Shown here in pieces: positions 1 through 64,000 of a stretch of DNA of 64,000 bases; positions within the stretch are counted from its first letter, which is position 1; each line of letters begins with the position of its first letter. The notes under the pieces were generated by a model, which saw only the letters and a list, made by a program, of their open reading frames with translations, was not told the DNA's origin and did no database searches. The DNA is from Minisyncoccota bacterium (GTDB lineage: Bacteria; Patescibacteriota; Minisyncoccia; Phycocordibacterales; UBA2100). Location of the stretch: contig JARLIE010000040.1 of NCBI GenBank assembly GCA_031291875.1, positions 67,011-131,010 on the forward strand. Direction: 5' to 3'. The translations under genes and the position numbers were made by a program.

Positions 1-6
1 GGAGCT

Positions 7-2454
7 ATGTATTCATCGCCGCGCACGAACCGCGGAACTTCCATTATCGCGGCGCTTGTTTTCGCCGCCGTGCTCGGAGCGATCGCCCTCAGCCTCAATG
101 CGTTTCAATTAAACTCGGTAACAAACTCATCATTGCCTGCCGCTGCCGCAACGGTTACTCAATCTGATGAAACTTGCCAAGACGGCCAGGATTTCAACTA
201 CACGGTAAGCGCTCAAACGTCGTCAGTCTCGCCGACCTATTCTGAATTCGATGCGTATTTTCCAGTCACCCAGAGCCAAAACGCCGTGAGTGCGCCGAAA
301 ATCGTACAGGTATGTCCGACAGATGCGCAGGCGCTGGAGCAGGCAAAACAGCAGCCGGGAGTCTATTTGTACCAAGGCCAGTATGTTGGATTGCCTGCCT
401 CTCTTTCGCTTTCTCCAAATGTTTCTTCTCGTGCCGGAACGAGCTGCGTCAACGGAAAGCCTGAAACTGCAAATCTATCTTCGGGTTACAAATGTACTTA
501 CATCAAACAAGCCAATAACACCTATACATTACAAAATTGGAAATGCCGCGTCACGTTTACCAATCCTACTCCGGGAGCCCCTCAGGCAGACGCTTGTTGG
601 ATAAAGGACGTACCGGTACAGGGGTCGGTTACGGCGTCGACGCCGGACGCAAGTCAAACTCCGTCTTCGGGGGCGACTCCAAATTCATCGAGTGCAGGCA
701 ACTCTACGATTACCGCAAACCAAACCCTTCCGCCCGCCTGTCAGGCTGACGCAAATTCGGCTGCGTGTCAGGCAGCGCTTGCGACCGCCGGTACCCAAAG
801 CGGATACCAAGGACCTTGTCCGAATGGTCAGACAATTAATGCAAGTACAGGCGCTTGTGAAGCATTTCAAGGACCTTGTCCGAACGGACAAGTTATGGAC
901 GCAACCACAGGCGCCTGCCAAACCCAGGCTGGCTTTCAGGGGCCTTGTCCCAATGGCCAAGTGATGAATAGTGCGGGCCAATGTGGTGCAACGCAACAAC
1001 AAACGCAGACGGGAACGTGCACTGCCAACGGCCAAACGGGCACGTATATGAATGGTCAGTGTGTCGCGCAGGAGGGTGGCACTCAAACCGTAACAACCCA
1101 GACACCGAGTTCAGTAACTACGCAACCGCCAAAAACAAACGGCAGCACTGGCAGCAGCCTTGGAGCGCTTACGTCGTTGCTTGGAGGCCTCACTCGAGGG
1201 CTATCTTCTCCATGTGCGCAAACCGGGATCCAAAATCCGTACACTGGCGGCAACGGAACGTCGTTGGTACCGGTGCAGGTTTACAATCCGACCACCGGTA
1301 CGTATTCGACTACCTATGTCCAGCAGAACAGCACGGCTAACGCCTACGGCACTTCGCAGCCGTGTGCACAGCAACAACAGACTCCGTATGGCGTCGGTTC
1401 CAATGGTGCTGCGTGCGCAGCACCGCCTGCGGCTCCGACCTGCGCTTCAGGTTCGACAGCGCAGCCTGTTTCGGCAAGCGGCAATGGCTGTGTAACCGGT
1501 TATCAATGTGTACCCACAAATTCCACAATCGCTCAGACGCCGACACCGCAGCTTTCGTGTTCGCCGCAAATAGCCGATGTGGGACAACCGGTCGCAATAT
1601 CGTACTCGTGCACGAACGCGACGGCATCTACCGGTTCGGGATTCTCGACCGATAATCAAATGTCTGGTTCCGCAACGGTCACCGTCCAAGCTCCGCCCTC
1701 CGGCACCAACTCTGCGAGCTACGGTCTCACCTGCACCAACAACGGCCAGAACGCGAGCGCGCAATGTCACATCCAGATCAACCAGCCAGCAATTGATCTA
1801 GTCGCGAATCCGCAATCGGTACCGTCGGGACAAACCGCAACGATCGGCTGGGTCACCGCCGGTATGAAATCCTGCGTCATATCGAGTCCGCAAGACACGA
1901 GCTTCACGCAACAAAACGCGAGCAATACCAACGTCAACGGCGCGGCGCAGAGTGATGCGCTCAGTAGCAGCACGGAATTTGATCTGACCTGCACAACGCT
2001 CGGCGGTCAAACGAAGACTGCGTCTACCGTCGTTACGATTGGCGCGACTTCGACCGCCGCGAGTGTAAACGTCAGCTCAACTATCGACGGTCAAAGTGTC
2101 AATCATGGCGGCACGGCGACGATCACCTGGAGTGTCTCGAATCCTCCGAGCAACTCGGCTGTCGCCCTTTGGCTCATCGACCTACGCAGTGAGCAGGCGA
2201 CAGCACTCATCGCTAGCAATCAGTCAATGAGCGGCACCTACCAATGGCAATTGCCGGCGGCAGGAAGCTCGTGCGACCAAAATTCTCTCGCGCCATGTGC
2301 GGCAGATATCGTTGCCGGAAATTCTTACGGCATTGAAGCTTCCGTCTACACGCCGCCGAATGCGTATTTTGGATCATCCGTTCCATCCGGTTCTGTCGGA
2401 CCGAACTACTTGGATTACGGCTACACCGCGAACCCGTTTACGGTCGGCCAATAA
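7..2454 (+). CDS. secreted Cys-repeat / Ser-Thr-Gln-rich surface protein
   Basis: 815-aa ORF. N-terminal signal/TM (IIAALVFAAVLGAIALSL). Three tandem Cys repeats QGPCPNGQ-x-TGAC. Low-complexity S/T/Q region, then C-terminal Cys-paired Ig-like repeats. Confidence 0.6.
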   Translation: MYSSPRTNRGTSIIAALVFAAVLGAIALSLNAFQLNSVTNSSLPAAAATVTQSDETCQDGQDFNYTVSAQTSSVSPTYSEFDAYFPVTQSQNAVSAPKIVQVCPTDAQALEQAKQQPGVYLYQGQYVGLPASLSLSPNVSSRAGTSCVNGKPETANLSSGYKCTYIKQANNTYTLQNWKCRVTFTNPTPGAPQADACWIKDVPVQGSVTASTPDASQTPSSGATPNSSSAGNSTITANQTLPPACQADANSAACQAALATAGTQSGYQGPCPNGQTINASTGACEAFQGPCPNGQVMDATTGACQTQAGFQGPCPNGQVMNSAGQCGATQQQTQTGTCTANGQTGTYMNGQCVAQEGGTQTVTTQTPSSVTTQPPKTNGSTGSSLGALTSLLGGLTRGLSSPCAQTGIQNPYTGGNGTSLVPVQVYNPTTGTYSTTYVQQNSTANAYGTSQPCAQQQQTPYGVGSNGAACAAPPAAPTCASGSTAQPVSASGNGCVTGYQCVPTNSTIAQTPTPQLSCSPQIADVGQPVAISYSCTNATASTGSGFSTDNQMSGSATVTVQAPPSGTNSASYGLTCTNNGQNASAQCHIQINQPAIDLVANPQSVPSGQTATIGWVTAGMKSCVISSPQDTSFTQQNASNTNVNGAAQSDALSSSTEFDLTCTTLGGQTKTASTVVTIGATSTAASVNVSSTIDGQSVNHGGTATITWSVSNPPSNSAVALWLIDLRSEQATALIASNQSMSGTYQWQLPAAGSSCDQNSLAPCAADIVAGNSYGIEASVYTPPNAYFGSSVPSGSVGPNYLDYGYTANPFTVGQ

Positions 2455-2478
2455 ATTCCCGGTGCTACAATAGAAGCG

Positions 2479-2952
2479 ATGCCGCCGCAACGACACGTCT
2501 TGCGCTGGAGCGCGTACGAGCACGAATTCAACGAGCGAGGAGCCGATTGGTTTTGGGCGCTCGGCATTATTGCTGTGTGCGGCGCAGCACTCAGCGTACT
2601 CTTTCAAGACACGCTCTTTGGAATTTTGATTCTTATCGCGGCATTCGCATTCGGCTTGCTTGCCAATACGCCGCCCGAGCTCGCGACTTTCGAAATTTCC
2701 GATAGGGGAATTCGCATCAATGGTATTTTGCATCGGTACGATGAGATTATTTCGTTTTGGGTGGAAGACGAACATCACAAGGGGCGTCCGCTCTTGCTCG
2801 TCGACACCACAAAATTCATGTCGCCGAATTTCATTATCCCGATCGAAGGCATCGATTCACACCTCGTTCGTCGTTTTCTCAAACAACATGCCAAAGAGTT
2901 GCCGATGAAGGAGCCGCTTTCGCACAAGATCGTGGAGTTTTTCGGACTCTAG
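2479..2952 (+). CDS. hypothetical membrane protein (2 TM + small soluble domain)
   Basis: 157-aa ORF with two hydrophobic helices (WFWALGIIAVCGAALSVLF, ILILIAAFAFGLLA). No recognisable catalytic motif. Confidence 0.45.
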   Translation: MPPQRHVLRWSAYEHEFNERGADWFWALGIIAVCGAALSVLFQDTLFGILILIAAFAFGLLANTPPELATFEISDRGIRINGILHRYDEIISFWVEDEHHKGRPLLLVDTTKFMSPNFIIPIEGIDSHLVRRFLKQHAKELPMKEPLSHKIVEFFGL

Positions 2953-2985
2953 GTTCGTGGTACAACTGGATGCGCAAGCACATAG

Positions 2986-3073
2986 GGAGGGGTGGCAGAG
3001 CGGTCTATTGCACCTGTCTTGAAAACAGGAGTGTCGCAAGGCACCATGAGTTCGAATCTCATCCCCTCCGCCA
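2986..3073 (+). tRNA. tRNA-Ser (anticodon TGA)
   Basis: Cloverleaf by hand: acceptor GGAGGGG/CCCCTCC, U8, anticodon loop cTTGAaa, long variable arm, T-loop GTTCGAATC, encoded CCA. Confidence 0.85.
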
Positions 3074-3172
3074 ATAGTTTTTATCGGAGACGCTGAATCA
3101 ACGGATTTTTCTTGAAAAGCAGTGCTGGTAACTGCATTCATCCGCATCTATAAAGCTAGTCTTTGCTATAGG

Positions 3173-4219
3173 TCAGAAAAGTTTGGTATTGGGATAGGAG
3201 AGCGATACGTTGGTCCCGCTGCTGTTGCTTATCACAACTAGCTCGGCACTGAGCTGTTTTGCAAGGGACGCGACGATACTTGTCCCGAGCCCTTGATTGT
3301 CGGGGTTCTTAATGTACCCGACGCCATTATCTTCTATGGTCAATTTCCACCCTGCACCCTTAGTTTGAAAACTCACGAGGATTTTTCCTTCTCCGCGCGG
3401 GAAGGCGTACTTAAGGGCGTTTATGACAAGCTCCGTGGTCGCAAGTCCAAAACTAATTGCCTGCTCCGAACTCACGCGACCTGCCTGCGCCGCCACTTCG
3501 AGAACTATAGGTTTGCGACCCCCGATCATGGATTTGGCGAGACTTTCACACAGTCCGGTCAAATACGGTCCGACCTCAACCTTGTCAGCCAACAACCCCA
3601 CCGGATCAAGATGCCGCTGGACCGTAGCAATCGAGAGGATCCGCTCATGTGCATCCGTCAAATGCAGGCGTGCCTCCTCCGAACCGACCGAGTCTGCCTT
3701 TAGAAGAAGGATGCTGGCAATTAACTGTAAGCTGTTTGCAATACGATGCCGCATCTCTTGTAAGAGAAGATTTTTTTGTTCGATTAACTTTTCTAACTCC
3801 TTTTCAATGTTTCGTTGGTCTGTAATATCATCGATCGAGAGAAGCATTTTCTTTCTTCCGTTTTCGTACCGAATTTCGCAAGCATTCACCAGCATCGTGC
3901 GCTTGCCGAGGGTTACAAAATCGTGGACGACCTCATAGTCTTCAACAATCGTATGTTCTGGAATTACTTGTTCAAGTAATTTCCGAAGTGCAGGTACATT
4001 CCACTCGCCATTTCCAAGTTCGTAGAACATTTTGTCGTATGTAGCCTCATGCGATACGCCAAATTTTTTATAAAAAGAGCGACTTGCGGCAATAATTCGC
4101 AATTCTTCGTCGAGTACTATAAGCGGCTCGCGAATGGTGTCTATGATCGCCCGTGTGAGTATGTGACCATCCTTTGGGTCGCCTAAGGGGTCTCGAACCC
4201 CTTCGCGCTTGTCCATCAC
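3173..4219 (-). CDS. sensor histidine kinase (PAS + HisKA_2/HWE-type + HATPase)
   Basis: 348-aa ORF. H-box HRIANSLQLIASIL. ATPase G-boxes DNGVGY...GLGTSIV. No cognate regulator adjacent. Confidence 0.75.
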   Translation of the reverse strand: MMDKREGVRDPLGDPKDGHILTRAIIDTIREPLIVLDEELRIIAASRSFYKKFGVSHEATYDKMFYELGNGEWNVPALRKLLEQVIPEHTIVEDYEVVHDFVTLGKRTMLVNACEIRYENGRKKMLLSIDDITDQRNIEKELEKLIEQKNLLLQEMRHRIANSLQLIASILLLKADSVGSEEARLHLTDAHERILSIATVQRHLDPVGLLADKVEVGPYLTGLCESLAKSMIGGRKPIVLEVAAQAGRVSSEQAISFGLATTELVINALKYAFPRGEGKILVSFQTKGAGWKLTIEDNGVGYIKNPDNQGLGTSIVASLAKQLSAELVVISNSSGTNVSLSYPNTKLF

Positions 4220-4962
4220 TCACTCAATAGTATACCTATTCTGCATGAGAGCTAGGTGAAGACTTAATGATGAGCCTCCCCACTATATATTCATCTGCGA
4301 ACGTGTACACTGCGCTCCTATGAAAGAAATTCGCACGCATCGAAAAGATGAACGTCACGCTATGTGGAAACCTGCCCGTCTCGAAGGAAAGGTGAGAAAC
4401 AAAGGAATAAATCCCATTAAGAAGTCCAAGAAAATGTCGCTTAAAACGGCAAGATAAAATTACCACCACTGTCTATCGAAGAGGGAAACGGATCTGCGAT
4501 GATAGCTCCTTGGCGAACCAGGTGCCATCAACCGCGCACCTGATTTTGTGAGCGTGTGGTTCCCGACAAGGAAAAATTCTTCGCTTGCTTGTGTGTTTTT
4601 ACTTTCTTTGCGGGTCAAAAAGAGATATTCCATACCGTAGAGCCTATCGTAGCAAGCGTGTGGTGAAGGCATGGTGAGTGTTGCGAGGCGCTGGCCTCAC
4701 GCTTGCTTCATGGGTGATACGGTACGTTGAATACGTCGAACGTATTCTAAATCCAAAGCGGCACATTTGTTGTTGTCGCGTACGTGTACAATCCGGAAAT
4801 AGTCAGCCGAGAGTCTCGGCTCGCTCATCTCTCCTTTGCACTAACAATCATCGGAAGGCTGGCGCGTCTTGCCTTTATTCCTTTTACCAGTGGGCTATCC
4901 GCCCGCGTTATCCTTGCGTATTTCCTAGTACGCTCCACGTTACCAAAACAAGTACCATCCGC

Positions 4963-6678
4963 ATGAAAAAAACAATTTTAAGACGCATTACTAAATCCTT
5001 GTCGATGCTCGCGGCCTCAGCGCTCGTGCTCGGCACGTTCGGGGCAGTTGCTCCGCTCGCGTTCGCCGCAACTGCCCCGACGACCGGCACGCCGACGAAC
5101 ATTACAACCAGTGACGCAACCCTCAACGGAACAAACGGCGATACGGCCGCTACTGCTTCCTCATTCTGGGTCTCAACGAGCACCTTCTCAACAGCAACTC
5201 CGACGTTGCCGGCAGGTGTCTACTCGACCGCGGATCTCGGGCCTCAAGCGGTAGGTGCCGCATACGCTGCCGCTCTTTCCTCGACAGTAGGACTTCCCAC
5301 GGTGACAGCTGACACGACCTACTACTACGCTGCCTGGACTGATGTTGGCGGCACCTGGTCGCCTGGCTCGATAGTGCAATTCACCACTGTTTCTTCGCCG
5401 ACGATCACGAGTGCCAATCCGGCTTCAGGGTCTACGGCGGGAGGCACCGCCATCACGATCACGGGCACCGAATTCAATAGCGGTGCGAGCGTGATGATCG
5501 GCGGAGCGGCAGCGACGAATGTCGTTGTTGCGAGCTCCACGTCGATTACGGCAACGACGCCAGCCGGTACAGCTGGTTCGCAAAACGTTGTCGTCACCAA
5601 CACCGATGGGGGAACCACTACCTCGACGGGTGCATTCACGTACATGACACCGGTAAACTCCTCAGTGACGACCACTCCGGCAAGTTCAGTGACCTCCACA
5701 GACGCAACTCTTAATGGGCTTATGGGAGCCTCTGCAGCGACCGGCCACTCATTTTGGGTTTCCACCAGCACATTCAGCACGGCTAGTGCGACAATTCCGG
5801 CCGGTGTCTACTCCACTGCCGATTTGGGTCCGATTGCGGCAGCAACCGCATTCTCAGCTGCGCTTAGCTCAGCGACGGGACTTCCTACAGTCACGGCAAG
5901 CACAACCTACTACTTCGCTGCCTGGGCTAATGTCGGTGGCATGTGGTCTCCGGGTGCAGTTCTAAGCTTCACGACCGCTAGCAGTGGCACAGCGCTCGCT
6001 CCGACTGTCTCTTCTATTGCTCCGACATCAGGAACAACAGCTGGCGGCACCTCGGTAACGATTACGGGCACCGGATTCACTGGTGCAACAGCAGTACACT
6101 TCGGTTCTTCCCTTGCCACAATTACGGGAACGACAAGCAGTACTTCGATAACAGCGACCTCTCCCGCAACAACGACCGCGGGTATCGTTGATGTGACGGT
6201 CACGACGCCGGCAGGCAGTAGTGCCACTAGCTCGGCCGACCACTACACCTACCAGATTGGCGGAACAGTAACTGGCGGCACCCAACCAGGTGGCACCCTC
6301 GCGGTGACGTCGATTACGCCGGTACAAACGAGCGGAACTGCTGACGGCACCTATGCGAATGGTTGGAGCTACATCTTCAACATCACGGTACCGACAAGCG
6401 AACCGAATCTCTCAATGGAGTTCTCGAACTGGCTTGACTCGGCATCCGACACAATTCCGGTTGCAGGCAATATGCAGATTTCTTCTGCGCAGGCCTCCAA
6501 CACGGCTCCGGTCACCATTAGCGCTGCGAACACGTTTTCGTCACCGCTCCACATGATCGGTAACCTCTCCACCTCAACACCGGGACTGCACGTGCAGGTT
6601 TTGGTACAGGTGAAGATTCCTCTGAACACGGTGAATGGTTCGTACACGACAAATTACGGCGTTCAGACACTTCAGTAA
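4963..6678 (+). CDS. secreted IPT/TIG-repeat surface protein with internal tandem duplication
   Basis: ATG at 4963 gives signal peptide MKKTILRRITKSLSMLAASALVLGTFGAVAPLAFA. Ser/Thr/Gly-rich. Two ~194-aa tandem units (TLNG...FTT module + IPT-like ITGTxF domain). The ORF-track start at 4678 has no signal peptide. Confidence 0.65.
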   Translation: MKKTILRRITKSLSMLAASALVLGTFGAVAPLAFAATAPTTGTPTNITTSDATLNGTNGDTAATASSFWVSTSTFSTATPTLPAGVYSTADLGPQAVGAAYAAALSSTVGLPTVTADTTYYYAAWTDVGGTWSPGSIVQFTTVSSPTITSANPASGSTAGGTAITITGTEFNSGASVMIGGAAATNVVVASSTSITATTPAGTAGSQNVVVTNTDGGTTTSTGAFTYMTPVNSSVTTTPASSVTSTDATLNGLMGASAATGHSFWVSTSTFSTASATIPAGVYSTADLGPIAAATAFSAALSSATGLPTVTASTTYYFAAWANVGGMWSPGAVLSFTTASSGTALAPTVSSIAPTSGTTAGGTSVTITGTGFTGATAVHFGSSLATITGTTSSTSITATSPATTTAGIVDVTVTTPAGSSATSSADHYTYQIGGTVTGGTQPGGTLAVTSITPVQTSGTADGTYANGWSYIFNITVPTSEPNLSMEFSNWLDSASDTIPVAGNMQISSAQASNTAPVTISAANTFSSPLHMIGNLSTSTPGLHVQVLVQVKIPLNTVNGSYTTNYGVQTLQ

Positions 6679-6697
6679 TATCGCTCATAGTAACTGT

Positions 6698-7243
6698 ATG
6701 ACTCACATCATTAGGAACTTACTGGTGAGCGCCACGATCGTCGTGGCGCTCACCGCGGGCTGCACAACGATCGCATCCGCTTCTGTTGTAACCGGCACCC
6801 TTACTTCAACTGGTGGTTCGACAAGCGGTGGTTCCATCGTCACCGGAACGATCACTGGTGGTACCGGGACGGGTTCTACCGCAACGGGCACGATAACCGG
6901 CACAACTAATCCTAGCGGCTCACTCTCCGGTACCGTAACTGGCGGATCCTCAGCGGGAGGTGGCGGAGGAGGTGGAAGTAGTGGCGGCGGGGGGAACGGC
7001 CCGATCGTCGGTTCCGGAGGCACCGTTGGAACGCCGGCAGGACAGGTACTCGGCGCGTCCACTGGACCACTCGGACTAGGCTCTTCGGCTTCTGGCTCAG
7101 CTGTTCCGGGGAGTCCCGATACGGGTGCAGGTGGGACCGCTCCATTGAATGACCTTGCGCTTGCTCTTTCTGGATTGGTTGCGCTCTCTAGCATTACGGC
7201 GCTCGTTCTCAAGAGAAAGAGCCCGGCAGTTCGATTCATCTAA
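6698..7243 (+). CDS. secreted Gly/Thr/Ser-rich protein with C-terminal sorting-signal-like tail
   Basis: ATG at 6698, N-terminal TM/signal, poly-Gly/Thr low complexity. C-terminus SPDTG + hydrophobic helix + KRKS resembles an LPXTG-type tripartite signal. Confidence 0.55.
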   Translation: MTHIIRNLLVSATIVVALTAGCTTIASASVVTGTLTSTGGSTSGGSIVTGTITGGTGTGSTATGTITGTTNPSGSLSGTVTGGSSAGGGGGGGSSGGGGNGPIVGSGGTVGTPAGQVLGASTGPLGLGSSASGSAVPGSPDTGAGGTAPLNDLALALSGLVALSSITALVLKRKSPAVRFI

Positions 7244-7309
7244 CACACTTAACTCGTGCGAGCGTAGTACGAGTTCGATGAAAAATTACACAAATTCAAA
7301 AAATAAACT

Positions 7310-7429
7310 ATGGCACTCACTACCGTTGAAGAGAAAGAGATCGCAGATAAGAAGGCTGCGGAAGATCGCGAAAAGATGGAAGCGGACAATAAAAAGAAAA
7401 ACGAAGAGAAGCCGACACCATCGAAGTAG
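7310..7429 (+). CDS. small charged hypothetical protein (39 aa)
   Basis: ATG..TAG ORF MALTTVEEKEIADKKAAEDREKMEADNKKKNEEKPTPSK, immediately followed by a strong terminator. No RBS. Below the ORF-track size cut-off. Confidence 0.25.
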   Translation: MALTTVEEKEIADKKAAEDREKMEADNKKKNEEKPTPSK

Positions 7430-7431
7430 CC

Positions 7432-7458
7432 AAAAGCCCCCTACCCAGGGGGCTTTTG
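7432..7458 (+). terminator. rho-independent terminator
   Basis: GCCCCCT-accc-AGGGGGC stem followed by TTTT. Confidence 0.6.
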
Positions 7459-7513
7459 ATAGGTGAGGCCATCGGAGGATTACAACCATGCCGCTCGTGC
7501 CATACTGTATTTT

Positions 7514-8566
7514 ATGGATCCTTGGAAGACGTTCGCGCATTACTTCGTCCCGAACAAACGCAATAGATACAAGCCACTCTTTTTGCGTATCGAAACGGCG
7601 AGCGTCGTCGCGTTCACGATCGTCGCGCTGTTTGTTCTCTCTGTAGTGATGCAGCGCATCCTCGTCGTCAACCGTTCGCCTCAAGTCGCCGCTGTCGTTG
7701 TATCGACGCTGATTGATCTTGCCAACTCTGACCGCATACAAAATGATCTGCCGCCCCTTACCGCAAGCCCCGAGCTACAAGCGGCGGCGCAGATGAAAGC
7801 AAACGATATGGTTGCCAAGGGATATTTCGCGCATGAGTCTCCCGATGGGTACGATCCATGGTATTGGTTCACGCAGGCGGGATACAATTTTGTATACGCG
7901 GGTGAGAATCTTGCCGTCTATTTTTCTGATTCTACCGCCGTGAATACCGCATGGATGAATTCGCCGGAGCATCGCGCGAACATCCTAAATATTCATTTCA
8001 CTCAGATCGGTATTGCTACCGCCGAGGGTATGTACAAAGGGCAGCAAACGACGTTTGTCGTGCAAGAATTTGGAACCCCGACCACTGCTGCGAACACTGC
8101 AACAGAAGCCCCGGTAGTGGCACAGGGGAGTGCAACCGTGTCTGCTACGACTACGCAATCGGCTAGCAGTGCTACCTTACGATCCCCAAAAGTCGACGGG
8201 GCAACAATCCACAAGCAGAATCTGAAGGTGATCACTCAAGACGCAAATTTCATTGCGGTTGAAAATCTGAATAGCAATGTGGCAAGCACGGTAGTGGCAA
8301 ATGTTGCCTTGGCAGATATGACGCCGGCCCCCAACACAATCTCATTGTTCTTTCTTAGCTTGATAACTTCACCCGAAAACGATCTCACTATCGCCTATGT
8401 GATCATCGCAGCGATCATCATTCTTGCGCTCCTCCTTGAGGTTGGTATTGAACTCAAGCGTCAGCACCCGCACAGGATAGTTCTTGGACTTTCACTCGTC
8501 GGCCTCATGCTTGCGCTACTTTTTGTTGGCCATGCCTTCGTTTTTGGGCACTTGGCAATCGCATAG
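7514..8566 (+). CDS. CAP/SCP (PR-1-like, YkwD-type) domain membrane protein
   Basis: CAP signature GYFAHESPDG...NSPEHRANIL. N- and C-terminal TM segments. ATG at 7514 preferred over the GTG at 7463, which lies inside the terminator hairpin. Confidence 0.6.
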   Translation: MDPWKTFAHYFVPNKRNRYKPLFLRIETASVVAFTIVALFVLSVVMQRILVVNRSPQVAAVVVSTLIDLANSDRIQNDLPPLTASPELQAAAQMKANDMVAKGYFAHESPDGYDPWYWFTQAGYNFVYAGENLAVYFSDSTAVNTAWMNSPEHRANILNIHFTQIGIATAEGMYKGQQTTFVVQEFGTPTTAANTATEAPVVAQGSATVSATTTQSASSATLRSPKVDGATIHKQNLKVITQDANFIAVENLNSNVASTVVANVALADMTPAPNTISLFFLSLITSPENDLTIAYVIIAAIIILALLLEVGIELKRQHPHRIVLGLSLVGLMLALLFVGHAFVFGHLAIA

Positions 8567-8670
8567 GAGAAGGCTGTAAGTAGTTTCGCCGCCTAAGCAA
8601 GAAAGAAAGGGTAGTTTGACTTTTGCCTGTAATTAGGTAAGTTACTTACATAGTAAGCGTCTTACCTTCT

Positions 8671-9108
8671 ATGACCACCCGAAAAGAACTTATCGATCAG
8701 CTCATCCAAGAGCTCCGGCCCGTTAAGCGTTTTTTGAGTCCGGTTGCTTCACATAAAGGGGATATTACCCCTTCGCAGTGGGCGGTGCTTGGCCTTTTAC
8801 GGCAGGGACCCCTCACGGTCAAAGAAGTAGCCGCGACACTCGGCATTAGTTCGAGCGCCGCTACGCAGCTTGTTGACGCCCTAGTCAAAGCCGGCCATAT
8901 CGACCGCGCGGAAAGTGCAGAGGATCGACGGGCCGTCACGCTTACCATGAGCAAAAAGACAGCCGTTCATGTCGCAAAAATGAGAGAGGAACACGTGTCC
9001 CGCCTCTCCGTCATGTTTGAAATCTTGAGCGACACAGAATTAAAAACCTACGTTGCCCTTACGAAGAAAATCGCTGAAGCGGTAACGAATAAAACTTCTA
9101 CTCTATGA
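8671..9108 (+). CDS. MarR-family transcriptional regulator
   Basis: 145 aa, winged-HTH core LTVKEVAATLGISSSAATQLVDALVKAGHIDRAESAEDRRAV. Confidence 0.75.
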   Translation: MTTRKELIDQLIQELRPVKRFLSPVASHKGDITPSQWAVLGLLRQGPLTVKEVAATLGISSSAATQLVDALVKAGHIDRAESAEDRRAVTLTMSKKTAVHVAKMREEHVSRLSVMFEILSDTELKTYVALTKKIAEAVTNKTSTL

Positions 9109-10757
9109 TAGACACCACCACCAGCACCGGATTGCGCAAATGGATGCCGCTTGTCGTCCTCGCGTTTGCGCTCCTCATCATTATTCTCGACACCACGATC
9201 TTGAACGTGTCTTTGCGCACGATCATCATCGATTTGCATACCAACATCCAAGGCATTCAATGGGTTATCACCGCCTACTCGCTCATGCTTGCCGCATTCA
9301 CGATTACCGGCGGTAGACTCGGCGACCTCTTCGGACGCAAGCGAATGTTTATTCTCGGGGCGTCCATATTCGCGCTGGGATCTTTTATTACCTCGATCAG
9401 CACGTCGGTGGGCATGATGATTCTCGGCGAAGCCATCATTGAAGGTATTGGCGCGGCTCTTATGATACCCGCCACCACATCGCTTCTCGTTTCCAATTAC
9501 CAGGGTCGCGATCGCCAAATTGGCTTTGGCGTTTGGGGCGGTATAGCGGGCGCAGGTGCCGCGCTCGGCCCTGTCGTGGGCGGCTTTCTCACCACGTACT
9601 ATTCGTGGCGCTGGGCGTTTCGTATCAACCTCGTTGTTGCGGCACTGCTCGTGCTCGGCTCGTTCGTCATCAAAGAAGCGCGAGATACGAAAGAGAAACC
9701 GCAGCTCGATTATCTCGGCGTCGTGCTCTCCTCGCTCGCAATGTTCCTCATAGTGTTCGGTGTTATCGAGTCTTCCAGTTACGGCTGGCTCGCAGCAAAG
9801 CAGGTGTTCACGATCGGATCGGTATCGTTCGGCTTTCTCGGCAGCGTCTCTATCGTCGTTCCGAGCATCGCGCTGGGTTTACTTTTGCTCGGAACGTTCG
9901 CACTTTGGCAGGGTCGTCGTGAAAAGAGCGGCAAGACGCCGCTCGTATCGCTCGCACTCTTTAAAAACTCCGTGTTTATTCGAAGCGCTATGATCGTCGC
10001 CATCCTCTCGCTGGGGCAGGCCGGTGTCAGCTTTGCGCTCCCTGTTTTCTTCCAGAGCGTGCTCGGGCTTTCTGCCGTACAAACGGGCGTTGCGATGCTC
10101 CCGATGTCGCTCACACTGCTCGCGGTTTCGTTTTTCACGGCATACCTTTCGAAGTTCGTGACTCCGAAGCGGATTATCCAAGTGGCACTCATGGTAGACG
10201 CGGTGGCCTTTTGGGCCCTTAGTTTTGGCGTCGGGACTGGGAGTGGCGCGTGGGCGCTCGTGCCGGGATTACTACTCTTTGGTCTTGGAATGGGTCTGCT
10301 TATGTCGCAAGCAAGCAACATGACGCTCTCGGCCGTCTCCGTGAAGCAATCTGGAGAAGCCTCGGGTGTGAACAGCACCCTGCGCCAACTCGGCGCATCA
10401 CTCGGCTCCGCGATCATGGGGGCGGTGCTACTCACCACGCTGAGTTCCAATCTTGCAACTGGTGTGCAGACCTCTTCGGTCATTCCTGCTAATGAAAAAC
10501 CTGGCATCATCCAAACCGTGCAAAGCGAGACGTCGAGCATTGAATTCGGAAGCGGATCCGGAGCGGCGACTATCGGCATCCCGCCCTCGCTTGGAAACGA
10601 AATTGCTTCGATTTCCAAAACCGCAACGACAAACGCCAGCCGCGATACGCTTCTCGTTGGCATCATCTTTGCTGTGCTTGCATTCATTCTTTCGCTGCGG
10701 CTCCCGAATCGAAAATCGGTAGTACCGGAACCTGCGATCGCGACAGCGGGACACTAA
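9105..10757 (+). CDS. MFS drug:H+ antiporter, DHA2 (EmrB/QacA) family, 14 TM
   Basis: 550 aa with the GDLFGRKRMFILG motif and 14 hydrophobic segments. 4-nt overlap with marR stop. Confidence 0.8.
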   Translation: MIDTTTSTGLRKWMPLVVLAFALLIIILDTTILNVSLRTIIIDLHTNIQGIQWVITAYSLMLAAFTITGGRLGDLFGRKRMFILGASIFALGSFITSISTSVGMMILGEAIIEGIGAALMIPATTSLLVSNYQGRDRQIGFGVWGGIAGAGAALGPVVGGFLTTYYSWRWAFRINLVVAALLVLGSFVIKEARDTKEKPQLDYLGVVLSSLAMFLIVFGVIESSSYGWLAAKQVFTIGSVSFGFLGSVSIVVPSIALGLLLLGTFALWQGRREKSGKTPLVSLALFKNSVFIRSAMIVAILSLGQAGVSFALPVFFQSVLGLSAVQTGVAMLPMSLTLLAVSFFTAYLSKFVTPKRIIQVALMVDAVAFWALSFGVGTGSGAWALVPGLLLFGLGMGLLMSQASNMTLSAVSVKQSGEASGVNSTLRQLGASLGSAIMGAVLLTTLSSNLATGVQTSSVIPANEKPGIIQTVQSETSSIEFGSGSGAATIGIPPSLGNEIASISKTATTNASRDTLLVGIIFAVLAFILSLRLPNRKSVVPEPAIATAGH

Positions 10758-10780
10758 AGTCCTCTAAAAGGGGCTAAAAA

Positions 10781-10811
10781 TAGCACGCACTGTGCGTGCT
10801 ATTCTTTTTTC
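10781..10811 (+). terminator. palindromic hairpin + T-tract abutting the cydA start
   Basis: Perfect 10-bp inverted repeat TAGCACGCAC-t-GTGCGTGCTA followed by TTCTTTTTTC, then ATG of cydA at 10812. Confidence 0.5.
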
Positions 10812-12176
10812 ATGAGCCCGCTCATTCTCTCGCGAATACAATTCGGCGATACGGCCGCATTCCATATTCTCTGGCCGGTTATGTCGATCGGCATCGCGCT
10901 CTATATGGTTGTCATGGAGTCCATGTGGCTCTATACCAAAGAAGAATCGTACTACCGTCAGTTGCGTTTTTGGACAAAAATCTTTGTGCTCACGTTCGCC
11001 ATTGGCACCGCGAGCGGCCTGCCACTTTCGCTCGAATTCGGAACCAATTGGTCGCAGTTCGCGCAGGCGGCCGGTGATTTTATGGGTAATATTCTTGGGT
11101 TTGAAACTACGATCGCTTTCGCGCTTGAATCGGCATTTCTCGCGATACTTATATTCGGCTGGAAGCGGGTTCATCCGCTCATGCACCTTTTTTCGACCTT
11201 TATGGTCTTTATCGGTGCCTCGATCTCAGCCTTTTGGATCATGGTCGCCAACTCCTGGATGCAGGTGCCCGAGGGAATAACCGTTCAAAACGGACTCATC
11301 GTCGTTACGAACTACTCGCAGGCTATTTTTAATCCCGACTCCGTTGTTTCGTTTATGCACATGATGGGCGCGTGCGTCGAATCCTCGCTCTTCCTTATCG
11401 GCGGCATCGCGGCATGGCAACTACTAACAACTGAAGCGGGTCCGGTTCGAGATTTCTTTCGACAAACACTCGTGTATTGTCTTGCGATCGCGCTCTTTGT
11501 CGCGCCGCTGCAGGTAGTGATTGGTGACATGAGCGGACTCGTCGTCGCTCAGTATCAGCCGGAGAAGTTGGCGGCGCTTGAATTACAGTGGGACACGAAC
11601 GCTCCGGGTGAGGGAGCGGCATGGGATGTGGTCGCATGGCCGAATTCGACCAACAATGGTAACGCATTCGCCGTTTCGATCCCCAATGGATTGAGTCTCC
11701 TCACGACGCATTCGATGGAGGGGACGGTGCAAGGATTGAACGATTTTCAGGCAAGCGATCGACCAAGCGAAATGGAAGCCGTCATTACGTTTTATGGTTT
11801 TCGCTTGATGATGGTGATTGGTTTTTTGCTTGTCGCGCTCGCGCTCTGGAGCATCGTTTTGTGGTGGAAAGGGGGATTGTCGTCCGAGCGTATTGCACGT
11901 CATCGTGCTTGGCTTAGATGCTGGGTCGCGTCGATTCCGCTTGGTTTTATCGCGACGGAAGCTGGTTGGATGGTGCGCGAGATCGGTAGGCAACCCTGGA
12001 CCGTATATCACTTGATGCGTACCGCAGACAGCGTCTCAATCGGACTCACCAGTTACGAGGTAGGCACGACGACGCTCGTTGTTACCGCCGCTTACCTGGT
12101 ATTTGCTGGCGTATTCATCTATCTAAGTTATCGAATCGTTCGATCCGGTCCGGATCTCGTATCGCCGCTGCCATGA
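10812..12176 (+). CDS. cydA: cytochrome bd ubiquinol oxidase subunit I
   Basis: N-terminus LSRIQFGDTAAFHILWPVMSIGIALYM and Q-loop GWMVREIGRQPW match CydA. Confidence 0.85.
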   Translation: MSPLILSRIQFGDTAAFHILWPVMSIGIALYMVVMESMWLYTKEESYYRQLRFWTKIFVLTFAIGTASGLPLSLEFGTNWSQFAQAAGDFMGNILGFETTIAFALESAFLAILIFGWKRVHPLMHLFSTFMVFIGASISAFWIMVANSWMQVPEGITVQNGLIVVTNYSQAIFNPDSVVSFMHMMGACVESSLFLIGGIAAWQLLTTEAGPVRDFFRQTLVYCLAIALFVAPLQVVIGDMSGLVVAQYQPEKLAALELQWDTNAPGEGAAWDVVAWPNSTNNGNAFAVSIPNGLSLLTTHSMEGTVQGLNDFQASDRPSEMEAVITFYGFRLMMVIGFLLVALALWSIVLWWKGGLSSERIARHRAWLRCWVASIPLGFIATEAGWMVREIGRQPWTVYHLMRTADSVSIGLTSYEVGTTTLVVTAAYLVFAGVFIYLSYRIVRSGPDLVSPLP

Positions 12177-13165
12177 CCCCGACGCTACTCGCCCAAATTT
12201 GGTTCGCGATCATCTGCCTCGAAGCGGCCTTGTACGTGGTACTGGATGGCGGCAATCTAGGAATCGGCATGCTTTCGCTCGTGCCGCAGCCCGAACACGA
12301 GCGAGAAACGATCATGCGAGCGTTCGGGCCGATGTGGGATGCCAACGAGACATGGCTGCTTATCGCGGCCGCGACGACCTACGGCGCATTTCCTATGGTG
12401 TACAGCATCGCGCTCAATGCGCTCTATATTCCTGCATTCGTTTTCGGCGTCGGATTGGTACTGCGTGTTGCTTCGTACGAGTTTTATTGCAGCAGCGGAC
12501 AGCGGCTTTGGCGATTTCTCTTTGGGGTGGCGAGCCTCCTCGCTGTCGTGGGGCAGGGGTTTCTTCTGGGTGGTTTCATCAGCGGTATCTCGATTGCGAA
12601 CGGTCACTTTGCGGGTGGACCTTTAGACTGGGCGACGCCGGTTACCGCACTCTTTACGCTAGGCATCGTATTTGGCTACCTCGTGCTCGGTTATACGCGC
12701 CTTATCAACTTCGCGTCATACGAACTTTCGCCGAACGCGCTGCTCCAACTCTCGAGTGCGACCGTCATCGCCGCGTGCGCACTTATCGCCGGCGCGCTCC
12801 TTCTTCCGCATGCCAATTATCTGTATTTCGACCGCTGGACGGTACTACCAAGCGCATACATTCTCTATGTCATAGCCGCATGTATTGCGATTGTTTGCGC
12901 GGCGTTTGCGTACAACGTACTCACGAAGACCCACGTGCGAGAGTTGTATTACCTCAGTATGGCGATTTTCGCGCTCGGGTTTGTCGGCATGATCGTCGGT
13001 GTCTATCCGTATATTTTGCCGCCGAACGTCACTATCTTCGAGGCGGCCTCATCACCGGCAACGCAAGTGTTCATGCTTTGGGGGATCGGTCCGATTTTGC
13101 CGATAGTTCTCGTCTACAACTATTACATTCGCCGAATTTTCCGGCAGGACGGACCCGAATATTGA
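12173..13165 (+). CDS. cydB: cytochrome bd ubiquinol oxidase subunit II
   Basis: 330-aa polytopic protein. 4-nt overlap with cydA. N-terminus ...VVLDGGNLGIGML is typical of CydB. Confidence 0.8.
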   Translation: MTPTLLAQIWFAIICLEAALYVVLDGGNLGIGMLSLVPQPEHERETIMRAFGPMWDANETWLLIAAATTYGAFPMVYSIALNALYIPAFVFGVGLVLRVASYEFYCSSGQRLWRFLFGVASLLAVVGQGFLLGGFISGISIANGHFAGGPLDWATPVTALFTLGIVFGYLVLGYTRLINFASYELSPNALLQLSSATVIAACALIAGALLLPHANYLYFDRWTVLPSAYILYVIAACIAIVCAAFAYNVLTKTHVRELYYLSMAIFALGFVGMIVGVYPYILPPNVTIFEAASSPATQVFMLWGIGPILPIVLVYNYYIRRIFRQDGPEY

Positions 13166-13185
13166 AATCCCTCAGGAGGTACCTA

Positions 13186-13605
13186 CTACTGCGCGATTTT
13201 TTGCAGCAAAGTATTGAGCGTTGCTTTCTCGTGCTCGGAAAGGTTTGAAAGTTGGAGTGCGTTTGAACTCTCGATGCGCGTGACAATCTCTTCTCGCAAA
13301 GCGAGGCCCTTTTCTGTCAGCATAATCGTTTTGACGCGACGATCCGTCGGATTTTCCGCGCGCTCAAGGTAGGAGGCTCCGACGAGCTTGTCGACGATAC
13401 CGGTTACATTCGAAGGGTCGCAGCTTAAGATTGTCGAAATCGAGTGCATGGGAACCTGCACGTGATCTTCCAAGAAAAGCACCGTGTAGAGCTGCATGAC
13501 GGAGAGGTCGTACTCTTCGGCGATACGAATAAGTTCTTTTTTGGCCTGCAGAGAAATCTTCAGGAGAAGCCAGCTTGTGCTTTCTTTGACGGCAGGGGAG
13601 TTCAT
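13186..13605 (-). CDS. MarR-family transcriptional regulator
   Basis: 139 aa, wHTH with DRR motif (ERAENPTDRRVKTIMLTEKG). Divergent from the MFS gene. Confidence 0.7.
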   Translation of the reverse strand: MNSPAVKESTSWLLLKISLQAKKELIRIAEEYDLSVMQLYTVLFLEDHVQVPMHSISTILSCDPSNVTGIVDKLVGASYLERAENPTDRRVKTIMLTEKGLALREEIVTRIESSNALQLSNLSEHEKATLNTLLQKIAQ

Positions 13606-13691
13606 ACAAGCACTATACGACTTTGATTGACCTAGTCAATACATGGGAACTTCACTTGTTGAATAGTAAAATATTTGATATACTCAAGTAT

Positions 13692-15140
13692 ATGGCTACT
13701 CACACCAAACAAGGGCGTTCGCCCTGGATCGTCTTTTTACTCGTAACCGTGGCTCAGTTCATGGTTGTTTTGGACATTTCAATCACGAATGTTGCGTTGC
13801 CAGTCATCAAATCTCAGCTCAATTTTACCGATAGCTCGCTGCAATGGGTGATCACGGCTTATGCGCTTGCCTTCGGCGGATTCCTCCTTCTAGGTGGTCG
13901 CGCAGCCGACCTTTACGGACGACGAACCGTCCTCCTGACCGGTCTCATCGCGTTCAGCTCGACCTCGTTCCTGATCGGCATGTCCTCGTCGGCAGCTGAG
14001 TTGATAGTTTTGCGAGCAATTCAAGGTCTTGCAGCCGCGTTTATGTCTCCCTCCGCACTCTCAATCGTGCTTACGACCTTCGGCGAAGGACCGGATCGCA
14101 ACCGCGCGCTCGCGTATTGGACTCTTGTCGCGACAGGGGGTGCAGCTGTCGGATTACTACTCGGCGGCTTTCTCACTGAATTCGTCAACTGGCGTTGGAA
14201 CTTTTTTATCAACGTTCCGATCGGTATCGTCGATGCAATCTTAATCTTGCGTATGGTTCCGAAACACGAAAAAGAAGAGCGCAATAAAAGTCTCGATTTG
14301 CCGGGAGCAACACTCGTCACTTCTAGCTTGATCGCGTTCGTCTTCGGATTCAGCCAGGGTCCGGCATGGGGATGGCTTTCGTTCCCGGTGCTCGGCGTCC
14401 TGGGGCTCGCCGTCTTGCTGCTCGTGGGATTCATCTACAACGAGTCTCGAAGCTCGCACCCGCTCATGCCGCTTTCGATCTTTAAGATTCGAAACGTAAG
14501 CGGCGCCAATCTCATGATGGCTCCGATTTACGCGGGTATGTTGGGAACCTTCTTCCTAACGACGCTCTACTTGCAAAACGTGCTCGGCTACTCACCGGCG
14601 ATCGCAGGCTTGAGTTACTTGCCGTTCCCGATCATCCTCGCAGTCATGTCCACCCGTATTCCGAAGCTCGTCGAGCGCTATGGCTTCAAGCGATTCCTCA
14701 TTATCGGTCCGTTACTTGCTGCGGCAGGAATGCTCTTGATGGGGTTCCTTCCGGTCCATGGCGACTATTTCCTCAACCTGCTTCCAACCTTCATTCTCGT
14801 ACCGCTTGGAATGGGAGTGACCTTCATGCCCGTCATCGCGGCAGCGACCTCTGGCGTGCCGGCACACGAAGCGGGGCTTGCCTCTGGTCTCATTACGACC
14901 TCTCAGCAAATGGGCGGCGCGCTCGGACTCTCGATTCTCTCTGGGGTTGCGACTTCGGTCGCGGCTGCGAGCACCGGTTTGGATCCGGCAACCGCGCTCG
15001 TACATGGATTCAATGCGGCATTCTTCACCGCTGCAGGATTTATGTTCTTCGCGATGCTGCTCGGTGCGCTGGTCATCAAACAACCAAAGGGCGCGCAAGG
15101 ACGCGTTTCGGCTCAGCAAATCGCCGAAGCGATGGTGTAA
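13692..15140 (+). CDS. MFS transporter, DHA2 family
   Basis: ATG at 13692 (MATHTKQGRSPWIVF...) preferred over 13623. 14 TM. Motif ADLYGRRTVLLTG. Confidence 0.75.
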   Translation: MATHTKQGRSPWIVFLLVTVAQFMVVLDISITNVALPVIKSQLNFTDSSLQWVITAYALAFGGFLLLGGRAADLYGRRTVLLTGLIAFSSTSFLIGMSSSAAELIVLRAIQGLAAAFMSPSALSIVLTTFGEGPDRNRALAYWTLVATGGAAVGLLLGGFLTEFVNWRWNFFINVPIGIVDAILILRMVPKHEKEERNKSLDLPGATLVTSSLIAFVFGFSQGPAWGWLSFPVLGVLGLAVLLLVGFIYNESRSSHPLMPLSIFKIRNVSGANLMMAPIYAGMLGTFFLTTLYLQNVLGYSPAIAGLSYLPFPIILAVMSTRIPKLVERYGFKRFLIIGPLLAAAGMLLMGFLPVHGDYFLNLLPTFILVPLGMGVTFMPVIAAATSGVPAHEAGLASGLITTSQQMGGALGLSILSGVATSVAAASTGLDPATALVHGFNAAFFTAAGFMFFAMLLGALVIKQPKGAQGRVSAQQIAEAMV

Positions 15141-15143
15141 GGG

Positions 15144-15616
15144 CTACCAGCTCGAAGCAGAGAACGCTCCTTTGAGTAGGGAATCAACACTGTACGTTCG
15201 CCACGATTTGCCTGCGATGAGTGAGAGATGCACAAAGATATAAATGATACCGGTTCCGATATCCGTGGAGCCGGGAGCGTAGGGTCCGCCGAAGCCTTCG
15301 GCTGTCGACCAAATGGCGAGTGCGAGCGCTATGCCGCCCCAGTTGGCGATTCGCGTGAAAATGCCGAAGATAAGGCCGATCGCGATCGCCGTTTCCGCAA
15401 ACGCAACGACTAAAGCGAACGTGTGCGGTTGGATGTTGGCGACTGTGACCCACAGGTTGATCCAGGTTTGCACGAGCGCTGGTTGGCCTTGCGCGCCGTC
15501 GCTGATGTAACCGACAAAATTATCCTGGAACGCGGGTAACCATTTGAACATCGCGTCGATACCCCAGACACACCCAAATGCGATTCGCAGCAATGCGAAG
15601 CTTTTGTCCTGAGCAC
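15144..15616 (-). CDS. DoxX-family membrane protein
   Basis: Start MQASAQDKSFALLRIAFG... chosen at the internal ATG. 4 TM. DoxX-like LRIAFG...W motif. Divergent from cyoA. Confidence 0.5.
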
Positions 15617-15678
15617 TGGCTTGCATGGCTCCAGTATAGCCCGAATGCTGGCTAGCTGCGGTGCTACACTGAAGAGAC

Positions 15679-16587
15679 ATGCGTCGCTCGACGATCGTTC
15701 TCTTGAGTATTTTTGTGCTCGCGCTTGCAGCAGCGACGTTCCTCTATGTCCGAAGTGCAACCATAGCCGTGCTCGATCCGGCTGGTCCCGTCGCCCTCGC
15801 CGAGAAAAACATCATCATTACGGCGACGTTTTTGTGTGCGCTGGTCGTTGTGCCGGTTTTCTTTTTGTTGTTTTTCTTTGCATGGAAGTATCGGGCCGAC
15901 AGTCCGCAGGCACAGCAATCCCACAAGCCGGATTGGGACCATGACAGCATTCTCGCGGAAGTGATTTGGTGGCTTGTTCCGGCCGTAATTATCGCTATCC
16001 TCGGCGTCATCGCGTGGAATAGTTCGCACGCGCTCGACCCGTATCGACCGCTCGAATCCGACGTTGCCACAATACCGATCGACGTCGTCGCGCTCGACTG
16101 GAAATGGCTCTTTATCTATCCGCAACAGGGAATCGCGAGCGTAAATCTTGTCGAATTTCCCGCAGGAACGCCGGTGCATTTCTATCTGACGGCAGACGCA
16201 CCGATGAACACGTTTTGGATACCGCAGCTTGCGGGGCAGGTTATGGTTATGCCCGGCATGACAACGCAGCTTAACCTGGCAGCGAGCAAAACGGGGGATT
16301 TCAACGGCTTCTCCGGAAACATCAGCGGAAAAGGATTTTCGGGCATGGCGTTTACCGCTCGTGCGGTAGATCAGCAAACGTTCAATACTTGGATCGCTTC
16401 AATAAAAGCTTCTTCGACACCGCTTACGCAAGAAGCCTACATAATGTTGGCGGCGCCAAGTGAATATAATCCGGTCGCGTATTACGACCTCGCGGAACCA
16501 AATCTCTTTGGTGCGATAGAATCCACCTATATGAATCCCGGATCGGCGATGCCGCAGGTGTCGCAAGGTATGACCGTGACACCATGA
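15679..16587 (+). CDS. cyoA: cytochrome o ubiquinol oxidase subunit II
   Basis: Two N-terminal TM helices plus a cupredoxin-like domain. FWIPQLAGQVMVMPGMTTQLNL...GFSG matches CyoA (quinol oxidase, no CuA ligands). Confidence 0.8.
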   Translation: MRRSTIVLLSIFVLALAAATFLYVRSATIAVLDPAGPVALAEKNIIITATFLCALVVVPVFFLLFFFAWKYRADSPQAQQSHKPDWDHDSILAEVIWWLVPAVIIAILGVIAWNSSHALDPYRPLESDVATIPIDVVALDWKWLFIYPQQGIASVNLVEFPAGTPVHFYLTADAPMNTFWIPQLAGQVMVMPGMTTQLNLAASKTGDFNGFSGNISGKGFSGMAFTARAVDQQTFNTWIASIKASSTPLTQEAYIMLAAPSEYNPVAYYDLAEPNLFGAIESTYMNPGSAMPQVSQGMTVTP

Positions 16588-18563
16588 ACTGGCAAACCTT
16601 GATCTTCGGGAATCTCTCGTGGTCGGTACTGCCCGAAAACGCGATCGCATGGTTCGGTGCGCTTACCGTTATCGCCGGTGTGCTCGCAGTGGTCGGCGTC
16701 GTTACGTATCTGGGCCGCTGGCAGTGGCTTTGGGACGAATGGTTCACATCGCTCGATCCGAAGAAAATCGGCGTTATGTACATCGTTGTCGCTCTCGTTA
16801 TGCTGGTGCGCGGCGGCTCCGACGCGCTCCTCATGCGCGCGCAACAGGCAACCTCGGTCGGCGATTCGTACGGCATTTTGACCTCGACGCACTTTCAAGA
16901 AATTTTCTCGGCGCATGGCTCGATCATGATCTTTTTCCTCGCGATGGGGTTTATGTTCGGACTTATCAACTTGATTGTCCCGCTGCAGATCGGATCGCGG
17001 GACGTCGCGTTCCCGTTTTTGAATTCGCTTAGCTTTTGGCTCTTCTTTGCCGGCGCGGCCCTGATCAACTGCTCACTCATTTTTGGCGATTTTTCTACGG
17101 CAGGTTGGCTCGCGTACCCGCCGCTTTCTGAATTGCGATATTCGCCGACTAGCGGCGTCGATTATTGGATCTGGTCGCTACAGATTGGCGGCCTAGGATC
17201 GCTGCTTTCGGGCGTGAACTTTTTTGCGACCATCGTGAAAATGCGTACGAAGGGGATGAACTGGATGCGTTTGCCGATGTTCAGCTGGACCGTGCTCGGC
17301 TCCATGACCCTCGTTATTTTCGCGTTCCCGATTCTCACCGTCACGCTCGCGCTGCTCTACCTCGATCGCACCGCCGGCATGCACTTTTTCACAGCAGAGC
17401 TCGGCGGCAATATGATGATGTACGTAAACTTGATCTGGGCGTGGGGACATCCGGAGGTGTATATTCTGATTCTTCCGGCCTTTGGCGTCTTTTCGGAAGT
17501 GGTGCCGGTTTTTTCGGGGAAGAAACTCGCCGGGTATACCTCGATGGTATTCTCTGTGTGGGCGATCGTGGTGCTCTCATTTATCGTATGGCTGCACCAC
17601 TTTTTCACGATGGGCGCGGGAGCGGACGTCAATGCGTTCTTCGGTATTATGACGGCCGTCATCGCCGTTCCCACCGGTGTCAAAATTTTCAACTGGCTTT
17701 TCACGATGTACCGCGGTCGCATTCGATTCGAGAGTCCGATGCTGTGGTTTATGGGATTCGTCGTGCTCTTTACGCTCGGCGGGGTCGCGGGTGTCGTGAT
17801 GGCGGAGCCACCGGCCGACTATCAGCTGCACAACTCTCTCTTTCTCGTCGCGCACTTCCACACGATGATCGTCTCCGGCGTGCTGTTCGGGTACTTTGCA
17901 GGGCTCACGTTCTGGTTTCCAAAAATATTCGGATTCAAAATGAACGAAAAGTGGGGGATTCGTGCGTTTTGGTTCTGGCTGATCGGCTTTATTCTCGCGT
18001 TCGGGCCGCTCTACTTGCTTGGCTTTGAGGGTGCGACCAGACGGCTCGACCATTATTCTTCTTCGCTCGGATGGCAGCCCCTTTTTATCGTCGCCGGCAT
18101 CGGTGCGATTTCTATAGCCATCGGTTTTTCATGCCAGGTGGCGCAGCTTGTCGCGACGTTTCGCGACTACAAGCGTAATCGCGTCGGCAACGATCCGTGG
18201 GACGGTCGCACGCTCGAGTGGTCGGTCGCTTCTCCAGCGCCCTCGTACAACTTCGCCGCCCTCCCGATTGTGCACTCGCGCGATGAGTTCTGGGAAGAAA
18301 AACACGGCGCGAGCACCCAGGAGCAAAAATTTGAGGATTTTTCTATGCCAAAAAATACCGGTGCCGCGGTTATTGTCAGTAGTTTTGTGTTCTTGCTGGG
18401 GTTTGGCGCCGTATGGCATATCTGGTGGCTCGTTATCGCCGCGCTGCTTGGTGCAACGATCGCGGTGCTCGTCCATGTTTTCAACGAAGACTCCGAATAC
18501 GCAGTGAGCGGCGCGCAGCTTGCACACCGCGAAGCGGGACTGCAGTATCCGACCAGCCTATGA
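16584..18563 (+). CDS. cyoB: cytochrome o ubiquinol oxidase subunit I (heme-copper oxidase)
   Basis: 659 aa. WAWGHPEVYILILPAFGVFSEVV, HHFFTMG and other heme-copper subunit I signatures. Confidence 0.9.
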   Translation: MNWQTLIFGNLSWSVLPENAIAWFGALTVIAGVLAVVGVVTYLGRWQWLWDEWFTSLDPKKIGVMYIVVALVMLVRGGSDALLMRAQQATSVGDSYGILTSTHFQEIFSAHGSIMIFFLAMGFMFGLINLIVPLQIGSRDVAFPFLNSLSFWLFFAGAALINCSLIFGDFSTAGWLAYPPLSELRYSPTSGVDYWIWSLQIGGLGSLLSGVNFFATIVKMRTKGMNWMRLPMFSWTVLGSMTLVIFAFPILTVTLALLYLDRTAGMHFFTAELGGNMMMYVNLIWAWGHPEVYILILPAFGVFSEVVPVFSGKKLAGYTSMVFSVWAIVVLSFIVWLHHFFTMGAGADVNAFFGIMTAVIAVPTGVKIFNWLFTMYRGRIRFESPMLWFMGFVVLFTLGGVAGVVMAEPPADYQLHNSLFLVAHFHTMIVSGVLFGYFAGLTFWFPKIFGFKMNEKWGIRAFWFWLIGFILAFGPLYLLGFEGATRRLDHYSSSLGWQPLFIVAGIGAISIAIGFSCQVAQLVATFRDYKRNRVGNDPWDGRTLEWSVASPAPSYNFAALPIVHSRDEFWEEKHGASTQEQKFEDFSMPKNTGAAVIVSSFVFLLGFGAVWHIWWLVIAALLGATIAVLVHVFNEDSEYAVSGAQLAHREAGLQYPTSL

Positions 18564-19165
18564 CCGACGAATTCGACCGCAGCGGCATACTTTCCGTCGA
18601 CGAAAAGTCCAAGGACTCGACGATCGTTTTCGGATTTTGGATGTACCTAATGACCGATCTCGTACTCTTCGCGAGCCTCTTTGTCGTTTTCGTCGTACTG
18701 CGTGGGCCCGAGTATGGCGGGGCATCGATCAAAAATACTTTCGATTTGCAGTATGTTTTTATCGAAACGATCGCGCTCTTGGTAAGCAGCTTCACGTGCG
18801 GACTCGCGCTTTTGTTCGCGCGCGAAGGGAATGTTCGGGGCACGGTATCATGGCTCTTAGCCACGTTCGTGCTTGGCGCCGCGTTCGTCGCGATGGAGGT
18901 TTCTGAATTTTCTCGTCTTCTTGCGCAAGGACTCGCACCCGCTCGCGACGGATTTCTCTCCGGTTATTTCACGCTCGTCGGAACGCACGGTGCGCACGTA
19001 ACCGTCGGGCTCCTCTGGCTCCTCGCGATGGTCGTGGCGATTGCCGGCAGGGGACTCTCCCGCGGGAATATGCGCAAGCTCGCGCTCTTTGCGATGTTTT
19101 GGCACTTCCTCGATGTGATCTGGATTTTTATCTTTACCATTGTGTACCTGATGGGCGTGCTATGA
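18560..19165 (+). CDS. cyoC: cytochrome o ubiquinol oxidase subunit III
   Basis: ATG at 18560 overlaps cyoB stop (ATGA). MTDEFDRSG...FGFWMYLMTDLVLFASLF and 5 TM are typical of CyoC. Confidence 0.8.
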   Translation: MTDEFDRSGILSVDEKSKDSTIVFGFWMYLMTDLVLFASLFVVFVVLRGPEYGGASIKNTFDLQYVFIETIALLVSSFTCGLALLFAREGNVRGTVSWLLATFVLGAAFVAMEVSEFSRLLAQGLAPARDGFLSGYFTLVGTHGAHVTVGLLWLLAMVVAIAGRGLSRGNMRKLALFAMFWHFLDVIWIFIFTIVYLMGVL

Positions 19166-19542
19166 AAAACTATTTCGAAGAAATCGGTGCTTGGCCTCGC
19201 TCACACAACATCGCCGGTTCGTACGCCGTCGGCTTCGCGCTCTCGCTCATGCTGACATTCGCGGCGTATGAGTTCGTCGTGCAAAACGCGCTGCCCCATG
19301 GGTGGCTCGTAGCAGTAGTCGTGGGTGCCGCAATTTTGCAGTTCATCGTGCAGGTATATTGTTTTCTCCACATAGGAACCGACTCGAGTACGCGCGAGCG
19401 ACTTTTCGCGCTTTCGTTTGCAGGACTCTTGATGCTGATTCTCGTCTCCGGATCACTCTGGATCATGTTCGATCTCAATGGTCGTATGAGGCCGGATAGC
19501 ACGCAGATGGTGCAATATATGAACGACCAAGGTGGTTTCTAA
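19162..19542 (+). CDS. cyoD: cytochrome o ubiquinol oxidase subunit IV
   Basis: 126 aa, 3 TM. ATGA overlap with cyoC. Position in operon. Confidence 0.65.
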   Translation: MKNYFEEIGAWPRSHNIAGSYAVGFALSLMLTFAAYEFVVQNALPHGWLVAVVVGAAILQFIVQVYCFLHIGTDSSTRERLFALSFAGLLMLILVSGSLWIMFDLNGRMRPDSTQMVQYMNDQGGF

Positions 19543-19545
19543 CCT

Positions 19546-20412
19546 ATGATCAAAGCCTACTATCGTCTCTCGAAGCCTGGCATCGTATACGGGAATTTGC
19601 TCACGACGATCGCCGCATTTTTGTACGCTTCGCGTTGGGGACTGGTTTCATGGGATGCGTGGATCGTGTTTCTTGCAACCGTCTTTGGACTCGGGCTTGT
19701 TATTGCCTCCGCCTGCGTGTTCAATAATTTTATCGATCGGGACATTGATCGAAAAATGAAACGCACGAAGAATCGCGCACTCGCAACCGGCGAGCTATCC
19801 AACGAGAACGCGCTTCTGTTTGCCACAATCATCGGTCTTATCGGCTTAACTCTCCTCATCGCCTTCGTGAACCTGCTGAGTGCGTTCATCGCGTTCGTCG
19901 GTTTCGCGGTCTATGTCTTCGCCTACACGCTTCTGAAACGCACCACGGCGTGGGCGACGGAAATTGGAAGTATCTCCGGAGCCGTTCCGATTCTTGTCGG
20001 TTACACGGCCGTGACGAATCGTTTCGATCTGGTCGCACTCATGCTCTTCGCGATCATGATTTTCTGGCAGATGCCGCATTTTTTTGCGATCGCACTCTTT
20101 CGTTTCGACGACTATGCTGCGGCGAATATTCCGACGCTGCCGCTCAAAAAAGGCGCACGTGTTACTAATATTCGCGCGCTCATCTATATCGTGCTCTTTG
20201 CAATTGGCGTGCTCGCGCTCACGGTACTTGGTTACGCCGGGTACTGGTATCTCGTGGTAGTGGAGATCGCGGCAGTCGTATGGTTTTGGCGAGGCACGCA
20301 AGGATTCGCTGCGGTGCATACTGAAGCCTGGGCCCGTAAATTTTTCTTCACCTCACTTGTCGTGCTTCTGGTTTTTGCAGCGATGCTTTCAATCGCGAAT
20401 CTCGTATTCTAG
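19546..20412 (+). CDS. cyoE: protoheme IX farnesyltransferase (heme O synthase)
   Basis: UbiA-family motifs NNFIDRDIDRKMKRTKNRALATGEL. 288 aa polytopic. Confidence 0.85.
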   Translation: MIKAYYRLSKPGIVYGNLLTTIAAFLYASRWGLVSWDAWIVFLATVFGLGLVIASACVFNNFIDRDIDRKMKRTKNRALATGELSNENALLFATIIGLIGLTLLIAFVNLLSAFIAFVGFAVYVFAYTLLKRTTAWATEIGSISGAVPILVGYTAVTNRFDLVALMLFAIMIFWQMPHFFAIALFRFDDYAAANIPTLPLKKGARVTNIRALIYIVLFAIGVLALTVLGYAGYWYLVVVEIAAVVWFWRGTQGFAAVHTEAWARKFFFTSLVVLLVFAAMLSIANLVF

Positions 20413-20428
20413 GGCGGCAAAAAGAAAG

Positions 20429-20455
20429 CGGCGCGAACCGAAGGTTCGCGCCGCG
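20429..20455. terminator. bidirectional hairpin terminator between convergent genes
   Basis: Perfect 12-bp stem GCGGCGCGAACC-gaa-GGTTCGCGCCGC. A-rich upstream, which is a T-tract for the minus-strand PLP-enzyme transcript. Confidence 0.55.
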
Positions 20456-20461
20456 TTGGTT

Positions 20462-21505
20462 TCAGGAAGCTTCAAGTAATCGCTCGATCGGAATGTTCGA
20501 GGAAAAGAAGTCCCGATGTTCGTTCAAGGTGCTGCGGTACAAGTCCCCGTAGGGCCGGTAGTCGTCCGGACAGAGGAACACGAGGTTGATTCTCTCGTCC
20601 GGACCGCGGAATTGCTCGAGCGTTTCCGAGAGTGCATGCTGGTGCAGAAAACGCAGGGCAACCGAGTAGGCGAGACCGGAAGTCGGGCCGCCCGGCGTCC
20701 ATTCGACCTCCGGGAACATCGCATAGCTAGCCAGAAACGCTTGGTAGCGCGTCGCCGTCATTTGATGCTCGAAGGTATCCGGCGTGGCGAAGCGCACGTC
20801 GCGCATCACTCGAACTTTGTCGCGAGCTCCGGGGATCTCGTGACCGTTTTCGCACAACGCGAGCACGAGTTTGGTTTTCAGCTCATGCTCCTCGATATAG
20901 CGCTGCAGCCCGGTGATCGTGCCCAGCGTGCCGCCGGCGACGACGACGAGATCGATTCTTCCATTGTTCTCGTCGAAGAGCTGCGGGGCAAGATACTTCA
21001 TCTGCGCGATGGGGTTTGCTTGCTCCGAATACTGGTCGACATTGCACCAGCCGGGTTGTTCTCCCTGTTCGCGTGCGTACTGCACGGTGCTGGAAGTGAC
21101 CTGCCGGGTATTGATCGGGTCGCCGAGAGCCGTGATGACGCCGACCTTGCTGCTGGGCGTGTCGTTCTGCATCACGAGTTCGCAATACAGTCCGAGCGCT
21201 TTGCACAGCTGTGCGATGCCGAGGCCGGTATTGCCGCTCGTGGCGGCAACGATCTTGGTCGATTTGTGAATCTTCTCGGCCCGAATCAGGGCGCTGATCA
21301 GCTCGTACGCCACAGGAGCTTTCGAGTTGAAAGTATCCCCGTACAGGAATCCCGGCCGGATCGTCACGTTCGCTTTCGCAAAGAAAGCCGAAGCGCTCTC
21401 GATTTTTGACCCCAGGCGCACGAGGGTGCGCCGAGCCGGATTGAAGCGTTCGAGGGCAGGGTGGAAGGTAAGATCGTCCATGTTGGACCTCTCTTGGTTG
21501 CACAC
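20462..21505 (-). CDS. pyridoxal-phosphate-dependent enzyme, Trp-synthase-beta superfamily (cysteine synthase-like)
   Basis: 347 aa. PLP-lysine region and glycine loop (TSGNTGLGIAQLCKALGL, GGTLGTITG). Confidence 0.65.
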   Translation of the reverse strand: MCNQERSNMDDLTFHPALERFNPARRTLVRLGSKIESASAFFAKANVTIRPGFLYGDTFNSKAPVAYELISALIRAEKIHKSTKIVAATSGNTGLGIAQLCKALGLYCELVMQNDTPSSKVGVITALGDPINTRQVTSSTVQYAREQGEQPGWCNVDQYSEQANPIAQMKYLAPQLFDENNGRIDLVVVAGGTLGTITGLQRYIEEHELKTKLVLALCENGHEIPGARDKVRVMRDVRFATPDTFEHQMTATRYQAFLASYAMFPEVEWTPGGPTSGLAYSVALRFLHQHALSETLEQFRGPDERINLVFLCPDDYRPYGDLYRSTLNEHRDFFSSNIPIERLLEAS

Positions 21506-21585
21506 GATGTGACCGCGCTTGCGGTCCTGCGGGGATACTACTCTCCTGGGTCGGCTTTCGCAAAGCCTGTGCTACGATGCCCGAA

Positions 21586-21924
21586 ATGAGATACAAGGGC
21601 ATTGTTCAAAAAGGCAGAGAGTACGGCAAAACGCTCGGTTTTCCGACGCTTAACATAAAAATCGACGGCGATGCCGTCTCGGGCATTTTTGCGGCCAATG
21701 TAACGATTGAGGCGAAAACGTATCCGGCCGCCGCCTACACCGACCTTTCACGCGGTGTTCTTGAGGCATATCTTCTGGATTACTCGGGAGATTTGTACGG
21801 CAAGGAAATTGAAATCGAGCTCTTAAAAAAGATTCGCGAAGACGAAACATTTGCCGACGAGGCCTCGCTCAAGACGGCGATCGCCGCTGATGTTGCAAAG
21901 ATCCGAGAATACTTTACTTTGTAA
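21586..21924 (+). CDS. riboflavin kinase (stand-alone RibF C-terminal-type domain)
   Basis: GKTLGFPTLNI (PTAN motif) and E..LLDYSGDLYG..IEIELLKKIREDETF. Second ATG (21586) chosen because the -10-like TGCTACGAT overlaps the first ATG at 21577. Confidence 0.7.
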   Translation: MRYKGIVQKGREYGKTLGFPTLNIKIDGDAVSGIFAANVTIEAKTYPAAAYTDLSRGVLEAYLLDYSGDLYGKEIEIELLKKIREDETFADEASLKTAIAADVAKIREYFTL

Positions 21925-21927
21925 ACC

Positions 21928-22512
21928 ATGTTCGCAGGCATCGTGCAGGCTAGCGCGCGCGTCAAAGCGCTCGAAGAAGAGAAGAGAATACTTCGCGCAC
22001 GAATCGAAGCACCTCGAAGCTGGAAACTCGAACTCGGCGCGAGTGTGAATATCGACGGTATCTGTTCGACCGTGGTGAAAAAGGGAAGGGGGTATTTCGA
22101 CGTCGAATATATGGCGCAAACACTTTCCAAAACCACCGCGGCTTCGTTTACGAAAGGCCGATTGGTAAACCTCGAGCGCTCCCTCAAGTACGGCCAGTCA
22201 ATCGATGGTCATCCGGTGCAAGGACACGTCGACTGCACAGCGCCGATTACGGAGATCGCAAGGAAAGGAGCTTCTCGGGAGTTGACCATACGACCAAACG
22301 CAAAGCTCGCGCGGCAGGCGGCGCTGCACGGTTCCATCGCGATCAACGGCGTTTCGCTTACGATCGCGAAGAAACACGGCCCGAACATTACCGTCGCGCT
22401 CATTCCATATACGCTCAAACACACGAACCTCGGCACTCTCAAAGCAGGCGATGTGGTCAATGTCGAATTTGACCACTCGCGGGCCTACCTGGATAAGGTG
22501 CGCGGAAGGTGA
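21928..22512 (+). CDS. ribE: riboflavin synthase alpha chain
   Basis: MFAGIVQ... N-terminus and duplicated lumazine-binding halves (GASVNIDGICSTVV / GSIAINGVSLTI). Confidence 0.8.
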   Translation: MFAGIVQASARVKALEEEKRILRARIEAPRSWKLELGASVNIDGICSTVVKKGRGYFDVEYMAQTLSKTTAASFTKGRLVNLERSLKYGQSIDGHPVQGHVDCTAPITEIARKGASRELTIRPNAKLARQAALHGSIAINGVSLTIAKKHGPNITVALIPYTLKHTNLGTLKAGDVVNVEFDHSRAYLDKVRGR

Positions 22513-22524
22513 TACCGTTCCGAT

Positions 22525-22986
22525 ATGCAAACAGAAGAATTTTTGAAAAAAATAAAAGCTCGCGACGCTTCGAAGCTCAAAGTCTCCATTGTCGCCTCCA
22601 GGTTCCACTCGGACATTACCGACCCAATGGTTGAAGGTGCGCTCGGGACGCTGAAAGAGTGGAAGGTTAAGGATAAAAACATCACGGTTCGCCGCGTATA
22701 CGGCTCGTTCGACCTTTCGTTCGCCGCTGCTCGCGCGATAAAAAAAGACAAGCCGCATGCAGTCATTGCGATCGGCTGCATCGTGAAGGGAGAAACAAGG
22801 CACGATGAATATATCGCGAACGCGGTATTCAAAGGCCTGACGGATCTCTCGATACAACACGTCATTCCTGTTTCGCTCGGTGTACTCACCGTCAACGATC
22901 TGGCACAAGCGAAAGTCCGCTCGAGCGGAGCGACGAACCACGGCGAAAAAGCCGCAGTCGCAGCGCTCGAAGCCGCGCTTTCGTAG
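22525..22986 (+). CDS. ribH: 6,7-dimethyl-8-ribityllumazine synthase
   Basis: KVSIVASRFHSDIT...AIGCIVKGETRHDEYIANAV...SLGVLTV match RibH. Confidence 0.85.
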   Translation: MQTEEFLKKIKARDASKLKVSIVASRFHSDITDPMVEGALGTLKEWKVKDKNITVRRVYGSFDLSFAAARAIKKDKPHAVIAIGCIVKGETRHDEYIANAVFKGLTDLSIQHVIPVSLGVLTVNDLAQAKVRSSGATNHGEKAAVAALEAALS

Positions 22987-22988
22987 CT

Positions 22989-23963
22989 ATGCGGTCTACC
23001 TCGTTTGCGGTACTCGGTCCCTTGATCGTGTTCGTCGCGGCGATGCTGTGGGCCTCCGACGCTCCGTTTCGTCTGCATCTCACGCTGGCGCTCTCGTCGA
23101 ACTTCATCGTGTTCGGCGAGCATTTTTTTGATTGTCTCGTAGCGCTTCCGATTCTGTTTTTCAACTGGAACGATATAACAAAGCTCTCATGGCGCGAGTG
23201 GCTTGCGGTCGGCTTTATCGCAATCGGCGGCTCGGCACTCGCGTCGATTCTCTTTACGGAATCGTTCCACTACGTGAATCCATCGGTCGCTATCGTGCTC
23301 CAGAAAGTGCAGCCGCTCATCGCGATTGCACTCGCATGGGCAGTCCTTGGAGAAAAACTCCACCCGCGCTTTTGGCTTTGGGGTAGTATCGCGCTCGTTG
23401 GCGCGTATCTCGTGAGTTTCCCGAACCTGGTTCCCCAAACGTATGCGGGAGAAACGTTCAACCCCAACCTTCTCGGCGCGCTCTATGCGCTTTCTGCGGC
23501 CGCACTCTGGGGCGCATCGACTGTTTTCGGCAAGTACGTGTTGCAAAAGGCAGCGTTCCAAACGATGACTGGACTGCGTTTCGTTGTTGCCTTCGTCTTT
23601 CTTGGAGTTCTCAACGGCGTACAGGGGACCTTTCCCGATTTTGCGACACTAACGTCCACCGACTATTTCTTTATCGCTATCATCGCCCTGTGTTCGGGAG
23701 TTTTTTCCCTCTATTTATATTACTTCGGGCTCAAATACACCCGCGCCTCGATCGCTACTATCGCGGAGCTTGGCTTCCCGCTCGCTGCTGTATTCGTCAA
23801 CGCCTACTTCATACCGGGCAATTGGGCGCCGGGCTCGACGCTCGGCTTGTATGCGGGCCAGTGGGCAGGGACGTTGATTCTACTGCTCTCCATGTTCATG
23901 CTTTCTCGAGTTAATCGAGAGGAATCCTCCCTGGCCGAAGGCAGGTCCCTCCAAACCATATGA
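22989..23963 (+). CDS. DMT/EamA-superfamily transporter (10 TM), candidate riboflavin-related transporter
   Basis: 324 aa, 10 hydrophobic helices with two-repeat EamA-like organisation. Embedded between ribH and ribL. Confidence 0.5.
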
Positions 23964-24382
23964 CTCGGATCATGGTGTTCGGCACGTTCGATATGGTTCA
24001 TCCGGGCCATGAAAATCTTTTCCAACAGGCAAGAGCGCTTGCACAGGAGCCGCACTTGATTGTCTCGATCGCGACCGACAAAAACGTCGAACGCATAAAA
24101 GGCAAAAAGCCGCGGCATTCGCAAACCGAGCGTCGAGCGCTCGTGGCCGCGAACCCGCTGGTCGACGAGGCGGTGATAGGAGACGAAGCGGGGTACGTTG
24201 AGCATATTCGCGCGCTACGGCCGGACATAATCGCGCTTGGTTACGATCAGACCGGGGAATACGTGGATACACTGCAGGAAGATTTGACGAAGGCAGGACT
24301 TAGCGTCAATGTTATGAGATTGCAGGCATTTGAACCGGAGCGGTTCAAGACCTCCAAACTTCATGACGAACGAAACCGATGA
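23960..24382 (+). CDS. archaeal-type FAD synthetase (RibL-like cytidylyltransferase-fold FMN adenylyltransferase)
   Basis: [11 protein letters not shown] nucleotidyltransferase motif. [23 protein letters not shown] and [13 protein letters not shown] are collinear with RibL as I recall it. Confidence 0.7.
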
Positions 24383-24923
24383 GATGATCGCTGCACGCGT
24401 GCAAAACGGAGACGTTGAAAGCTTCAGTGCGCTCGTGGAGCGCTATGAGGACAAGCTTACGCGCTACGCACGCAAATTCTTGCGCGATCCGGACGACGCC
24501 AAAGACATCATCCAGGAGGTGTTCATTAAGGCATTCGAAAATATCCAGAGTTTCGACGCGACGCGACGTTTTTCCCCATGGATCTACCGCATCGCGCACA
24601 ATGAATTCGTAAATGCCATCAAAAAGCGAGCCAGGGGTCCCGTACTCGGCATAGATTTCGATGTTGTATTTCCGCATCTTGCGGCGACCGACACCGCCGA
24701 CGATACGGCACTCGAGCGCGACACGAAGGAATTGCTCGAGCAGTGCCTCGACGAACTAGAACCGAAATATCGGGAGCCGCTGGTTTTGTATTATTACGAA
24801 GGGGTAAGTTACAAAGATATGGCTGATATTTTGCGTATACCGATGTCGACGGTTGGCGTGCGACTCGCAAGAGGGAAGGCGCAGCTACGGAAAGTTGCAG
24901 CAAAGAAAAACCTATATGATTGA
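24363..24923 (+). CDS. ECF-subfamily RNA polymerase sigma factor
   Basis: Sigma70 region 2 ([14 protein letters not shown]...[19 protein letters not shown]) and region 4 ([37 protein letters not shown]). Overlaps ribL-like gene by 20 nt. Confidence 0.8.
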
Positions 24924-25623
24924 ACAAGATCCCAAAAAAGCGCTTACTCGGGGCGTAATGGACGCTATCCACTCGGGACGCGTACAAATGCGTCCGCGCT
25001 GGAAGTTCGTACTTTCGGGTGTTTTGGCTGCGCTCGGCGTCGCGATTTTACTGTTCACACTGCTTTTCATTGTAAGTTTCGCGATTTTCACCCTGCGTCA
25101 AACGGGCGCGTTGTTCGTGCCTGAATTCGGTATGCGCGGCGTTTTCGTGTTTTTCGCGGCTCTGCCGTTCATACTCCTCGCACTCCTTCTAGTCTTCGTT
25201 ATCGTTCTCGAGGTATTGGTTAGGCGGTACCGGGTAGGGTACCGTACCCCGCTTCTCGTTTCGGTACTCGCTATTTTGATCATTATTGGACTCGGCGGGC
25301 TAGGTATTGAGCGTACCCGCGTTCATGAAATGATTTTGCGGGAGGCAATGATGCCCGGAGAGCTTCCGCCACCGATCGCGATCATGTATCGCACCGGCGC
25401 ACAGCATATACCCGACGTGTACCGCGGAACGATTGTTGCGATGATGCCGGGAGGATTCGTGCTCTTGGACGAAAACGGCGCCGGTACCACCAGCGTGCTT
25501 TTAAGCCCGCTCACCCAGCTTCCGCCCGGGACAATTCTGCAGCCTTCCGAACAGGTGGTGGTCTTCGGCGATGGAGATTCCACGACCATACGCGCGATGG
25601 GCATCGTGCAGATTACGGATTGA
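24917..25623 (+). CDS. membrane protein, putative anti-sigma factor
   Basis: Immediately downstream of and overlapping the ECF sigma gene. 3-4 TM. No zinc-finger anti-sigma motif seen. Confidence 0.4.
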
Positions 25624-25780
25624 AATAATCTGCACGAGGCGGTAGTAGTAGAGATAGCTGGCATCCCTTCGCGCCTCTTGCGCAGAAGGACCCAGCGATT
25701 GGGGTTCCACAAGAATTCCAAGCGAGCGCCTGTCTCCTGACCCCGAGGCAGGCGATTCGCATTTGTGCTATGTTCATCGA

Positions 25781-26179
25781 ATGAAATACTTAGGTATCGA
25801 CTTCGGCTCGAAGCGTATTGGCATTGCCGTCTCGAACGCCGAGGGCTCGATTGCGTTTCCTCGCTCAACACTTTTGAATGATGACAAGCTTTTTGCCGGA
25901 CTCGGGAAACTCATCGAATCCGAAAAGATAGAACGGATCGTCGTCGGCGACACTCGTTCGCATGGCGGAGGCGAAAACCCAGTGACGGCTCAAGCGGAGA
26001 AGTTCATGGAACGTCTTGCACAAGAGACGGGCAAGCCGGTTGCGCCTGCTTTTGAGGTTTTTTCATCCATAGAAGCTTCGCGCTACGCGCCCTATACGCC
26101 CGGAGCAAGACAGCATGATGATTCCGCAGCTGCAGCGGTTATTTTGCAAAGATTTTTAGATATGCACGGCTCGCGGTAG
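25781..26179 (+). CDS. ruvX: Holliday-junction resolvase-like RNase H-fold nuclease RuvX/YqgF
   Basis: MKYLGIDFGSKRIGIAVS...IVVGDTRSHGG. Confidence 0.8.
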   Translation: MKYLGIDFGSKRIGIAVSNAEGSIAFPRSTLLNDDKLFAGLGKLIESEKIERIVVGDTRSHGGGENPVTAQAEKFMERLAQETGKPVAPAFEVFSSIEASRYAPYTPGARQHDDSAAAAVILQRFLDMHGSR

Positions 26180-26188
26180 AATCCTGCT

Positions 26189-26521
26189 ATGCCAGAGAAG
26201 ATCTCCTACGATGATTTCGCGAAGCTCGACATTCGAATCGGGCGAGTGATTGCCGCCGAAATGGTTCCGGATGCCGATAAGCTCATCAAATGCACCGTCG
26301 ATTTCGGCGAGCTTGGACAACGCACCATCGTTTCGGGCATCGCGCTCTGGAAAAAGCCTGAAGAATTGGTCGGCAAACAACTCCCGTACATCGTCAATCT
26401 CGAGCCTCGCATGCTGCGCGGTGTCGAAAGTGCGGGCATGCTGATCGCTGCTTCCGATGAGCAAGGCGTCGCACTCCTCCAACCGGAGCGTGAGATTCCC
26501 CCAGGTACCAAACTCAAGTAA
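26189..26521 (+). CDS. tRNA-binding protein (CsaA/Trbp111-type OB fold, MetRS C-terminal-like)
   Basis: 110 aa. KLDIRIGRVIAAEMVPDADKLIKCTVDFGE...IVSGIA matches the EMAP/Trbp111 domain. Confidence 0.75.
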   Translation: MPEKISYDDFAKLDIRIGRVIAAEMVPDADKLIKCTVDFGELGQRTIVSGIALWKKPEELVGKQLPYIVNLEPRMLRGVESAGMLIAASDEQGVALLQPEREIPPGTKLK

Positions 26522-26605
26522 GCGAGTGCAGCTCGATGATATAATTTGAAGATGCATCGCGCTCTTTCTGAACGCGCAAGCGGAGTCGGCCAGACGCTCT
26601 CGCGC

Positions 26606-27664
26606 ATGTTCCCGACTCCGAAATTCCTCATGCCGCACGCTGCCGGCGTGGACATTTCTGATGCGTCGATCAAATGGATTGTATTGAGCGAAACGCAGCC
26701 GGGAAAACGTCGCGTCGAAGCGTGGGGCCAAGAACAGCTCCCTGAAGGAGTCGTCTCTTCTGGGGTTATCAACGACGAAGCCCGTCTGATAGAGGTGCTT
26801 AAAACGGTTCGACGAAAGATGCCTCGGGTCGCGGGCGTGCACGTTGCGTTGCCGGAGGAACCGGCGTTCGTCTTCGGCATGAACGTCCCGCTCGGATCCA
26901 CCCGTAAAGAGATTATCGATCTCATTGGGTTTGAGTTCGAGACGCGAGTACCGATCCCTCCCGCGGAGGCCGTGTACGATTTCGATATAATTCCGTGGCA
27001 GGAAGGGGAGTCCCAGGAAGTCGGTGTGGTGGTATTTCCTCGAGAACTCTCAGAGAGTTACGCGCACTGCCTCGCTGAAGCGGGATTCTTGGTGTTTTCG
27101 TTTGAAATTGAACCCCGTGCAATTGCCCGCGCGACCGTTTCGCGAGAGCAGGCCACCAAGGTCGCACTTCTCGTAGATTTCGGCGCCAAACGTTCCGGGC
27201 TTGCCGTATTGAAGGCCGGGATTCCAATCTTTACCTCCACGGTCGATGTCGGCGTCGACCGCATTGATCAGGTGCTTTCGGAGCAGCTCCACCTTTCGCC
27301 CGAGCAGCTGCGCGTTTGGAAAAACGAACAGGGACTTTTACCGTCTGAGGGTCAGAAATCGGGCTTGGAAGTTCTCTCGGGTGTCGCAAGCTCGCTCGGC
27401 AGCGAGGTGGCGAGGCATTTCAATTACTGGGATACACGACGCAACGACCGCGGCGAGCGGGTGACGCCTGTTTCGACCGTACTCTTGGTCGGGGGAGGCG
27501 CGAATTTGAAAGGTCTCGGCGATTACATTGCGGGACGCGTGCAGGCTGAAGTGGTGCGGCCCAACGTATGGCAGCACGTTTGTTCGTTCGAGGAATATAT
27601 TCCACCCATCAACCGACGTACGTCGCTGCAATACGCAACGGCGATCGGGCTCGCGCTGCGCTAA
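26606..27664 (+). CDS. pilM: type IV pilus assembly protein PilM (actin-like ATPase)
   Basis: Actin-like ATPase phosphate motifs (VALLVDFGAKRSGLAVL, LLVGGGANLKGL). Start uncertain (26546/26606/26633). Confidence 0.7.
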   Translation: MFPTPKFLMPHAAGVDISDASIKWIVLSETQPGKRRVEAWGQEQLPEGVVSSGVINDEARLIEVLKTVRRKMPRVAGVHVALPEEPAFVFGMNVPLGSTRKEIIDLIGFEFETRVPIPPAEAVYDFDIIPWQEGESQEVGVVVFPRELSESYAHCLAEAGFLVFSFEIEPRAIARATVSREQATKVALLVDFGAKRSGLAVLKAGIPIFTSTVDVGVDRIDQVLSEQLHLSPEQLRVWKNEQGLLPSEGQKSGLEVLSGVASSLGSEVARHFNYWDTRRNDRGERVTPVSTVLLVGGGANLKGLGDYIAGRVQAEVVRPNVWQHVCSFEEYIPPINRRTSLQYATAIGLALR

Positions 27665-27668
27665 TGCT

Positions 27669-28175
27669 ATGAACCTGCTTCCGCAAGAATTTCAAAAAAA
27701 TATCCGCGGCGAACTCCGCGCGCGCTTTTTGCTCATGTTTTCGATCGTGCTTTTTTGCGCGGCAGCGCTCTCCGCACTCGCGCTCGCACCGGCTGAAGTG
27801 GGGCTCCTGTTCTCCTCGACCCCGACCGTCGACACAACCCAAAGTAGCATCGACGCGAAGCAAGATGCTGCAGCCGTTGCGCATACCAAGGCGCTCCTTG
27901 CTCTCGTTAGTACGTTCACTGCCACGTCATCACTCGACGATATTTTGGCAGCGCTTTCGCAAGAAGGTCCTGGCACGAAGATCGATAACATTGCGTACTC
28001 GATCAGCGGCTCCACGCTCACCCTCGCTGGCCGCTCGGCGACACCTGATGAGGTCAATACGTTTCGTCAAAATCTGGAAAGTGATTTGCGATTCACCCAA
28101 GTCTCTGTCCCGGTTTCCGCGCTCCTTGGTTCTCAGAATGGCGATTTCACGATCACTATGAAAGTCACACAATAA
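27669..28175 (+). CDS. pilN: type IV pilus assembly protein PilN-like
   Basis: MNLLPQEFQKNIRGELRARFLLMFSIVLFCAAAL: N-terminal basic segment plus single TM, typical of PilN. Confidence 0.6.
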   Translation: MNLLPQEFQKNIRGELRARFLLMFSIVLFCAAALSALALAPAEVGLLFSSTPTVDTTQSSIDAKQDAAAVAHTKALLALVSTFTATSSLDDILAALSQEGPGTKIDNIAYSISGSTLTLAGRSATPDEVNTFRQNLESDLRFTQVSVPVSALLGSQNGDFTITMKVTQ

Positions 28176-28178
28176 TCT

Positions 28179-28718
28179 ATGCGCAATTCACTTACCGTAC
28201 TTTCGATTGCCGCGTTCGTGATCGCGATCGTCGCCTGGCTTGGCGTTTGGTTCTTGTTTAGCGACATTTCGTCGCGGCTTGTCGCGCGAGCGCAAAGCAT
28301 CTCTTCGGTGAGTTCGCAGAGCGCAAAGCAGGCGAGCGCAATCGCGACCCATACGTTTCTCGGCAACAGCGTGTCGCAGCGCTCGACGCTCGACGCGGCC
28401 GTTGGGACGGACGTGGTCGGGATCGCTAATCAGATTACCGCGGCGAGCAAAGCTGCCGGCGTACAAAGTACGATCGGATCCGCGACCGTTATATCGACAT
28501 CGGCTTCTGCCGGAGTAAGCGAGGTTGAGTTTGTCGTACAATCGAGCGGAACGTTCGCACAAATCTGGCGGGCCGCTGAATTATTCCAATCGCTCCCGCT
28601 CGCCTCGAAGGTGAGCGAGCTCGATTTTCAAGAACAACCGAACACTCCGGGCAAAAGCACGCAGTGGCAACTCACTTCGCGTATCGACGTGCTGACCAGC
28701 TCGCAACTATCATCATGA
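28179..28718 (+). CDS. PilO-like membrane protein
   Basis: Single N-terminal TM plus periplasmic domain. Operon position after pilMN. Confidence 0.45.
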   Translation: MRNSLTVLSIAAFVIAIVAWLGVWFLFSDISSRLVARAQSISSVSSQSAKQASAIATHTFLGNSVSQRSTLDAAVGTDVVGIANQITAASKAAGVQSTIGSATVISTSASAGVSEVEFVVQSSGTFAQIWRAAELFQSLPLASKVSELDFQEQPNTPGKSTQWQLTSRIDVLTSSQLSS

Positions 28719-29044
28719 ACCTAAATCCATTTCATTCGTTTCGAATACAGCAGGCCTGGGAGTATCGCAGCGAACCTGAATCGCTGCGCACGCTCGCGCC
28801 GGTCTTTTGGCACGCGTTGCTTACGGTCGTCTTCCTTGCGCTTGTTTGCGCTTTCTGGTTTGGCTACCAAGAATTGCAGGCTGCTTCCCAAGCGGAGGCG
28901 ACACCCACGAATGCTTCAGTATTTACACCGCCGTGGCCCGCGACGCAGCTCCAAGCGACGATAGACGCGTACAATACTCGTCAGAGTTCGTACCAGACAC
29001 TTTCGCAGTCACCGCTCCCCGTGGTCGCCGACCCTTCGAAGTAA
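28715..29044 (+). CDS. small membrane protein of the pilus-assembly operon
   Basis: ATGA overlap with the previous gene. One TM (VFWHALLTVVFLALVCAFWFGY). Confidence 0.4.
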   Translation: MNLNPFHSFRIQQAWEYRSEPESLRTLAPVFWHALLTVVFLALVCAFWFGYQELQAASQAEATPTNASVFTPPWPATQLQATIDAYNTRQSSYQTLSQSPLPVVADPSK

Positions 29045-29092
29045 ATCGTTTTGAAAAGCAGAAATATCGGATATTCTGATTTGGTTCCACCC

Positions 29093-29164
29093 GCCCTTGT
29101 AGTTCAATGGATAGAACACCGGACTTCTAAGCCGGTTATGTTGGTTCGATTCCAACCGAGGGCA
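29093..29164 (+). tRNA. tRNA-Arg (anticodon TCT)
   Basis: Acceptor GCCCTTG/CGAGGGC, D-arm GTTC-aatggata-GAAC, anticodon loop cTTCTaa, T-arm GTTGG-ttcgatt-CCAAC. No encoded CCA. One A-G mismatch at the base of the anticodon stem. Confidence 0.75.
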
Positions 29165-29199
29165 ATGACGAAGTACTTGACCTCGGTTGGAATCGAACC
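29143..29199. repeat. perfect 19-bp inverted repeat: tRNA-Arg 3' end and its reverse complement 19 nt downstream
   Basis: GGTTCGATTCCAACCGAGG at 29143-29161 and CCTCGGTTGGAATCGAACC at 29181-29199. Confidence 0.7.
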
Positions 29200-29282
29200 A
29201 GGAGGGGGTCGGGGAACCTGCTGGTTCCCTGTGGAGGAAGGCTTGGGAAAACCGTGGGTTTCCCAGGAGTTCCATTCCAACT

Positions 29283-29372
29283 CAGGAGCGATGTTTCGCC
29301 AGCAGGCGAAACTGGCGAGCAGGGGTCGCGGAAATCTCCTCGCTGGCGACAAAATTATCCGTGACCATGACG
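29283..29372 (+). repeat. conserved structured intergenic element, copy 1
   Basis: GAGCGATGTTTCGCC-agca-GGCGAAACTGGCGAG...GGGTCGCGGAAAT...TATCCGTGACCA. Shares ~85 nt with copy 2 and the stem arms with copy 3. Confidence 0.6.
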
Positions 29373-29426
29373 GTGTGTCCGAGTAACTATTCGATTCTAA
29401 GTCCACATCTGCTATATTGATCCCGC

Positions 29427-29501
29427 GCGCGCTTAGCTCAGTGGTAGAGCAGCGCTTTTACACAGCGAAGGTCAGGGGTTCGAATCCCTTAGCGCGCACC
29501 A
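29427..29501 (+). tRNA. tRNA-Val (anticodon TAC)
   Basis: Acceptor GCGCGCT/AGCGCGC, D-arm GCTC-agtggta-GAGC, anticodon loop ttTACac, T-loop TTCGAAT, encoded CCA. Confidence 0.85.
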
Positions 29502-29546
29502 ATGACACAAGGACGTGCCCTGCGGCAAGTCCTTGTGCTTTGGGGC

Positions 29547-29636
29547 GGGCCGGAGCGATCTTTCGCCAGCAGGCGAAACTAGCGAGGCCGGGTCGCGGAA
29601 ATTTGCATCTGGATGCAAAGTATCCGTGACCACAAA
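29547..29636 (+). repeat. conserved structured intergenic element, copy 2
   Basis: GAGCGATCTTTCGCC-agca-GGCGAAACTAGCGAG...GGGTCGCGGAAAT...TATCCGTGACCA. Confidence 0.6.
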
Positions 29637-29717
29637 ACAAACGAGACCGATGCATGCCATCGGTCGACTAGGGAAAATTTGCCCAATCAGCCCCCTGATG
29701 CTATAGTGCCGCGACTT

Positions 29718-30191
29718 ATGGCATTCAAGATTTCACCGGTCGACACGGAGGCCCGCAGCAGGCTCGATATTCGAGCCGGCGACACTGTCCGTGTACACCA
29801 GAAAATCGAAGAAAAGGGGAAGTTTCGTATCCAGATCTTCGAGGGCTTGGTGCTTGCCCGCAAGCACGGCCGCGAAGCCGGGGGCACCTTTACTGTTCGC
29901 CGCGTCCTATCGGGCGTCGGTGTTGAGAAGATTTTCCCGCTCTACTCTCCAATGATCGACAAGATCGAGATCGTGAAGCGCTCCCGCGTACGCCGCGCGA
30001 AGCTCTACTTCATCCGCGAGAAGGTTGCCCGCGAAGCTCGCCGCCAGTTGCGCCGCACGCGCATGATGACCAGCGACGAAATGCAGGCGGAATTTGCCAA
30101 CGAAAGCGAGGCACAAAAGGAAAAGATCGTCGAAGAGATGACTGCTCCGACCAACGACGCGGTCGAAACGACTGGCGAGAAATCCGAATAG
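29718..30191 (+). CDS. rplS: 50S ribosomal protein L19
   Basis: [51 protein letters not shown]...[44 protein letters not shown], with an acidic C-terminal extension. ATG 10 nt after TGCTATAGT. Confidence 0.85.
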
Positions 30192-30227
30192 CGCATACAA
30201 TAGCAACGCTCCGATTTGGAGCGAGAA

Positions 30228-30314
30228 GCGCAGGTGGCGAAATTGGTAGACGTACTACCTTGAGGTGGTAGCGCCCTCACGGGCATGGGAGTTCGAGTCT
30301 CCCCCTGCGCACCA
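30228..30314 (+). tRNA. tRNA-Leu (anticodon GAG)
   Basis: Acceptor GCGCAGG/CCTGCGC, long variable arm, anticodon loop tTGAGgt, T-arm GGGAG-ttcgagt-CTCCC, encoded CCA. Confidence 0.85.
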
Positions 30315-30321
30315 AACTGCC

Positions 30322-30355
30322 AAAGCCGGAGACACACTCCGGCTTTGTGCTTTCC
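30322..30355 (+). terminator. rho-independent terminator after tRNA-Leu
   Basis: AAAGCCGGA-gacacac-TCCGGCTTT followed by gtgcTTTcc. Confidence 0.5.
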
Positions 30356-30543
30356 AAAATCCTCGTTCGCGGTGGGATACCGAGGCTCTTACCGAATCGT
30401 AATCATCGATTCCCCGAATCCGGTATCTTCTTCCTCTACGTTATTGAGATAGAGTAAGGATGCCGCGACAAGCATGAAAACTATTTTGATCGCGAGGCCG
30501 GTACCCATGCTGTCGAGGATATTTGAGGGTGCGACAGTTCCCC

Positions 30544-31203
30544 TTAGTACCAATTTCCCGTGTAGGGATCTTGCACCCACTGCTGCGGGTCTTTGCCGCA
30601 GGGCGCGTACGTCGGATAATCCGACCAGTAGCAAAGCTGCGTGCCAAAAGGACCGTATGTACCGGAAGGGTAGGAGTACGATTGCGGCTGTGAAGTGTAG
30701 GAGTTTGTGTTGTATCCGGTGGAGTACCCGTAGTTGGGCGTCGAGTTTTGGTATCCGCTCGTATAGCCGTAGTTGGAATTAGTTTGGTATTGCGACGACG
30801 AAGGATAGTAATTGTAGGAAGGTGCCGCGTAGCTTTGGTACTGCTGCGCGATCTGGAGACCGTACGCGACATATGGCATCGCTGAGCTCGGGATGTAGGA
30901 GGTGTAGTTGTTTTGTTGCGGAGCCGTTTGGTACGACGTGGGCTGACTGTAGTACTGGGAGGTGGGGTAGTACGCAGAGCTCGGAGTGTTGTACGAATTT
31001 TGATTCGGGTACGAATAGTAGTTCGGGCTTGTATTTGAATAGTACTGCGCTGTAGTGCCGCCGCAGGTCATAGATTCGTTCATTTCGTCGTTGCACGAAC
31101 CCTCTCCCGACTCGTTGTCGTACGATTGCGCGAGCGCAAGCGCCGGCATCACAATAAAGGCGAGCGCGATCGCGCCAGCGAAGTGTTTCTTGAATGTATT
31201 CAT
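30544..31203 (-). CDS. secreted Tyr/Asn/Gln/Ser/Pro-rich low-complexity protein
   Basis: Signal peptide MNTFKKHFAGAIALAFIVMPALALA, then extreme Y/N/Q/S/P composition with Cys at both ends of the mature region. Own TTGACT-16-TAGAAT promoter on the minus strand. Confidence 0.5.
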   Translation of the reverse strand: MNTFKKHFAGAIALAFIVMPALALAQSYDNESGEGSCNDEMNESMTCGGTTAQYYSNTSPNYYSYPNQNSYNTPSSAYYPTSQYYSQPTSYQTAPQQNNYTSYIPSSAMPYVAYGLQIAQQYQSYAAPSYNYYPSSSQYQTNSNYGYTSGYQNSTPNYGYSTGYNTNSYTSQPQSYSYPSGTYGPFGTQLCYWSDYPTYAPCGKDPQQWVQDPYTGNWY

Positions 31204-31260
31204 AACGCCGGAATTCTACATCAAAGATGCAATAAGTCAAGTATCTGCTATAGTACTCGC

Positions 31261-32358
31261 ATGATTCGTCGGTATCTCCCAAAAAACGTGAAGGAGCTTG
31301 TGCACTGGTATGAGCGCTACGTCTCACCGATCTCGCTGGTCGCGGGATTCATTTCGGACAACCTCATTTTGCTGCGCCGCGTAGATCTTTGGACGACCGA
31401 TGCACTCTTTATCTTCTACCTGGTGCTCTCAAGTGCCGGGATCCTGCTCATCAACGCGCTCGAGGCAGGGAAGATAAAGCAGAAATTTCTCGTCGAGTCG
31501 GCTCCCGCGATCCCGATCGTCGTGCAGTTCGCGGTCGGTGGTCTTTTCAGTGGATTCCTCTCGCTCTATTCAAGAAGCGCAGGCTACGCGGCGAGCTGGA
31601 TTTTTGTCCTGATTGTCGCAGCGCTTTTGTTGGGCAACGAGCGATTCGCGCGCTTCTATGTGCGCGTTCCCGTGCAGATCTCGATTCTTTTCACGACGCT
31701 CTTCGCGTTCCTGATCTTCTTTTTGCCGGTTGAATTCCACAAGATCGGTCCGTGGATGTTTGCGCTTAGCGGCGCCACGGCACTCGTACTGATCTCGCTC
31801 TTCCTCGCGCTGATGCTCAAGTTGATACCGCCGTTGCGTAGGCAACTCACTGCGTGCGCGCGAGCCATCGCCATCATCTATCTGGCGTTTAACGCGCTGT
31901 ATTTTACCAGCGCGATCCCGCCGTTGCCGCTTTCGCTCAAAGATGCGGGCGTCTACCACGATGTTGTGCACGATACGACGACCGGCGATTACGTCGTGAG
32001 TGGCGAAGAACAACCATGGTACGACTCGATCTATCCATTTGATGTGACCTATCACGAAGTGCAGGGCGACAATGTGTTTGTGTATACCTCCATCTTCGCG
32101 CCATCCGGACTTTCGACGCAAATATTGCACCAATGGCAGTACAACGATGGCGGTACCTGGGTTACGAAAGCCACGATCGAGTATCCGATCATCGGCGGAC
32201 GCGACGGGGGGTACGAGGGGTATTCTGAAATAGCGAACCCTGCCCCGGGAAAGTGGCGTGTAAACGTGATTACCCAGTATGGACAGCTGATCGGGCGAAT
32301 CTCGTTTGCCATTGTCGCTGCGACAGACACGCCGGAGCTTATAACAGCCACGAAATAG
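31261..32358 (+). CDS. hypothetical polytopic membrane protein with C-terminal extracytoplasmic domain
   Basis: ATG at 31261 lies 6 nt after TGCTATAGT. ~7 TM followed by a ~150-aa soluble domain. Confidence 0.5.
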   Translation: MIRRYLPKNVKELVHWYERYVSPISLVAGFISDNLILLRRVDLWTTDALFIFYLVLSSAGILLINALEAGKIKQKFLVESAPAIPIVVQFAVGGLFSGFLSLYSRSAGYAASWIFVLIVAALLLGNERFARFYVRVPVQISILFTTLFAFLIFFLPVEFHKIGPWMFALSGATALVLISLFLALMLKLIPPLRRQLTACARAIAIIYLAFNALYFTSAIPPLPLSLKDAGVYHDVVHDTTTGDYVVSGEEQPWYDSIYPFDVTYHEVQGDNVFVYTSIFAPSGLSTQILHQWQYNDGGTWVTKATIEYPIIGGRDGGYEGYSEIANPAPGKWRVNVITQYGQLIGRISFAIVAATDTPELITATK

Positions 32359-32447
32359 CAACCCACTGATTCGACTTGACGGCGCGGGCGTTAGCGTCAC
32401 AATATATATGAACGGCAGCCAATTGCTGCGGAATTGCGCATACCACC

Positions 32448-32834
32448 ATGATCCAAAAACTCGCTTGGGCATACGCCATTGTTTTCGTCGTGATAGGGCT
32501 TCTCGGATTTATCCCGATGTTTGTTTCTGAGGATTTACTGCTGGGTGTTTTCTCTGTAACTGCAATGAATAACGTTTTGTATTTGCTTTCAGGGCTCTTG
32601 GCGATCGCGGCCGCTTGGGTCGGCGGTTCCTATCCGCGACTGTATTTCAAAGTATTCGGTATTCTGTACGCCTTTGCCGCGATCATCGGCTTCGCGCAAG
32701 GCGATACTGTTGTAGGACTTATGGCGGTTAATGCCGCAAATAACACGCTGCATCTCATTGCCGCGATCGTTGCGCTCTGGGCCGGATTCGGGGTCAAAGT
32801 GGAGGTTCCTGCGCGAGCGGGGGTGGCGGCGTAG
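32448..32834 (+). CDS. small 4-TM membrane protein
   Basis: 128 aa, four hydrophobic helices. Confidence 0.45.
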   Translation: MIQKLAWAYAIVFVVIGLLGFIPMFVSEDLLLGVFSVTAMNNVLYLLSGLLAIAAAWVGGSYPRLYFKVFGILYAFAAIIGFAQGDTVVGLMAVNAANNTLHLIAAIVALWAGFGVKVEVPARAGVAA

Positions 32835-32899
32835 AGTCGTTTACGACCTTGTGCGGTCGCAACATCGTCCACAATCTGTTATAACTGCACTGTTTGCAT

Positions 32900-32972
32900 G
32901 GCGATCGTGGTGTAAAGGTTAACACTGGAGCTTGTGGAGCTCTCAATCCGGGTTCAATTCCCGGCGATCGCC
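32900..32972 (+). tRNA. tRNA-His (anticodon GTG) with genome-encoded G-1
   Basis: Extra 5' G pairing with discriminator C73. Acceptor GCGATCG/CGATCGC, D-arm GTGT-aaaggtta-ACAC, anticodon loop ttGTGga, T-arm CCGGG-ttcaatt-CCCGG. Confidence 0.8.
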
Positions 32973-33044
32973 CCGACTTAGTGGGCAAGATCAGCTTACC
33001 TGATCGCCTAGGCATGACTCATGCGAAACGCCCACCTCTTTCAC

Positions 33045-33800
33045 TTAGGTGCGCCAGTCTGTGCGTATATCGATATACTCCTCGCTCCACGGTTTTTTTG
33101 TGAACGTCGTCCAAATGTAATTGAGCGCGTACCGCATACCCATTTTTACAATGCCTTCGTGTGCGAGCCGGCGGCCGGAGGCATATATCGGCAATCGGAA
33201 GGTCCAAACAACGTTGCCGACCGCGCTTAGGCGCCTTGCCACGTCGGTGTCTTCGCCGTAAAAGCGGATGGACGTATCGAATCCCTGGATCTTTTCCAGT
33301 GCGTCGCGTCGAACGACGAAGTTGCCACCCTGGAGCATCGCGCCGACACGCAATACATATTTATTAAAGAGGTAGGTGATATAACCAATGCCATAAAAAC
33401 ACGTCACCCAGAAGCGCGAGAGAGGGAAGAGGTCGTAGTACGTAAACGGACCAGAAAGCGCGACCAGCGACTTGTCGCGCTCAAATGCCCGTACGACGGT
33501 ATCGAGCCAGCCCGGTGGCACCATCGTGTCGGAGTCGACGTTGGCGATCAATTCCCCGTGCGAATGCTCAAAGCCGGCTTGGCGAGCAAAGGTCAAGCCT
33601 TTGCGCTGTTCGTCAACAACCGTGACACCAGGGAAGCTTTGCGCAATCTCTTTCGTGCGGTCGGTCGAGGCGTTGTTAACGACCACGATCTCCACCTGAC
33701 CCTCCATACCGGCGCGAACGATTTCCTTTTGGACCGATTCCAAACACCGGGCAATACGCTGCTCCTCGTTGTAGGCGGGGATCGAGAAGCTGATCTTCAT
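33045..33800 (-). CDS. family-2 glycosyltransferase
   Basis: MKISFSIPAYNEEQRI...IVVVNNASTDRT...ANVDSDT (GT2 DxD region). Confidence 0.75.
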   Translation of the reverse strand: MKISFSIPAYNEEQRIARCLESVQKEIVRAGMEGQVEIVVVNNASTDRTKEIAQSFPGVTVVDEQRKGLTFARQAGFEHSHGELIANVDSDTMVPPGWLDTVVRAFERDKSLVALSGPFTYYDLFPLSRFWVTCFYGIGYITYLFNKYVLRVGAMLQGGNFVVRRDALEKIQGFDTSIRFYGEDTDVARRLSAVGNVVWTFRLPIYASGRRLAHEGIVKMGMRYALNYIWTTFTKKPWSEEYIDIRTDWRT

Positions 33801-33948
33801 ACGTCGCCCTAGTATACCCAAAAGAAAACCGGACGGAACATTCTTCCACCTGATTTAAGGATTCGAACCACTGCCCCTCGCAGAGAGCAACAGGGCTCGA
33901 GTGCGCAGCCGCGAGTCGCATAGGCTTTTGGGTGGTACCATCTCGAGT

Positions 33949-34407
33949 ATGAGTCCGGCGCTTTTCTTTCTCATTATTCTTTGGACGGCGTATGTTTTTG
34001 CAAAAGTGGAGATTGCGATTGAAGGGAAGCACGGCTGGGCGGAGAATTTGCCGACGTGGCGGCTCCCGACGACCAACTGGGCGAGCATCATCTTCTTCAG
34101 TGGGAAGCCTGCGACGGGATACCACATTTGGATGGAAATTTTTATCCTCTCCATGCTTCACTCGGTTTACGTCTATGTAGAGCCGTCCTGGATGATCGAG
34201 CTGCAGATATTCGCGTACTTCTTTTTCTTCTCCATCAGTGAGGATTTTCTGTGGTTCGCGCTTAATCCCGCATTTGGCATCAAGAATTTCCGCAAAGAAA
34301 AGATTTGGTGGCACCGTAAACACTGGTGGTGGATCGCGCCGCGCGATTACTATCTTTTCCTCGTGATCGGTACCGGGCTCTACCTGCTTTCGTTCGTGGT
34401 TCGATAA
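33949..34407 (+). CDS. hypothetical Trp-rich membrane protein
   Basis: ATG at 33949 is 7 nt after TGGTACCAT. 4 TM. Confidence 0.4.
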   Translation: MSPALFFLIILWTAYVFAKVEIAIEGKHGWAENLPTWRLPTTNWASIIFFSGKPATGYHIWMEIFILSMLHSVYVYVEPSWMIELQIFAYFFFFSISEDFLWFALNPAFGIKNFRKEKIWWHRKHWWWIAPRDYYLFLVIGTGLYLLSFVVR

Positions 34408-36728
34408 CGGAGCAACATAAGCGCAAGTAAAAACATCGCCGCGGCCGTGATGAGCGCGAGAACGATCGTGAAGTACGCTCCCGCAGCCGTTGGCGGCGCG
34501 ATCATAAAGAATGTCTGGACCAGCGGAATCTGCAGCGTTACCAGCAGCACGATGCATTCGAAGATACCGAGCCCCGCGAGCTGCAGAGACTGTACCCAAT
34601 TGAGCCTCCCGGTGTGGAAGCTCGGCGCGAGCAGGAAATAGAAATAGCCGAGCGCGATGAAAAAGAGTACGAGGAGGGAACTTGAGGTGAGTCCATGTGT
34701 CAGAGAGAAATAGAACACGCCGATCGCGGCGGCGGTTTGCAAAAGGGCGAGCGCGAAGGGCAAGGGCAGCACTCGCTCGAGGAATGGTCGTTTACTTACT
34801 GCAATGGTGCGCTCGTGCGGTCGAATCGCCCAGTATGCGACGAGCGCTCCTGGCATTCCGATCGCGAAATAGTTGATGTACGAAATATTGAGCGGGGCGA
34901 GCGGGAAGTCGTGATTGAGGAGCGTGAGTATGAGGAAGAGGAAGAAGCTCAAAAATGTCTGGTTCATAAAAATACTCGCGTAAATCTCGATGTTTTCGAT
35001 CATGCTGTCGGCCAATTGCACGCCGCCGGGCAATTCGACGAAACTGTTTTTTGTGAGGATGACCGCCGATACCTGACGCGCAGCGGCTGCGCCCTCGGCC
35101 ATCGCGATACCCAAGTCTGCTTTCTTGAGCGAAAGTGCGTCGTTGGCGCCGTCGCCGACCATCGCGGTGAAGCCGTCTTGCTTGAGCGCCTCGATGATTC
35201 GTTCTTTTTGTTCCGGCTTGATGCGAGCGAAAACCGTGTAGTTTTTGGCGTGATTAAGATAGTGCTCGACATCCCAAGTGTTCATTTCGACGCCGGTGAT
35301 TACCTTGTCCGCATTGCGGATTCCGCATCTTTGCGCCACAACGTGTGCGGTCTCAGGGTGATCACCCGTGAGCACGCGGATAGTGACACCACGGTTTTGG
35401 AAGAACGCGATTGCATCCTGGATACCCTCACGCAATTTGTTGCTTTGGACGAATACGGCGACGATCGAGAGCTTCTCGCTCCCGAGGGTCCGCGGCACCT
35501 GCGGCGTCGATTCGGTCGCTCGCACAATGCAGGTAACATGCTTCCCATCTCGTGTTTGCTCGTCGATGACTGCCTGCAGCCACACTCGCTCGCTCGGCTC
35601 GAGCTTTCCAATAAATGCTTCTGGCGCGCCCGCGAGAATACATTCGCTCTTTGAGCCGGGAATACAGACGCCGCCATATTGTCGCCAAGAAGAAAAGGGA
35701 AGTGTGTCGGCGATCTCAGGCGCCTGCTCTCCCGCGAGATACTTTTCCATCGCGCTTACCAGCTGCGAGGAGTCCTGCGATCCTTGCACGTACGCGGCGG
35801 CGAATGTTCGTGCCCGTGAGAGATCTTCGTGAGCGGGGATCAGCATGCGCTCGACCGTCAGCTCGTTTTCCGTCAGGGTGCCCGTTTTGTCGACACAGAG
35901 ATTTTTAATATGACCGAACTTTTCCGTGGCATTCACTTCCTGCAGCAGTACGTGGCGATTGTAAAAATGCGCCCCGCCGAACGTGAAAAGCAGCGTGACG
36001 GTCACCACGAGCCCCTGTGGTACGAGTACGCTCGCGAGCGCGCCGATATTCTCCACGATTCGAAGTTGCGGCTCGTGCACCAGTGCACCTCGGATCACCA
36101 CGAGTGCGATTGTCGCAAGGAGCGTGTACACCGTGTATTCGATAATTTTTTGGATCGAAAGCTGGATAGGGCTTGGATTGGTCGTATAGCGTTTCAGGCC
36201 TTCCGCCATTTTTGCGACGCGACTTTCAGCGAATGGTGTTTCCACCTTAATGACCCCGCCGCCGGCGGTTATCACGCTTCCTGCGAGCAATTCGTCACCG
36301 GTTTTCTTTTGGATCGTGTCGCTTTCGCCGGTTATGAGGCCTTCGTTGATCTCCACGCCATTGCTAAGGAGCAGTGTCGAATCGCAGGGAACCTGATCGC
36401 CGAGTTTGATGCGCAAGCGATCGCCCTTACGGATTTCCGGCAGCATGACTTCGGTCTCGGTTCCGTCGTCGTTGATCCTGTGAATGCGCACAGCGGTCAG
36501 GATTTGTAGCTTTTCGAGCGTAAACCAGGCCCGCACGTCCTGACCAAAACCTAGGGCGATATTCACGAGCACCACTGCGCCCAGGAACAGGCCTTCCTGT
36601 GCGTCGCCAAATACAATAAGTAGGATTACGACGCCGAATATAATCGCATTGATCGGAAGAAATAAATGCCGCGCCGCGATACGAGCAATCTCAAGAGACT
36701 TTCGCTGCAGTGATTGGCGATCCGGCAT
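34380..36728 (-). CDS. cation-transporting P-type ATPase (P2/P3-like)
   Basis: DKTGTLTENEL, TGD and GDGANDALSLKKADLGIAMA motifs. 10 TM. Start taken at the internal ATG (MPDRQSLQ...) that abuts the upstream GT2 gene. Confidence 0.85.
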   Translation of the reverse strand: MPDRQSLQRKSLEIARIAARHLFLPINAIIFGVVILLIVFGDAQEGLFLGAVVLVNIALGFGQDVRAWFTLEKLQILTAVRIHRINDDGTETEVMLPEIRKGDRLRIKLGDQVPCDSTLLLSNGVEINEGLITGESDTIQKKTGDELLAGSVITAGGGVIKVETPFAESRVAKMAEGLKRYTTNPSPIQLSIQKIIEYTVYTLLATIALVVIRGALVHEPQLRIVENIGALASVLVPQGLVVTVTLLFTFGGAHFYNRHVLLQEVNATEKFGHIKNLCVDKTGTLTENELTVERMLIPAHEDLSRARTFAAAYVQGSQDSSQLVSAMEKYLAGEQAPEIADTLPFSSWRQYGGVCIPGSKSECILAGAPEAFIGKLEPSERVWLQAVIDEQTRDGKHVTCIVRATESTPQVPRTLGSEKLSIVAVFVQSNKLREGIQDAIAFFQNRGVTIRVLTGDHPETAHVVAQRCGIRNADKVITGVEMNTWDVEHYLNHAKNYTVFARIKPEQKERIIEALKQDGFTAMVGDGANDALSLKKADLGIAMAEGAAAARQVSAVILTKNSFVELPGGVQLADSMIENIEIYASIFMNQTFLSFFLFLILTLLNHDFPLAPLNISYINYFAIGMPGALVAYWAIRPHERTIAVSKRPFLERVLPLPFALALLQTAAAIGVFYFSLTHGLTSSSLLVLFFIALGYFYFLLAPSFHTGRLNWVQSLQLAGLGIFECIVLLVTLQIPLVQTFFMIAPPTAAGAYFTIVLALITAAAMFLLALMLLRYRTTNESR

Positions 36729-36730
36729 AC

Positions 36731-37432
36731 TTAGCGGATCTCCTCGTAGGTGAAGCGTCGCTGCCATGACGCGGGAAGCAACGCGACGAACGTCCAGTAG
36801 AAAAGGGTGTACCACCAGCCGAGCGCCTCGAAGCGGCGGATCGAGGTCGAGGCGTTTTTGGTCCACAGATAAAAGAATTTACCGTGACGCTCGGCCTGTC
36901 TGATCATGTCGATATCCTCCGCAGTCACCATGTGCTCGTTGTAGCGCAAAAGGGGGAAGAGCGAACGCTTCACGAGTTGCATGGTGAATGAGGTTCTCGA
37001 GAGCATGTGGCCGACGTTGTGCACCCAAAACCAGGCGCGGGCATACGCGGTATCGGGGAACGGACGCAGTGAAACGGTTCCTGTCGTGTAGCCAGTGCGG
37101 CGCGAAAGAAACGCATTCAGTTCTTTGAGAATGTCTTTCTCAAGAAAGGTGTCCGCATCGAGAAAAATAACCCAATCGCTTTGCGGTGAAAGATGATCGA
37201 TTCCCGTGTTTCTCGCGCGAGAGGCCCCCTTGTCGCTTTGAAGTACGTGAAAATTGCCGTCTTCGAATTTTTTCGCGAGAGCGAGCGTCCGATCGGTCGA
37301 TCCGTTCTCTATCACGAGCACTTCGTATTTCGATGTCGGATATTCCAAACGCTTGAGGTGTATCAGCGTGCTCTCGAGGTATCGTTCTTCATTGTGGGCG
37401 GGAATGACGAATGAAAAAAAGAGGGGCTCCAT
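36731..37432 (-). CDS. family-2 glycosyltransferase
   Basis: FSFVIPAHNEERYLESTL...VLVIENGSTDRT...IFLDADT. Confidence 0.7.
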   Translation of the reverse strand: MEPLFFSFVIPAHNEERYLESTLIHLKRLEYPTSKYEVLVIENGSTDRTLALAKKFEDGNFHVLQSDKGASRARNTGIDHLSPQSDWVIFLDADTFLEKDILKELNAFLSRRTGYTTGTVSLRPFPDTAYARAWFWVHNVGHMLSRTSFTMQLVKRSLFPLLRYNEHMVTAEDIDMIRQAERHGKFFYLWTKNASTSIRRFEALGWWYTLFYWTFVALLPASWQRRFTYEEIR

Positions 37433-37434
37433 AC

Positions 37435-38028
37435 TTACCAATCGACATGTTCAAGTCTTTTGTTGAGGTACCTCAGGCCGACGAAGAAGGTGATGATCAG
37501 TACGATGAACGAACCAATCTGAAACTGCTCAGGCACCAGCGAAAGCACGTTACCAAACGAGTAGCCTGCCCAAATAATTGCGGCGACCCACACGAAACTG
37601 CCGATCACATTGATGGCGAGGTAGCGAGAAAAGGGGACGCGCAGCATTCCGGCAGTCGTTAAAATCGGAACGGCGAGCCCGAATCCCATGGTGAGTTTCG
37701 ATATCACGAGGATGCGCAGGTGATATTTGTGAAAACGGCGCTCGAGCTTCGCGACCACTTCCGGCGTTGCATTAACGAAGTGACCCCATCGCATGACGAA
37801 TCGTCGCGCGCCAAGATACCCGACCCAGTACCACAAAATGTCGGAGAGAACGTCGCCGAGAATCAGCGCTACGTAGAGTGGCAAGAACTCGACTTGCCCG
37901 AGGCGCAGTAAGACGCCCCCCGTGAGCATGACGACCGTTCCTTCTATGAAAGATCCAAGGAAAAAAAGAGGGTATTTGGTCGCCTCCAAAAAGGCGATCA
38001 AGTTGGGGAGGAAAGGCACCATTTGCAT
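37435..38028 (-). CDS. DedA/TVP38-family membrane protein
   Basis: FFLGSFIEGTVVMLTGGVL...W.GY..G...R pattern of the SNARE-associated/DedA family. Confidence 0.75.
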   Translation of the reverse strand: MQMVPFLPNLIAFLEATKYPLFFLGSFIEGTVVMLTGGVLLRLGQVEFLPLYVALILGDVLSDILWYWVGYLGARRFVMRWGHFVNATPEVVAKLERRFHKYHLRILVISKLTMGFGLAVPILTTAGMLRVPFSRYLAINVIGSFVWVAAIIWAGYSFGNVLSLVPEQFQIGSFIVLIITFFVGLRYLNKRLEHVDW

Positions 38029-38049
38029 AATTATTGTAGTATACCTTGC

Positions 38050-38745
38050 ATGAGCACTGAGCTTCCGCTCTACTTTGAAAAATCGCCGAGACGGGCGCTT
38101 TGGACGCGATATCGCGGTTATTTTTCCCAGCGCGCTTTCAGATCAGAACTCTACACCTCGATGCTCTATTTTGCGGCGAGTGTCGTCGTTTCGTTCTACG
38201 CGATCAATTATGCCAACCAGGTCGCAAGCAATTACGTGACCGACATCGTGCTCTCGAATATTCCGGCATTCGATGTCGATGGGCTTTTCGGATACGGCAC
38301 CATCCTTCTCATCGCTTTCATCGCGCTGCTTTTGCTTTCGCACCCGCGTCGCATGCCGTTCTCACTCTACGCTATGGGGACATTCTTTTTGATTCGCTCT
38401 GTGTTTACCTCACTCACGCATCTCGGGCCGTTTCCAACATTGCCACCCAACGGTGATTGGGGGACGCTCATGTCGCATTTCCTCTTCGGCTCGGATTATT
38501 TCTTTTCGGGACACGTGGGCGTGTGTTTTCTGATGGCGCTCGTGTTTTGGGAAGATAAGATCTTGCGCTATGCGTTCCTTGCCTGGTCGCTCTACATGGC
38601 CCTCGTGGTACTTGCGGGGCATTATCACTACTCGATCGATGTCGCCTCGGCCTATTTCATCACTTACACGATCTTCTCGATGAGCGTATACTTCTTCCCG
38701 AAGGCACTCGCAATCTTCAGCACCGATCCGGTGCCGCTGCCCTAA
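38050..38745 (+). CDS. PAP2_C / sphingomyelin-synthase-like membrane phosphotransferase
   Basis: C2/C3 phosphatase motifs FSGHVGV and HYHYSIDVASAY embedded in 6 TM. Start at the ATG giving MSTELPLYFEK. Confidence 0.5.
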   Translation: MSTELPLYFEKSPRRALWTRYRGYFSQRAFRSELYTSMLYFAASVVVSFYAINYANQVASNYVTDIVLSNIPAFDVDGLFGYGTILLIAFIALLLLSHPRRMPFSLYAMGTFFLIRSVFTSLTHLGPFPTLPPNGDWGTLMSHFLFGSDYFFSGHVGVCFLMALVFWEDKILRYAFLAWSLYMALVVLAGHYHYSIDVASAYFITYTIFSMSVYFFPKALAIFSTDPVPLP

Positions 38746-38752
38746 CTAATCT

Positions 38753-39241
38753 ATGAATCCTACCTTCGGTAAACGTATCCACGAGTTTTTCGAGATCGGC
38801 GTGATCTTGAAGGGCTTGAATGCTGCGGCGGAGCTTCTCCTCGGCATCTTGTTCCTTTTCGTAAACGTTTCGGGAATCATCCAAAAAATGATCGGGGACG
38901 AGCTCATTGAAGATCCCGACAATTTTCTTGCTCGCCACCTCCACTCGCTTACCGCGCACTTCACGCCGCAAGCCGAGTATTACAGCGCCATTTATCTGAT
39001 TTCACACGGCATCATCAAGATATTCCTGGTATTCGGACTCTTGCGCGGCTATGTGTGGTCGTACCCGGCGTCGCTCGCCGTCCTTGTTCTCTTCGTCGTC
39101 TATCAATGTATGCAAATCTTGATGACCTTCTCCATCGGCATGATCGCGCTGACGGTTTTCGATCTCATCGTTATGTGGCTCATTTGGGAAGAGTGGACTC
39201 GTGTGACTGCAGGGAAGAAAGACAGCGTCGAAAAGGCATAG
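38753..39241 (+). CDS. DUF2127-like membrane protein
   Basis: 162 aa, 4 TM. Family assignment is from sequence gestalt and is weak. Confidence 0.4.
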   Translation: MNPTFGKRIHEFFEIGVILKGLNAAAELLLGILFLFVNVSGIIQKMIGDELIEDPDNFLARHLHSLTAHFTPQAEYYSAIYLISHGIIKIFLVFGLLRGYVWSYPASLAVLVLFVVYQCMQILMTFSIGMIALTVFDLIVMWLIWEEWTRVTAGKKDSVEKA

Positions 39242-39253
39242 GGCAATCGAGTG

Positions 39254-39362
39254 GCCGGAGAGGAAAGGAATACTTTTTACCGTCTGCGGGTGATACAAGC
39301 TTGATGCAAGGCTTTAACCGCGGCCATCCTCGCCGGAAAAAAGTATTCCCTTCCTCTCCGGC
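39254..39362. repeat. long inverted repeat: ~25-bp arms, one mismatch, 56-nt spacer
   Basis: GCCGGAGAGGAAAGGAATACTTTTT ... AAAAAGTATTCCCTTCCTCTCCGGC. Confidence 0.6.
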
Positions 39363-39387
39363 GCTACCCACATGCTATCCTTTTTGC

Positions 39388-39606
39388 ATGGATGAAGATC
39401 TCAACCGCCGACTCATGGCGATGGAGCAACAAATGACGCAGGTGTATGCGATGGCACAGCGACTTTACAAGCTTATCTACTGGACGATCATTGCTTCCAT
39501 CATCGTGACCGTCGTATTCGTCGTGGTACCGCTGGTTGCGCTCCTGTTTGAACTTCCAAGTTTTATCGGAACATACACAAGCCTCGGTTCAATCGGCGGG
39601 TTTTGA
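39388..39606 (+). CDS. small single-TM protein (72 aa)
   Basis: MDEDLNRRLMAMEQQMTQVYAMAQRLYKLIYWTIIASIIVTVVFVVVPLVALLF. Confidence 0.35.
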   Translation: MDEDLNRRLMAMEQQMTQVYAMAQRLYKLIYWTIIASIIVTVVFVVVPLVALLFELPSFIGTYTSLGSIGGF

Positions 39607-39626
39607 CGGGTGTATACTGAGTACAT

Positions 39627-40451
39627 ATGGAAGAACGATCTGTGCAAGAGATTATTACTGCCAGCCACTGGCCGCGTGTCATGGCTGCCACGGCGCTCGG
39701 AATGCTCGCGCTCTTTTTATTCGTACTTACCGTGAGCGCGGTTAAGAGCTATCACTATATCGGTGTTGGCATCTCGCCGAGCAATACCATTCAGGTAACC
39801 GGAGAGGGAACGGTCTATGCGATTCCCGACACTGCGACGTTTACAGTAACCGTACAGAACACGGCCGCCGATGTCCAAACGGCTCAAACAAAGTCGACTA
39901 CTCAGGCCAATACGATTCTCGCGTACCTCAAGGCTCAGGGCATCGCGGATACGGATATTCAAACGACCGACTACGAGATTCAGCCGCAATACTCTTACAG
40001 CGACGCGGCTTGTCCCGCTGCGGTTGGCACGACGGTCGTCTACTGTCCGCCGGGCAAGCAGACGCTGACCGGGTACCAAGTGAGTCAAACGCTCACGGTG
40101 AAGGTGCACGACACCTCGAAAGCCGGAGCCATTCTCGCGGGCGTCGGGTCAAATGGCGCATCTTCGGTGAGTTCGCTTTCCTTCACTGCCTCAAACCAGG
40201 ACGATCTTCAGGCACAGGCTCGAGACAAGGCGATCGCTGCAGCGCAGGCTAAGGCGAATGATCTCGCGAAAGCGCTTGGCGTACACCTCGTCGGTGTCGT
40301 TAGCTTTAACGAAAATAACGGTGGAACGGTCTACCCGATGGCTTACGCAACTGCAGACGGTGCGGCAATGAAATCGCAGGTTGCTCCGAATATTCCGACC
40401 GGCCAGAACAAGATTACGGACGACGTGACGGTGACGTACGAAATCCAGTAA
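39627..40451 (+). CDS. SIMPL-domain (DUF541) secreted/periplasmic protein
   Basis: N-terminal TM, then the beta-rich SIMPL pattern ...GTVYAIPDTATFTVTVQ...DIQTTDYEIQPQY.... Confidence 0.7.
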   Translation: MEERSVQEIITASHWPRVMAATALGMLALFLFVLTVSAVKSYHYIGVGISPSNTIQVTGEGTVYAIPDTATFTVTVQNTAADVQTAQTKSTTQANTILAYLKAQGIADTDIQTTDYEIQPQYSYSDAACPAAVGTTVVYCPPGKQTLTGYQVSQTLTVKVHDTSKAGAILAGVGSNGASSVSSLSFTASNQDDLQAQARDKAIAAAQAKANDLAKALGVHLVGVVSFNENNGGTVYPMAYATADGAAMKSQVAPNIPTGQNKITDDVTVTYEIQ

Positions 40452-40533
40452 GAAACTAAGAAACGAGCAAGCGGCAGGACACTGAGTGCTGCCGCTTGAC
40501 TCCCCCTCGGCAGAGGACTATGATACTGAAATA

Positions 40534-40552
40534 ACCCCCGCAGGGGGTTTTA
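40534..40552 (+). terminator. rho-independent terminator (plus an upstream 10-bp hairpin at 40467-40497)
   Basis: CCCCCG-ca-GGGGG followed by TTTT. Preceded by CAAGCGGCAG-gacactgagtg-CTGCCGCTTG. Confidence 0.5.
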
Positions 40553-40569
40553 AAATGCAAAAATAACGT

Positions 40570-40881
40570 ATGGCAAACCCCTTTACCCAATACCTCAAAG
40601 ATACGCGAAACGAGCTCAACCACGTCGCCTGGCCGACCCAGCGCCAGACGATCGTTTTCACGGCGCTCGTCGTTGTGATTTCGCTCGGCATTGCCGCGTA
40701 CGTCGGTCTTCTCGACTACGGACTTCGCATTACGCTTCTCGATATCGTTACTTCGAGCGGCAATCCGAACGCTTCCAACGCGGTTCAGGTAACCCAACAG
40801 CCGACCGTTTCAACCTCTACGGCGACCGGCGCCAACCCCACCTTCAACCTCAACGGTGGTTCGACTAACTCGACCAAATAA
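40570..40881 (+). CDS. secE: preprotein translocase subunit SecE with Ser/Thr-rich C-terminal extension
   Basis: SecE-type single TM (TQRQTIVFTALVVVISLGIAAYVGLLDYGL) directly before nusG. ~40-aa S/T/N-rich tail. Confidence 0.8.
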   Translation: MANPFTQYLKDTRNELNHVAWPTQRQTIVFTALVVVISLGIAAYVGLLDYGLRITLLDIVTSSGNPNASNAVQVTQQPTVSTSTATGANPTFNLNGGSTNSTK

Positions 40882-40886
40882 TTCGT

Positions 40887-41432
40887 ATGGCTAAACAAAC
40901 ACACGGAACAGAACGCCAGTGGTACGCGGTCCACACGTACTCGGGCTACGAAGACGCAGTTGCTCGCAACTTGAAACAGCGCGTCGAGTCTTTTGGCATG
41001 AGCGGCCTCATCTTCAATGTCGTGGTCCCGACCGAAAAGAAGATCAAGATTAAGAACGGCCGTAAGACGGAAGCTAAGGAGAAAATTTTCCCGGGCTACC
41101 TGCTGGTCGACATGATCGCGACCGATGAGGCGTGGTCGGTCGTTCGTAACACGCCGCAGGTCACCGGTTTCGTCGGCACCGCCAACCAGGCCGTTCCGCT
41201 TTCAGTCGAAGAGGTCGACAAGATCCTGAGGCGCTCGACGGGCGAGCAGGTCCGTCACGCGATTGATCTTGCGCCGGGCGACGCTGTCTCAATCATCGAC
41301 GGTCCGTTCAAAGATTTGGAAGGAAAAGTCGGCGAGATTGACGAAGAGCGAGGAAAAGTTAAAGTGTTGGTTCCTATGTTCGGTCGCGAGACTCCCGTGG
41401 AGCTCGAAGCCGATCAGGTACAGCGACTCTAA
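40887..41432 (+). CDS. nusG: transcription termination/antitermination factor NusG
   Basis: WYAVHTYSGYE...KIFPGYLLVDM...FKDLEGKV (NGN + KOW). Confidence 0.9.
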   Translation: MAKQTHGTERQWYAVHTYSGYEDAVARNLKQRVESFGMSGLIFNVVVPTEKKIKIKNGRKTEAKEKIFPGYLLVDMIATDEAWSVVRNTPQVTGFVGTANQAVPLSVEEVDKILRRSTGEQVRHAIDLAPGDAVSIIDGPFKDLEGKVGEIDEERGKVKVLVPMFGRETPVELEADQVQRL

Positions 41433-41444
41433 ATCAGAAATTCT

Positions 41445-41867
41445 ATGGCAAAAGAAGTAACCAAAATCATCAAATTGCAGATCGAAGCGGGGAAGGCTAC
41501 GCCTGCGCCGCCGGTTGGTACGGCCCTCGGGCCCGCCGGCGTCAACATCGGCGAGTTCGTGAACCAGTTCAACAACCAGACTCGCGAGCTTATGGGCAAT
41601 ATCGTCCCGGTGTTGCTTACGGTCTACAAAGACCGTTCCTTCACCTTCATCGTGAAGAAGCCGCCGGCCTCGCGTCTTATCCTCAAGAAACTTGGCATGG
41701 AGAAGGGTTCTCCGAAGCCGCAAAACAAGGTGGGCAAGCTCACCAAGCAGCAGCTTGAAGAAATCGCGCAAGAGAAGATGGAAGACCTGAACGCGCCTGA
41801 TCTCGAGCAAGCCAAGAAGGTCATCGCGGGCACCGCTCGCTCGATGGGGATTGACTCTGAGATATAA
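41445..41867 (+). CDS. rplK: 50S ribosomal protein L11
   Basis: [43 protein letters not shown].... Confidence 0.9.
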
Positions 41868-41893
41868 ATGTAGTATTTAATACGACAGCTTAG

Positions 41894-41918
41894 TTCCTCG
41901 GTAACACGAGGAATTTTG
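41894..41918 (+). terminator. rho-independent terminator directly after rplK
   Basis: TTCCTCG-gtaacac-CGAGGAA followed by TTTTG. Confidence 0.6.
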
Positions 41919-41944
41919 CTATCTGGTTCTCTAGGAGAGATAGC

Positions 41945-42493
41945 ATGATCTTTGAAGTAAAACTGCGACGCAAGCTCCGGGCTTGGCTCGGTACGAGGCC
42001 TGTAATCTCAACGACTTCACAGGCAGCAGTCAGGCAATTTCCCTGGCTTATAGACCTCGTTCCGCTACGAAGCCGCATCGAATGCGAAGAGCACATGGTG
42101 CAGTATCTGGATGATCCGTTGATCAAGAAGATCACGCAGGTGAACCAGCCGTGTGTTGATCGGCACATTCAGTGCGCATACCTGGTGACGGCGACGGGAA
42201 AAGTTGCCGGCGACGTGAGAGCTCGTCTGCGTCCCGATCGAAGCTACCACTTCCCGCTAACCTGGAGCGATATCTTCGGCGCCGTCATCGAGACGCCGGA
42301 GGTGGTCCAGTACGTCGTTGCCGTCGACACTTCGAAAAGCTTTACTCGTCTGCATGTCTTCATCATGCCGGAGAACGTGAAGCCCCGTGAGTTGGCACGA
42401 AAGTGTCTGCGGGTGACGATAGCCGACGCGTGGACCTCCGATACGAGAGCTGTCGTATCGACCCGGCTTCGCTCTCAAGCGAGTCGAATCTAA
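41945..42493 (+). CDS. hypothetical protein occupying the position where rplA is normally found
   Basis: 182-aa ORF with a good AGGAG Shine-Dalgarno 8 nt upstream (rare in this window). Bounded by terminators at 41894-41918 and 42505-42545. No recognisable domain. Confidence 0.45.
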   Translation: MIFEVKLRRKLRAWLGTRPVISTTSQAAVRQFPWLIDLVPLRSRIECEEHMVQYLDDPLIKKITQVNQPCVDRHIQCAYLVTATGKVAGDVRARLRPDRSYHFPLTWSDIFGAVIETPEVVQYVVAVDTSKSFTRLHVFIMPENVKPRELARKCLRVTIADAWTSDTRAVVSTRLRSQASRI

Positions 42494-42561
42494 GGCGCCT
42501 TGCGCGTGACCTGTCCCCGAATCGCTCTAGCGATTCGGGGACTTTTTTGCATAATCAGCAT

Positions 42562-43200
42562 ATGAAAAACAAATTCGTTGCCTTCGAGGGCATCGACGGC
42601 GCGGGAAAAGGGACGCAAATTGCCATGCTGGCGAAGCGACTAAAGAAGGAAGGTGTGCGCTTCACGCTCGTTAGCGCTCCGCGCTATTCGTCACCGACGG
42701 GTCAGCTGGTACGCCGAGCGCTCTTTGGAGAGTTTGGCAATTTTGTCGGCCTGAACGGGTATCTTTCGGCAATGCCGTACTTGTTGGACTTCGTCGCAGC
42801 GCAACCGAAACTTGAAGCGGCGCTCAAACAGGGAACAGTGCTGTCCGACCGATACATCTTCTCGACGCTCGCGTTCCAGGGCGCGAAAGTTCCTTCCAGA
42901 AATCGAGCGGAATTCCTGAAACTTATTGAAAACCTGCTTTATAAGGAGTTTCATCTTCCGAAACCGGACAGGGTCATCTATTTCGATGTGCCGGTCGAAC
43001 AAGCGCAGAAAAACATTCGTTCAAAACGAAAAGATCAGCATGAGAAAGACGTCGCCTACCAAAAACGTGTCGCAAATCTTTATCATGAGTTAGCGAAGCG
43101 CAAAGAATGGCGTGTCGTTCCATGCACCAAGGGCGCCGCTATGCGTTCGCCGGAAGAGATTCACGAATTAGTGTGGAAAGCCTTGCCTCCGATGAGATAG
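42562..43200 (+). CDS. tmk: thymidylate kinase
   Basis: P-loop FEGIDGAGKGTQIAMLAKRL, DRY motif (SDRYIFSTLAFQG). Confidence 0.85.
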   Translation: MKNKFVAFEGIDGAGKGTQIAMLAKRLKKEGVRFTLVSAPRYSSPTGQLVRRALFGEFGNFVGLNGYLSAMPYLLDFVAAQPKLEAALKQGTVLSDRYIFSTLAFQGAKVPSRNRAEFLKLIENLLYKEFHLPKPDRVIYFDVPVEQAQKNIRSKRKDQHEKDVAYQKRVANLYHELAKRKEWRVVPCTKGAAMRSPEEIHELVWKALPPMR

Positions 43201-43238
43201 GGCGAGACGACCGCATTCTGACGGGGTACAATAGCTCC

Positions 43239-44888
43239 GTGGAAGCGAAAAAGACCATACAACAAGCCCTATCCGAGGCGCTGCGACAATGCGGCGTCGC
43301 TTTGGAGTCCAAAGACGTTCCGCTTGAATTTCCGGCGGAGCTCTCTCATGGCGATTACGCTTCCGGCGTTGCTTTGCGATATGCCAAGCAGGCGGGAGTG
43401 AATTCTAGCGAACTCGCACAAAAGATCGTCGATGTAATAGGGAAGGTATCGGGTGTTTCAAAAATAGATATCGCAGGGCCGGGATTCGTCAATTTTCATC
43501 TCGCCCCGGCGACGCTCACTCGGTCGCTCGAGAGCGCATCCAGGGTAGATGGCTGGGGCGTCAATTCTGAGCTCGGCGGACAGAAAATACTGATCGAGTA
43601 CACCGACCCCAATCCGTTCAAGGAATTTCACATAGGGCATCTCATGGCTAACGCGATCGGCGAGTCGATTTCGCGTCTCGTCCAATGCTCTGGAGCTCAA
43701 ACGAAACGCGCCAACTACCAGGGCGACGTCGGGCCCCACGTTGCCAAAGCGCTTTGGGGAAAGATGCAAAAACCGGAGCTTTCATGGGGGCAAGCCTACG
43801 CCTTCGGCTCGAAAGAATACGAGGCGCACAAAGAAGAGATTGATGCCATCAACGCGCGAGTGTATGCGCGAGACGACGAGCGGATAAACGAGTTGTATGA
43901 CGCAGGCCGCAAAGAATCGCTCGCGCACTTCGAAGAGCTCTACAAGATCCTCGGCACAAAATTCGATTACTACTTCTTTGAAAGCGAGACGGCGTTTCGC
44001 GGTCTCGGGCTCGTCGGCGCGCATTCGGATGTCTTTGAAAAAAGCGACGGAGCGGTCGTCTACAAGGGCGAGCAGGACGGGCTGCACACTCGCGTATTCA
44101 TCACGTCAAAAGGCTTGCCGACGTACGAGACCAAGGAGCTCGGACTCGCACAGCTCAAAGACGAGACCTGGAATTCGGATATTTCGATCACTATCACGGC
44201 GCAAGAGCAGGCCGACTATTTTTCGGTCGTTCTCGCGGTGATGCGGCGAATCATGCCCGAAAGCGCCGCCAAGATACGGCATATTTCGCACGGCATGATG
44301 CGACTCCCGAGCGGCAAAATGTCCTCCCGCACCGGCGACGTGATCACCGGCGAGTCTCTCTTGAATGACCTTATCGAGCAGGCGAAAGTTCGTGCTGCGG
44401 AAAGCCGCGCCGACGATCATGAGAAGCTCGCACAGGAGGTTGCTGTCGCGGCCATCAAGTATCAAATTTTGAAACAAGCCTCCGGCAAGGACATTGTGTT
44501 TGATCGAGAACGAGCGCTTTCGCTCGAAGGCGATTCCGGGCCGTATTTGCAATACGCGCACGCTCGCACGCGAGCAATTTTGGAAAAGGCGAAGGAGCAG
44601 GGGGTCACCCCTGATATCGGCGAATATCAAGATGCTGCCTTGGGGTTGGCGCGAATGCTCCATCGTTTTCCGGAGGTGGTGGAGCGTGCGGCATCTCTGT
44701 ACGAACCGCATCTGGTTACCAACTACTTGCTCCAGATCGCGAGCGAATTCAACAGCTGGTACGCGCAAGAGCAAATTCTCGATGGTACCCCGAATGCGGG
44801 ACATAAAGTCGCGCTCACTGCTGCTGTGGCGCAAACGCTCAAGAACGGTTTGTGGATTCTCGGCATTCCGGCGCCCGAAAAGATGTAG
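43239..44888 (+). CDS. argS: arginyl-tRNA synthetase
   Basis: HIGH region FKEFHIGHLMANAIGESI. N-terminal add-1 domain aligns from KKTIQQALSEALRQ. GTG start at 43239 proposed because the ORF-track start 43107 overlaps tmk by 94 nt. Confidence 0.85.
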   Translation: MEAKKTIQQALSEALRQCGVALESKDVPLEFPAELSHGDYASGVALRYAKQAGVNSSELAQKIVDVIGKVSGVSKIDIAGPGFVNFHLAPATLTRSLESASRVDGWGVNSELGGQKILIEYTDPNPFKEFHIGHLMANAIGESISRLVQCSGAQTKRANYQGDVGPHVAKALWGKMQKPELSWGQAYAFGSKEYEAHKEEIDAINARVYARDDERINELYDAGRKESLAHFEELYKILGTKFDYYFFESETAFRGLGLVGAHSDVFEKSDGAVVYKGEQDGLHTRVFITSKGLPTYETKELGLAQLKDETWNSDISITITAQEQADYFSVVLAVMRRIMPESAAKIRHISHGMMRLPSGKMSSRTGDVITGESLLNDLIEQAKVRAAESRADDHEKLAQEVAVAAIKYQILKQASGKDIVFDRERALSLEGDSGPYLQYAHARTRAILEKAKEQGVTPDIGEYQDAALGLARMLHRFPEVVERAASLYEPHLVTNYLLQIASEFNSWYAQEQILDGTPNAGHKVALTAAVAQTLKNGLWILGIPAPEKM

Positions 44889-44929
44889 ATTTCGGGCCTT
44901 CAAATCGATCGAATTGGTACAATAGCGCG

Positions 44930-45478
44930 ATGATCGATTACACGATTCGCGAAAACCGGCGCGCGCGGCGCATCAACGTCACCGTACGACGCGACGGATC
45001 GGTGCTCGTCACAAAACCCCGGCGCGCTTCTATGCGCGATGTTGAGACGTTCATACGGCAGTGCGAACAGTGGATTTTGCGTACGCAGGAGAAGTTTTCA
45101 AAATTTCGGAGAACAACGCGGGTCGAACCCTCGAAGCAGCAGTACGAAAAATATAAACAGACCGCGCTATGCCTCGCACGTCAGCGTATTGCGTACTTCA
45201 ATACATTCTATCGATTTCCGTTCTCCAGTATCACCATTCGCAACCAGAAGAGTCGATGGGGAAGCTGCTCGCCCAAAGGCGTTCTTTCGTTCAATTACCG
45301 CATTCTCTTTTTGCCGCCGCATTTGGCCGACTATCTCGTTGTGCATGAGCTTTGCCATTTACAGGAAATGAATCACTCGAGCCGTTTTTGGGAGCTGGTC
45401 GCGCGGTCGATTCCCGATTACCTCGAACGACCCAAGGAATTACGTTCAATGGAGCGTGGCCTTTTGATAGATTCGTGA
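44930..45478 (+). CDS. YgjP-like (DUF45) zinc metalloprotease-fold protein
   Basis: HExxH in VVHELCHLQEMNHS. Overall YgjP/WLM-like architecture. Confidence 0.7.
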   Translation: MIDYTIRENRRARRINVTVRRDGSVLVTKPRRASMRDVETFIRQCEQWILRTQEKFSKFRRTTRVEPSKQQYEKYKQTALCLARQRIAYFNTFYRFPFSSITIRNQKSRWGSCSPKGVLSFNYRILFLPPHLADYLVVHELCHLQEMNHSSRFWELVARSIPDYLERPKELRSMERGLLIDS

Positions 45479-45566
45479 GATACTGTGCAGCGACTCCCGC
45501 GCAAGCGAATTACTCCTAAGTACGTTTTTTGATAGACCGCGCCTCTACGGCGGGTACACTGCATGT

Positions 45567-47156
45567 ATGACGCAGGATGAAACTTTCGCAATTCTGAAAA
45601 CTGGTCTCAATGTATTCCTGACTGGTGAGCCGGGAAGCGGCAAGACGCACACCATCAATCGTTACGTGGAGTGGTTGCGAGCGCGCGGCGTAGAGCCCGC
45701 AGTAACCGCTTCGACCGGTATTGCCGCGACGCATATCAATGGCATGACGATCCACTCATGGAGTGGAATCGGTATCAAATCCAACATTTCAAAGTACGAT
45801 ATTGAGCTGATCCAAAGCCGCGAAAAAACCGCGATGCGGATCGTGCAGGCTAAGGTTTTGATCATCGACGAAATATCGATGCTCGACGCGGCGACGCTCG
45901 ATAGTGTCGATCGCGTCTTGCGATCACTGCGCCGCAGGCCGCTTCGCGAAGAAGAACCCTTCGGCGGGCTGCAGGTCGTGTTCGTCGGCGACTTTTTCCA
46001 ACTCCCTCCTGTTTCAAGAAAAGATGAAGCCAAATTTGCCTTTGAATCTGTGGCGTGGAAGGCAGCGAATCCGGTTATCTGCTATTTGAATGAACAGCAC
46101 CGGCAAGAGGACGGTGAGTTTTTGCAATTACTCGGCGAATTTCGCCGCGGAACGCTAACTGCCGCGCATCGCGCAAGGCTGCGGGCTCGCGCGGGCGCAT
46201 ATTCAGAGGCAACAGTCGCGACACGTCTGTATCCGCACAACGACAACGTCGATCGTATCAATCAAGAGTCGCTCGCGAAGATTGAAGGGAACCTGCACGT
46301 CTATCACATGCTTTCGCGCGGACCGAAAAATCTCGTCGATTCACTCAAGCAACAATGCCTTTCTCCGGAAAGGCTAGAACTCAAAGAAGGCGCCAAGGTG
46401 CTTTTTACGCGCAATAATTTCGATGCGGGGTACGTGAACGGCACGCTTGGCGAGGTGATCGATTTCACAGCGCTTGGCGCCCCGATCGTAAAGACGAAAA
46501 AGACGACGATTACCGTCGAGCCGATTGATTGGGCGATCCAAGACGGCAACAAGTTGCTTGCGAAGATCACCCAGGTACCGCTGCGGCTTGCTTGGGCGAT
46601 CACCGTGCATAAGTCGCAAGGCATGTCGCTCGATGCCGCGGTCATCGATCTTTCTCAGGCATTCGAATATGGCCAAGGGTACGTCGCCATTTCGCGCGTC
46701 CGAACTCTGGATGGACTGTATCTCGAAGGTTTCAACGAACGAGCGCTCGAACTGCACCCGAGGGTCGCGGCCGCGGATCGCCATTTCCGTGCCTACTCCG
46801 ACGCCGCGCGCAAAAAATTCGCCGCATTACCGCAAGACGAAAAAGACAAGTTGGAACATAACTTCTTGCGGGCGATCGGTGCGCACGAGCCGCAGGAGAT
46901 CGAGACTCTTGAACCGCAAAAAAGCAAATTGGAAACGCTGCGAGAAAAATTTCCGAACGCGGGAAAGCCTTGGAGCAAGGAAGATGATGCCAAACTCGCG
47001 AACATGTTCGCCGCGAAGAAAAAGTACGACGAGATCGGACTGGAGTTTGGTCGGAAAGCTTCCGCGATCGAGGCTCGGCTCGCGCACCTCGGGTTGATAG
47101 AGCAAACCTGGTTCCAAAAGCGCGATCAAAAGAAGGGTGGTGAGGCACTTGCATAA
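45567..47156 (+). CDS. PIF1-family 5'-3' DNA helicase with C-terminal extension
   Basis: Walker A TGEPGSGKTHT, Walker B LIIDEISML, PIF1 signature VFVGDFFQLPPV. ~90-aa C-terminal helical extension. Confidence 0.8.
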   Translation: MTQDETFAILKTGLNVFLTGEPGSGKTHTINRYVEWLRARGVEPAVTASTGIAATHINGMTIHSWSGIGIKSNISKYDIELIQSREKTAMRIVQAKVLIIDEISMLDAATLDSVDRVLRSLRRRPLREEEPFGGLQVVFVGDFFQLPPVSRKDEAKFAFESVAWKAANPVICYLNEQHRQEDGEFLQLLGEFRRGTLTAAHRARLRARAGAYSEATVATRLYPHNDNVDRINQESLAKIEGNLHVYHMLSRGPKNLVDSLKQQCLSPERLELKEGAKVLFTRNNFDAGYVNGTLGEVIDFTALGAPIVKTKKTTITVEPIDWAIQDGNKLLAKITQVPLRLAWAITVHKSQGMSLDAAVIDLSQAFEYGQGYVAISRVRTLDGLYLEGFNERALELHPRVAAADRHFRAYSDAARKKFAALPQDEKDKLEHNFLRAIGAHEPQEIETLEPQKSKLETLREKFPNAGKPWSKEDDAKLANMFAAKKKYDEIGLEFGRKASAIEARLAHLGLIEQTWFQKRDQKKGGEALA

Positions 47157-47226
47157 TATAGGGCTCGTGGTGTAACATAATCGGAGCTTTGGGGTAATTG
47201 AGCCCCATTGTTTCTGGGAGGAATCT

Positions 47227-47406
47227 ATGATTAATGCGACTGAGCCGACGCAGGCGTCGAATAGCGACAACCGCTTCTTTCTGGCCGTCAGAGGGGGAGC
47301 GGTTATCGAAGGGACGCGCCATTCCGAAGCTGAAGTGCGGAAAGTCGTCGACACGCTGACTCACAGCGGGAAAGACTCGCACTATCTGTACCACGATCGG
47401 CAGTAG
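47227..47406 (+). CDS. small protein (59 aa), paralog A
   Basis: Strong SD GGGAGG 7 nt upstream. Followed by terminator hairpin GGCCGGTGCA-gtcaa-TGCACCGGCC. Shares the NRFFLAVRGGAVIEG / DRNLVTIAGEIAGRY pattern with the next ORF. Confidence 0.35.
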   Translation: MINATEPTQASNSDNRFFLAVRGGAVIEGTRHSEAEVRKVVDTLTHSGKDSHYLYHDRQ

Positions 47407-47588
47407 CTCATCCGCGCAAGTATCGATTCATTCTTCCTACAGGCCGGTGCGTCAATGCACCGGCCTTTCAGTATCGTCTTGCGGCTTGTGTGGTATAACC
47501 ATGCGGGCTGGTATCGCGTCCTGTAGTCGTGTTGCGTTCGTGCGCGGGGCAGAGGGCTACGTCACAAAGCAAAGCATGGGGAATTGAA

Positions 47589-47783
47589 ATGGAAGGGCTT
47601 GTCTTTTCAGAGGTCAAGAACGATAGAAATCTCGTTACGATCGCTGGAGAAATAGCCGGAAGATATGTCCTGAAGAGCTGCACCAATTCGCAGTGCGGAC
47701 GCATCCTGGAGGAACTCTTGGAAACGATGGGGTACGACCCTCAGAGAGATCACATTCGAATCAGCAGGCATGACGCCTGGTAG
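47589..47783 (+). CDS. small protein (64 aa), paralog B
   Basis: ATG preceded by GGGGA. Followed by a strong terminator. Sequence similarity to 47227-47406. Confidence 0.35.
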   Translation: MEGLVFSEVKNDRNLVTIAGEIAGRYVLKSCTNSQCGRILEELLETMGYDPQRDHIRISRHDAW

Positions 47784-47793
47784 AGTCACCATG

Positions 47794-47828
47794 AGGCCGG
47801 CGCCGTTTCGCGCCGGCCTTATTTTTTT
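47794..47828 (+). terminator. rho-independent terminator
   Basis: AGGCCGGCGC-cgtttc-GCGCCGGCCT followed by TATTTTTTTGC. Confidence 0.7.
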
Positions 47829-47844
47829 GCTACCATAGATTCAA

Positions 47845-50688
47845 ATGGCTGAAAATCAACAAAAATCGGAGGTGGCGAAACGCGAAGAGGAAGTCCTCGC
47901 GTTCTGGGACGAGCGAGAAATTTTCAAAAAATCGATAGAAAAAGAAGCTCTTAAGGGCGAGTATGTTTTTTACGATGGCCCGCCTTTTGCGACCGGATTG
48001 CCGCACTACGGCCACATTGTTGCTTCGGTACTCAAGGATGTCGTGCCGCGCTATCGCACGATGCAGGGATATCGCGTGCCGCGCGTTTGGGGGTGGGATT
48101 GCCACGGACTTCCGATCGAGAACATCGTCGAAAAGGAGCTCGGCTTCAAACATAAAAAAGATATTCGCGCCTACGGCATCGAGAAGTTCAATGAAATGTG
48201 CCGACAGCGCGTGCTCACGTATGTGCACGAATGGGAGCGAATCATCCCGCGCATCGGGCGTTGGGCCGACATGGAGCACGCCTACAAAACAATGGACATG
48301 CCGTTTATGGAATCGGTGTGGTGGGTTTTCAAATCGATCTATGACAAGGGGTTGGTATACGAGGACTATCGCGTAATGCACATCTGCCCGCGTTGTGAGA
48401 CGACGCTGAGCCAACAGGAGGTTTCGGAAGGGTACAAGGATGTGAAAGATATCGCGGTCAGCGTTAGTTTCAAACTAAAGAATCCCGAAAAGATCGGCCT
48501 CTCGGGCGAGGTGTACCTGCTCGCGTGGACGACGACACCGTGGACATTGCCGGGCAATGTCGCGCTCGCAGTAGGCGAGGGCATCATCTACCGGGTTTTT
48601 GAAAGGGACGGTAAAAAATATATCGCAGCGCTCGATCGGAGTGAATCGCTCGGCATACAGGATCAAAAGATGGGCCATCAATTTATGGGCAAAGAACTCG
48701 TGGGGCTGGAGTACGAGCCGCTGTTCGACTACTACGTCACCGACGAGCATTTGAAGAATCGCGAGAATGGCTGGAAGGTTTACGCCGCGGATTTCGTTAC
48801 GGCGGACGAGGGTACCGGCATCGCGCACGAAGCGCCGGCGTTTGGCGCCGACGACTGGGCGCTTTTGAAAAAATACAACTTGCCGTTCGTGCAGCACGTG
48901 AATTACGACGGCACGTTCAAGCCGGAGGTAAAAGCATTCGCCGGCATGGAGGTAAAGCCGCTTGGCGAAGACAGTGTGCGGCTCGCGGCTGATATCGCCG
49001 TGTTGAAGTATTTGCAGGAGCATGGTTTCCTCTTCGCAAAGCAAAACATCGTGCACTCGTATCCGCATTGCTGGCGCTGTGATTCGCCGCTTCTCAACTA
49101 CGCCACCTCATCCTGGTTTGTGAAGGTCGAAGAGCAAAAGGTGGAACTTTTGAAAAATGCTGAGCCGATCAACTGGTCGCCCGAACACGTCAAAAGCGGG
49201 CGTTGGGGGAAATGGCTCGAAGGCGCGCGCGATTGGTCTATTTCGCGCCAGCGCTTCTGGGCGAGCGTGCTACCGATTTGGGTATGCGAAACGTGTAAAG
49301 AAAAGCGCGTTTTTGGAAGCGCAGCGGAGCTCGAAGCGGCAAGCGGCAAAAAGGTCACGGATTTGCACAAACACGTCGTCGACGAGATTCTCGTACCGTG
49401 CGCCTGCGGCGGCTCGATGAAGCGCGTACCCGATGTGCTCGACACCTGGTTCGATTCTGGTTCGATGCCTTATGGCGAAGAACACTATCCGTTTGAAAAT
49501 AAAGAGTCGTTCGAACACACATTTCCCGCGCAATTTATCGCGGAAGGACAAGATCAAACGCGCGCATGGTTTTACTACCTACACCTGCTCGGGACGTCGC
49601 TCTTCGACAAAAACGCGTTCCAGAACGTGATCGTGAACGGTATCGTGCTCGCCGAAGACGGCAAAAAGATGTCGAAGCGACTCCAAAATTACCCTGACCC
49701 GATGGAGGTCGTCGAGAAATACGGTGCCGACGCCCTGCGTCTCTACTTGCTCGCAAGCCCCGTCATGCAGGCGGAAAATCTGAACTTTTCTGAAAAAGGC
49801 GTTGCGGAATGGAAAGGGGTGCTCACACGTCTTGAAAATGTACTTTCCTTTTACCAGCTCTATCGTAATGAGTTGGTGCACGAAGCGAGCGACGAGAGCG
49901 CTCAGGTGCTCGATCGTTGGATCGTCGCGCGATTGCGACAGACCCAAGCTGAAGTAACGAGCGCAATGGAGGCATACAACCTTACCGCTGCGACACGACC
50001 GTTTGCGGCTCTTGTGGATGATCTTTCCACCTGGTATTTGCGCCGTTCTCGTGATCGCATCAAAGGCGACGACGAAGCAGACAAAAAAGCGGCGCTTGCA
50101 ACAACGTTGTACGTTTTGCGCGAAGTATCGAAACTCATCGCCCCGTTCGCCCCGTTCGTGGCCGATTATATTTGGCAGGCACTCAAAGAAACCGGCGATG
50201 TCGAAAGTGTGCATCTTGCGCACTGGCCGAGCGCGCCGAGCGCTAGATTCCTCTCGAAGCTCTTTGGCGGCGCGGCGGATCAGAATATCGAACATATGAC
50301 GCTTGCTCGTGGATTTGTTACGCAGGCGCTGGAGGCGCGCGAAAAGGCGGGGATCAAGGTTCGTCAGCCCCTTTCGCTGCTTACCATTCCCGCCGACTCC
50401 AATCTTCCCGAGGAGTATTTTACGATCGTCGCCGAGGAAGTGAATGTTAAGAGGGTTGAATCGAAGGGCGAAACGGTGGCGCTGGACACCAATCTCACCG
50501 ACGAACTTCGAGAAGAAGGTGTCGTTCGCGACGCGATTCGTGAGATTCAATCATTCCGCAAAGAAAGGGGACTCAAGCCGGGCGAACATGCGACGTATAA
50601 GGGCGAATTTTCGGACGTACAGCGGAAGGTTATCGAAAAGAATCTCGATCTCATTCAAAAGGCCACCACAACCACGATAGAATTGTAG
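47845..50688 (+). CDS. ileS: isoleucyl-tRNA synthetase (type 2, eukaryote/archaeal-like)
   Basis: PPFATGLPHYGHI (HYGH), KMSKR (KMSKS), editing and anticodon-binding domains. 947 aa. Confidence 0.9.
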   Translation: MAENQQKSEVAKREEEVLAFWDEREIFKKSIEKEALKGEYVFYDGPPFATGLPHYGHIVASVLKDVVPRYRTMQGYRVPRVWGWDCHGLPIENIVEKELGFKHKKDIRAYGIEKFNEMCRQRVLTYVHEWERIIPRIGRWADMEHAYKTMDMPFMESVWWVFKSIYDKGLVYEDYRVMHICPRCETTLSQQEVSEGYKDVKDIAVSVSFKLKNPEKIGLSGEVYLLAWTTTPWTLPGNVALAVGEGIIYRVFERDGKKYIAALDRSESLGIQDQKMGHQFMGKELVGLEYEPLFDYYVTDEHLKNRENGWKVYAADFVTADEGTGIAHEAPAFGADDWALLKKYNLPFVQHVNYDGTFKPEVKAFAGMEVKPLGEDSVRLAADIAVLKYLQEHGFLFAKQNIVHSYPHCWRCDSPLLNYATSSWFVKVEEQKVELLKNAEPINWSPEHVKSGRWGKWLEGARDWSISRQRFWASVLPIWVCETCKEKRVFGSAAELEAASGKKVTDLHKHVVDEILVPCACGGSMKRVPDVLDTWFDSGSMPYGEEHYPFENKESFEHTFPAQFIAEGQDQTRAWFYYLHLLGTSLFDKNAFQNVIVNGIVLAEDGKKMSKRLQNYPDPMEVVEKYGADALRLYLLASPVMQAENLNFSEKGVAEWKGVLTRLENVLSFYQLYRNELVHEASDESAQVLDRWIVARLRQTQAEVTSAMEAYNLTAATRPFAALVDDLSTWYLRRSRDRIKGDDEADKKAALATTLYVLREVSKLIAPFAPFVADYIWQALKETGDVESVHLAHWPSAPSARFLSKLFGGAADQNIEHMTLARGFVTQALEAREKAGIKVRQPLSLLTIPADSNLPEEYFTIVAEEVNVKRVESKGETVALDTNLTDELREEGVVRDAIREIQSFRKERGLKPGEHATYKGEFSDVQRKVIEKNLDLIQKATTTTIEL

Positions 50689-50689
50689 G

Positions 50690-51262
50690 ATGTACCAGAA
50701 ATACCACACGGAGGCGCTTATTCTCGGCAGCCGCGAATACGGCGAGTCGGATAAGGTGTTCGCGCTCTACACGAGCGACTTCGGGTTGGTGCGTGCTCGC
50801 GCCTCCTCGGTGCGCAGTGAGAGTTCCAAAATGCGGTTCGCGTTGCAAAAGTACGCGCGCGCACGCGTTTCGCTGGTGAAGGGGAAACGTGGTTGGCGCG
50901 TGGCGGGAGCGACAGCGCTGCAAAATACGAGTGGCGACGTGCGCGGCGTCGCGACATTTGCGCGAATTTCCGAGCTTGTGTTGCGGCTCGTACACGGAGA
51001 AGAAAAGAACGACTACCTCTTTGCGGCGCTCGCCGAAGCGCACGAGGCGCTCATGGTTGCGCAGTGCGACGTATGGGCGACGATCGAGATCGTCTGCGTC
51101 GCGCGCACACTTTTCGCGCTCGGCTACATTTCGAGCGAGGCGCTTTCGACCGCGCTTTTCACACATACCGCTTATACGGGCGAATCGCTTCTTGAAGCGG
51201 AAACCATGAAAGACAAGCTCTTACACTCGATCAATAAGGCGATTGCGGAAACGCAATTGTAG
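50690..51262 (+). CDS. recO: DNA repair protein RecO (short form)
   Basis: N-terminal OB-fold region matches RecO (HTEALILGSREYGESDKVFALYTSDFGLVRARA...). Shorter than canonical RecO. Confidence 0.6.
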   Translation: MYQKYHTEALILGSREYGESDKVFALYTSDFGLVRARASSVRSESSKMRFALQKYARARVSLVKGKRGWRVAGATALQNTSGDVRGVATFARISELVLRLVHGEEKNDYLFAALAEAHEALMVAQCDVWATIEIVCVARTLFALGYISSEALSTALFTHTAYTGESLLEAETMKDKLLHSINKAIAETQL

Positions 51263-51277
51263 CGGTACGCTCTCGAC

Positions 51278-51709
51278 ATGCTCCGTATTTCCCACATCAA
51301 AACCGTTACCGATTCGCAGTGGGAAAATATCGTTTCACTCGAACAAGAGCTCCATGAGTCGAGCAAACAGTATCCGCGTGAAAACTTAAACGCGATGCTC
51401 GCGAACGATCAGGTTTTTGTGTTGGCCGTGCAAGATGGCGAGCGCATCATCGGCATGGCAACGTTGTACCTTCAACAGAAAATCGATAATCGCGCCGCGT
51501 GGGTCGAAGACGTGATTGTGAGTGACGAGTATCGCGGTCGCGGTCTGGGGAAGCAGCTTATGGAAGAGCTCATAAAAACAGCGAGGGAAGAGGGTGTTCT
51601 GACGCTGAACCTGACATCACGATCATCGCGCGTCGCTGCGAACGCGTTGTATCAAAAATTAGGGTTCGAACAACGAGATACGAACGTCTATAAAATGAAG
51701 TTGTTGTAG
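51278..51709 (+). CDS. GNAT-family N-acetyltransferase
   Basis: Acetyl-CoA binding motif RGRGLGKQLMEELIKTAREEG. Confidence 0.75.
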   Translation: MLRISHIKTVTDSQWENIVSLEQELHESSKQYPRENLNAMLANDQVFVLAVQDGERIIGMATLYLQQKIDNRAAWVEDVIVSDEYRGRGLGKQLMEELIKTAREEGVLTLNLTSRSSRVAANALYQKLGFEQRDTNVYKMKLL

Positions 51710-51710
51710 T

Positions 51711-52862
51711 ATGGCTCGCGTAAAGATAAGCGAATATCGAGCCAAAAAGATTTTACTTGGCGATTCGTACAAGGGTATTTTGGTTCGCACTGAAGAAAAG
51801 CAAAAGATGCCCAAGGGCGGGACCTGGGTGGCCAAAGTCGACCAGGGCGTCAAAAAGCGCTTTAAACAAGGACTTGTTGCCGTCGGTGTAACGCCGGCGC
51901 AGGCGGCGAAGAAGTTTGCGCTCTGGCAAAAGGAAGGCTTCTCGCAGTTCCTGCTCGAACCGCTCGTCCCGCACAAATCGGAAGAAGAACAGTACCTTTC
52001 GCTCGACCGTGTTCGCGAGGGGATTCGCGTGCTGCATGCAGGCGAGGGCGGAATCGACATCGAAACACATCCGGAGAAAGTCGGCACGTATACCATTGCG
52101 AACGATGAAGATCTCGCAATAGTTTCGAGTGCGACAAATATCCCGCAAACGTTTTTACGACACGTTCTGGAAGTATTCGATAAAAACTTTTTCGCCTTTC
52201 TTGAAATCAATCCGCTGGTCATCCAAGGCGGTAAGGCGCACTTGCTCGATGCCGCGTGCCTCGTTGACAGTGCTGGAGAATTTTTCGTTACGTCATGGGG
52301 GCAAGACGATATCGTGAAGTCGAGAGCCGCGCATGAGTCGGAAGCTCGCGTTGAAGAATTACAAAACACGACGCCGGCCTCACTCAAGCTCTCCGTCATC
52401 AACCCGAACGGTTCGCTGTTTTTCCTGCTCTCGGGTGGCGGCGGCTCGATCGTCATTGCCGACGAAGCGGAGCTTGAAGGCGCAGGGAAGCTCATCGGCA
52501 ATTACGGCGAATACAGCGGCGGTCCGACGCGGCAAGAGACCTATTTATATGCAAAAGAAGTGATTGCGCTCATGCTCAAGTCGAACGCGAAGAAGAAGGC
52601 ACTGGTGATCGCAGGGGGCGTGGCGAACTTTACCGACGTTCAAAAAACATTCGCCGGCATCATCGACGCGCTTTCTGAGTTTGCGCCCAAGCTACGCGAA
52701 CAAAAGGTGAAAGTATTCGTCCGTCGAGGAGGTCCGAATGAGAAAGCGGGACTCGAACTCATGTGTGCATTTTTGGACCGCGAAAAGCTGTTCGGCTCGA
52801 TTCACGGATCAGATGATGTGATTACAAGTGCGGTTGCCGATGCTATCAAATTTGCTGTATGA
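51711..52862 (+). CDS. aclB: ATP-citrate lyase, ATP-grasp (beta) subunit
   Basis: Collinear with the N-terminus of eukaryotic ACLY/AclB: ISEYRAKKIL, FLLEPLVPH, FLEINPLV, ASLKLSVINPNGSLFFLLSGGGGSIV, GNYGEYSGGPTRQETYLYAK, VFVRRGGPN. Confidence 0.85.
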   Translation: MARVKISEYRAKKILLGDSYKGILVRTEEKQKMPKGGTWVAKVDQGVKKRFKQGLVAVGVTPAQAAKKFALWQKEGFSQFLLEPLVPHKSEEEQYLSLDRVREGIRVLHAGEGGIDIETHPEKVGTYTIANDEDLAIVSSATNIPQTFLRHVLEVFDKNFFAFLEINPLVIQGGKAHLLDAACLVDSAGEFFVTSWGQDDIVKSRAAHESEARVEELQNTTPASLKLSVINPNGSLFFLLSGGGGSIVIADEAELEGAGKLIGNYGEYSGGPTRQETYLYAKEVIALMLKSNAKKKALVIAGGVANFTDVQKTFAGIIDALSEFAPKLREQKVKVFVRRGGPNEKAGLELMCAFLDREKLFGSIHGSDDVITSAVADAIKFAV

Positions 52863-54643
52863 ACTTTATCGACGCAACACGAAAGGGGAAAGAGGGCATT
52901 CTTGTTTTGGGGAACCATCCGCAGATCGTGCAGTCGATCCTCGATTTTGATTTCGTGTGCGGCAAGCGCGAACCGTCGGTCGTGGCAGTGATCGGAGGAG
53001 CAAGGCGAGCGCAGAAATTTTTTTTCGGCCCATCCGAACTATTGATCCCGTGTTTCGCCGACGTTTCGAAAGTTCCTCAAGGCCTGCGCGGCAAGATCTT
53101 CTGGATGCTGAACGTGCAGTCTGGACGACGTTCATTCGACTCGACGGTTTCATTTTTTGAAACGTTCCCTCATGCGCTCGGTGGACATCTCTTCGCCGAA
53201 AACATTCCCGAGCGGCATTCCACCGAACTCATTAGGCGTTTTGGCGCTACAAAGCTGCTCGCCGGCCCCTCCGGCGTCGGCTTTCTTGTGCCCGGCTATC
53301 TGAAATTGGGGGCGATCGGTGGAACGGACGCAGCGATGTTAGAAGCATCCAAGCTGGCGACTGAGGGAACGATTGCGGTTGTTTCCACCTCCGGCGGCAT
53401 GACCAACGAGCTTATACGCGCGGTCGCGAACGCGGGGAAGCGGCTTTCGTTCGCTATTTCGATTGGTGGAGATCGTTTCCCGGTAACCTCGCTTTCCGAG
53501 GTGCTCCTGCTCGCGCAAAGCGATTCCAAAACGAAAGCCATCGTGTATTTTGGCGAACTCGGCGGCGTCGATGAATACGAGATCGTGGAGCTGATCGAAA
53601 AGAAAAAGCTCACGAAGCCGGTGTTGGCGTATGTTGCTGGGATCATCGACGAGGCATTCGACGAACATATGCAGTTTGGACACGCCAAAGCGCTCGTCGC
53701 CCGGCCGAGCGAAAGCGCGCGCGCAAAACGCGACGCCCTGCGCAAGGCGGGAGCGCTCGCCCCAGAAACCTTTCCGGAATTCCTCGCACGCATGAAAAAA
53801 CTCCCAGGCACGACCGTTCGGGACATGGCGCTTCCCATGGACGCGCTGCAAAAACGCCGTGCGAGCGTCCTCTCCACGCGTCAGGTCGTCGATCTCGACG
53901 AAACTCCGATATTCGTCAAAGCCAAAAAACTCGTTTCGCAAAAAGAAGGATTCGCGACGAAGATTTTTGAGTCACTACTTGATCGAAAGCTCCGCTCTCC
54001 AAGTACTGCTGGCTTTGCCGAGGCGGTATTCGGTCTTTTGATAGACCATGGCGGGGAAGTCTCGGGCGCGGTCAATACTATGATTTCGGCGCGCGCGGGC
54101 AGAGACCTTGTTTCATCGCTCGCGAGCGGTCTTCTGACGATCGGGCCCCGTTTTGGCGGCGCAGTGAACGCTGCTGCGGGGCAATGGCTCGATGGCGTCT
54201 GTGGCGCCGAATCTGCTGCCGAGTTCGTCGAAAAAAGAACGAAGGGCGGGAATCTTCTCGCCGGCATCGGGCACCGCAAATACAGGGTCGGCATTCCCGA
54301 CCCGCGTGTCGCGGCACTCGCGGATTTTGCGACGCTCTTGAAGCAACACCCTTATTACGATTTTGCCCGTGAGGTAGAGAAAGTGACAACGGCAAAGAAC
54401 GGCTCCCTTATTTTGAATGTCGACGGCGTCATGGCGGCGCTCGCGCTCGATATCTTTGCGCAGTGCGAGCAACTCTCTCAAGATGAATTGCGTGAACTCG
54501 TAACGACGGAGTTCTTCAATGCACTTTTCGTGATTCCGCGAACCGTCGGATTTATTGCGCATTTTATGGAGCAAAAGAAGAACGACGAAGGATTGTTCCG
54601 CTTGCCGGAGGAATTGCTTTTCGTGCGAAGGAAAAAGAAGTAG
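52859..54643 (+). CDS. aclA: ATP-citrate lyase, CoA-binding/citrate-synthase-like (alpha) subunit
   Basis: LDFDFVCGKREPSVVAV, phosphohistidine loop QFGHAKA, IDHGGEVSGAVNTMISARAGRDLVSSLASGLLTIGPRFGGA, GIGHRKYRVGIPDPRV, C-terminal GFIAHFMEQKK...LFRLPEE. All collinear with ACLY/AclA. Confidence 0.85.
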   Translation: MNFIDATRKGKEGILVLGNHPQIVQSILDFDFVCGKREPSVVAVIGGARRAQKFFFGPSELLIPCFADVSKVPQGLRGKIFWMLNVQSGRRSFDSTVSFFETFPHALGGHLFAENIPERHSTELIRRFGATKLLAGPSGVGFLVPGYLKLGAIGGTDAAMLEASKLATEGTIAVVSTSGGMTNELIRAVANAGKRLSFAISIGGDRFPVTSLSEVLLLAQSDSKTKAIVYFGELGGVDEYEIVELIEKKKLTKPVLAYVAGIIDEAFDEHMQFGHAKALVARPSESARAKRDALRKAGALAPETFPEFLARMKKLPGTTVRDMALPMDALQKRRASVLSTRQVVDLDETPIFVKAKKLVSQKEGFATKIFESLLDRKLRSPSTAGFAEAVFGLLIDHGGEVSGAVNTMISARAGRDLVSSLASGLLTIGPRFGGAVNAAAGQWLDGVCGAESAAEFVEKRTKGGNLLAGIGHRKYRVGIPDPRVAALADFATLLKQHPYYDFAREVEKVTTAKNGSLILNVDGVMAALALDIFAQCEQLSQDELRELVTTEFFNALFVIPRTVGFIAHFMEQKKNDEGLFRLPEELLFVRRKKK

Positions 54644-54698
54644 GGAAGGTGAGGTAGTACCGTACCGCCTCGCTGGGCCTCGCGGTATACTAGGGGAC

Positions 54699-56729
54699 AT
54701 GGGCCCAGGAGAGAATCCGGAAGACAGCCAAAAGATCGATCGCTTGCGACAAGCGATGTATTCGCGACGACTTTCCGAGCAGCTGACAGCTCGCGATCGC
54801 AGGAATTTGGAACCTTCTCAACACGTAGTCGGCGACGATTTTGTGCATTCAAGCGATCCACTTCCGCAATCAATGGTCGCGCCGAGGGGAATCGGCATCG
54901 CACGCAAAGCGCTGTGGTGGGTGCTCGCAATTGCGATTCTTTTCTTTATCGCGGCACTCGGCTTCTTTGGCTACTACTTCATCTTCGGCGGAGGGACGCT
55001 CGCGTCTTCTCCTCAAAATATCGATATTGCGGTCTCGGGACCGCCCGAAGTGCAAAGCGGCGGCATTACCGAGCTGCAAGTCATCGTGACGAATCGCAAC
55101 AATGTTCCGCTCAGCCTTTCAACGCTGATCGTCAATTTCCCGCAAGGCACACGTTCGGCGGCCAACCTCTCGCAAGATGAACCAACGCTCACGCAAGATC
55201 TCGGTACGATTGCACCCGGCGCAAGTGTTCAAGGCGAAATTCCGGCAGTCTTTTCCGGGGTCGCGGGCCAGCAGTCCGACGTGAAATTCCAATTGCAGTA
55301 CCACTTGCCGGGCTCCAACGGCGTCTTCATCGCCTCGAGCGACTACGCCATTAAGTTTGGAACATCACCGCTTTCGATCTCGGTCGATGGTAATTCGCAA
55401 ACAGTTTCGGGCCAGCCGATTCAATTCACAGTGAACGTCGCCTCAAACGCCACTCAGCCGATCCAAGGCGCGCTGCTTTCGATCTCGTATCCATTCGGCT
55501 TTTCGCTGACCTCTGCGACGCCGCCCTCGAGCGCGCCGGGTGTTTGGAACCTCGGTACGTTAAGTCCGGGGCAATCGAAATCGGTAACCGTCCAAGGGAC
55601 ACTGACCGGTTCTCCAGGCGATACGCGCACGTTTAATATCGTGACCGGTACGGGATCAACCTCCGCGGCAACCAACCTATCGACTACGCTTTCGAGCGAA
55701 AGTTATGCGATGAACATCACCAGCTCCTTCCTCGGCCTTTCAATCTCGGTCAATGGTGCTTCTTCGACAACCACCGTCGCGCCGGGCGACAGTGTCTCTG
55801 TTTCGATCAACTACACCAACAACCTGCCGACCGCGATACAAAACGCCATCATTGTCGCGAAGCTCTCCGGCGTGCAGATCGACGGCTCGACCGTACGCTC
55901 GTCCAATGGTTTCTATCGATCAAGCGATGCCTCGATGTATTGGGATCAATCGACGACCAACGGACTTTTGACCTCCATTCCGGCGGGTGGCTCTGGAACG
56001 CTTAAGTTCACCTTCACGGCGCCGACCTCGGCGATGCTCACGAACACCACGAACCCGCATCTGGTGATCTCGCTGAGTGCCGCCGGACAGCGCACCGATC
56101 AGACAGGCGCTGTAAAGAACTTGCAGGGAACAGCGCAACAGACGATTGGGATTACGAGCGGACTCGAACTTGCCGCGCAAGGTCTCTACTACGCCGATCC
56201 GTTCGGTTCGACCGGCCCCATGCCGCCGAAGGCCGGCTCGGAGACCACCTATGCGATCGTGTTTACGGTAACGAATACGACGGATCAGATCAAGAACGCG
56301 AAACTCACCGCATACCTCCCGCCGTATGTTCGGTGGCTTGGCACTTATTCTCCGGCGAGCGAAAATATCTCCGTTGATCCGGTGAGCGGAGAAGTCACCT
56401 GGAATCTCGGCACGATCGCCCCAAATTCGGGGGTCAATGGAAACCAGCCGCGCCAGGCGGCGATAGCGATCGGCTTCACCCCTTCGACGTCCCAAATCGG
56501 CTCCCAACCGGCGCTCTTGCAGCACATCGCCCTTTCGGGCCTTGATACGGGCGCAACGACGCCGGTGTCGGCCGGCAATCCCTTCGCCGCGACCAGCTCC
56601 TCGGCGGTCAATCTGAGTGTAAGCGACGTTACAACCAATCTTTCGCAGGTCTCCGAGTCTTCGAGCGGCATGAATATCGGCACTGATCCGGGTTTCACAC
56701 CTACGAGTGCTACGGTTGTCTCCCAATAG
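54699..56729 (+). CDS. large single-pass surface protein with repeated beta-rich (DUF11/CARDB-like) domains
   Basis: ATG at 54699 after AGGGGAC. Cytoplasmic N-tail, one TM (ALWWVLAIAILFFIAALGFFGYYFIF), ~600-aa extracellular region with repeated ~100-aa modules. Confidence 0.55.
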   Translation: MGPGENPEDSQKIDRLRQAMYSRRLSEQLTARDRRNLEPSQHVVGDDFVHSSDPLPQSMVAPRGIGIARKALWWVLAIAILFFIAALGFFGYYFIFGGGTLASSPQNIDIAVSGPPEVQSGGITELQVIVTNRNNVPLSLSTLIVNFPQGTRSAANLSQDEPTLTQDLGTIAPGASVQGEIPAVFSGVAGQQSDVKFQLQYHLPGSNGVFIASSDYAIKFGTSPLSISVDGNSQTVSGQPIQFTVNVASNATQPIQGALLSISYPFGFSLTSATPPSSAPGVWNLGTLSPGQSKSVTVQGTLTGSPGDTRTFNIVTGTGSTSAATNLSTTLSSESYAMNITSSFLGLSISVNGASSTTTVAPGDSVSVSINYTNNLPTAIQNAIIVAKLSGVQIDGSTVRSSNGFYRSSDASMYWDQSTTNGLLTSIPAGGSGTLKFTFTAPTSAMLTNTTNPHLVISLSAAGQRTDQTGAVKNLQGTAQQTIGITSGLELAAQGLYYADPFGSTGPMPPKAGSETTYAIVFTVTNTTDQIKNAKLTAYLPPYVRWLGTYSPASENISVDPVSGEVTWNLGTIAPNSGVNGNQPRQAAIAIGFTPSTSQIGSQPALLQHIALSGLDTGATTPVSAGNPFAATSSSAVNLSVSDVTTNLSQVSESSSGMNIGTDPGFTPTSATVVSQ

Positions 56730-56762
56730 CTGCGGCGCTTATTTTGCGCTACACTCTTTCGC

Positions 56763-58070
56763 ATGGCGGACGATAAAATGGAAAAAATAGTCTCGCTCTG
56801 CAAGCGTCGCGGCTTTATCTATCCCGGTTCGGAGATCTACGGAGGCCTTTCGGGCACCTGGGATTACGGTCCCTTGGGTATCGAGCTGAAGAAAAATATC
56901 GAAAATCTCTGGTGGCGGATGTTTGTGCAAGAGCGCGACGACATGTACGGGCTCGACGCGGCCATTTTGATGAACGCGGAGGTTTGGAAAGCGAGCGGCC
57001 ACGTTGCCGGTTTTTCCGACCCGCTCGTTGAATGCAAAAAGTGCAAACGACGGTTCCGAGCGGATCAAGTAGGGCAGAGGTGCCCGGAATGCGGCGGCGA
57101 ATTCGGCCCGGTTCGCCAATTCAATATGATGTTTAAGACGCAGGTCGGCGCCGTTCCGGAAGACGAAGCATCCATCGTGTACTTGCGCCCGGAAACGGCC
57201 GGCGGCATCTTCGTGAATTTCAAAAATGTCGTCGATTCGTTCCATCCGAAGTTGCCTTTTGGCATCGCGCAGGTAGGGAAGGCGTTTCGTAATGAAATCG
57301 CACCGCGCGATTTTACGTTCCGTTCGCGAGAATTTCAGCAAATGGAAATTGAGTATTTCGTACGCCCCGGCGAGTGGGAAGCGTCGTTTGAAATGTGGCG
57401 CCAAAACGTCCATGCCTTCAACAAAGCCGTAGGAATCCCCCAATCCGAAGTACACGAGCTCGAGGTCGCGCCGGAGGATCGCGCACACTACTCGAAGCGG
57501 ACGATTGATTTCGAGTTCGAATTTCCGTTCGGTCGCAAGGAGCTCTACGGCCTCGCGTACCGCACCGATTTCGATCTCACGGCGCACGCGAGTGCTTCGG
57601 GCAAGGATCTTTCATATCTGGACGAAGCGACAGCGGAGCGGTTCGCGCCTCATGTCATCGAGCCTTCTTTTGGTGTCGATCGCACAGTGCTCGCAGTTCT
57701 TTCTTCGGCATACCGCGAAGACGAGCTTGGCGGTGAGAAGCGAATCTATCTTGCGTTCAACAAAGCTGCTGCGCCGATCAAAGCCGCCGTATTCCCGCTG
57801 CTTAAAAACAAGCCCCAACTCGTAGCGAAAGCCCGCGAGGTATATCAACTGCTCAAAAAAGTCGAACCGCGCATCATGTGGGACGACAACGGCAACATCG
57901 GCAAACGCTACCGTCGCCAGGACGAGATTGGTACACCGTACTGCATCACCATCGACTTCGACACGCTCGGCGAAAAGCCGGAATTGATCGACACTGTCAC
58001 ACTCCGCGATCGCGATTCGGGCGAGCAGGAGCGTGTTGCGGTATCAGAGCTTGCGTCCCGCATTGCATAG
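56763..58070 (+). CDS. glyQS: glycyl-tRNA synthetase (dimeric alpha2 type)
   Basis: IVSLCKRRGFIYPGSEIYGGLSGTWDYGPLG and class II motifs. 435 aa. Confidence 0.9.
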   Translation: MADDKMEKIVSLCKRRGFIYPGSEIYGGLSGTWDYGPLGIELKKNIENLWWRMFVQERDDMYGLDAAILMNAEVWKASGHVAGFSDPLVECKKCKRRFRADQVGQRCPECGGEFGPVRQFNMMFKTQVGAVPEDEASIVYLRPETAGGIFVNFKNVVDSFHPKLPFGIAQVGKAFRNEIAPRDFTFRSREFQQMEIEYFVRPGEWEASFEMWRQNVHAFNKAVGIPQSEVHELEVAPEDRAHYSKRTIDFEFEFPFGRKELYGLAYRTDFDLTAHASASGKDLSYLDEATAERFAPHVIEPSFGVDRTVLAVLSSAYREDELGGEKRIYLAFNKAAAPIKAAVFPLLKNKPQLVAKAREVYQLLKKVEPRIMWDDNGNIGKRYRRQDEIGTPYCITIDFDTLGEKPELIDTVTLRDRDSGEQERVAVSELASRIA

Positions 58071-58074
58071 CTCT

Positions 58075-58470
58075 ATGGAACCGAAATCCGGACCAATCGT
58101 GCTCCTGGTCGACGACGACCAACTGCTTTCCAGTATCATCGCTCGCCGGTTTGCGGCTGAATCGTTTTTGGTAGAACAAGCCGGTTCGGCGGAAGAGGCG
58201 CTGCAGATGCTCCAAAAAGAGGGGAAGCCGGATCTCCTCCTGCTCGACATCCACTTGCCAGGCATGAACGGTTTCGATTTTCTGGAGAAATTGCGGGCGA
58301 CACCCGGTATGGAACACTTACCGGTTATCGTGCTTTCAAATTTCGTCGATCCCGAAGATGTCGAACGCAGCAAACAATTCGGTGTCCTGCAGCATATCCA
58401 AAAGGTAAGTATGACGCCTGCCGAAGTAGTGGAAACGGTAAAAAAGACCATCCAAGAACATCGTAAATAG
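58075..58470 (+). CDS. single-domain response regulator (CheY-like receiver)
   Basis: IVLLVDDD...LLLLDIHLPGMNGFDFLEKLR...PVIVLSN. Phospho-acceptor Asp context present. Confidence 0.75.
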   Translation: MEPKSGPIVLLVDDDQLLSSIIARRFAAESFLVEQAGSAEEALQMLQKEGKPDLLLLDIHLPGMNGFDFLEKLRATPGMEHLPVIVLSNFVDPEDVERSKQFGVLQHIQKVSMTPAEVVETVKKTIQEHRK

Positions 58471-58531
58471 GTTGCTGTCCGAGCCGCCGAGTCCTCGACG
58501 TTGAGGAATTTGAATATGCTAGGATGGCGCT

Positions 58532-59605
58532 ATGGACAAGGACACTACGATCTCCATCACCTCCGGAACGATTGTCAAAACCCTCCTCATTCTCGCGCTC
58601 GCATGGTTTCTCTATGTGATTCGCGACATTGTTCTTATCGTGCTGACGGCGGTCGTGATCGCCTCTGCCGTTGAGCCCGGGGTTGCTGCGCTGATTAAGC
58701 GAAAGTTTCCGCGCGTCGTTTCTGTTATCATCGTATACCTCACGCTCTTTACCGTCGGTTTCGTCATATTCTATTTCTTCGTTCCGACACTGCTCGCCGA
58801 TTTCGCTACGTTCGTCGTATCGCTTCCGACGTATCTAGACACCTTTACGCACGCGGGCAGTATCAATCAATACGCACAGATTCTCGGTCTTCCGGAGCCC
58901 TCAACTATCACGGCAGCCGACCTTTGGAGCGGCATAACGACCGCATTCAATTTGAATACGGCATTCGGCAACGCGCTCACGGCCGCAACGACGATTTTCG
59001 GCGGCGTCTTTTCGTTCTTCCTTATCATGATTTTTTCGTTCTACTTCGCCGTGCTCGAAACGGGGGTAGACGATTTCCTTCGCATTGTCGTTCCTCGTCA
59101 GCATTCCAAGTATGTCCTCGGGCTTTGGCGCCGTTCGCAGCATAAAATCGGCCTGTGGATGCAGGGGCAGCTGTTGCTCGGCTTCATTATGGGCATTTTG
59201 ATCTACCTGATGCTCACTGTCTTTGGTGTTCCCAACGCGCTCATTCTGGCAGTCATTGCCGCGGTTTTCGAAATCATTCCCGTCTTCGGACCGATCCTTG
59301 CGGCGGTACCGGCGATTATGATCGCGTTCGTGACCGGAGGAGTCCCGCTCGGCGTGATTACGATTTTCATCTATATCATCGCCCAGCAATTTGAAAGCCA
59401 ATTGATTTACCCGCTTGTTGTCTCTCGAGTCGTTGGCGTGCCGCCCTTGCTGGTCATTCTCGCCCTTATCGTAGGCGGTCAATTGGCAGGCTTTTTGGGC
59501 ATTATTCTTTCGGTGCCTGCCGCCGCGACCATCCAAGAGCTTGTGCGAGATATCGAAACAGGCCGTCTGGAGCGGCACGAAGAAGCCGTGGAGAAACATG
59601 CGTAG
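58532..59605 (+). CDS. AI-2E family transporter (PerM/UPF0118)
   Basis: 357 aa, 8 TM, characteristic profile. ATG 6 nt after TGCTAGGAT. Confidence 0.8.
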   Translation: MDKDTTISITSGTIVKTLLILALAWFLYVIRDIVLIVLTAVVIASAVEPGVAALIKRKFPRVVSVIIVYLTLFTVGFVIFYFFVPTLLADFATFVVSLPTYLDTFTHAGSINQYAQILGLPEPSTITAADLWSGITTAFNLNTAFGNALTAATTIFGGVFSFFLIMIFSFYFAVLETGVDDFLRIVVPRQHSKYVLGLWRRSQHKIGLWMQGQLLLGFIMGILIYLMLTVFGVPNALILAVIAAVFEIIPVFGPILAAVPAIMIAFVTGGVPLGVITIFIYIIAQQFESQLIYPLVVSRVVGVPPLLVILALIVGGQLAGFLGIILSVPAAATIQELVRDIETGRLERHEEAVEKHA

Positions 59606-59645
59606 CCTCTACAAGTGTCGTGCAACGAGCAACTATGTTTAAAAT

Positions 59646-61076
59646 ATGAGAACTTTTTACCTGACGACCACACTTCCGTATGTGAACGCCGATCCGCATA
59701 TCGGATTCGCACTTGAAATCGTGCAGGCCGATATCATCGCGCGCTATCGAAAGCTGCGGGGCGATGACGTCTTCTTCAACACCGGCACCGACGAGCACGG
59801 CCAAAAGCTCTTTGAGGCTGCTAAAAAAGCAGGGAAGACTCCGCAGGAGTACGTCGACGAGTACGCGGCAAAGTTCCGAACGCTGAAGGAGTCACTGAAC
59901 CTTTCGCCCGATCTCCATTTCATCCGAACCACCGATCCGCATCATATCGAAGCCGCGCAAGAAATTTGGCGCCGCTGCGCCGCTGCCGGCGATATCGAGA
60001 AACGAAGTTACAAAGGCCTCTACTGCGTCGGCGACGAGGCGTTCATCAAGGAGTCGGATCTTGTGAACGGCCGCTGCCCCAACCACCCCAATATGGATCC
60101 GGTTATGCTCGAAGAGGAAAATTATTTCTTTTTGCTCAGTAAGTACCAAAAGCCGCTGCTCGAATACCTTTCTCGGGAGGATGTTATTTTGCCGCAGTGG
60201 CGCAGGCAGGAGGCCATCAAGTTTGTCGAGCAAGGACTCGAAGATTTTTCGATTTCTCGCGTCAAAGAAAAGATGCCGTGGGGAATTCCTGTTCCAAACG
60301 ATGAATCGCAAGTCATGTACGTGTGGTTCGACGCGCTTACCAACTATATTTCCACACTCGGTTGGCCCGAAGACGCCGAGGGTAATTTCAAAAAATTCTG
60401 GCAGGAGGGCGAGGTCATGCAGGTGGCGGGGAAGGACCAGGTGCGATTTCAGTCAATTATGTGGCAGGCGATGCTTATGTCGGCCGGAATCAAGACTACC
60501 GATAAGGTTCTTTATCACGGTTTTATAACGAGCGGTGGGCAGAAAATGTCGAAATCACTCGGGAACGTCATCGACCCGATGAATCTCGTGCAGGAATACG
60601 GGGCCGATGCGCTGCGCTATTTTCTCGCCAGACACATTTCGGCCTTCGAGGATTCTGACTTCACGTTGGATCGTTTTGCCGAGGCGTACAACGCGGATAT
60701 GGCCAACGGCTTGGGCAATCTCGTTTCGCGGGTCATGACGCTGGCGCAGAGGAATCTCGATGGTCCTGTTGAGCTACCGGAGCTCGATTTCCCGCAGGAT
60801 TATCGCGAAGCGCTCGATCATTTTGAATTCAGTCGCGCGATGGAACTTGTCGCCGAACGCATTCATGCTGCCGATCAAAAGATCAACGCGACCGAACCCT
60901 TCAAGCTCGTGAAGACCGACCCTGAGAAGGGAAATGCGATTATTCGCGATCTCGTTATCGAGCTCGCCGTGATTCTCTACATGTTGTGGCCGATTATACC
61001 GGAGAAAGGGCATGTCATTTGGGAGGCGATCAAGACGAATACAAAGCCCGAAAACCTCTTTCCGCGCAAAGAATAA
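59646..61076 (+). CDS. metG: methionyl-tRNA synthetase, minimal form lacking the C-terminal tRNA-binding domain
   Basis: YLTTTLPYVNADPHIGFALE (the HIGH motif reads HIGF) and QKMSKSLGNVIDP (KMSKS). 476 aa. Confidence 0.85.
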   Translation: MRTFYLTTTLPYVNADPHIGFALEIVQADIIARYRKLRGDDVFFNTGTDEHGQKLFEAAKKAGKTPQEYVDEYAAKFRTLKESLNLSPDLHFIRTTDPHHIEAAQEIWRRCAAAGDIEKRSYKGLYCVGDEAFIKESDLVNGRCPNHPNMDPVMLEEENYFFLLSKYQKPLLEYLSREDVILPQWRRQEAIKFVEQGLEDFSISRVKEKMPWGIPVPNDESQVMYVWFDALTNYISTLGWPEDAEGNFKKFWQEGEVMQVAGKDQVRFQSIMWQAMLMSAGIKTTDKVLYHGFITSGGQKMSKSLGNVIDPMNLVQEYGADALRYFLARHISAFEDSDFTLDRFAEAYNADMANGLGNLVSRVMTLAQRNLDGPVELPELDFPQDYREALDHFEFSRAMELVAERIHAADQKINATEPFKLVKTDPEKGNAIIRDLVIELAVILYMLWPIIPEKGHVIWEAIKTNTKPENLFPRKE

Positions 61077-61140
61077 AAGCTTCACCGTAGAGCTTGACAG
61101 CATCATAGTAATGATGCATTATCTTGTACAGATTGTGCAT

Positions 61141-61236
61141 TGACTCATGTTTCGCCCTAGCGCAGAGCTGCTTCTATACGGCAGGTGTGCGCTACGGCGA
61201 AACGGAATACTCCGCGAGCCCGCTGGCAGCTACCCT
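61141..61236 (+). repeat. conserved structured intergenic element, copy 3 (with insertion in the first hairpin loop)
   Basis: TCATGTTTCGCC-[40-nt insert]-GGCGAAACGG...CGCGAGC...CGCTGGC. Same stem arms and downstream GCGAGC/CGCTGGC blocks as copies 1 and 2. Lies in the 5' leader of the 61269 gene. Confidence 0.5.
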
Positions 61237-61268
61237 TCGGGAGTGGCGCTTACTAGGGATGGAAACCT

Positions 61269-61961
61269 ATGAGCAACCTCACTACGCTTTCACAAGCCAA
61301 GAGGCTCCTAACTCTGGTTGATGAGGCTGATCTTGATTCAGGCGCGTTACAGACGCTCTTCAGCGGCTACCTTTCCTCGCTCTTCAAATGCGTGAAAGAA
61401 AATAATTTGCCGACTCTAACCGTGTTCCGCGAGTTTATGAATGCTCGCCGCCAGCTAATTCCCACGTGGATGCTGCTTGCAAGCGACGGTTTCGAAAGTC
61501 TCGAAACGAGATTTGTCGGTAACCTCGTTGCTAAAACGAAGCAGGCGGGTTGGCAGATGAATCATCTTCTGTCGCAGGCAGATGTCGAGGCTTGTGCGAA
61601 ACTTCCTTTCGAACCGTTTCGCGGCCAGCTCGTGAAGATCTCGGCGAGCCAGCTTGGTGTTGATCCGGACCTATTCGGTACCCACGGTTTGACCAATGAA
61701 AACGCAAAATTCTATCTGGCTCGAAAGGCCAGGGAAAGAGGATTGCGGCCGGTGAGTCTGTCGGAAACGTTGCAGCTTTGTTTGCAGTTGTCCGAAGGTG
61801 AGTGTGTGACGTTGTTTTCAACGCTCTTGATTGGAGAGCGCTCGAATAAGATCGAGCTCATTCTCATTAAGGTGGATCGCAATCCGATTGCTCCTCCGTA
61901 TCTCGCGCTCGCGCGCTACGCAGTGGCGTACAAAGACGAGTACGTATTCGCTCGAATTTGA
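61269..61961 (+). CDS. hypothetical protein
   Basis: 230-aa ORF with RBS AGGGATGG. Own promoter-like TTGACA-17-CATTAT upstream and a strong terminator downstream. No recognisable domain. Confidence 0.5.
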   Translation: MSNLTTLSQAKRLLTLVDEADLDSGALQTLFSGYLSSLFKCVKENNLPTLTVFREFMNARRQLIPTWMLLASDGFESLETRFVGNLVAKTKQAGWQMNHLLSQADVEACAKLPFEPFRGQLVKISASQLGVDPDLFGTHGLTNENAKFYLARKARERGLRPVSLSETLQLCLQLSEGECVTLFSTLLIGERSNKIELILIKVDRNPIAPPYLALARYAVAYKDEYVFARI

Positions 61962-61978
61962 TTGCACTTTTATTCTTG

Positions 61979-62010
61979 GCCCCCGCGCGAATGGCGCGGG
62001 GGCTTTCTTT
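61979..62010 (+). terminator. rho-independent terminator
   Basis: GCCCCCGCGC-gaatg-GCGCGGGGGC followed by TTTCTTT. Confidence 0.7.
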
Positions 62011-62024
62011 GCTATACTTCCGAC

Positions 62025-62837
62025 GTGAAATACTTCGACGCACATACGCATGTGAATTTCGTCGCCTACAAAGACGACACGGAAGCGACCATGAAGCGTG
62101 CTGGGGATGCCGGCGTCGGCATGAATATCGTCGGAACCCAATTTGATACCTCCAAAGCCGCCGTAGAACTTGCGCAGAGCCACGAGAACGTGTGGGCGAC
62201 TATAGGGTTGCACCCGATCCACACGGCGAAGTCTTATCATGATGAAAAAGAGCTCGGCGAGGGTGGCAAGGAGTTTACGTCGCGCGGCGAGCGATTCGAC
62301 GCGAGCGCATACAAGGAATTGGGTTCGGACCCGAAGGTGATCGCGATAGGAGAGTGCGGACTCGATTACTATCGCGCTGATCAGAGCACTAAGAACGTGC
62401 AGATCGAGAATTTCGTAGCGCAGATCGAGGTGGCCAACGACCTCAATAAGCCCTTAATGCTTCATATTCGCAGTGCCTACGAAGACGCGCTCGAAGTACT
62501 CAAGGCCCACGCCGTCGTGAGGGGAGACGTACACTTTTTTGCCGGAGATTGGTCCATTGCTAGGAAGTTCCTCGATCTTGGCTTCACGCTCTCGTTTACA
62601 GGGGTGGTCACCTTCACTCACGATTACGATGAGGTGGTCAAAAACGCCCCGCTCGACATGATCCTGAGCGAAACCGACGCCCCCTACATCACCCCGGTGC
62701 CCCACCGAGGGCAGCGCAATGAGCCGGCATACGTCGCGTATGTCGTGAAAAAGATCGCAGAAATCAGAGGCGATGCTGAAGAGCGAGTTGGCGCTCAATT
62801 GCTCGAAAATGCCAGGAGGGTCTTCGGAATTGCCTAG
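62025..62837 (+). CDS. tatD: TatD-family metal-dependent hydrolase (DNase)
   Basis: YFDAHTHVNF metal-binding start and IGECGLDYY. GTG start at 62025 sits 6 nt after TGCTATACT. The ORF-track start 61962 lies inside the upstream terminator. Confidence 0.75.
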   Translation: MKYFDAHTHVNFVAYKDDTEATMKRAGDAGVGMNIVGTQFDTSKAAVELAQSHENVWATIGLHPIHTAKSYHDEKELGEGGKEFTSRGERFDASAYKELGSDPKVIAIGECGLDYYRADQSTKNVQIENFVAQIEVANDLNKPLMLHIRSAYEDALEVLKAHAVVRGDVHFFAGDWSIARKFLDLGFTLSFTGVVTFTHDYDEVVKNAPLDMILSETDAPYITPVPHRGQRNEPAYVAYVVKKIAEIRGDAEERVGAQLLENARRVFGIA

Positions 62838-62879
62838 CGTTTGCGCGGCGAATTCGCCTGTGGTAAAGTGCCCGAACTT

Positions 62880-63395
62880 ATGGCAGAAGCTGGTATTGAG
62901 AAAACACAGGAAATCGTCTCCGACGAGCGCCTTCCGCGCGTCTATGAAGTTGGCTATCTCGTCTCTTCGACCGTAAAAGAGGAGGAAGTCGAGAAGATCG
63001 TTACCGCTATCCGCCAGCAAATCGAGAAAGAAGGCGGTTCTTTTATTGCAGAAGGAGCCCCGTCGTTGACCCGCCTCGCCTACGAAATCTCTACCCGCGA
63101 GGAGGGCAAGCGCGTCGACCACGACCGCGCATCGTTCGGCTGGATCAAATTTGAAGCTCCGAGCTCTGCCGCGCAGGCCCTCGATGAATCGCTCAAAGCC
63201 AACAATTCCATCATCCGGTACATCGTATTCCGCACCGTTCGCGAAGAGACACGCGCTCACCTCAAGGCCCCGCAGTTGCGCGAAGTGCGTCGCACCGACA
63301 CGATCAAGACGACGGCCAAGCGTCCGGAAGAGCCGGCTGCGCCGGTCTCTGAAGCTGATCTCGACAAGGCTCTGGAAGATCTCACGCAGGAATAA
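62880..63395 (+). CDS. rpsF: 30S ribosomal protein S6 with acidic/charged C-terminal extension
   Basis: YEVGYLVSSTVKEEEVEKIVTAIRQQIEKEGGSF...RLAYEI...RYIVFRT. ATG 10 nt after TGGTAAAGT. Confidence 0.8.
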   Translation: MAEAGIEKTQEIVSDERLPRVYEVGYLVSSTVKEEEVEKIVTAIRQQIEKEGGSFIAEGAPSLTRLAYEISTREEGKRVDHDRASFGWIKFEAPSSAAQALDESLKANNSIIRYIVFRTVREETRAHLKAPQLREVRRTDTIKTTAKRPEEPAAPVSEADLDKALEDLTQE

Positions 63396-63397
63396 CT

Positions 63398-63847
63398 ATG
63401 TATCTCAACAAGGCGATGATTTTCGGCAATCTGACGCGTGACCCCGAAATACGGGCGCTTCCCAGTGGCATGAACGTTTGCAGCTTCTCGGTAGCGACCA
63501 ACCGCACCTTTAAGGACCGCGATGGCAAGAAGCAGGAGCAAACCGACTTCCACAACGTCGTCGTCTTTGGTCGCCAGGCAGACACCGTCTCGCAGTATTT
63601 GAAAAAGGGTTCTTCTGCGTTCGTCGAAGGTCGCATGCAGACTCGTAGCTGGGAGGGGAAAGACGGCGAGAAGAAGTACCGAACGGAGATCGTCGCCGAT
63701 CGTGTTCAGTTCGGTCCTCGCGCTTCTGGCTCAACAGGCGGTGGTCACAGCAGCAGTAGCGACGAACAGCCGATGGACGATATGGGCGCAGGCGCCGGTA
63801 TCGATTATCCGAAGGACGATATCAACCCGGATGACATTCCGTTTTAA
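63398..63847 (+). CDS. ssb: single-stranded DNA-binding protein
   Basis: NKAMIFGNLTRDPEIRALPSGMNVCSFSVATNRTFKDRDGKKQEQTDFHNVVVFGRQA...FVEGRMQTRSWE and acidic C-terminal tail DDIPF. Confidence 0.9.
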   Translation: MYLNKAMIFGNLTRDPEIRALPSGMNVCSFSVATNRTFKDRDGKKQEQTDFHNVVVFGRQADTVSQYLKKGSSAFVEGRMQTRSWEGKDGEKKYRTEIVADRVQFGPRASGSTGGGHSSSSDEQPMDDMGAGAGIDYPKDDINPDDIPF

Positions 63848-63857
63848 ATCATAATGT

Positions 63858-64000
63858 ATGAACAACATCCTCACGCAAAATGACATTCAGCAGGTAGACT
63901 ACAAAGACGTCGACCTCTTGAAGCAGTTCATCAACCCGCACGGTCGCGTCATGAGCCGCAACCGCACGAATCTCACTGCTAAGCAGCAGCGCCAGGTTGA
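63858..64000 (+). CDS. rpsR: 30S ribosomal protein S18 (5' part; runs off window end)
   Basis: [47 protein letters not shown]. Confidence 0.8.

Follow-up and report, generated by a model that had tools for sequence, protein, structure and literature searches.

A predicted flavin-cofactor supply operon pairing a stand-alone bacterial riboflavin kinase with a RibL-type nucleotidyltransferase in a Paceibacteria-class CPR bacterium

Characterised FAD synthases of the RibL family come from methanogens and from Entamoeba, where the enzyme is cysteine-free. The Methanocaldococcus jannaschii enzyme (MjRibL; MJ1179, Q58579) has a riboflavin kinase gene as partner, and the archaeal kinase is of the CTP type (PF01982). 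MjRibL contains two cysteines that are linked to its air sensitivity and to metal binding. Bacteria carry out the same two reactions with the bifunctional RibF, in which an N-terminal FMN adenylyltransferase (FMNAT) domain (PF06574) precedes the riboflavin kinase module. EhFADS of Entamoeba histolytica is of the RibL type, ATP-specific and active without the two cysteines (PMC11423594), so that these are a feature of the methanogen enzyme rather than of the family; by its description it works beside a separate riboflavin kinase, in a eukaryotic host and outside any operon, with no linkage to a transporter or to ribE and ribH. Riboflavin can also be imported: ImpX of Fusobacterium nucleatum, a DMT/EamA protein of about 310–325 aa linked to flavin genes, has been shown to transport riboflavin (PMC4418817). 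A comparative study placed RibL orthologues in Archaea and not in Bacteria (PMC5397151), and a survey of Parcubacteria found the FAD enzymes MurB and TrxB, yet neither ribF nor ribK/ribL nor any riboflavin transporter (PMC4508563).

Here we describe a cluster of five closely packed genes in a 64-kb stretch of DNA (the window) from a Paceibacteria-class, Kaiserbacteria-like CPR bacterium with a tiny genome. All five lie on the + strand within 21586–24382, and an ORF check found them to be separated by at most 12 nt or to overlap. The features of the locus are as follows.

21506–21585, + strand: upstream intergenic region of about 71–80 nt, presumed promoter, divergent from a PALP gene
21586–21924, + strand: stand-alone ATP-type riboflavin kinase (RFK), PF01687
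21928–22512, + strand: ribE, riboflavin synthase, 194 aa (NF006767, TIGR00187)
22525–22986, + strand: ribH, 6,7-dimethyl-8-ribityllumazine synthase, 153 aa (TIGR00114)
22989–23963, + strand: predicted ImpX-family DMT/EamA permease, 324 aa, ten transmembrane segments, two EamA repeats
23960–24382, + strand: predicted RibL-type FMN adenylyltransferase/FAD synthase, 140 aa (CTP_transf_like)
24363–24923, + strand: ECF sigma factor gene (Sigma70_r2/r4), overlapping the 3′-end of ribL; start as in the public gene call

The gene for the 140-aa protein starts 4 nt before the end of the DMT gene. The ECF sigma gene follows ribL in relatives as well and is probably co-transcribed with it, though nothing points to a part for it in flavin metabolism. 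We found no FMN riboswitch (Rfam, RF00050) in the window or in seven related loci, nor any other Rfam element upstream, and immediately upstream of RFK one is ruled out by length, as about 71–80 nt cannot hold an element of about 140 nt. A scan for consensus promoters and terminators returned nothing upstream of RFK.

Judged from sequence, the locus is likely to be a flavin-cofactor supply operon that covers import of riboflavin and/or the last two steps of its synthesis, followed by conversion of riboflavin to FMN and FAD. Riboflavin would enter through the permease and/or be made by RibH, which would condense 5-amino-6-ribitylaminouracil (5-A-RU) with DHBP to dimethylribityllumazine, and RibE, which would dismutate this product to riboflavin. 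The minimal kinase, equivalent to the C-terminal part of RibF, would then use ATP to form FMN, and the RibL-type nucleotidyltransferase would adenylylate FMN to FAD in place of the N-terminal FMNAT domain of RibF.

The kinase is 112 aa long from the second ATG at 21586, or 115 aa from 21577; the start at 21586 is that of the initial annotation, whose placing of all five genes is borne out, and agrees with the N-termini of homologues. It matches PF01687 over profile positions 5–124 of 124 (1.3e-25, 90 bits), and its closest PDB match is the C-terminal domain of Thermotoga maritima RibF (9e-13). Models of full RibF are matched only at positions of about 190–308, the C-terminal third, with scores far under the cut-offs. 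In an alignment of 53 CPR homologues the PTxN motif (GFPTLN) and the catalytic Glu (LEAY) are conserved, and the middle loop NxGxRPT is shortened. The earlier description of a stand-alone, bacterial-type kinase with a PTAN-type motif thus stands. The PALP gene upstream (20462–21505) runs on the opposite strand, which leaves no room for a hidden N-terminal FMNAT domain, and the kinase ORF, at 112–115 aa, shares homology with the C-terminal module of bacterial RibF and lacks the PF06574 domain.

The partner activity is predicted to reside in the 140-aa protein. It is 38% identical to MjRibL over its full length (94 bits, 130 aa aligned), matches PF01467 (CTP_transf_like; 4.3e-14) and resembles MjRibL in size and in its HxGH fold. 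The HxGH motif (HPGH, residues 14–17) aligns with that of MjRibL, as do KGxKP, PDIIxLGxDQ and a C-terminal K[T/S]S, and each of the motifs quoted in the initial annotation, [23 protein letters not shown] and [13 protein letters not shown], was confirmed in the sequence. An HMM built from archaeal RibL sequences only, which had been collected by similarity to the query, gives the window protein 149.7 bits, compared with 75.5 for TagD, 60 for ECT and 13 for the N-terminal part of E. coli RibF. In a neighbour-joining tree of the same archaeal set (137 columns, numpy distances on a subsample), the ingroup of window protein and archaeal RibL splits from the TagD outgroup in 100 of 100 bootstraps, so that the clustering with glycerol-3-phosphate cytidylyltransferases that would have spoken against RibL did not occur; the Paceibacteria clade sits inside the archaeal sequences. 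The best PDB match, both in sequence and in fold, is the archaeal structure 3glv, itself 47% identical to MjRibL (Foldseek with an AF2 model of pLDDT 87; TM 0.78/0.88).

The fold itself is generic, and the protein might instead be another small nucleotidyltransferase (TagD-like, HldC/HldE-II or an archaeal-type PPAT) that stands in the cluster by accident. HldC and TagD rank directly below 3glv in Foldseek, and in NCBIfam rfaE_dom_II scores best (63.5 bits), ahead of models for TagD and PPAT. All of these scores are, however, far below the cut-offs (42.4 bits against 165.4 for the TagD equivalog TIGR01518), and MjRibL, run as a control, shows the same sub-threshold pattern, from which we conclude that NCBIfam has no RibL model. 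TagD structures reach only about 35–40 bits in the PDB sequence search, much less than MjRibL and archaeal RibL, and four genomes encode an in-frame fusion of the protein with riboflavin kinase. We therefore regard an identity as TagD, HldC or PPAT as very improbable; in its sequence behaviour the protein is of the RibL type rather than a TagD, and we infer its FMN adenylyltransferase activity from homology, the RFK fusions and synteny.

The window protein differs from MjRibL in several respects. Its host is a bacterium and not an archaeon, its partner is the bacterial ATP-type PF01687 kinase and not the CTP-type one, its C-terminal tail is shorter, and it contains no cysteine at all: C126 of MjRibL aligns with a non-Cys residue and the region of C143 is missing. 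The initial annotation had described RibL as air-sensitive and restricted to archaea. Air sensitivity probably does not apply here, since both M. jannaschii cysteines are absent and the window also encodes two terminal oxidases. The restriction to archaea agrees with the literature, and a literature search on RibL and on riboflavin genes of CPR gave us no account of a bacterial RibL; it is contradicted by about 950 clusters of CPR RibL homologues, which carry the name FAD synthase. Apart from the Entamoeba enzyme, this type of FAD synthase is thus described in the literature only in archaea, though the NCBI and JGI pipelines already name the CPR gene FAD synthase.

To place the locus among its relatives, we read RibL matches with 10-kb flanks (74 related loci). 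RFK lies no more than 3.5 kb upstream of RibL in 40 of the 52 informative CPR loci (Paceibacteria/Kaiserbacteria), and in nine CPR loci the 10 kb around RibL contain no kinase. Four genomes encode RFK::RibL as a single ORF (L020, at 936–1685, L023, L026 and the Gracilibacteria locus L075, the last read in code 25). In these fused CPR proteins the kinase is N-terminal and RibL C-terminal, the reverse of the FMNAT-RFK order of bacterial RibF. Of the 52 relatives, 23 carry the DMT gene between RFK and RibL, and a DMT::RibL fusion occurs in two samples, including P0217. The arrangement is not due to chance, as dozens of species-level genomes share it and some of these have the genes fused. Much of the synteny is supplied by fairly close relatives (55–80% identity) that also share a downstream sigma-RuvX-PilM block, so that the conserved order is partly inherited rather than independently selected. 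Independent support for the coupling is given by the fusions, by the Gracilibacteria locus and by archaeal loci, three of nine of which have ribK/rbkR adjoining ribL (L068, L073 and L074). We take kinase and RibL to form the core of the module, and ribE-ribH and impX to be accessory cassettes gained and lost between the core genes in related genomes.

A canonical bifunctional ribF could lie elsewhere in the genome, which would make RFK and RibL a redundant or specialised second route. We searched the 64-kb window and the 74 related loci by tblastn (E ≤ 1e-4) with the exact database sequences of E. coli RibA, RibB, RibD and RibF, and found no match to the N-terminal domain of RibF. The strong retention of the pair and its fusion across lineages would be unexpected in reduced genomes if it were redundant, and ribF was likewise missing from the earlier survey of Parcubacteria (PMC4508563). 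We consider such a second route quite improbable, and prefer to view the kinase and RibL as the route itself.

The same tblastn searches found no ribA, ribB or ribD in the window, in keeping with their absence from the cluster in the initial annotation, nor in the 74 loci, including Gracilibacteria L075 read in code 25. At this locus ribE and ribH are thus not part of a complete rib operon with ribA/ribB (or ribBA) and ribD. Additional genes that separate kinase and RibL in some relatives offered no candidate for a hidden ribA, ribB or ribD either, as all belong to other families (a TrmB-family regulator, a SAM methyltransferase, a protein of the inositol monophosphatase (IMPase) family and a two-component system). 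Both ribE and ribH are sound members of their families. The ribE product has two Lum_binding repeats and exceeds the cut-offs of NF006767 (191.9 bits, cut-off 155) and TIGR00187 (158.4 bits, cut-off 156.6), and the ribH product exceeds that of TIGR00114 (116.6 bits, cut-off 84.6) and matches lumazine synthases in the PDB, down to 6e-26. RibH also appears, by alignment, to keep residues matching Phe22, His88 and Arg127 (B. subtilis/Aquifex numbering).

One reading of this gene content is that the genomes altogether lack ribA, ribB and ribD, and that RibH and RibE act on 5-A-RU plus a C4 donor, or on dimethylribityllumazine, obtained from a host or from the surroundings and possibly taken up by the DMT protein. 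The ribE-ribH pair recurs beside RFK/RibL in Paceibacteria and Gracilibacteria, in L075 directly before the RFK::RibL fusion, and passes equivalog cut-offs, so that both genes look maintained; Parcubacteria have moreover been reported without riboflavin synthesis genes (PMC4508563). On the other hand, the loci cover 10-kb flanks and ribA, ribB and ribD may be unlinked, and complete riboflavin/FMN/FAD pathways have been reported for Gracilibacteria, though the supplement is ambiguous on riboflavin (PMC9166423). The DMT gene also occurs in genomes without ribE and ribH, and its product is homologous to a riboflavin importer. RibH appears to retain the Arg that binds the phosphate of DHBP, a compound that is itself an unlikely substrate for import. 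We hold such truncated salvage to be possible but doubtful. The initial annotation had left the choice between salvage of an upstream intermediate and salvage of riboflavin itself; the presence of the permease in loci without ribE and ribH favours riboflavin, and the intermediate is disfavoured.

We predict from its sequence that the DMT protein is a riboflavin importer of the ImpX family. Its ten hydrophobic segments and two EamA repeats bear out the initial description of a 10-TM EamA/DMT transporter between ribH and ribL, and its suggested likeness to ImpX/RibN is upheld by 34% identity over 305 aa (6e-43) to an ORF of Fusobacterium vincentii. An FMN riboswitch precedes this ORF and the published primers for cloning ImpX flank it; both features identify it as impX. 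In a search of a plasmid collection (7.3 Gb of DNA) the window protein had only two full-length matches, the Fusobacterium gene (118 bits) among them. ImpX and the window protein are alike in family, size and linkage to flavin genes, but the Fusobacterium gene is monocistronic and under an FMN riboswitch, whereas the window gene lies inside an operon and has none. A further relative is found in a Nanobdellota MAG of the DPANN archaea (L068), where a ribL-rbkR-impX operon unites FAD synthase, riboflavin kinase and ImpX-type permease, the same three roles as in the window; the window protein is about 33% identical to this impX product (tblastn). The DPANN operon differs in gene order, lacks ribE and ribH, and its kinase is the archaeal CTP-dependent RbkR with a wHTH domain.

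It could be argued that the permease does not import riboflavin, and is instead an exporter, like many EamA proteins, or a carrier of another compound such as a deazaflavin. No curated NCBIfam model names it and it has no match at sequence level in the PDB. Its closest relative outside CPR in the plasmid-collection search is not ImpX but a Thermomicrobium DMT protein (43% identity) encoded in a cofD-cofC (F420) operon, so members of this subfamily may accept substrates other than riboflavin as well, and in about 20 informative CPR loci RFK and RibL occur without the permease. Set against this are the full-length homology to a riboswitch-controlled impX whose product is a proven transporter, the DPANN operon, the fusion to RibL and the fact that the gene also lies between kinase and RibL where ribE and ribH are lacking. 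We find a different substrate or direction unlikely, and favor riboflavin import.

As to the origin of the module, ribL, and possibly the impX-like gene too, would most likely derive from DPANN-like archaea. The archaeal CTP-dependent kinase adjoins ribL in DPANN, and in CPR its slot would have been taken by the bacterial kinase. More tentatively, and with some doubt on our part, we speculate that two or more CPR classes, Paceibacteria and Gracilibacteria among them, make FAD with an oxygen-tolerant RibL of DPANN-like archaeal origin, which perhaps arrived with an ImpX-type permease and was matched anew with a bacterial kinase, in some cases as the reversed RFK::RibL protein, and that lineages with only ribH and ribE may run a truncated pathway on 5-A-RU or lumazine scavenged from hosts or neighbours.

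The source of FMN and FAD in the ultra-small CPR bacteria has been an explicit puzzle, and the locus suggests a supply route. Together with its many relatives it offers testable candidates for the whole route, namely importer, kinase and FAD synthase. In RFK::RibL the domains of a bifunctional FAD synthetase would stand in an order that is new, and a cysteine-free RibL from an oxidase-bearing organism could suit structural work better than the air-sensitive methanogen protein. The predicted permeases would bring CPR and DPANN members into the ImpX family, and the module would add one more case of probable gene exchange between these two ultra-small radiations.

Five plus-strand ORFs occupy positions 21577-24382 of the window, and they correspond to the cluster described in the initial annotation, with every motif quoted there found: a riboflavin kinase (RFK), ribE, ribH, a DMT permease and a 140-aa RibL-type protein. 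The intergenic spacers are 3, 12 and 2 nt, the DMT and 140-aa ORFs overlap by 4 nt, and the next gene downstream, for an ECF sigma factor, overlaps the 140-aa gene by ~20 nt when its start is taken from the public gene call. Pfam matches on the operon are Flavokinase, Lum_binding (two), DMRL_synthase, EamA (two) and CTP_transf_like. Both ribE and ribH look intact, as they score above their NCBIfam equivalog thresholds (191.9 bits against a cut-off of 155 for RibE, 116.6 against 84.6 for RibH), and the catalytic His and phosphate-binding Arg of RibH appear to be kept. The kinase covers the entire Flavokinase profile (1.3e-25), but matches all NCBIfam models of the bifunctional RibF over their C-terminal third only, and among solved structures the C-terminal domain of T. 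maritima RibF matches it best. Because the upstream gene, encoding a PALP enzyme, lies on the opposite strand, the kinase really is stand-alone, as had been proposed, and it probably starts at the second ATG, 21586, the start originally assigned.

The 140-aa protein had been read as RibL, the archaeal-type FAD synthase, rather than TagD, and this identification holds. It reaches the cut-off of no curated NCBIfam model, the best match being HldE domain II (63.5 bits against a cut-off of 181.5), followed by TagD and PPAT. The characterised M. jannaschii enzyme, MjRibL (Q58579 / WP_010870692, by exact look-up), gives the same sub-threshold pattern, so these scores are not evidence against RibL. 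The two proteins are 38% identical over 130 residues (94 bits, 2e-30) and have in common the motifs HPGH, KGxKP and PDIIxLGxDQ and, where TagD carries its ISTT motif, a C-terminal K-T-S motif. The archaeal structure 3glv, 47% identical to MjRibL, is the best match both by PDB sequence (3e-18) and by fold (TM 0.78/0.88 with an AF2 model, pLDDT 87). An archaeal-only HMM, whose sequences, like the archaeal ones in the tree, were retrieved using the query, scores the protein at 149.7 bits, against 75.5 for B. subtilis TagD, 60 for human ECT and 13 for the N-terminal domain of E. coli RibF. In a simple distance (NJ) tree, CPR and archaeal sequences separate from TagD in 100/100 bootstraps; the Paceibacteria-type RibL clade is monophyletic (96/100) and falls within the archaeal sequences, its sister being one from Woesearchaeota (68/100), and a Gracilibacteria sequence forms a separate branch.

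RibL had further been described as air-sensitive and restricted to archaea. The air sensitivity of the archaeal enzyme has been attributed to two cysteines (PMC11423594); both are missing from the window protein, which has no cysteine at all. Since EhFADS, the cysteine-free Entamoeba enzyme, is active and ATP-specific (PMC11423594), these cysteines do not define the family. Air sensitivity is unlikely here, and two terminal oxidases encoded in the same window of this CPR genome, cytochrome bd and a heme-copper quinol oxidase, fit a cysteine-free RibL.

Terminal oxidase genes, window 10812-13248 and 15679-20412
Cytochrome bd: subunit I (475 bits) and probable subunit II
Heme-copper quinol oxidase operon: COX_ARM subunit II, COX1, COX3, COX4_pro, then a UbiA/CyoE-type prenyltransferase

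Two pairs of a MarR-family regulator and an MFS transporter lie either side of the cytochrome bd genes (8671-10757, 13186-15140). Elsewhere in the window (51711-54643) is an ATP-citrate-lyase-like gene pair, Citrate_bind with ATP-grasp and then CoA-ligase with a citrate synthase C-terminal domain, which is unusual in a reduced genome.

The restriction to archaea is not borne out: a scan with one genome per species gave 74 loci, 9 archaeal (DPANN, Methanomethylicia, Methanosarcinales and Heimdallarchaeota) and 65 from CPR bacteria labelled Paceibacterota, Kaiserbacteria, Parcubacteria, Nomurabacteria, some 'Saccharibacteria' and one Gracilibacteria. Among the 52 CPR loci for which 2.5 kb or more of upstream sequence was available, 40 have the kinase gene on the same strand, no more than 3.5 kb upstream of ribL. 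Between RFK and RibL there is nothing in 10 loci, only the DMT gene in 14, only ribE-ribH in 10, and ribE-ribH plus DMT in 9. This synteny is partly inherited in Paceibacteria, as the downstream sigma-RuvX-tRNA_bind-PilM block is conserved there too. Independent evidence for coupling of the kinase and RibL comes from the fusions, from the locus in Gracilibacteria and from those in archaea. Three loci encode RFK::RibL as one ORF (249-269 aa) in which the two Pfam domains are present, and in the Gracilibacteria locus (read in genetic code 25) ribE and ribH are followed by a 242-aa fusion; the kinase is N-terminal, the reverse of the domain order in RibF. An in-frame DMT::RibL fusion (P0217, 448 aa) with a complete RibL domain is found in two independent samples.

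Fusion genes in related loci
L020 936-1685: RFK::RibL
L023 2312-3061: RFK::RibL
L026 9593-10402: RFK::RibL
L075 9659-10387: RFK::RibL, Gracilibacteria, code 25
L076 6001-7347: DMT::RibL
L077 5503-6849: DMT::RibL

In three archaeal loci (L068, L073, L074) the gene adjoining ribL is the archaeal riboflavin kinase/regulator (PF01982 plus a wHTH domain). The Heimdallarchaeota RibL, preceded by an RbkR-like gene, has an N-terminal extension of ~75 aa (211 aa in total; L073 9126-10429, L074 3930-5233).

Other features vary among the relatives. In many, the kinase start codon is only a few bases away from the end of a tRNA gene (e.g. L005, L008, L015, L018, L022, L030, L037, L039), where the window has the divergent PALP gene; there the tRNA gene may drive transcription of the module or be the site next to which it was inserted. 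One relative has a FAD_binding_3 (PF01494) monooxygenase gene directly upstream of the kinase (L081 4291-5448), likely an FAD client beside the FAD operon. Genes inserted between kinase/DMT and RibL (L009 and L019 9249-10004; L017 2513-3292, L029 766-1551, L034 7806-8591; L033 8783-9562; L015/L016/L025) encode a TrmB-family regulator, whose gene immediately precedes ribL, a SAM methyltransferase that is conserved, a member of the inositol-monophosphatase family, and a response regulator paired with a histidine kinase.

Searches with verified queries, also in code 25 for the Gracilibacteria locus, detected no ribA, ribB, ribD or RibF N-terminal domain across the 64 kb of the window, in line with the initial annotation of the cluster, or in the 74 loci with 10-kb flanks. 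The literature on the pathway in CPR is divided: PMC4508563 detected no riboflavin genes in its Parcubacteria, and PMC9166423 reports complete pathways for Gracilibacteria. Two loci have a divergent lumazine-synthase-like gene after ribE on the opposite strand (L039 9477-9974, L045 9481-10035, both minus), undetected with the window RibH as query.

The DMT permease had been proposed to import either riboflavin or an upstream intermediate. Its homologues carry names no more specific than 'DMT/EamA family transporter', and it matches no PDB sequence. By tblastn against a plasmid collection, six records matched, two full-length. A chromosome-sized Fusobacterium vincentii record encodes a protein 34% identical over 305 aa (pairwise 6e-43); its ORF lies behind an FMN riboswitch (RF00050, 118 bits) and is flanked by the cloning primers for F. 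nucleatum impX (three mismatches each, none expected by chance), the gene of an experimentally shown riboflavin transporter (PMC4418817). The window DMT is best read as a predicted ImpX-family riboflavin importer. As the CPR DMT gene also sits between the kinase and RibL in genomes without ribE/ribH, riboflavin is favoured over a lumazine precursor as the most economical substrate. A Nanobdellota archaeon (DPANN MAG) has ribL, rbkR (wHTH plus CTP-dependent riboflavin kinase, PF01982) and impX in one operon (L068 9998-12013), this ImpX being 53% identical to the Fusobacterium protein (4e-107). The closest non-CPR relative in the plasmid-collection search (43% identity) is encoded by Thermomicrobium roseum within a cofD-cofC-DMT-nitroreductase operon (megaplasmid NC_011961.1, L083 3419-6632); this context points to a deazaflavin-related substrate, and the protein may be an FO/deazaflavin transporter linked to F420 synthesis.

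In conclusion, the observation is confirmed and its reading supported, with three corrections, on the range of RibL, its air sensitivity and the role of the DMT permease. All five genes belong to known families, and pipelines already name the last one FAD synthase (a database record of the identical protein, from a Candidatus Pacebacteria bacterium, reads 'MAG: FAD synthase'). RibK/RibL orthologues have been stated to be absent from Bacteria (PMC5397151), and we found no mention of RibL with CPR taxa in the literature save a negative statement in PMC4508563. The novelty lies in how these genes are combined and in which lineage, in the fusions of RFK and of the DMT to RibL, and in the exchange of kinases between domains. 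With a bacterial kinase beside CPR RibL and a PF01982 kinase beside archaeal ribL, the module is a mosaic, as first proposed, in which the kinase and RibL pair has been kept across domains while the kinase family was exchanged.

Follow-up and report, generated by a model that had tools for sequence, protein, structure and literature searches.

A large family of small structured elements trailing tRNA genes of Patescibacteria, with features of a protein-less mobile element

The two related elements A and B, which lie on either side of a tRNA-Val gene in the window (the whole 64-kb stretch of DNA analysed here), belong to a large, uncatalogued family of two-hairpin elements of approximately 85 nt and may well be copies of a small protein-less mobile element of the Patescibacteria (Paceibacteria). 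These bacteria have tiny genomes with very few recognised mobile elements or regulatory RNAs, while the element appears to be abundant, uncatalogued, highly structured and precisely tied to tRNA genes.

The initial annotation had described A and B as members of one family on the basis of shared sequence blocks, and this is borne out. A 51-nt block is common to both with 90% identity, the sequences GGGTCGCGGAAAT and TATCCGTGACCA are identical in the two copies, and a 20-nt hairpin motif occurs in the window at A and B only (0.03 occurrences expected). A covariance model (R1) of 84 homologues gave just two matches in the 64-kb window, namely copy B (29534-29642, 73.4 bits) and copy A (29268-29377, 57.4 bits). 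The features of the region, all on the + strand, are as follows.

29093-29164, +: tRNA-Arg(TCT) (ARAGORN, Rfam), target gene of the upstream insertions
29165-29170, +: ATGACG, short direct repeat copy 1, directly 3' of tRNA-Arg (sequence reading)
29177-29200, +: antisense copy of the tRNA-Arg 3' end (T arm and acceptor 3' strand)
29201-29268, +: core of a second, related module of 'A0' type (GGGGUCGGGGAACC...GGGUUUCCCAGG)
29269-29286, +: sense copy of the tRNA-Arg T arm and acceptor 3' strand, closing module A0
29285-29366, +: copy A core (GGAGCGAUG ... GUGACC), with P2a hairpin 29294-29311 and P3 29323-29366
29367-29372, +: ATGACG, direct repeat copy 2, beginning at the 3' end of core A
29410-29418, +: TGCTATATT, extended -10-like box 5' of tRNA-Val (sequence reading)
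29427-29501, +: tRNA-Val(TAC) (ARAGORN, Rfam), target gene of copy B
29506-29537, +: connector hairpin P0 with CUGC loop; 14-nt arms, 93% complementary
29538-29551, +: antisense segment and junction (CUUUGGGGCGGGCC; fold, model alignment)
29552-29631, +: copy B core, with P2a hairpin 29561-29578 and P3b hairpin 29603-29620
29591-29599 / 29623-29631, +: P3 stem of copy B
29679-29707, +: promoter-like site of rplS, TTGCCC-17-TGcTATAGT, with the TGCTATAGT box at 29699-29707
29718-30191, +: rplS (L19; Pfam PF01245), a neighbour and not a regulatory target
30228-30347, +: tRNA-Leu(GAG) with a plain terminator, an empty site
61148-61218, +: 'copy C', relic or derivative of the P2 half, 5' region of ORF 61269-61961

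The 24-nt antisense copy behind tRNA-Arg is 96% complementary to 29142-29165; it is the Watson-Crick complement of the tRNA 3' strand and does not represent a copy of the 5' strand. The A0 core next to it has near-identical counterparts in the metagenome loci L127 and L159, where it sits between direct repeats of about 45 nt. In the window, the sense copy that closes this module has 83% identity to 29144-29161 and is complementary to 29181-29198. Copy A follows with a closing helix P1 that is not well formed, and the hexamer ATGACG is the short direct repeat that brackets the tRNA-Arg insertions. An ATGAC pentamer had been noticed earlier around tRNA-Val, and it is indeed present after tRNA-Arg (29165), core A (29367) and tRNA-Val (29502). 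Downstream of tRNA-Val, the connector hairpin P0 has homologs with a CUGC-type loop at the same place in loci L004 and L001 and in many further loci. According to fold and model alignment, the segment 29538-29551 pairs with the 3' end/CCA of tRNA-Val, while its GCC forms P2 with 29588-29590. The minimum free energy (MFE) of copy B has a z-score of -5.5 on the + strand.

Further copies were sought in other genomes and were found. A strict pattern retrieved at least 199 distinct copies from Patescibacteria genomes and from groundwater and soil metagenomes, with 93 genome stretches (nearly all of Patescibacteria) and, among the matches listed, over 120 metagenome stretches; the retrieval pattern itself accounts for part of the conservation of GGAGCGAT, GCGAG and GGTCGCG.AAA in these copies. 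Model R1 gave 121 matches in 97 loci, with a maximum of four per 8 kb, and a pattern search of viral contigs returned no copy. The earlier statement that no catalogued RNA family fits the element agrees with the Rfam comparison. In the window, Rfam 15 at gathering thresholds identified five tRNAs only, and at E<=10 nothing in 29160-29730 overlapped core A or core B, the nearest match being a weak, sub-threshold one to Actinomyces-1 on the A0 module. Membership of L19_leader, the riboswitches, or the HDV-like, hammerhead, twister, pistol, hatchet and hairpin ribozymes was rejected on this basis. Text searches of the literature returned no description of such an element; the closest paper (PMC13011429) concerns group I introns in Patescibacteria tRNAs and is unrelated to it. 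The covariance model is ready for the annotation of genomes of the Candidate Phyla Radiation (CPR), in which the element breaks assemblies at tRNA loci and leaves pseudo-tRNA fragments that can mislead annotation.

The conserved core of about 82-87 nt folds as a three-way junction of helices P1, P2 and P3. P2 is an irregular hairpin with a tandem G.A motif and P3 an irregular hairpin in which one G.U pair is invariant and an A is bulged, while P1 is formed outside the core, where the antisense target copy on its 5' side pairs with the sense copy on its 3' side. In the alignment of 84 homologues, 87.8% of cells are paired versus 71.7% in shuffles. The covariation score is 0.441 versus 0.160 in shuffled alignments, with none of 500 shuffles reaching 0.441 and slid controls at or below 0.137. 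Pair G65.U102 is a G.U pair in 83 of the 84 sequences, and G67:Y100 is G.U in 48 and G-C in 34. The invariant G.U pair fixes the strand, which is the sense strand of the neighbouring tRNA. With this strong covariation and with G.U pairs on the + strand, the proposal of a structure-constrained single-stranded element is upheld. Copies at the same locus 3' of tRNA-Val in L004 and L001 show compensatory changes. At the topA-relA site (16 copies), 21 of 43 pairs are changed on both sides with the fold kept, and the flanking repeats range from 70/72 identical positions down to about 65% identity. These compensatory changes look like selection on resident copies, as would be expected for a host-useful RNA, although gene conversion from active copies could be an alternative source of them.

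The location of the element is very specific. A co-oriented tRNA or tmRNA gene lies 27-130 nt upstream of 126 of the 199 listed copies (63%, against 2.7% expected), and none of the 199 is antisense to such a gene. The targets comprise 17 tRNA identities and tmRNA, and further copies are found at the 3' end of topA. Where a downstream direct repeat is detectable, it begins within 2 nt of the core end in 50 of 77 cases. At T-loop sites this repeat is perfect and 19-20 nt in length, spanning C56 to N73 plus 1-2 nt; at topA sites it is 58-72 nt and includes the stop codon, and the target duplications overall vary from about 6 to 72 nt. A 10-nt antisense segment lies directly 5' of the junction and the left flanks vary (..GGTT, ..GGGA, ..GCA). 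The inverted segments that form the two P1 strands are locus-specific copies of the target and contain no element sequence. The inserts are 130-190 nt in size. This position behind tRNAs, between copies of the tRNA 3' end in sense and antisense orientation, is what defines the elements and was overlooked in the initial annotation; it is an insertion signature.

Several other readings were considered and rejected. It is not the case that every tRNA has a companion module, as tRNA-Ser, tRNA-Leu and tRNA-His of the window have none. RNase P RNA was considered as the target of the group of copies that lacks a tRNA, where no Rfam RNase P was found; the duplicated segment there reads in frame as the last part of topA, stop codon included. 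A retro-copy of the mature tRNA was discarded, the downstream repeats having no untemplated CCA. Derivation of the module from a duplicated tRNA 5' strand was rejected in the two informative cases, since at the wobble pairs of the tRNA, too, the antisense segment is complementary to the 3' strand.

One possible, if rather unlikely, alternative to a mobile element is a host-useful small RNA carried on tRNA transcription units, with a functional core and copies spread by local duplication. The flanking copies of the tRNA 3' end would then make up a tRNA-like minihelix, consisting of the acceptor stem and an extended T stem, with P0 in place of the D and anticodon arms. An RNA of about 170 nt might be excised from it and stabilised by RNase P, RNase Z and perhaps the CCA-adding enzyme. 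The T-loop-class modules fit this, as their MFE folds give exactly such a minihelix, a stack of acceptor stem and T stem with a single-stranded 3' tail, in which the antisense acceptor strand truly complements the 3' strand. The compensatory changes in the 16 syntenic topA-relA copies, the preserved structure of the copies behind tRNA-Val in the window, L004 and L001, and the transcribed strand fixed by G.U pairs also speak for it. However, the minihelix is absent or degenerate in the tRNA-end and topA classes and in copies A and B of the window, so that many copies have no good one, and the hairpin that separates tRNA and core is U-rich on its 3' side in many copies of the tRNA-end class. The occurrence is also patchy, with tens to hundreds of matches among thousands of Patescibacteria species and 0 to 4 copies per locus; perfect tandem arrays occur, and the topA duplications of 58-72 nt repeat the end of a coding sequence, for which a tRNA-like scaffold has no use. 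Were it a host RNA, it would be among the most widespread unknown structured RNAs of the radiation.

Related loci differ in the copies that they carry. Copy A is absent from the relative L004, where tRNA-Arg and tRNA-Val lie 2 nt apart, while the tRNA-Leu orthologue of L004 carries an element (92 bits) at the site that is empty in the window. Tandem arrays of 3.5 x 134 nt (100% identity), 3.3 x 139 nt, 3 x 137 nt and 2 x 166 nt were identified; those of L094, L100 and L116 start directly after the tRNA 3' end and their last unit is partial or decayed. Identical cores were also found between unrelated flanks, giving the family a mosaic character. As for a partner protein, no recurrent recombinase, transposase or reverse-transcriptase gene was found within 2.5-3.5 kb of 214 loci. 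All-against-all clustering of the neighbouring ORFs (93, then 214 loci) yielded, among the largest clusters, which were inspected, housekeeping products only, including TopA, RelA/SpoT, IF-2, Mur ligase, L19 and RbfA. Similarly, Pfam analysis of 40 of the 66 larger ORFs of the window (29 with a match) showed no recombinase, transposase or reverse transcriptase. ORFs with HTH and LAGLIDADG-like features are present near eight loci, upstream of the tRNA and at inconsistent positions. Presence and absence among relatives, tandem arrays, identical cores in unrelated flanks and the lack of a protein gene together point to a non-autonomous mobile structured element, on which a putative enzyme would act in trans. 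Simple pattern searches of about 0.7 Mb of loci found no empty frameworks (the hairpin without the core).

Integrase-type islands at tRNA and tmRNA genes are the nearest comparison. They use sites in the T loop or at the 3' end and leave a direct repeat that extends to the end of the gene. Like them, the element has T-loop and 3'-end targets, a gene restored by a copy of its 3' end and a repeat at both borders. Unlike them, it has no integrase, is just 130-190 nt long and carries an extra antisense copy of the target, and 17 tRNA identities share one family of cores, a conserved single strand that folds and contains G.U pairs. The element could be a relic or cis-mobilisable mini-version of such an island, the core being an att-site arm read as DNA by a remote tyrosine recombinase. 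The direct repeats from the T loop to the tRNA 3' end, the use of tmRNA as well and, at the single locus L058, a DUF488 gene between tRNA and module are in keeping with this, but it is considered improbable. No integrase lies within 2.5-3.5 kb at the 214 loci, the whole insert is merely 130-190 nt, and the same core serves 17 tRNA identities. Moreover, double-stranded att sites have no antisense target copy, and the covarying stems with invariant and frequent G.U pairs favour a folded single strand.

Folded single-strand recombination sites are known from integrons (attC) and the CTX phage (attP(+)). In attC, it is structure and not sequence that is conserved, with R and L boxes (RYYYAAC / GTTRRRY), while the CTX phage uses dif and XerCD. 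The element resembles these in being a folded single strand with a stem that mimics the target duplex, and in that one strand exchange followed by replication would give a sense - antisense - sense order, with arrays possible. It differs in its highly conserved sequence and in its tRNA 3'-end targets. No R boxes were seen at the element borders, nor was there IntI or any integrase-like cluster among the largest neighbour-ORF clusters inspected.

The IS200/IS605-derived PATEs and REP elements are protein-less as well, have subterminal imperfect hairpins and are moved by HUH/Y1 transposases, with a fixed 4-5-nt target and no target duplication. Shared features are the lack of a protein, two imperfect hairpins near the ends, a strand-specific fold and an orientation with co-directional genes, although the irregular hairpins with their bulge, G.U pair and strand asymmetry would suit an RNA as well. 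In addition, a flank nucleotide of the element covaries with an internal one (col17/col57), as in a pair of guide and cleavage site. The element differs in its long direct repeats, antisense copy and variable left flanks, and no TnpA is found near its loci. The Correia, ERIC, Rickettsia palindromic and mitochondrial double-hairpin elements have fixed terminal repeats and short fixed duplications. Like these, the element is multi-copy, about 100-150 nt in size, rich in hairpins and tolerated in or beside genes. To our knowledge, none of these small repeats has been reported to copy the target 3' end in both directions or to trail tRNAs systematically. A MITE, which has terminal inverted repeats of its own and a short target duplication of constant length, was rejected because the inverted segments are locus-specific target copies and the duplications vary (about 6 to 72 nt).

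For a mobile element, the layout suggests how insertion might proceed. The element would enter the 3' end of a gene or the position immediately behind it, at T loop 55/56, the tRNA/tmRNA 3' end or the last topA codons, and the target gene stays intact as the displaced 3' end is present twice. The observed order is target 3' end, P0, antisense target, junction, core and target 3' end again. The DNA architecture suggests a circular single-stranded intermediate (RNA or ssDNA), in which the unit would be a circle a - P0 - a' - junction - core of 134-166 nt. The observed order would result if this circle became linked to the target through a single strand exchange at the 5' border of 'a', or if it were copied by rolling-circle synthesis from the 3' end of the target. 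The element is probably co-transcribed with its tRNA. A more specific version, put forward tentatively, is that the element is the integrated form of a protein-free, viroid-sized single-stranded circle (RNA or ssDNA) of about 135-165 nt that brings a spare 3' end and homes by guide pairing, its core being a new catalytic RNA or a handle for a putative host enzyme. Its antisense 'guide' would select the T loop or the 3' terminus in genes for tRNA, tmRNA and some mRNAs. In array L116, however, pairing of the antisense segment is confined to the tRNA-proximal sequence and does not include the sequence after each core. As the antisense segments match at least 17 tRNAs, retargeting needs either drift of the guide among similar T arms combined with mosaic recombination, or templated copying. 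Mobility through base pairing with the target would make the element a novel and very small insertion system that carries its own guide, and a natural case of harmless insertion into essential genes; were the circle real, the CPR would possess a new class of RNA-guided mobile element.

Self-cleavage could also be imagined as the function of the core. HDV-like 'theta' ribozymes occur in phage tRNA trailers, and sRNAs arise from tRNA 3' external transcribed spacers. Like these, the element is a structured RNA directly 3' of tRNA genes in the same orientation; unlike them, it matches no ribozyme model, is separated from the tRNA by a hairpin, and is repeat-flanked, multi-copy and arrayed. The element would then be a new type of ribozyme, able to cleave or ligate itself, with a role in trimming the 3' trailer of the tRNA or in its own excision from tRNA transcripts at the P3/P1 junction (GUGAC|C). 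Its compact three-way junction with near-invariant nucleotides in internal loops, its location in tRNA trailers, for which the phage ribozymes are a precedent, the unit-length tandem arrays and a unit boundary exactly at the P3/P1 junction lend themselves to this. Nevertheless, a ribozyme is judged unlikely, as no Rfam ribozyme model matches even at E<=10 and the putative cleavage site lies inside a continuous stacked helix with no unpaired nucleotides. With the core 27-130 nt away, the element also cannot define the tRNA end.

The initial annotation had further implied a leader function and had placed each copy upstream of a TGCTATAnT-type box. The boxes are present 3' of both copies (TGCTATATT at 29410-29418 and TGCTATAGT at 29699-29707), and the former therefore lies outside the element, downstream of copy A. 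A cis-regulatory leader (riboswitch or ribosomal-protein leader) of rplS, tRNA-Val or ORF 61269 would agree with the position of B upstream of rplS and of 'C' upstream of an ORF, but is highly improbable, the promoter-like boxes being downstream of A and B. A TGCTA(T/C)AGTGCCGC box directly 5' of rplS is kept in L001 and L002, both of which have no element there. The rplS product is a 100% match to a 'Ca. Pacebacteria' L19, and in its closest relatives (L19 identity 88-89%) the position 60 nt upstream is occupied by other genes and the element is missing, so it is not an rplS leader. Across the 214 loci the genes 3' of the element are unrelated, and neither the Rfam L19 leader nor any other leader gave a match.

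The third copy proposed at 61141-61236 stands in part. Exact collinear blocks (TGTTTCGCC...GGCGAAAC...GCGAG) are present at 61148-61218, with none expected in shuffles. This copy C lacks GGAGCGA and the entire P3 hairpin, has a second insertion of 8 nt and no adjoining tRNA, and gives no match to model R1 at E<=10 with filters off. Its loop insertion had been offered as evidence for the RNA structure, an argument that falls away with copy C not being a full member by model R1. At best, copy C is a relic or derivative of half an element, and it folds differently from A and B into a three-hairpin structure of its own.

The ~85-nt two-hairpin element belongs to a widespread, uncatalogued family which trails tRNA genes and has the hallmarks of a protein-less mobile element. 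Its two copies in the window, copy A (core 29285-29366) and copy B (core 29552-29631), have a common 51-nt block of 90% identity as well as two more exact blocks, and the hairpin motif is found within the window in these copies only, with 0.03 expected. With filters off, a covariance model built from 84 homologues (R1) likewise has just two hits on the window, A at 57.4 bits and B at 73.4 bits. The repeats initially described near tRNA-Val and rplS are real. The source genome is a Patescibacteria MAG with an L19 protein identical to one of 'Candidatus Pacebacteria', its relatives being Kaiserbacteria/Paceibacterota. The region also holds A0, a second related module with a different core.

Features of the region carrying copies A and B
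29093-29164, + strand: tRNA-Arg(TCT), first gene of the region
262-nt stretch after tRNA-Arg, + strand: degenerate module A0 and copy A, as read from the region
29142-29165, 29177-29200 and 29269-29286, + strand: sense, antisense and sense set of A0 for tRNA-Arg, by sequence comparison
Between copy A and tRNA-Val, + strand: TGCTATATT box, promoter-like
29427-29501, + strand: tRNA-Val(TAC)
29506-29537, + strand: CUGC-loop hairpin between tRNA-Val and copy B
3' of the CUGC-loop hairpin, before the rplS promoter-like site, + strand: copy B, then a hairpin
Between the post-B hairpin and rplS, + strand: promoter-like site TTGCCC-17-TGcTATAGT
ATG at 29718, + strand: rplS
3' of rplS, + strand: tRNA-Leu(GAG)

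The syntenic locus L004 (L19 77% identical) has a single element between tRNA-Val and rplS, in which the window hairpin UUUCGCC/GGCGAAA is fully compensated to UCGCGCA/UGCGCGA and the inner hairpin has no sequence relation to the window copies. The blocks kept in A, B and this copy served as a search pattern for further copies. The pattern identified 93 stretches in bacteria (one genome per species), nearly all in Patescibacteria and including Kaiser-, Taylor-, Moran-, Yanofsky-, Vogel- and Yonath-bacteria among others, and more than 120 stretches among the metagenome matches listed; viral contigs gave no copies. R1 returned 121 matches over the first 97 loci, with at most four per 8 kb. No family in Rfam 15 matched at curated thresholds or even at E<=10, in agreement with the earlier view that the element is not assignable to a known riboswitch, leader or small-RNA family, and a literature text search found no description of it. 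When compared with Rfam families, leaders, MITEs, PATEs, attC sites and integrase islands, the element partly resembles several but fails defining tests of each.

A three-way junction was imposed on 84 distinct sequences. It comprises P1, a closing helix made with the flanks; P2, a 3-bp GNC:GNC helix leading through an internal loop (GGAGCGAUG/CCGCGAG, with potential tandem G.A) to hairpin P2a; and P3, the stem GGUCGCGGA/UCYGUGACC with a bulged A and hairpin P3b. Standard pairs fill 87.8% of cells (71.7% when shuffled), and the covariation score is 0.441 against 0.160 for shuffled sequences, a value reached by none of 500 shuffles, while slid controls stay at or below 0.137. At the middle pair of P2, 37 sequences have G-C, 25 have C-G and 17 have A-U; for one P3 pair the counts are 56 G-C, 19 A-U and 7 C-G. 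Another P3 pair is G.U in 83 of the 84 and a further one is G.U in 48 and G-C in 34, which places the folded strand as the one shown, in the same sense as the tRNAs. The covariation and G.U pairs bear out the proposed RNA secondary structure. The search pattern demanded GGAGCGAT, GCGAG and GGTCGCG.AAA, so part of their invariance comes from the search itself; no such constraint applied to the covarying stems or to P1. Large insertions are tolerated, with ~100 nt in the P3b tip of L015 and ~52 nt between P2 and P3 in L001.

A third copy with a loop insertion had been placed at 61141-61236, and this is half real. The stretch 61148-61218 retains TGTTTCGCC, GGCGAAAC and GCGAG in order, with none expected by shuffling, which relates it to the element's P2 half. 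It lacks GGAGCGA and any P3, carries insertions of 39 nt and 8 nt, folds differently and adjoins no tRNA, and R1 does not report the region at E<=10 on the window. The stem matches that of A and B base for base, although between genomes it varies freely, and this suggests a decayed paralogue that is not evidence for the fold. The relic lies within 61094-61268, where a strongly folding leader of ~130 nt (MFE z = -3.9) comes after a promoter-like site of the TTGACA type. Behind this leader is ORF 61269-61961, a hypothetical gene with no Pfam match between metG and a TatD-like gene.

The true association of the element is with the 3' ends of tRNA genes. For 126 of 199 distinct copies (63%), the start lies no more than 130 nt 3' of a tRNA or tmRNA gene on the same strand, and no copy is so placed on the opposite strand, with only 2.7% of positions in the loci qualifying. 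The distances cluster at ~49-51, 67 and 85 nt, and the targets cover 17 tRNA identities and tmRNA; in ~20 further loci the element lies between topA and a relA/spoT-like gene. The regulatory context implied at first, that of an rplS leader, was wrong, the annotation otherwise holding for A, B and RNA structure and in half for the third copy. The promoter-like boxes are downstream of A and B; the TGCTA(T/C)AGTGCCGC box is kept directly 5' of rplS in relatives L001 and L002, neither of which has an element at that position; in the three closest rplS contigs (L19 identity 80-89%) a different gene lies 50-90 nt upstream and the element is absent; and the genes downstream of the element, compared over 214 loci, are housekeeping genes with no relation to one another. 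The TGCTATAGTGCCGCGAC box, conserved in the window, L001, L002 and L004, ends ~10 nt before the rplS ATG with no Shine-Dalgarno visible, which suggests a nearly leaderless rplS mRNA.

Starting exactly at the last base of the core, the downstream sequence repeats the 3' end of the target itself. At T-loop sites this repeat runs from C56 to 1-2 bases beyond the discriminator (19-20 nt, perfect in L025, L067 and L075), at tRNA-end sites it is short (4-15 nt) or spans the terminator, and at topA sites it is 58-72 nt with the stop codon (70/72 identical in L069). Immediately 5' of the core are a 6-nt junction (AAAGNC or GUGAGAC-like) and, next to it, a ~10-nt antisense copy of the repeat start, whose pairing with the start of the downstream repeat makes P1. 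Farther out, modules usually carry hairpin P0, whose loop is CUGC or CUUC, and T-loop modules often have an extra antisense copy of the acceptor 3' strand on this side. In its predicted fold the T-loop module is a tRNA-like minihelix, where P0 stands in for the D and anticodon arms while the T loop is replaced by the core. In both informative cases, U.G in the window tRNA-Arg and G3.U70 in a tRNA-Ala, the antisense strand complements the 3' strand across the wobble pair, so it does not derive from a duplicated 5' strand of the tRNA. In the window, copy A lies 3' of A0 and is bracketed on both sides by ATGACG, while copy B has P0, an antisense segment pairing with the tRNA-Val 3' end and a decayed downstream repeat.

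Several observations speak for mobility. Occupancy differs between relatives. Both A0 and A are missing in L004, where only 2 nt separate tRNA-Arg from tRNA-Val, and L004 has an element 3' of tRNA-Leu(GAG), a site with only a plain terminator in the window. Tandem arrays were found of 3.5 x 134 nt (100% identity), 3.3 x 139 nt (99%), 3 x 137 nt and 2 x 166 nt, the 166-nt unit containing an 18-nt tRNA fragment; in L094, L100 and L116 the array starts right behind the tRNA 3' end and its final unit is partial or decayed. One MAG has identical copies at its contig ends. In three pairs (L013/L058, L020/L026, L010/L042) the cores are identical from GGAGCG to GUGAC(C), variable stems included, with unrelated flanks and P0 hairpins; internally, only the middle nucleotide of P2 differs recurrently, and its flank partner changes with it.

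The same architecture is found around other cores. Module A0 (29177-29290) has its own type of core (GGGGUCGGGGAACC...GGGUUUCCCAGG), with an antisense and a sense copy of the tRNA-Arg 3' end on either side, and looks like a sister family; against Rfam it gave only a sub-threshold Actinomyces-1 match. A near-identical core is present in the metagenome contigs L127 and L159, flanked by a direct repeat of ~45 nt that includes a stop codon. The framework (antisense acceptor strand, CUGC-loop hairpin, antisense T-arm, AAAGGC, sense tRNA 3' end) also recurs in L038 and L043, on the 5' side of the main element, where it surrounds other, unrelated cores and elements are nested within one another. No recurrent recombinase, transposase or reverse-transcriptase gene was seen among neighbouring ORFs of the 214 loci, nor was any detected by Pfam in the 40 larger window ORFs that were scanned.

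The order to be explained runs from the target 3' end through P0, antisense target, junction and core to a second target 3' end. One strand exchange between the target and a single-stranded circle (target 3'-end copy, P0, antisense copy, junction, core), at the 5' edge of the 3'-end copy, would give this order, as would rolling-circle copying of the same circle from a 3' end at the target. Either would explain why arrays start in phase at the tRNA, with the rolling-circle route also explaining the out-of-phase stop of the last unit. We infer from these arrangements a circular single-stranded intermediate, RNA or ssDNA, of 134-166 nt as judged by unit sizes. The weakest point of this mechanism is that the antisense segment exactly matches many different tRNAs. 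The T arms of different tRNAs are only 1-3 bases apart within a 10-nt window, and because they differ so little, retargeting through guide drift and recombination between co-resident copies is conceivable.

The main rival is that the element is a processed tRNA-like sRNA. At one topA-relA site, 21 of 43 pairs are changed on both sides among 16 copies, with 89.6% of cells paired, so that the fold is kept by compensatory change while the flanking repeats diverge from nearly identical down to ~65% identity. These resident copies appear either to be under selection or to be refreshed through gene conversion from active copies, and the sRNA reading is retained for this reason. Selection would fit a host-useful RNA, or a fold needed to keep the antisense segment off the tRNA.

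Some further features accompany the loci. In L058 the ~800 nt from tRNA-Ser to the module include a DUF488 gene, with a decayed tRNA 3'-end copy just 5' of the module; pairs of repeats may carry, or trap between them, small cargo genes. ORFs of ~200-250 aa with an N-terminal HTH-like region and a LAGLIDADG-like motif occur near the element in L077, L080, L106, L115, L127, L159, L169 and L199; they have no Pfam match and are often just 5' of the tRNA, at inconsistent positions. On the reverse strand of L009 (~6560-6860, reverse-complement coordinates), 3' of tRNA-Leu, an antisense segment and AAAGCC are followed by a core-like start GGAGAUAUGUCCCGC..., which runs on into UGAGAAGCGA...GCUUCGCAAG (also in L019) and an apparent tRNA-Tyr 3' half; the arrangement could represent either a larger relative of the element or a tRNA gene that has been interrupted.

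Patescibacteria are generally described as without respiration and the TCA cycle. Four stretches of the window (10812-12173, 15679-18560, 19546-20409 and 51711-54640) encode cytochrome bd subunit I, haem-copper oxidase subunit I with a COX_ARM subunit, a UbiA-family prenyltransferase and both ATP-citrate-lyase-like subunits, a gene set that is unusual for such a lineage.

Follow-up and report, generated by a model that had tools for sequence, protein, structure and literature searches.

A short box recurs immediately upstream of gene starts throughout the window, by which we mean the whole 64-kb stretch of DNA that was analysed. At rplS, our anchor site, the box TGCTATAGT lies on the + strand at 29699..29707 and ends 10 nt before ATG 29718 (a gap of 10), with an A at 29714, 7 nt past the box, from which a 4-nt leader, ACUU, is predicted. 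The rpsF box TGGTAAAGT (62861..62869, +) also has a gap of 10, to ATG 62880, and a predicted 4-nt leader, and the two boxes have ACTTATGGCA in common. The rplS sequence TGCTATAGT itself is found again in front of the DUF2914 gene (31246..31254, +; gap 6, ATG 31261). A search for a T-box or other leader RNA upstream of ileS and rplS returned Rfam matches at noise level only.

The most frequent gap is 6 nt. On the + strand it separates box from start codon at cydA (TGCTATTCT, 10797..10805, ATG 10812), RuvX (TGCTATGTT, 25766..25774, ATG 25781), a tRNA-binding protein gene (CGGTAGAAT, 26174..26182, ATG 26189), pilM (TGATATAAT, 26537..26545, ATG 26552), a 72-aa ORF (TGCTATCCT, 39373..39381, ATG 39388), argS (GGGTACAAT, 43224..43232, GTG 43239), a YgjP-like gene (TGGTACAAT, 44915..44923, ATG 44930), a PIF1-like helicase gene (GGGTACACT, 45552..45560, ATG 45567), a GNAT gene (CGGTACGCT, 51263..51271, ATG 51278) and an AI-2E transporter gene (TGCTAGGAT, 58517..58525, ATG 58532). 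The same gap is seen at lumazine synthase (TGATACCGT, 22510..22518, +; ATG 22525), where the box starts in the final codons of the gene before it and runs across that gene's stop codon, at recO (CGATAGAAT, 50675..50683, +; ATG 50690), where it falls within the 3' end of ileS, at tatD (TGCTATACT, 62010..62018, +; GTG 62025), where a GC hairpin and a T-rich run precede it, and at metG (AACTATGTT, 59631..59639, +; ATG 59646), whose box is weak and has no G at box-2. On the - strand, the MarR box (TCGTATAGT, 13612..13620, gap 6, ATG 13605) is divergent from the MFS promoter (TGATATACT, 13676..13684, +; gap 7, ATG 13692), and the DoxX box (GGCTATACT, 15633..15641, -; gap 6, ATG 15626) is followed by that of the cyoA-like gene (TGCTACACT, 15662..15670, +; gap 8, ATG 15679).

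Gaps of 7 nt on the + strand occur upstream of ATG 2479 (TGCTACAAT, 2463..2471), ATG 33949 (TGGTACCAT, 33933..33941), a class II aaRS gene (CGCTACACT, 56747..56755, ATG 56763) and a DUF11 protein gene (CGGTATACT, 54683..54691, ATG 54699), the last having the highest position weight matrix (PWM) score in the window. The riboflavin kinase box (TGCTACGAT, 21570..21578, +) lies 7 nt before ATG 21586 and overlaps ATG 21577, and that of a PAS histidine kinase (GTATACTAT, 4227..4235, -) lies 7 nt before GTG 4219, with an overlapping TATACT that gives a gap of 9. The SIMPL box has a gap of 8 (GTGTATACT, 39610..39618, +; ATG 39627), and wider gaps are found on the - strand at ATG 31203 (ATGTAGAAT, 31213..31221, gap 9), a P-type ATPase gene (CGGTAAATT, 36876..36884, gap 9, GTG 36866) and a GT2 gene (GGGTATACT, 33811..33819, gap 10, ATG 33800). 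At 38034..38046, divergent -10 boxes overlap on the two strands, TTGTAGTAT serving PAP2 (+; gap 7, ATG 38050) and AGGTATACT serving DedA (-; gap 9, ATG 38028). At two + strand sites the promoter is fused directly to the preceding intrinsic terminator: a hairpin (42513-42542), a T-run and the variant box TTGCATAAT succeed one another at 42513..42555, 6 nt before tmk ATG 42562, and a stem (47791-47822), a T-run and TGCTACCAT (47828-47836) do so at 47791..47836, 8 nt before ileS ATG 47845.

All 11 exact boxes listed by an earlier, sequence-only reading of this DNA were found (starting at 13676, 15662, 21570, 29410, 29699, 31246, 33933, 47828, 58517, 62010 and 62861). Its gap of 6-10 nt likewise held, at cyoA-like (8), rplS (10), ATG 31261 (6), ileS (8), ATG 58532 (6), tatD (6), MFS (7), ATG 33949 (7) and rpsF (10), and Pfam backs its gene names. 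Exact boxes at 2463, 10797 (cydA), 22510, 25766, 26537, 39373 and 44915 were missing from its list, as were about 17 boxes of the form nGnTAnnnT.

The 9-mer TGNTANNNT (TGnTAnnnT), sought as exact matches across the window, occurs 46 times, compared with 56.6 +/- 7.7 in shuffles; since it is not enriched window-wide and yet is enriched at starts, the signal is purely positional. For gene calls made independently of the motif (greedy longest ORFs opened at the first ATG, 60 starts), TANNNT starting at -14..-12 is present at 23/60 starts, whereas of 318 in-frame ATGs inside genes only 7 have it (Fisher p=6e-15). Across all ATG trinucleotides of the window the rate is 3.5%. The full 9-mer at a gap of 5-10 gives 13/60 starts versus 3/318 internal ATGs (p=5e-9), and 13 of its 46 occurrences fall 0-12 nt upstream of a called start, where 0.28 would be expected. 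A PWM scan of the window places its 11 best matches all at gene starts, and it recovers sites on which it was not trained (argS, riboflavin kinase, RuvX, YgjP, the 72-aa ORF and tRNA-Val). In our curated set, 36/62 genes (~58%) are of the box type, which corresponds to ~80% of transcription units. The gap at 34 sites is 6 nt in 17, 7 in 8, 8 in 3, 9 in 3 and 10 in 3, so that 28/34 fall at 6-8 with a mode of 6, and the start codons are 30 ATG and 4 GTG. The recurrent start-proximal box is thus confirmed, and it is stronger than first reported.

The tRNA genes fit less well. The box had been described as ending 13-19 nt before mature tRNA 5' ends; however, the tRNA-Val box (TGCTATATT, 29410..29418, +), which has a non-coding target, ends 8 nt before the mature end at 29427, and the boxes assigned to tRNA-Ser (TGGTACAAC) and tRNA-His (TGTTATAAC) end in C, outside the consensus given for them. 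The tRNA entries of that list are therefore weak, with only tRNA-Val among five tRNA genes having a good box. ARAGORN found no tRNA genes in the Patescibacteria loci around ileS and metG, for which N-masking is not the cause; its sole tRNA among the loci is in a non-Patescibacteria locus (L057).

The start codons to which the boxes point are supported by N-terminal Pfam coverage, given here as query residue and profile position: RuvX 1<->1, TatD 4<->1, ArgS 6<->2, CydA 6<->1 and L19 16<->16. The box corrected three starts in the window, those of argS (GTG 43239 in place of ATG 43107 from the first-ATG rule), tmk and riboflavin kinase. For the last, the box position given by the sequence-only reading stood, and its ATG 21577, which the box overlaps, gave way to the likely start, the Pfam-backed in-frame ATG 21586 that the 7-nt gap fits. 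The box helped to choose or find six curated starts (21586, 25781, 39388, 42562, 43239 and 44930), of which Pfam supports five.

The sequence of the box is that of a bacterial -10 element. In 36 start-proximal TAnnnT boxes the hexamer keeps its A at position 2 and its T at position 6, as it does in the variants CATAAT and CATACT, and the internal positions favour T/C, A and A/C (TAYAMT). A G at box-2 is found in 17/23 start-proximal boxes (74%) versus 259/936 other TANNNT (28%, p=7e-6), and TG upstream of the hexamer in 12/23 versus 34/936 (3.6%, p=3e-11); neither the G nor the TG played a part in selecting the sites. Counted from the hexamer's first base, no column between -40 and -5 exceeds 0.25 bit, and the best TTGACA match averages 3.0 at boxes versus 2.7 at control hexamers, so a clear -35 element is lacking. 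The window has no excess of canonical two-hexamer promoters (11 vs 10.1), and at ileS and tmk the terminator hairpin occupies the place where a -35 would sit. Offset histograms and position profiles show no signal near -26 of the kind expected for an archaeal-type TATA-like box (group D). A pyrimidine at -1, considered as a mark of the transcription start, was rejected, as it is present in 16/23 boxed and 31/37 unboxed genes. With the modal gap of 6 the hexamer spans -12..-7 from the start codon, which is how far a -10 hexamer canonically lies from the transcription start, so that the A of ATG would be +1. Altogether, we consider it highly probable that the boxes are -35-independent extended -10 (TGnTAnnnT) promoters, read by a housekeeping sigma-70-family factor and positioned with the hexamer at -12..-7 from the start codon; there is no rpoD gene within the window.

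Shine-Dalgarno (SD) sequences are largely missing, as had been claimed for most of these genes: SD-like 4-mers at -16..-7 occur in only 4/60 genes, and the median anti-SD duplex energy is -1.9 at starts versus -2.5 at internal ATGs (p=0.21). The positive control for this test was L054, an alphaproteobacterial locus with a score of 5/5; the test assumes a canonical anti-SD because neither the window nor any of 153 loci contains a 16S rRNA, and hence its 3' tail. A convincing SD precedes only two starts. The first is ATG 41945 (41917..41947, +), where a box-like TGCTATCTG is followed by ~19 nt and an AGGAG SD, and whose ORF has no Pfam match; the second is ATG 47227 of a 59-aa ORF (47216..47229, +), with a GGGAGG SD 5 nt before the start and an anti-SD duplex of -10.2 kcal/mol. 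The proposal that both initiation modes coexist falls short of the full pattern: SD-led starts are a small minority, and there is a third class that has neither signal. This class comprises 12 tightly coupled downstream genes with Pfam-validated starts, which either overlap the upstream gene as ATGA or follow its TAA after 2-12 nt. An example is nusG (40879..40889, +), whose ATG 40887 comes 5 nt after the TAA stop of secE and has no box and no SD; the others start at 9105, 12173, 16584, 18560, 22989, 27669, 37432 (-), 38753, 41445, 51711 and 63398. As these cistrons abut or overlap the upstream stop without box or SD, termination-reinitiation coupling is their most likely route of translation.

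The nearest relatives of this genome are Kaiserbacteria/Paceibacteria, and the box architecture is common to related Kaiserbacteria/Paceibacteria-like CPR genomes. The Hainich aquifer assemblies ERZ12926xx are the origin of several related contigs. In 18 CPR loci with a GC content of at least 0.47, a box at -12/-13 precedes 27.5% of genes versus 1.5% of controls, and in 80 MetG-linked contigs (854 kb, 680 genes) 29.3% are boxed versus 2.1% of controls, again with a modal gap of 6 (6 nt in 85, 7 in 31, 8 in 16, 9 in 32 and 10 in 18). The relatives' boxes have G at box-2 in 73% versus 24% and TG in 57% versus 5.7%. SD is not enriched in the relatives (9.4% vs 9.9% of controls), nor in their internal genes (9% vs the 9.9% control rate). 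Among ileS orthologues, whose alignments extend to query residues 1-14, the box shifts with the start codon: L001, L012 and L047 carry TGCTACGAT at a gap of 6, and the box also tracks the start codon in L002, L003, L010, L014, L015, L037, L039 and L042. The metG promoter was left out of this comparison because metG is often operon-internal in the relatives and start registration is one codon off in many loci.

These results support the earlier reading of leaderless or near-leaderless transcription, with transcription starts predicted from the geometry of box and start codon. At a gap of 6-8, RNA polymerase would begin at the A (or G) of the ATG or GTG itself. At a gap of 9-10 (rplS, rpsF and others, 6 sites), transcription would begin ~2-4 nt before the start codon, and these genes are better described as near-leaderless than as strictly leaderless. 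The resulting mRNAs would have a 5' UTR that is absent or vestigial, and the ribosome may load directly on the 5'-terminal AUG without SD pairing. Downstream cistrons in operons would then be reached, most likely, by the termination-reinitiation coupling suggested above.

The boxes could be real -10 elements at which many starts have been mis-assigned, such that the true starts lie further downstream behind ordinary leaders. The first-ATG rule did mis-place the starts of argS, tmk and riboflavin kinase, and S6 (rpsF) has a 20-residue N-terminal overhang beyond its Pfam profile. However, Pfam domains begin only 1-6 residues in for RuvX, TatD, ArgS, CydA, GT2 and flavokinase, L19 is at the matching profile position, no SD signal marks alternative downstream starts, and the ileS orthologues align from residues 1-14 while the box moves with the start codon, all of which makes general mis-assignment improbable. 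We hold it to be very improbable that the box is instead a translation signal, a non-SD site for ribosome binding or standby on a leadered mRNA, in the style of the group B genomes described below. The box does sit at the usual ribosome-binding distance from the start codon, another signal might be expected where SD is missing, and some boxed genes start 1-15 nt past an upstream stop (21928, 22525, 26189, 50690 and 51278). Yet the box matches the sigma-70 -10 consensus, upstream TG included, it precedes the untranslated tRNA-Val, and it is absent from the 12 coupled internal genes with Pfam-validated starts. Furthermore, a strong terminator ends right before the ileS and tmk boxes, leaving no upstream transcript to carry the box.

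Chance or composition, in the form of upstream in-frame stops, AT-rich intergenic DNA or a circular choice of starts, offers a further account. It draws on the lack of window-wide enrichment of the 9-mer (46 vs 56.6) and on a -6 peak (TAAnnT ATG) that is caused by upstream stop codons; in-frame TAG/TAA stops upstream of ORFs also partly inflate the -12 box count, a few of these boxes opening with an in-frame TAG (genes 26189, 50690 and 58532). However, the peaks at -13/-14 do not share the ORF's frame, and a maximum at -12 persists when only TA[CT]NNT is counted (9.3% in relatives). Neither the spacer nor the upstream DNA is AT-rich (0.47 and 0.50, with 0.46 window-wide), the enrichment at starts holds for motif-independent gene calls, that of TG is independent of site selection, and the pattern is replicated in 854 kb of independent contigs. 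An artefact of this kind is therefore scarcely credible, and we retain the extended -10 promoter at or near the start codon as the preferred reading.

Comparable systems are known elsewhere. Extended -10 promoters (TGnTATAAT) work without a -35 in E. coli and are common in Gram-positives and mycobacteria. The boxes here resemble them in the TG one base upstream, the conserved A2 and T6 and the lack of a clear -35, but differ in apparently being the default class and in the looser conservation of the TG (T ~50%, G ~74%). In haloarchaea such as Haloferax volcanii most mRNAs are leaderless and SD is not known to be used for initiation at 5' UTRs. The window is similar in its very high predicted leaderless fraction, its little or no SD dependence and its packed or overlapping cistrons, whereas its box is of the bacterial sigma-70 type ~10 nt upstream and the archaeal TATA/BRE lies at about -26. 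Termination-reinitiation coupling and 70S scanning operate at overlapping stop and start codons, usually with help from an SD in model bacteria. The downstream genes described here have the same ATGA overlaps or start 1-12 nt past a stop; unlike those in model bacteria, none has a detectable SD, and spacing is what points to coupling.

The closest match is with group C of GeneMarkS-2, in which a Pribnow box lies 6-8 nt from gene starts (PMC6028130). Its members are Actinobacteria (such as Mycobacterium tuberculosis, Streptomyces and Corynebacterium) and Deinococcus-Thermus (such as Deinococcus deserti), with a leaderless share of 25-50% and internal genes modelled with SD ribosome-binding sites, and the archaea also include a high leaderless fraction (PMC6028130). 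As in group C, the window has a TAnnnT box 6-8 nt upstream of operon-first genes, which have no SD, and an ATG or GTG at the predicted mRNA 5' end. The architecture is therefore of this known kind and not a new mechanism. It differs in that the predicted share is ~80% of transcription units compared with 25-50%, that operon-internal genes also lack SD, and that the host is a Kaiserbacteria/Paceibacteria-like CPR bacterium, unlike the named members. In group B (Bacteroidetes type), motifs precede both initial and internal genes (PMC6028130), while the box here is absent from coupled internal genes, precedes tRNA-Val and has terminators directly upstream. Our search of open-access full texts turned up no paper that connects leaderless expression or SD usage with CPR bacteria or with this lineage.

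CPR bacteria (Patescibacteria), with their unusual ribosomes, account for a large part of the diversity of bacteria and almost none are in culture, and to our knowledge translation start in them is essentially unstudied; Actinobacteria, Deinococcus-Thermus and archaea are known to express genes from leaderless mRNAs. It may be that the Kaiserbacteria/Paceibacteria-like branch of the CPR has essentially abandoned SD-led initiation, with about four-fifths of transcription units leaderless and downstream cistrons relying on coupling only, a proposition that we judge to be evenly balanced. If true, the haloarchaeal regime would have a counterpart among bacteria, one possibly tied to the reduced CPR ribosome (in the window, no L1 gene follows L11). 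Gene callers tuned to SD are expected to perform poorly on such genomes, and those trained on it would, if the proposition holds, systematically mis-place start codons in CPR MAGs. That one CPR lineage may run mostly on leaderless mRNAs and coupling is a concrete hypothesis for existing groundwater metatranscriptomes.

The sequence-only reading held that extended −10 boxes of the form TGnTAnnnT recur 6–10 nt before start codons, and every exact box that it tabulated was found in place, at a distance of 6–10 nt from the start named for it. Because that reading had also used the motif to choose starts, we avoided circularity by calling genes without it: the longest ORFs (120 aa or more) were picked greedily and read from their first ATG. 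Of these 60 starts, 23 have a TANNNT hexamer beginning 12–14 nt upstream, compared with 7 of 318 in-frame internal ATGs (p = 6e-15, Fisher test); counted over every ATG trinucleotide, the figure is 3.5%. The full 9-mer with a gap of 5–10 nt gives 13/60 against 3/318 (p = 5e-9). The 9-mer is not enriched across the window (46 matches versus 56.6 ± 7.7 in dinucleotide shuffles), yet 13 of the 46 precede a called start by 12 nt or less, where 0.28 would be expected; the signal is positional. The box is real and highly non-random. Once start-proximal sites are removed, about 31 TGNTANNNT 9-mers are left, against the same 56.6 ± 7.7 in shuffles, a deficit perhaps caused by selection within genes against spurious −35-independent promoters, or by codon-usage effects.

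Alignment of 31 start-proximal boxes yields the hexamer consensus TA[T/C]A[A/C]T, with a G two positions upstream in 23 and a T one base further in 15. This feature played no part in site selection, and of the window's remaining TANNNT hexamers only 28% have the G (p = 7e-6) and only 3.6% the TG (p = 3e-11). No upstream position in the 31 boxes reaches 0.25 bit before the extended −10 adjoining the hexamer, so that a clear −35 element is lacking. With spacers of 15–19 nt, TTGACA is matched at best hardly better than at random TANNNT sites (3.0 versus 2.7), and the number of classical two-hexamer promoters shows no enrichment (11 versus 10.1). The gap is 6 nt at 17 sites, 7 nt at 8, and 8, 9 and 10 nt at 3 each, before 30 ATG and 4 GTG codons. 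With a gap of 6 nt, the hexamer occupies −12 to −7 and the A of ATG is +1, which is canonical promoter geometry. The gap-10 class (rplS, rpsF and the GT2 gene at 33800) has an A 7 nt past the box, with the four bases ACNT standing before ATG, predicting a 4-nt leader; ACTTATGGCA is common to rplS and rpsF. At base −1 of ATG, T is strongly favoured (47–48%) and G avoided (9–13%) in the window and loci L074–L153, and as coupled genes that lack a box share this preference with boxed ones, a promoter start-site preference alone is insufficient to explain it.

A position weight matrix scan of the window placed its 11 top matches all at gene starts. Untrained matches of at least 8 bits include GTG 43239 (argS), ATG 21586 (riboflavin kinase), ATG 25781 (RuvX), ATG 44930 (YgjP-like), ATG 39388 (a 72-aa ORF) and tRNA-Val, and where a Pfam match exists it upholds the start (ArgS 6↔2, RuvX 1↔1, flavokinase 2↔6). 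For argS, the first-ATG rule had given a wrong start at 43107. The box at 21570 attributed to riboflavin kinase holds for ATG 21586 (gap 7), the next in-frame ATG after 21577 and compatible with the flavokinase domain, and fails for ATG 21577, which it overlaps. The tmk start is ATG 42562, after a strong terminator and the variant box TTGCATAAT.

Among 62 curated genes, 36 have a TAnnnT box with a gap of 5–10 nt, 3 have a CAnnnT variant (persuasive for tmk only), and 12 are tightly coupled to the gene before them, with ATGA overlaps or starts 1–12 nt past a stop, and have neither box nor Shine-Dalgarno (SD) sequence; Pfam validates coupled starts in SSB (3↔1), L11 (9↔1), NusG (11↔2) and CydB (6↔1). 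Five are classed as other: TAAAAT, for example, precedes secE by 13 nt, and a box precedes the MarR gene at 8671 by about 33 nt. The remaining 6 pass −6 kcal/mol for the anti-SD duplex, as do 6.3% of control sites, and only ATG 47227 (GGGAGG, −10.2 kcal/mol) and ATG 41945 (AGGAG) are convincing, the two genes already credited with clear SD sites. That most genes lack one is borne out: assuming a canonical anti-SD, median pairing is −1.9 kcal/mol at starts versus −2.5 at internal ATGs (p = 0.21). Judged on sequence, leaderless geometry would apply to about 80% of transcription units (about 37 of some 46). The ORF at 41945–42493, which carries its own box-like TGCTATCTG besides AGGAG, has a low coding score and no Pfam match, a hint that genes led by an SD, few as they are, could be atypical or of acquired origin. 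It is the ORF next to rplK (L11), behind which no rplA (L1) stands (41445–42493); L1 has been reported absent from some Parcubacteria, with which this arrangement is consistent.

Other sources of the signal can be weighed against these data. The offset histogram has a sharp maximum at −12 to −14 and a second at −6, the latter due to preceding genes that stop with TAA. In-frame TAG or TAA codons do add a few boxes at −12, but the peaks at −13 and −14 lie in other frames, TA[CT]NNT by itself retains the −12 peak, and the excess of TG upstream does not depend on how sites were chosen. A translation signal would likewise sit close to starts; however, the box matches the sigma-70 −10 consensus including its TG extension, also precedes tRNA-Val, and is missing from coupled internal genes. 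In addition, a strong intrinsic terminator ends directly 5′ of the box at ileS (47791–47822 followed by TTTTTT and GCTACCAT) and at tmk, so that no upstream transcript could carry the box and any −35 there would fall inside the hairpin. Neither a T-box nor a leader RNA could be detected upstream of either ileS or rplS, and an Rfam scan of the window at gathering score returned no family besides tRNA. Leaderless or near-leaderless transcription is thus the best-supported reading, and very probably the right one.

Five tRNA genes lie in the window, each on the + strand. The tRNA-Val box lies 8 nt before the mature 5′ end (29410–29427), not the 13–19 nt proposed earlier, and predicts a primary transcript with a 5′ leader of 1–2 nt. 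No strong box was found at a comparable position for the other four, and those suggested for tRNA-Ser and tRNA-His end in C, outside the consensus. The Patescibacteria loci examined contained no tRNA genes, and the association of box and tRNA rests on these five.

The intergenic architecture is extremely compact. Intrinsic terminators merge into the next gene's −10 box, the T of TGn coming from the terminator T-run, as at ileS (47791–47836, TTTTTTGCTACCAT), at tmk (42513–42555, TTTTTTGCATAAT) and, with a GC hairpin and CTTTCTTTGCTATACT, at tatD (about 61978–62018). The divergent DedA/VTT (−) and PAP2 (+) genes start 21 bp apart (38028–38050), and their boxes overlap on opposite strands at 38034–38046, forming a predicted symmetric bidirectional promoter.

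The arrangement recurs in relatives. The nearest IleS relatives are from MAGs labelled Candidatus Kaiserbacteria, Paceibacterota and Patescibacteria, at no more than 75% identity over the best aligned segment, which marks the window as part of a candidate phyla radiation (CPR) genome of Parcubacteria type. Orthologues of ileS have TAnnnT 6–9 nt before the start codon although N-terminus lengths differ, indicating that the box moves with the start; three loci (L001, L012, L047) have TGCTACGAT at a gap of 6 nt, and placement is similar in L002, L003, L010, L014, L015, L037, L039 and L042. Across 18 ileS-linked CPR loci whose GC is 0.47 or more (about 54% in the window), the box is at −12/−13 in 27.5% of 91 genes versus 1.5% of controls, and SD-like words are depleted; 49 lower-GC CPR loci show a weaker peak (6.4% versus 1.3% at −12). 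The SD test scored 5/5 on an alphaproteobacterial positive control (L054). A second, independent sample of 80 metagenomic contigs with MetG relatives (56–75% identity, 854 kb, 680 automatically called genes) has the box at −14 to −12 in 29.3% of genes versus 2.1% of controls and in 43% of first-in-unit genes, most commonly with a gap of 6 nt, and no excess of SD words (9.4% versus 9.9%). G two positions before the box is found in 73% and TG in 57%, compared with 24% and 5.7% at all hexamers. A position profile made with no motif definition recovers T−12, A−11, T−7, T−15 and G−14.

Gene names backed by Pfam include COX2-like, L19, IleS, AI-2E, TatD, flavokinase, MFS and S6. In this CPR genome, the window encodes two terminal oxidase sets, cytochrome bd (cydAB, 10812–13165) and a cyoA-like-to-cyoE cluster (15679–20412) whose cyoE is a heme O synthase/UbiA gene, with flanking MarR, MFS and DoxX genes. 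A gene pair at 51711–54643, translationally coupled via ATGA, resembles ATP-citrate lyase (Citrate_bind and ATP-grasp domains, then CoA-ligase and citrate synthase C-terminal domains), a metabolism unexpected in a Parcubacteria-type genome. At 24330–25623 an ECF-type sigma factor gene (Sigma70_r2 + r4_2) overlaps with the ORF after it (ATG 24916), possibly an anti-sigma factor; neither start has a clear box. The riboflavin/FAD cluster (21586–24382; riboflavin kinase, riboflavin synthase, lumazine synthase, EamA transporter and a cytidylyltransferase/FAD-synthetase-like gene) has box-type promoters at the ends of upstream genes (21912, 22510).

GeneMarkS-2 defines a 'group C' by a Pribnow box lying 6–8 nt ahead of the start of an operon's leading gene, a signature present in 90% of Actinobacteria genomes and 97% of those of Deinococcus-Thermus, with an estimated 25–50% leaderless transcripts and other genes modelled with SD ribosome-binding sites (PMC6028130). 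At the level of sequence, the window shows the defining features, but its predicted leaderless fraction is higher, its internal genes also make no use of SD sites, and its lineage is new for such an architecture as far as open-access full text shows. Searches of that literature turned up no account of leaderless expression or SD usage of this kind for Patescibacteria, candidate phyla radiation, Saccharibacteria or Parcubacteria, and the sole CPR representative of a 2025 promoter survey is Nanosynbacter lyticus. The architecture is thus a known one, but here poor in SD sites, which may be a trait of a CPR lineage.
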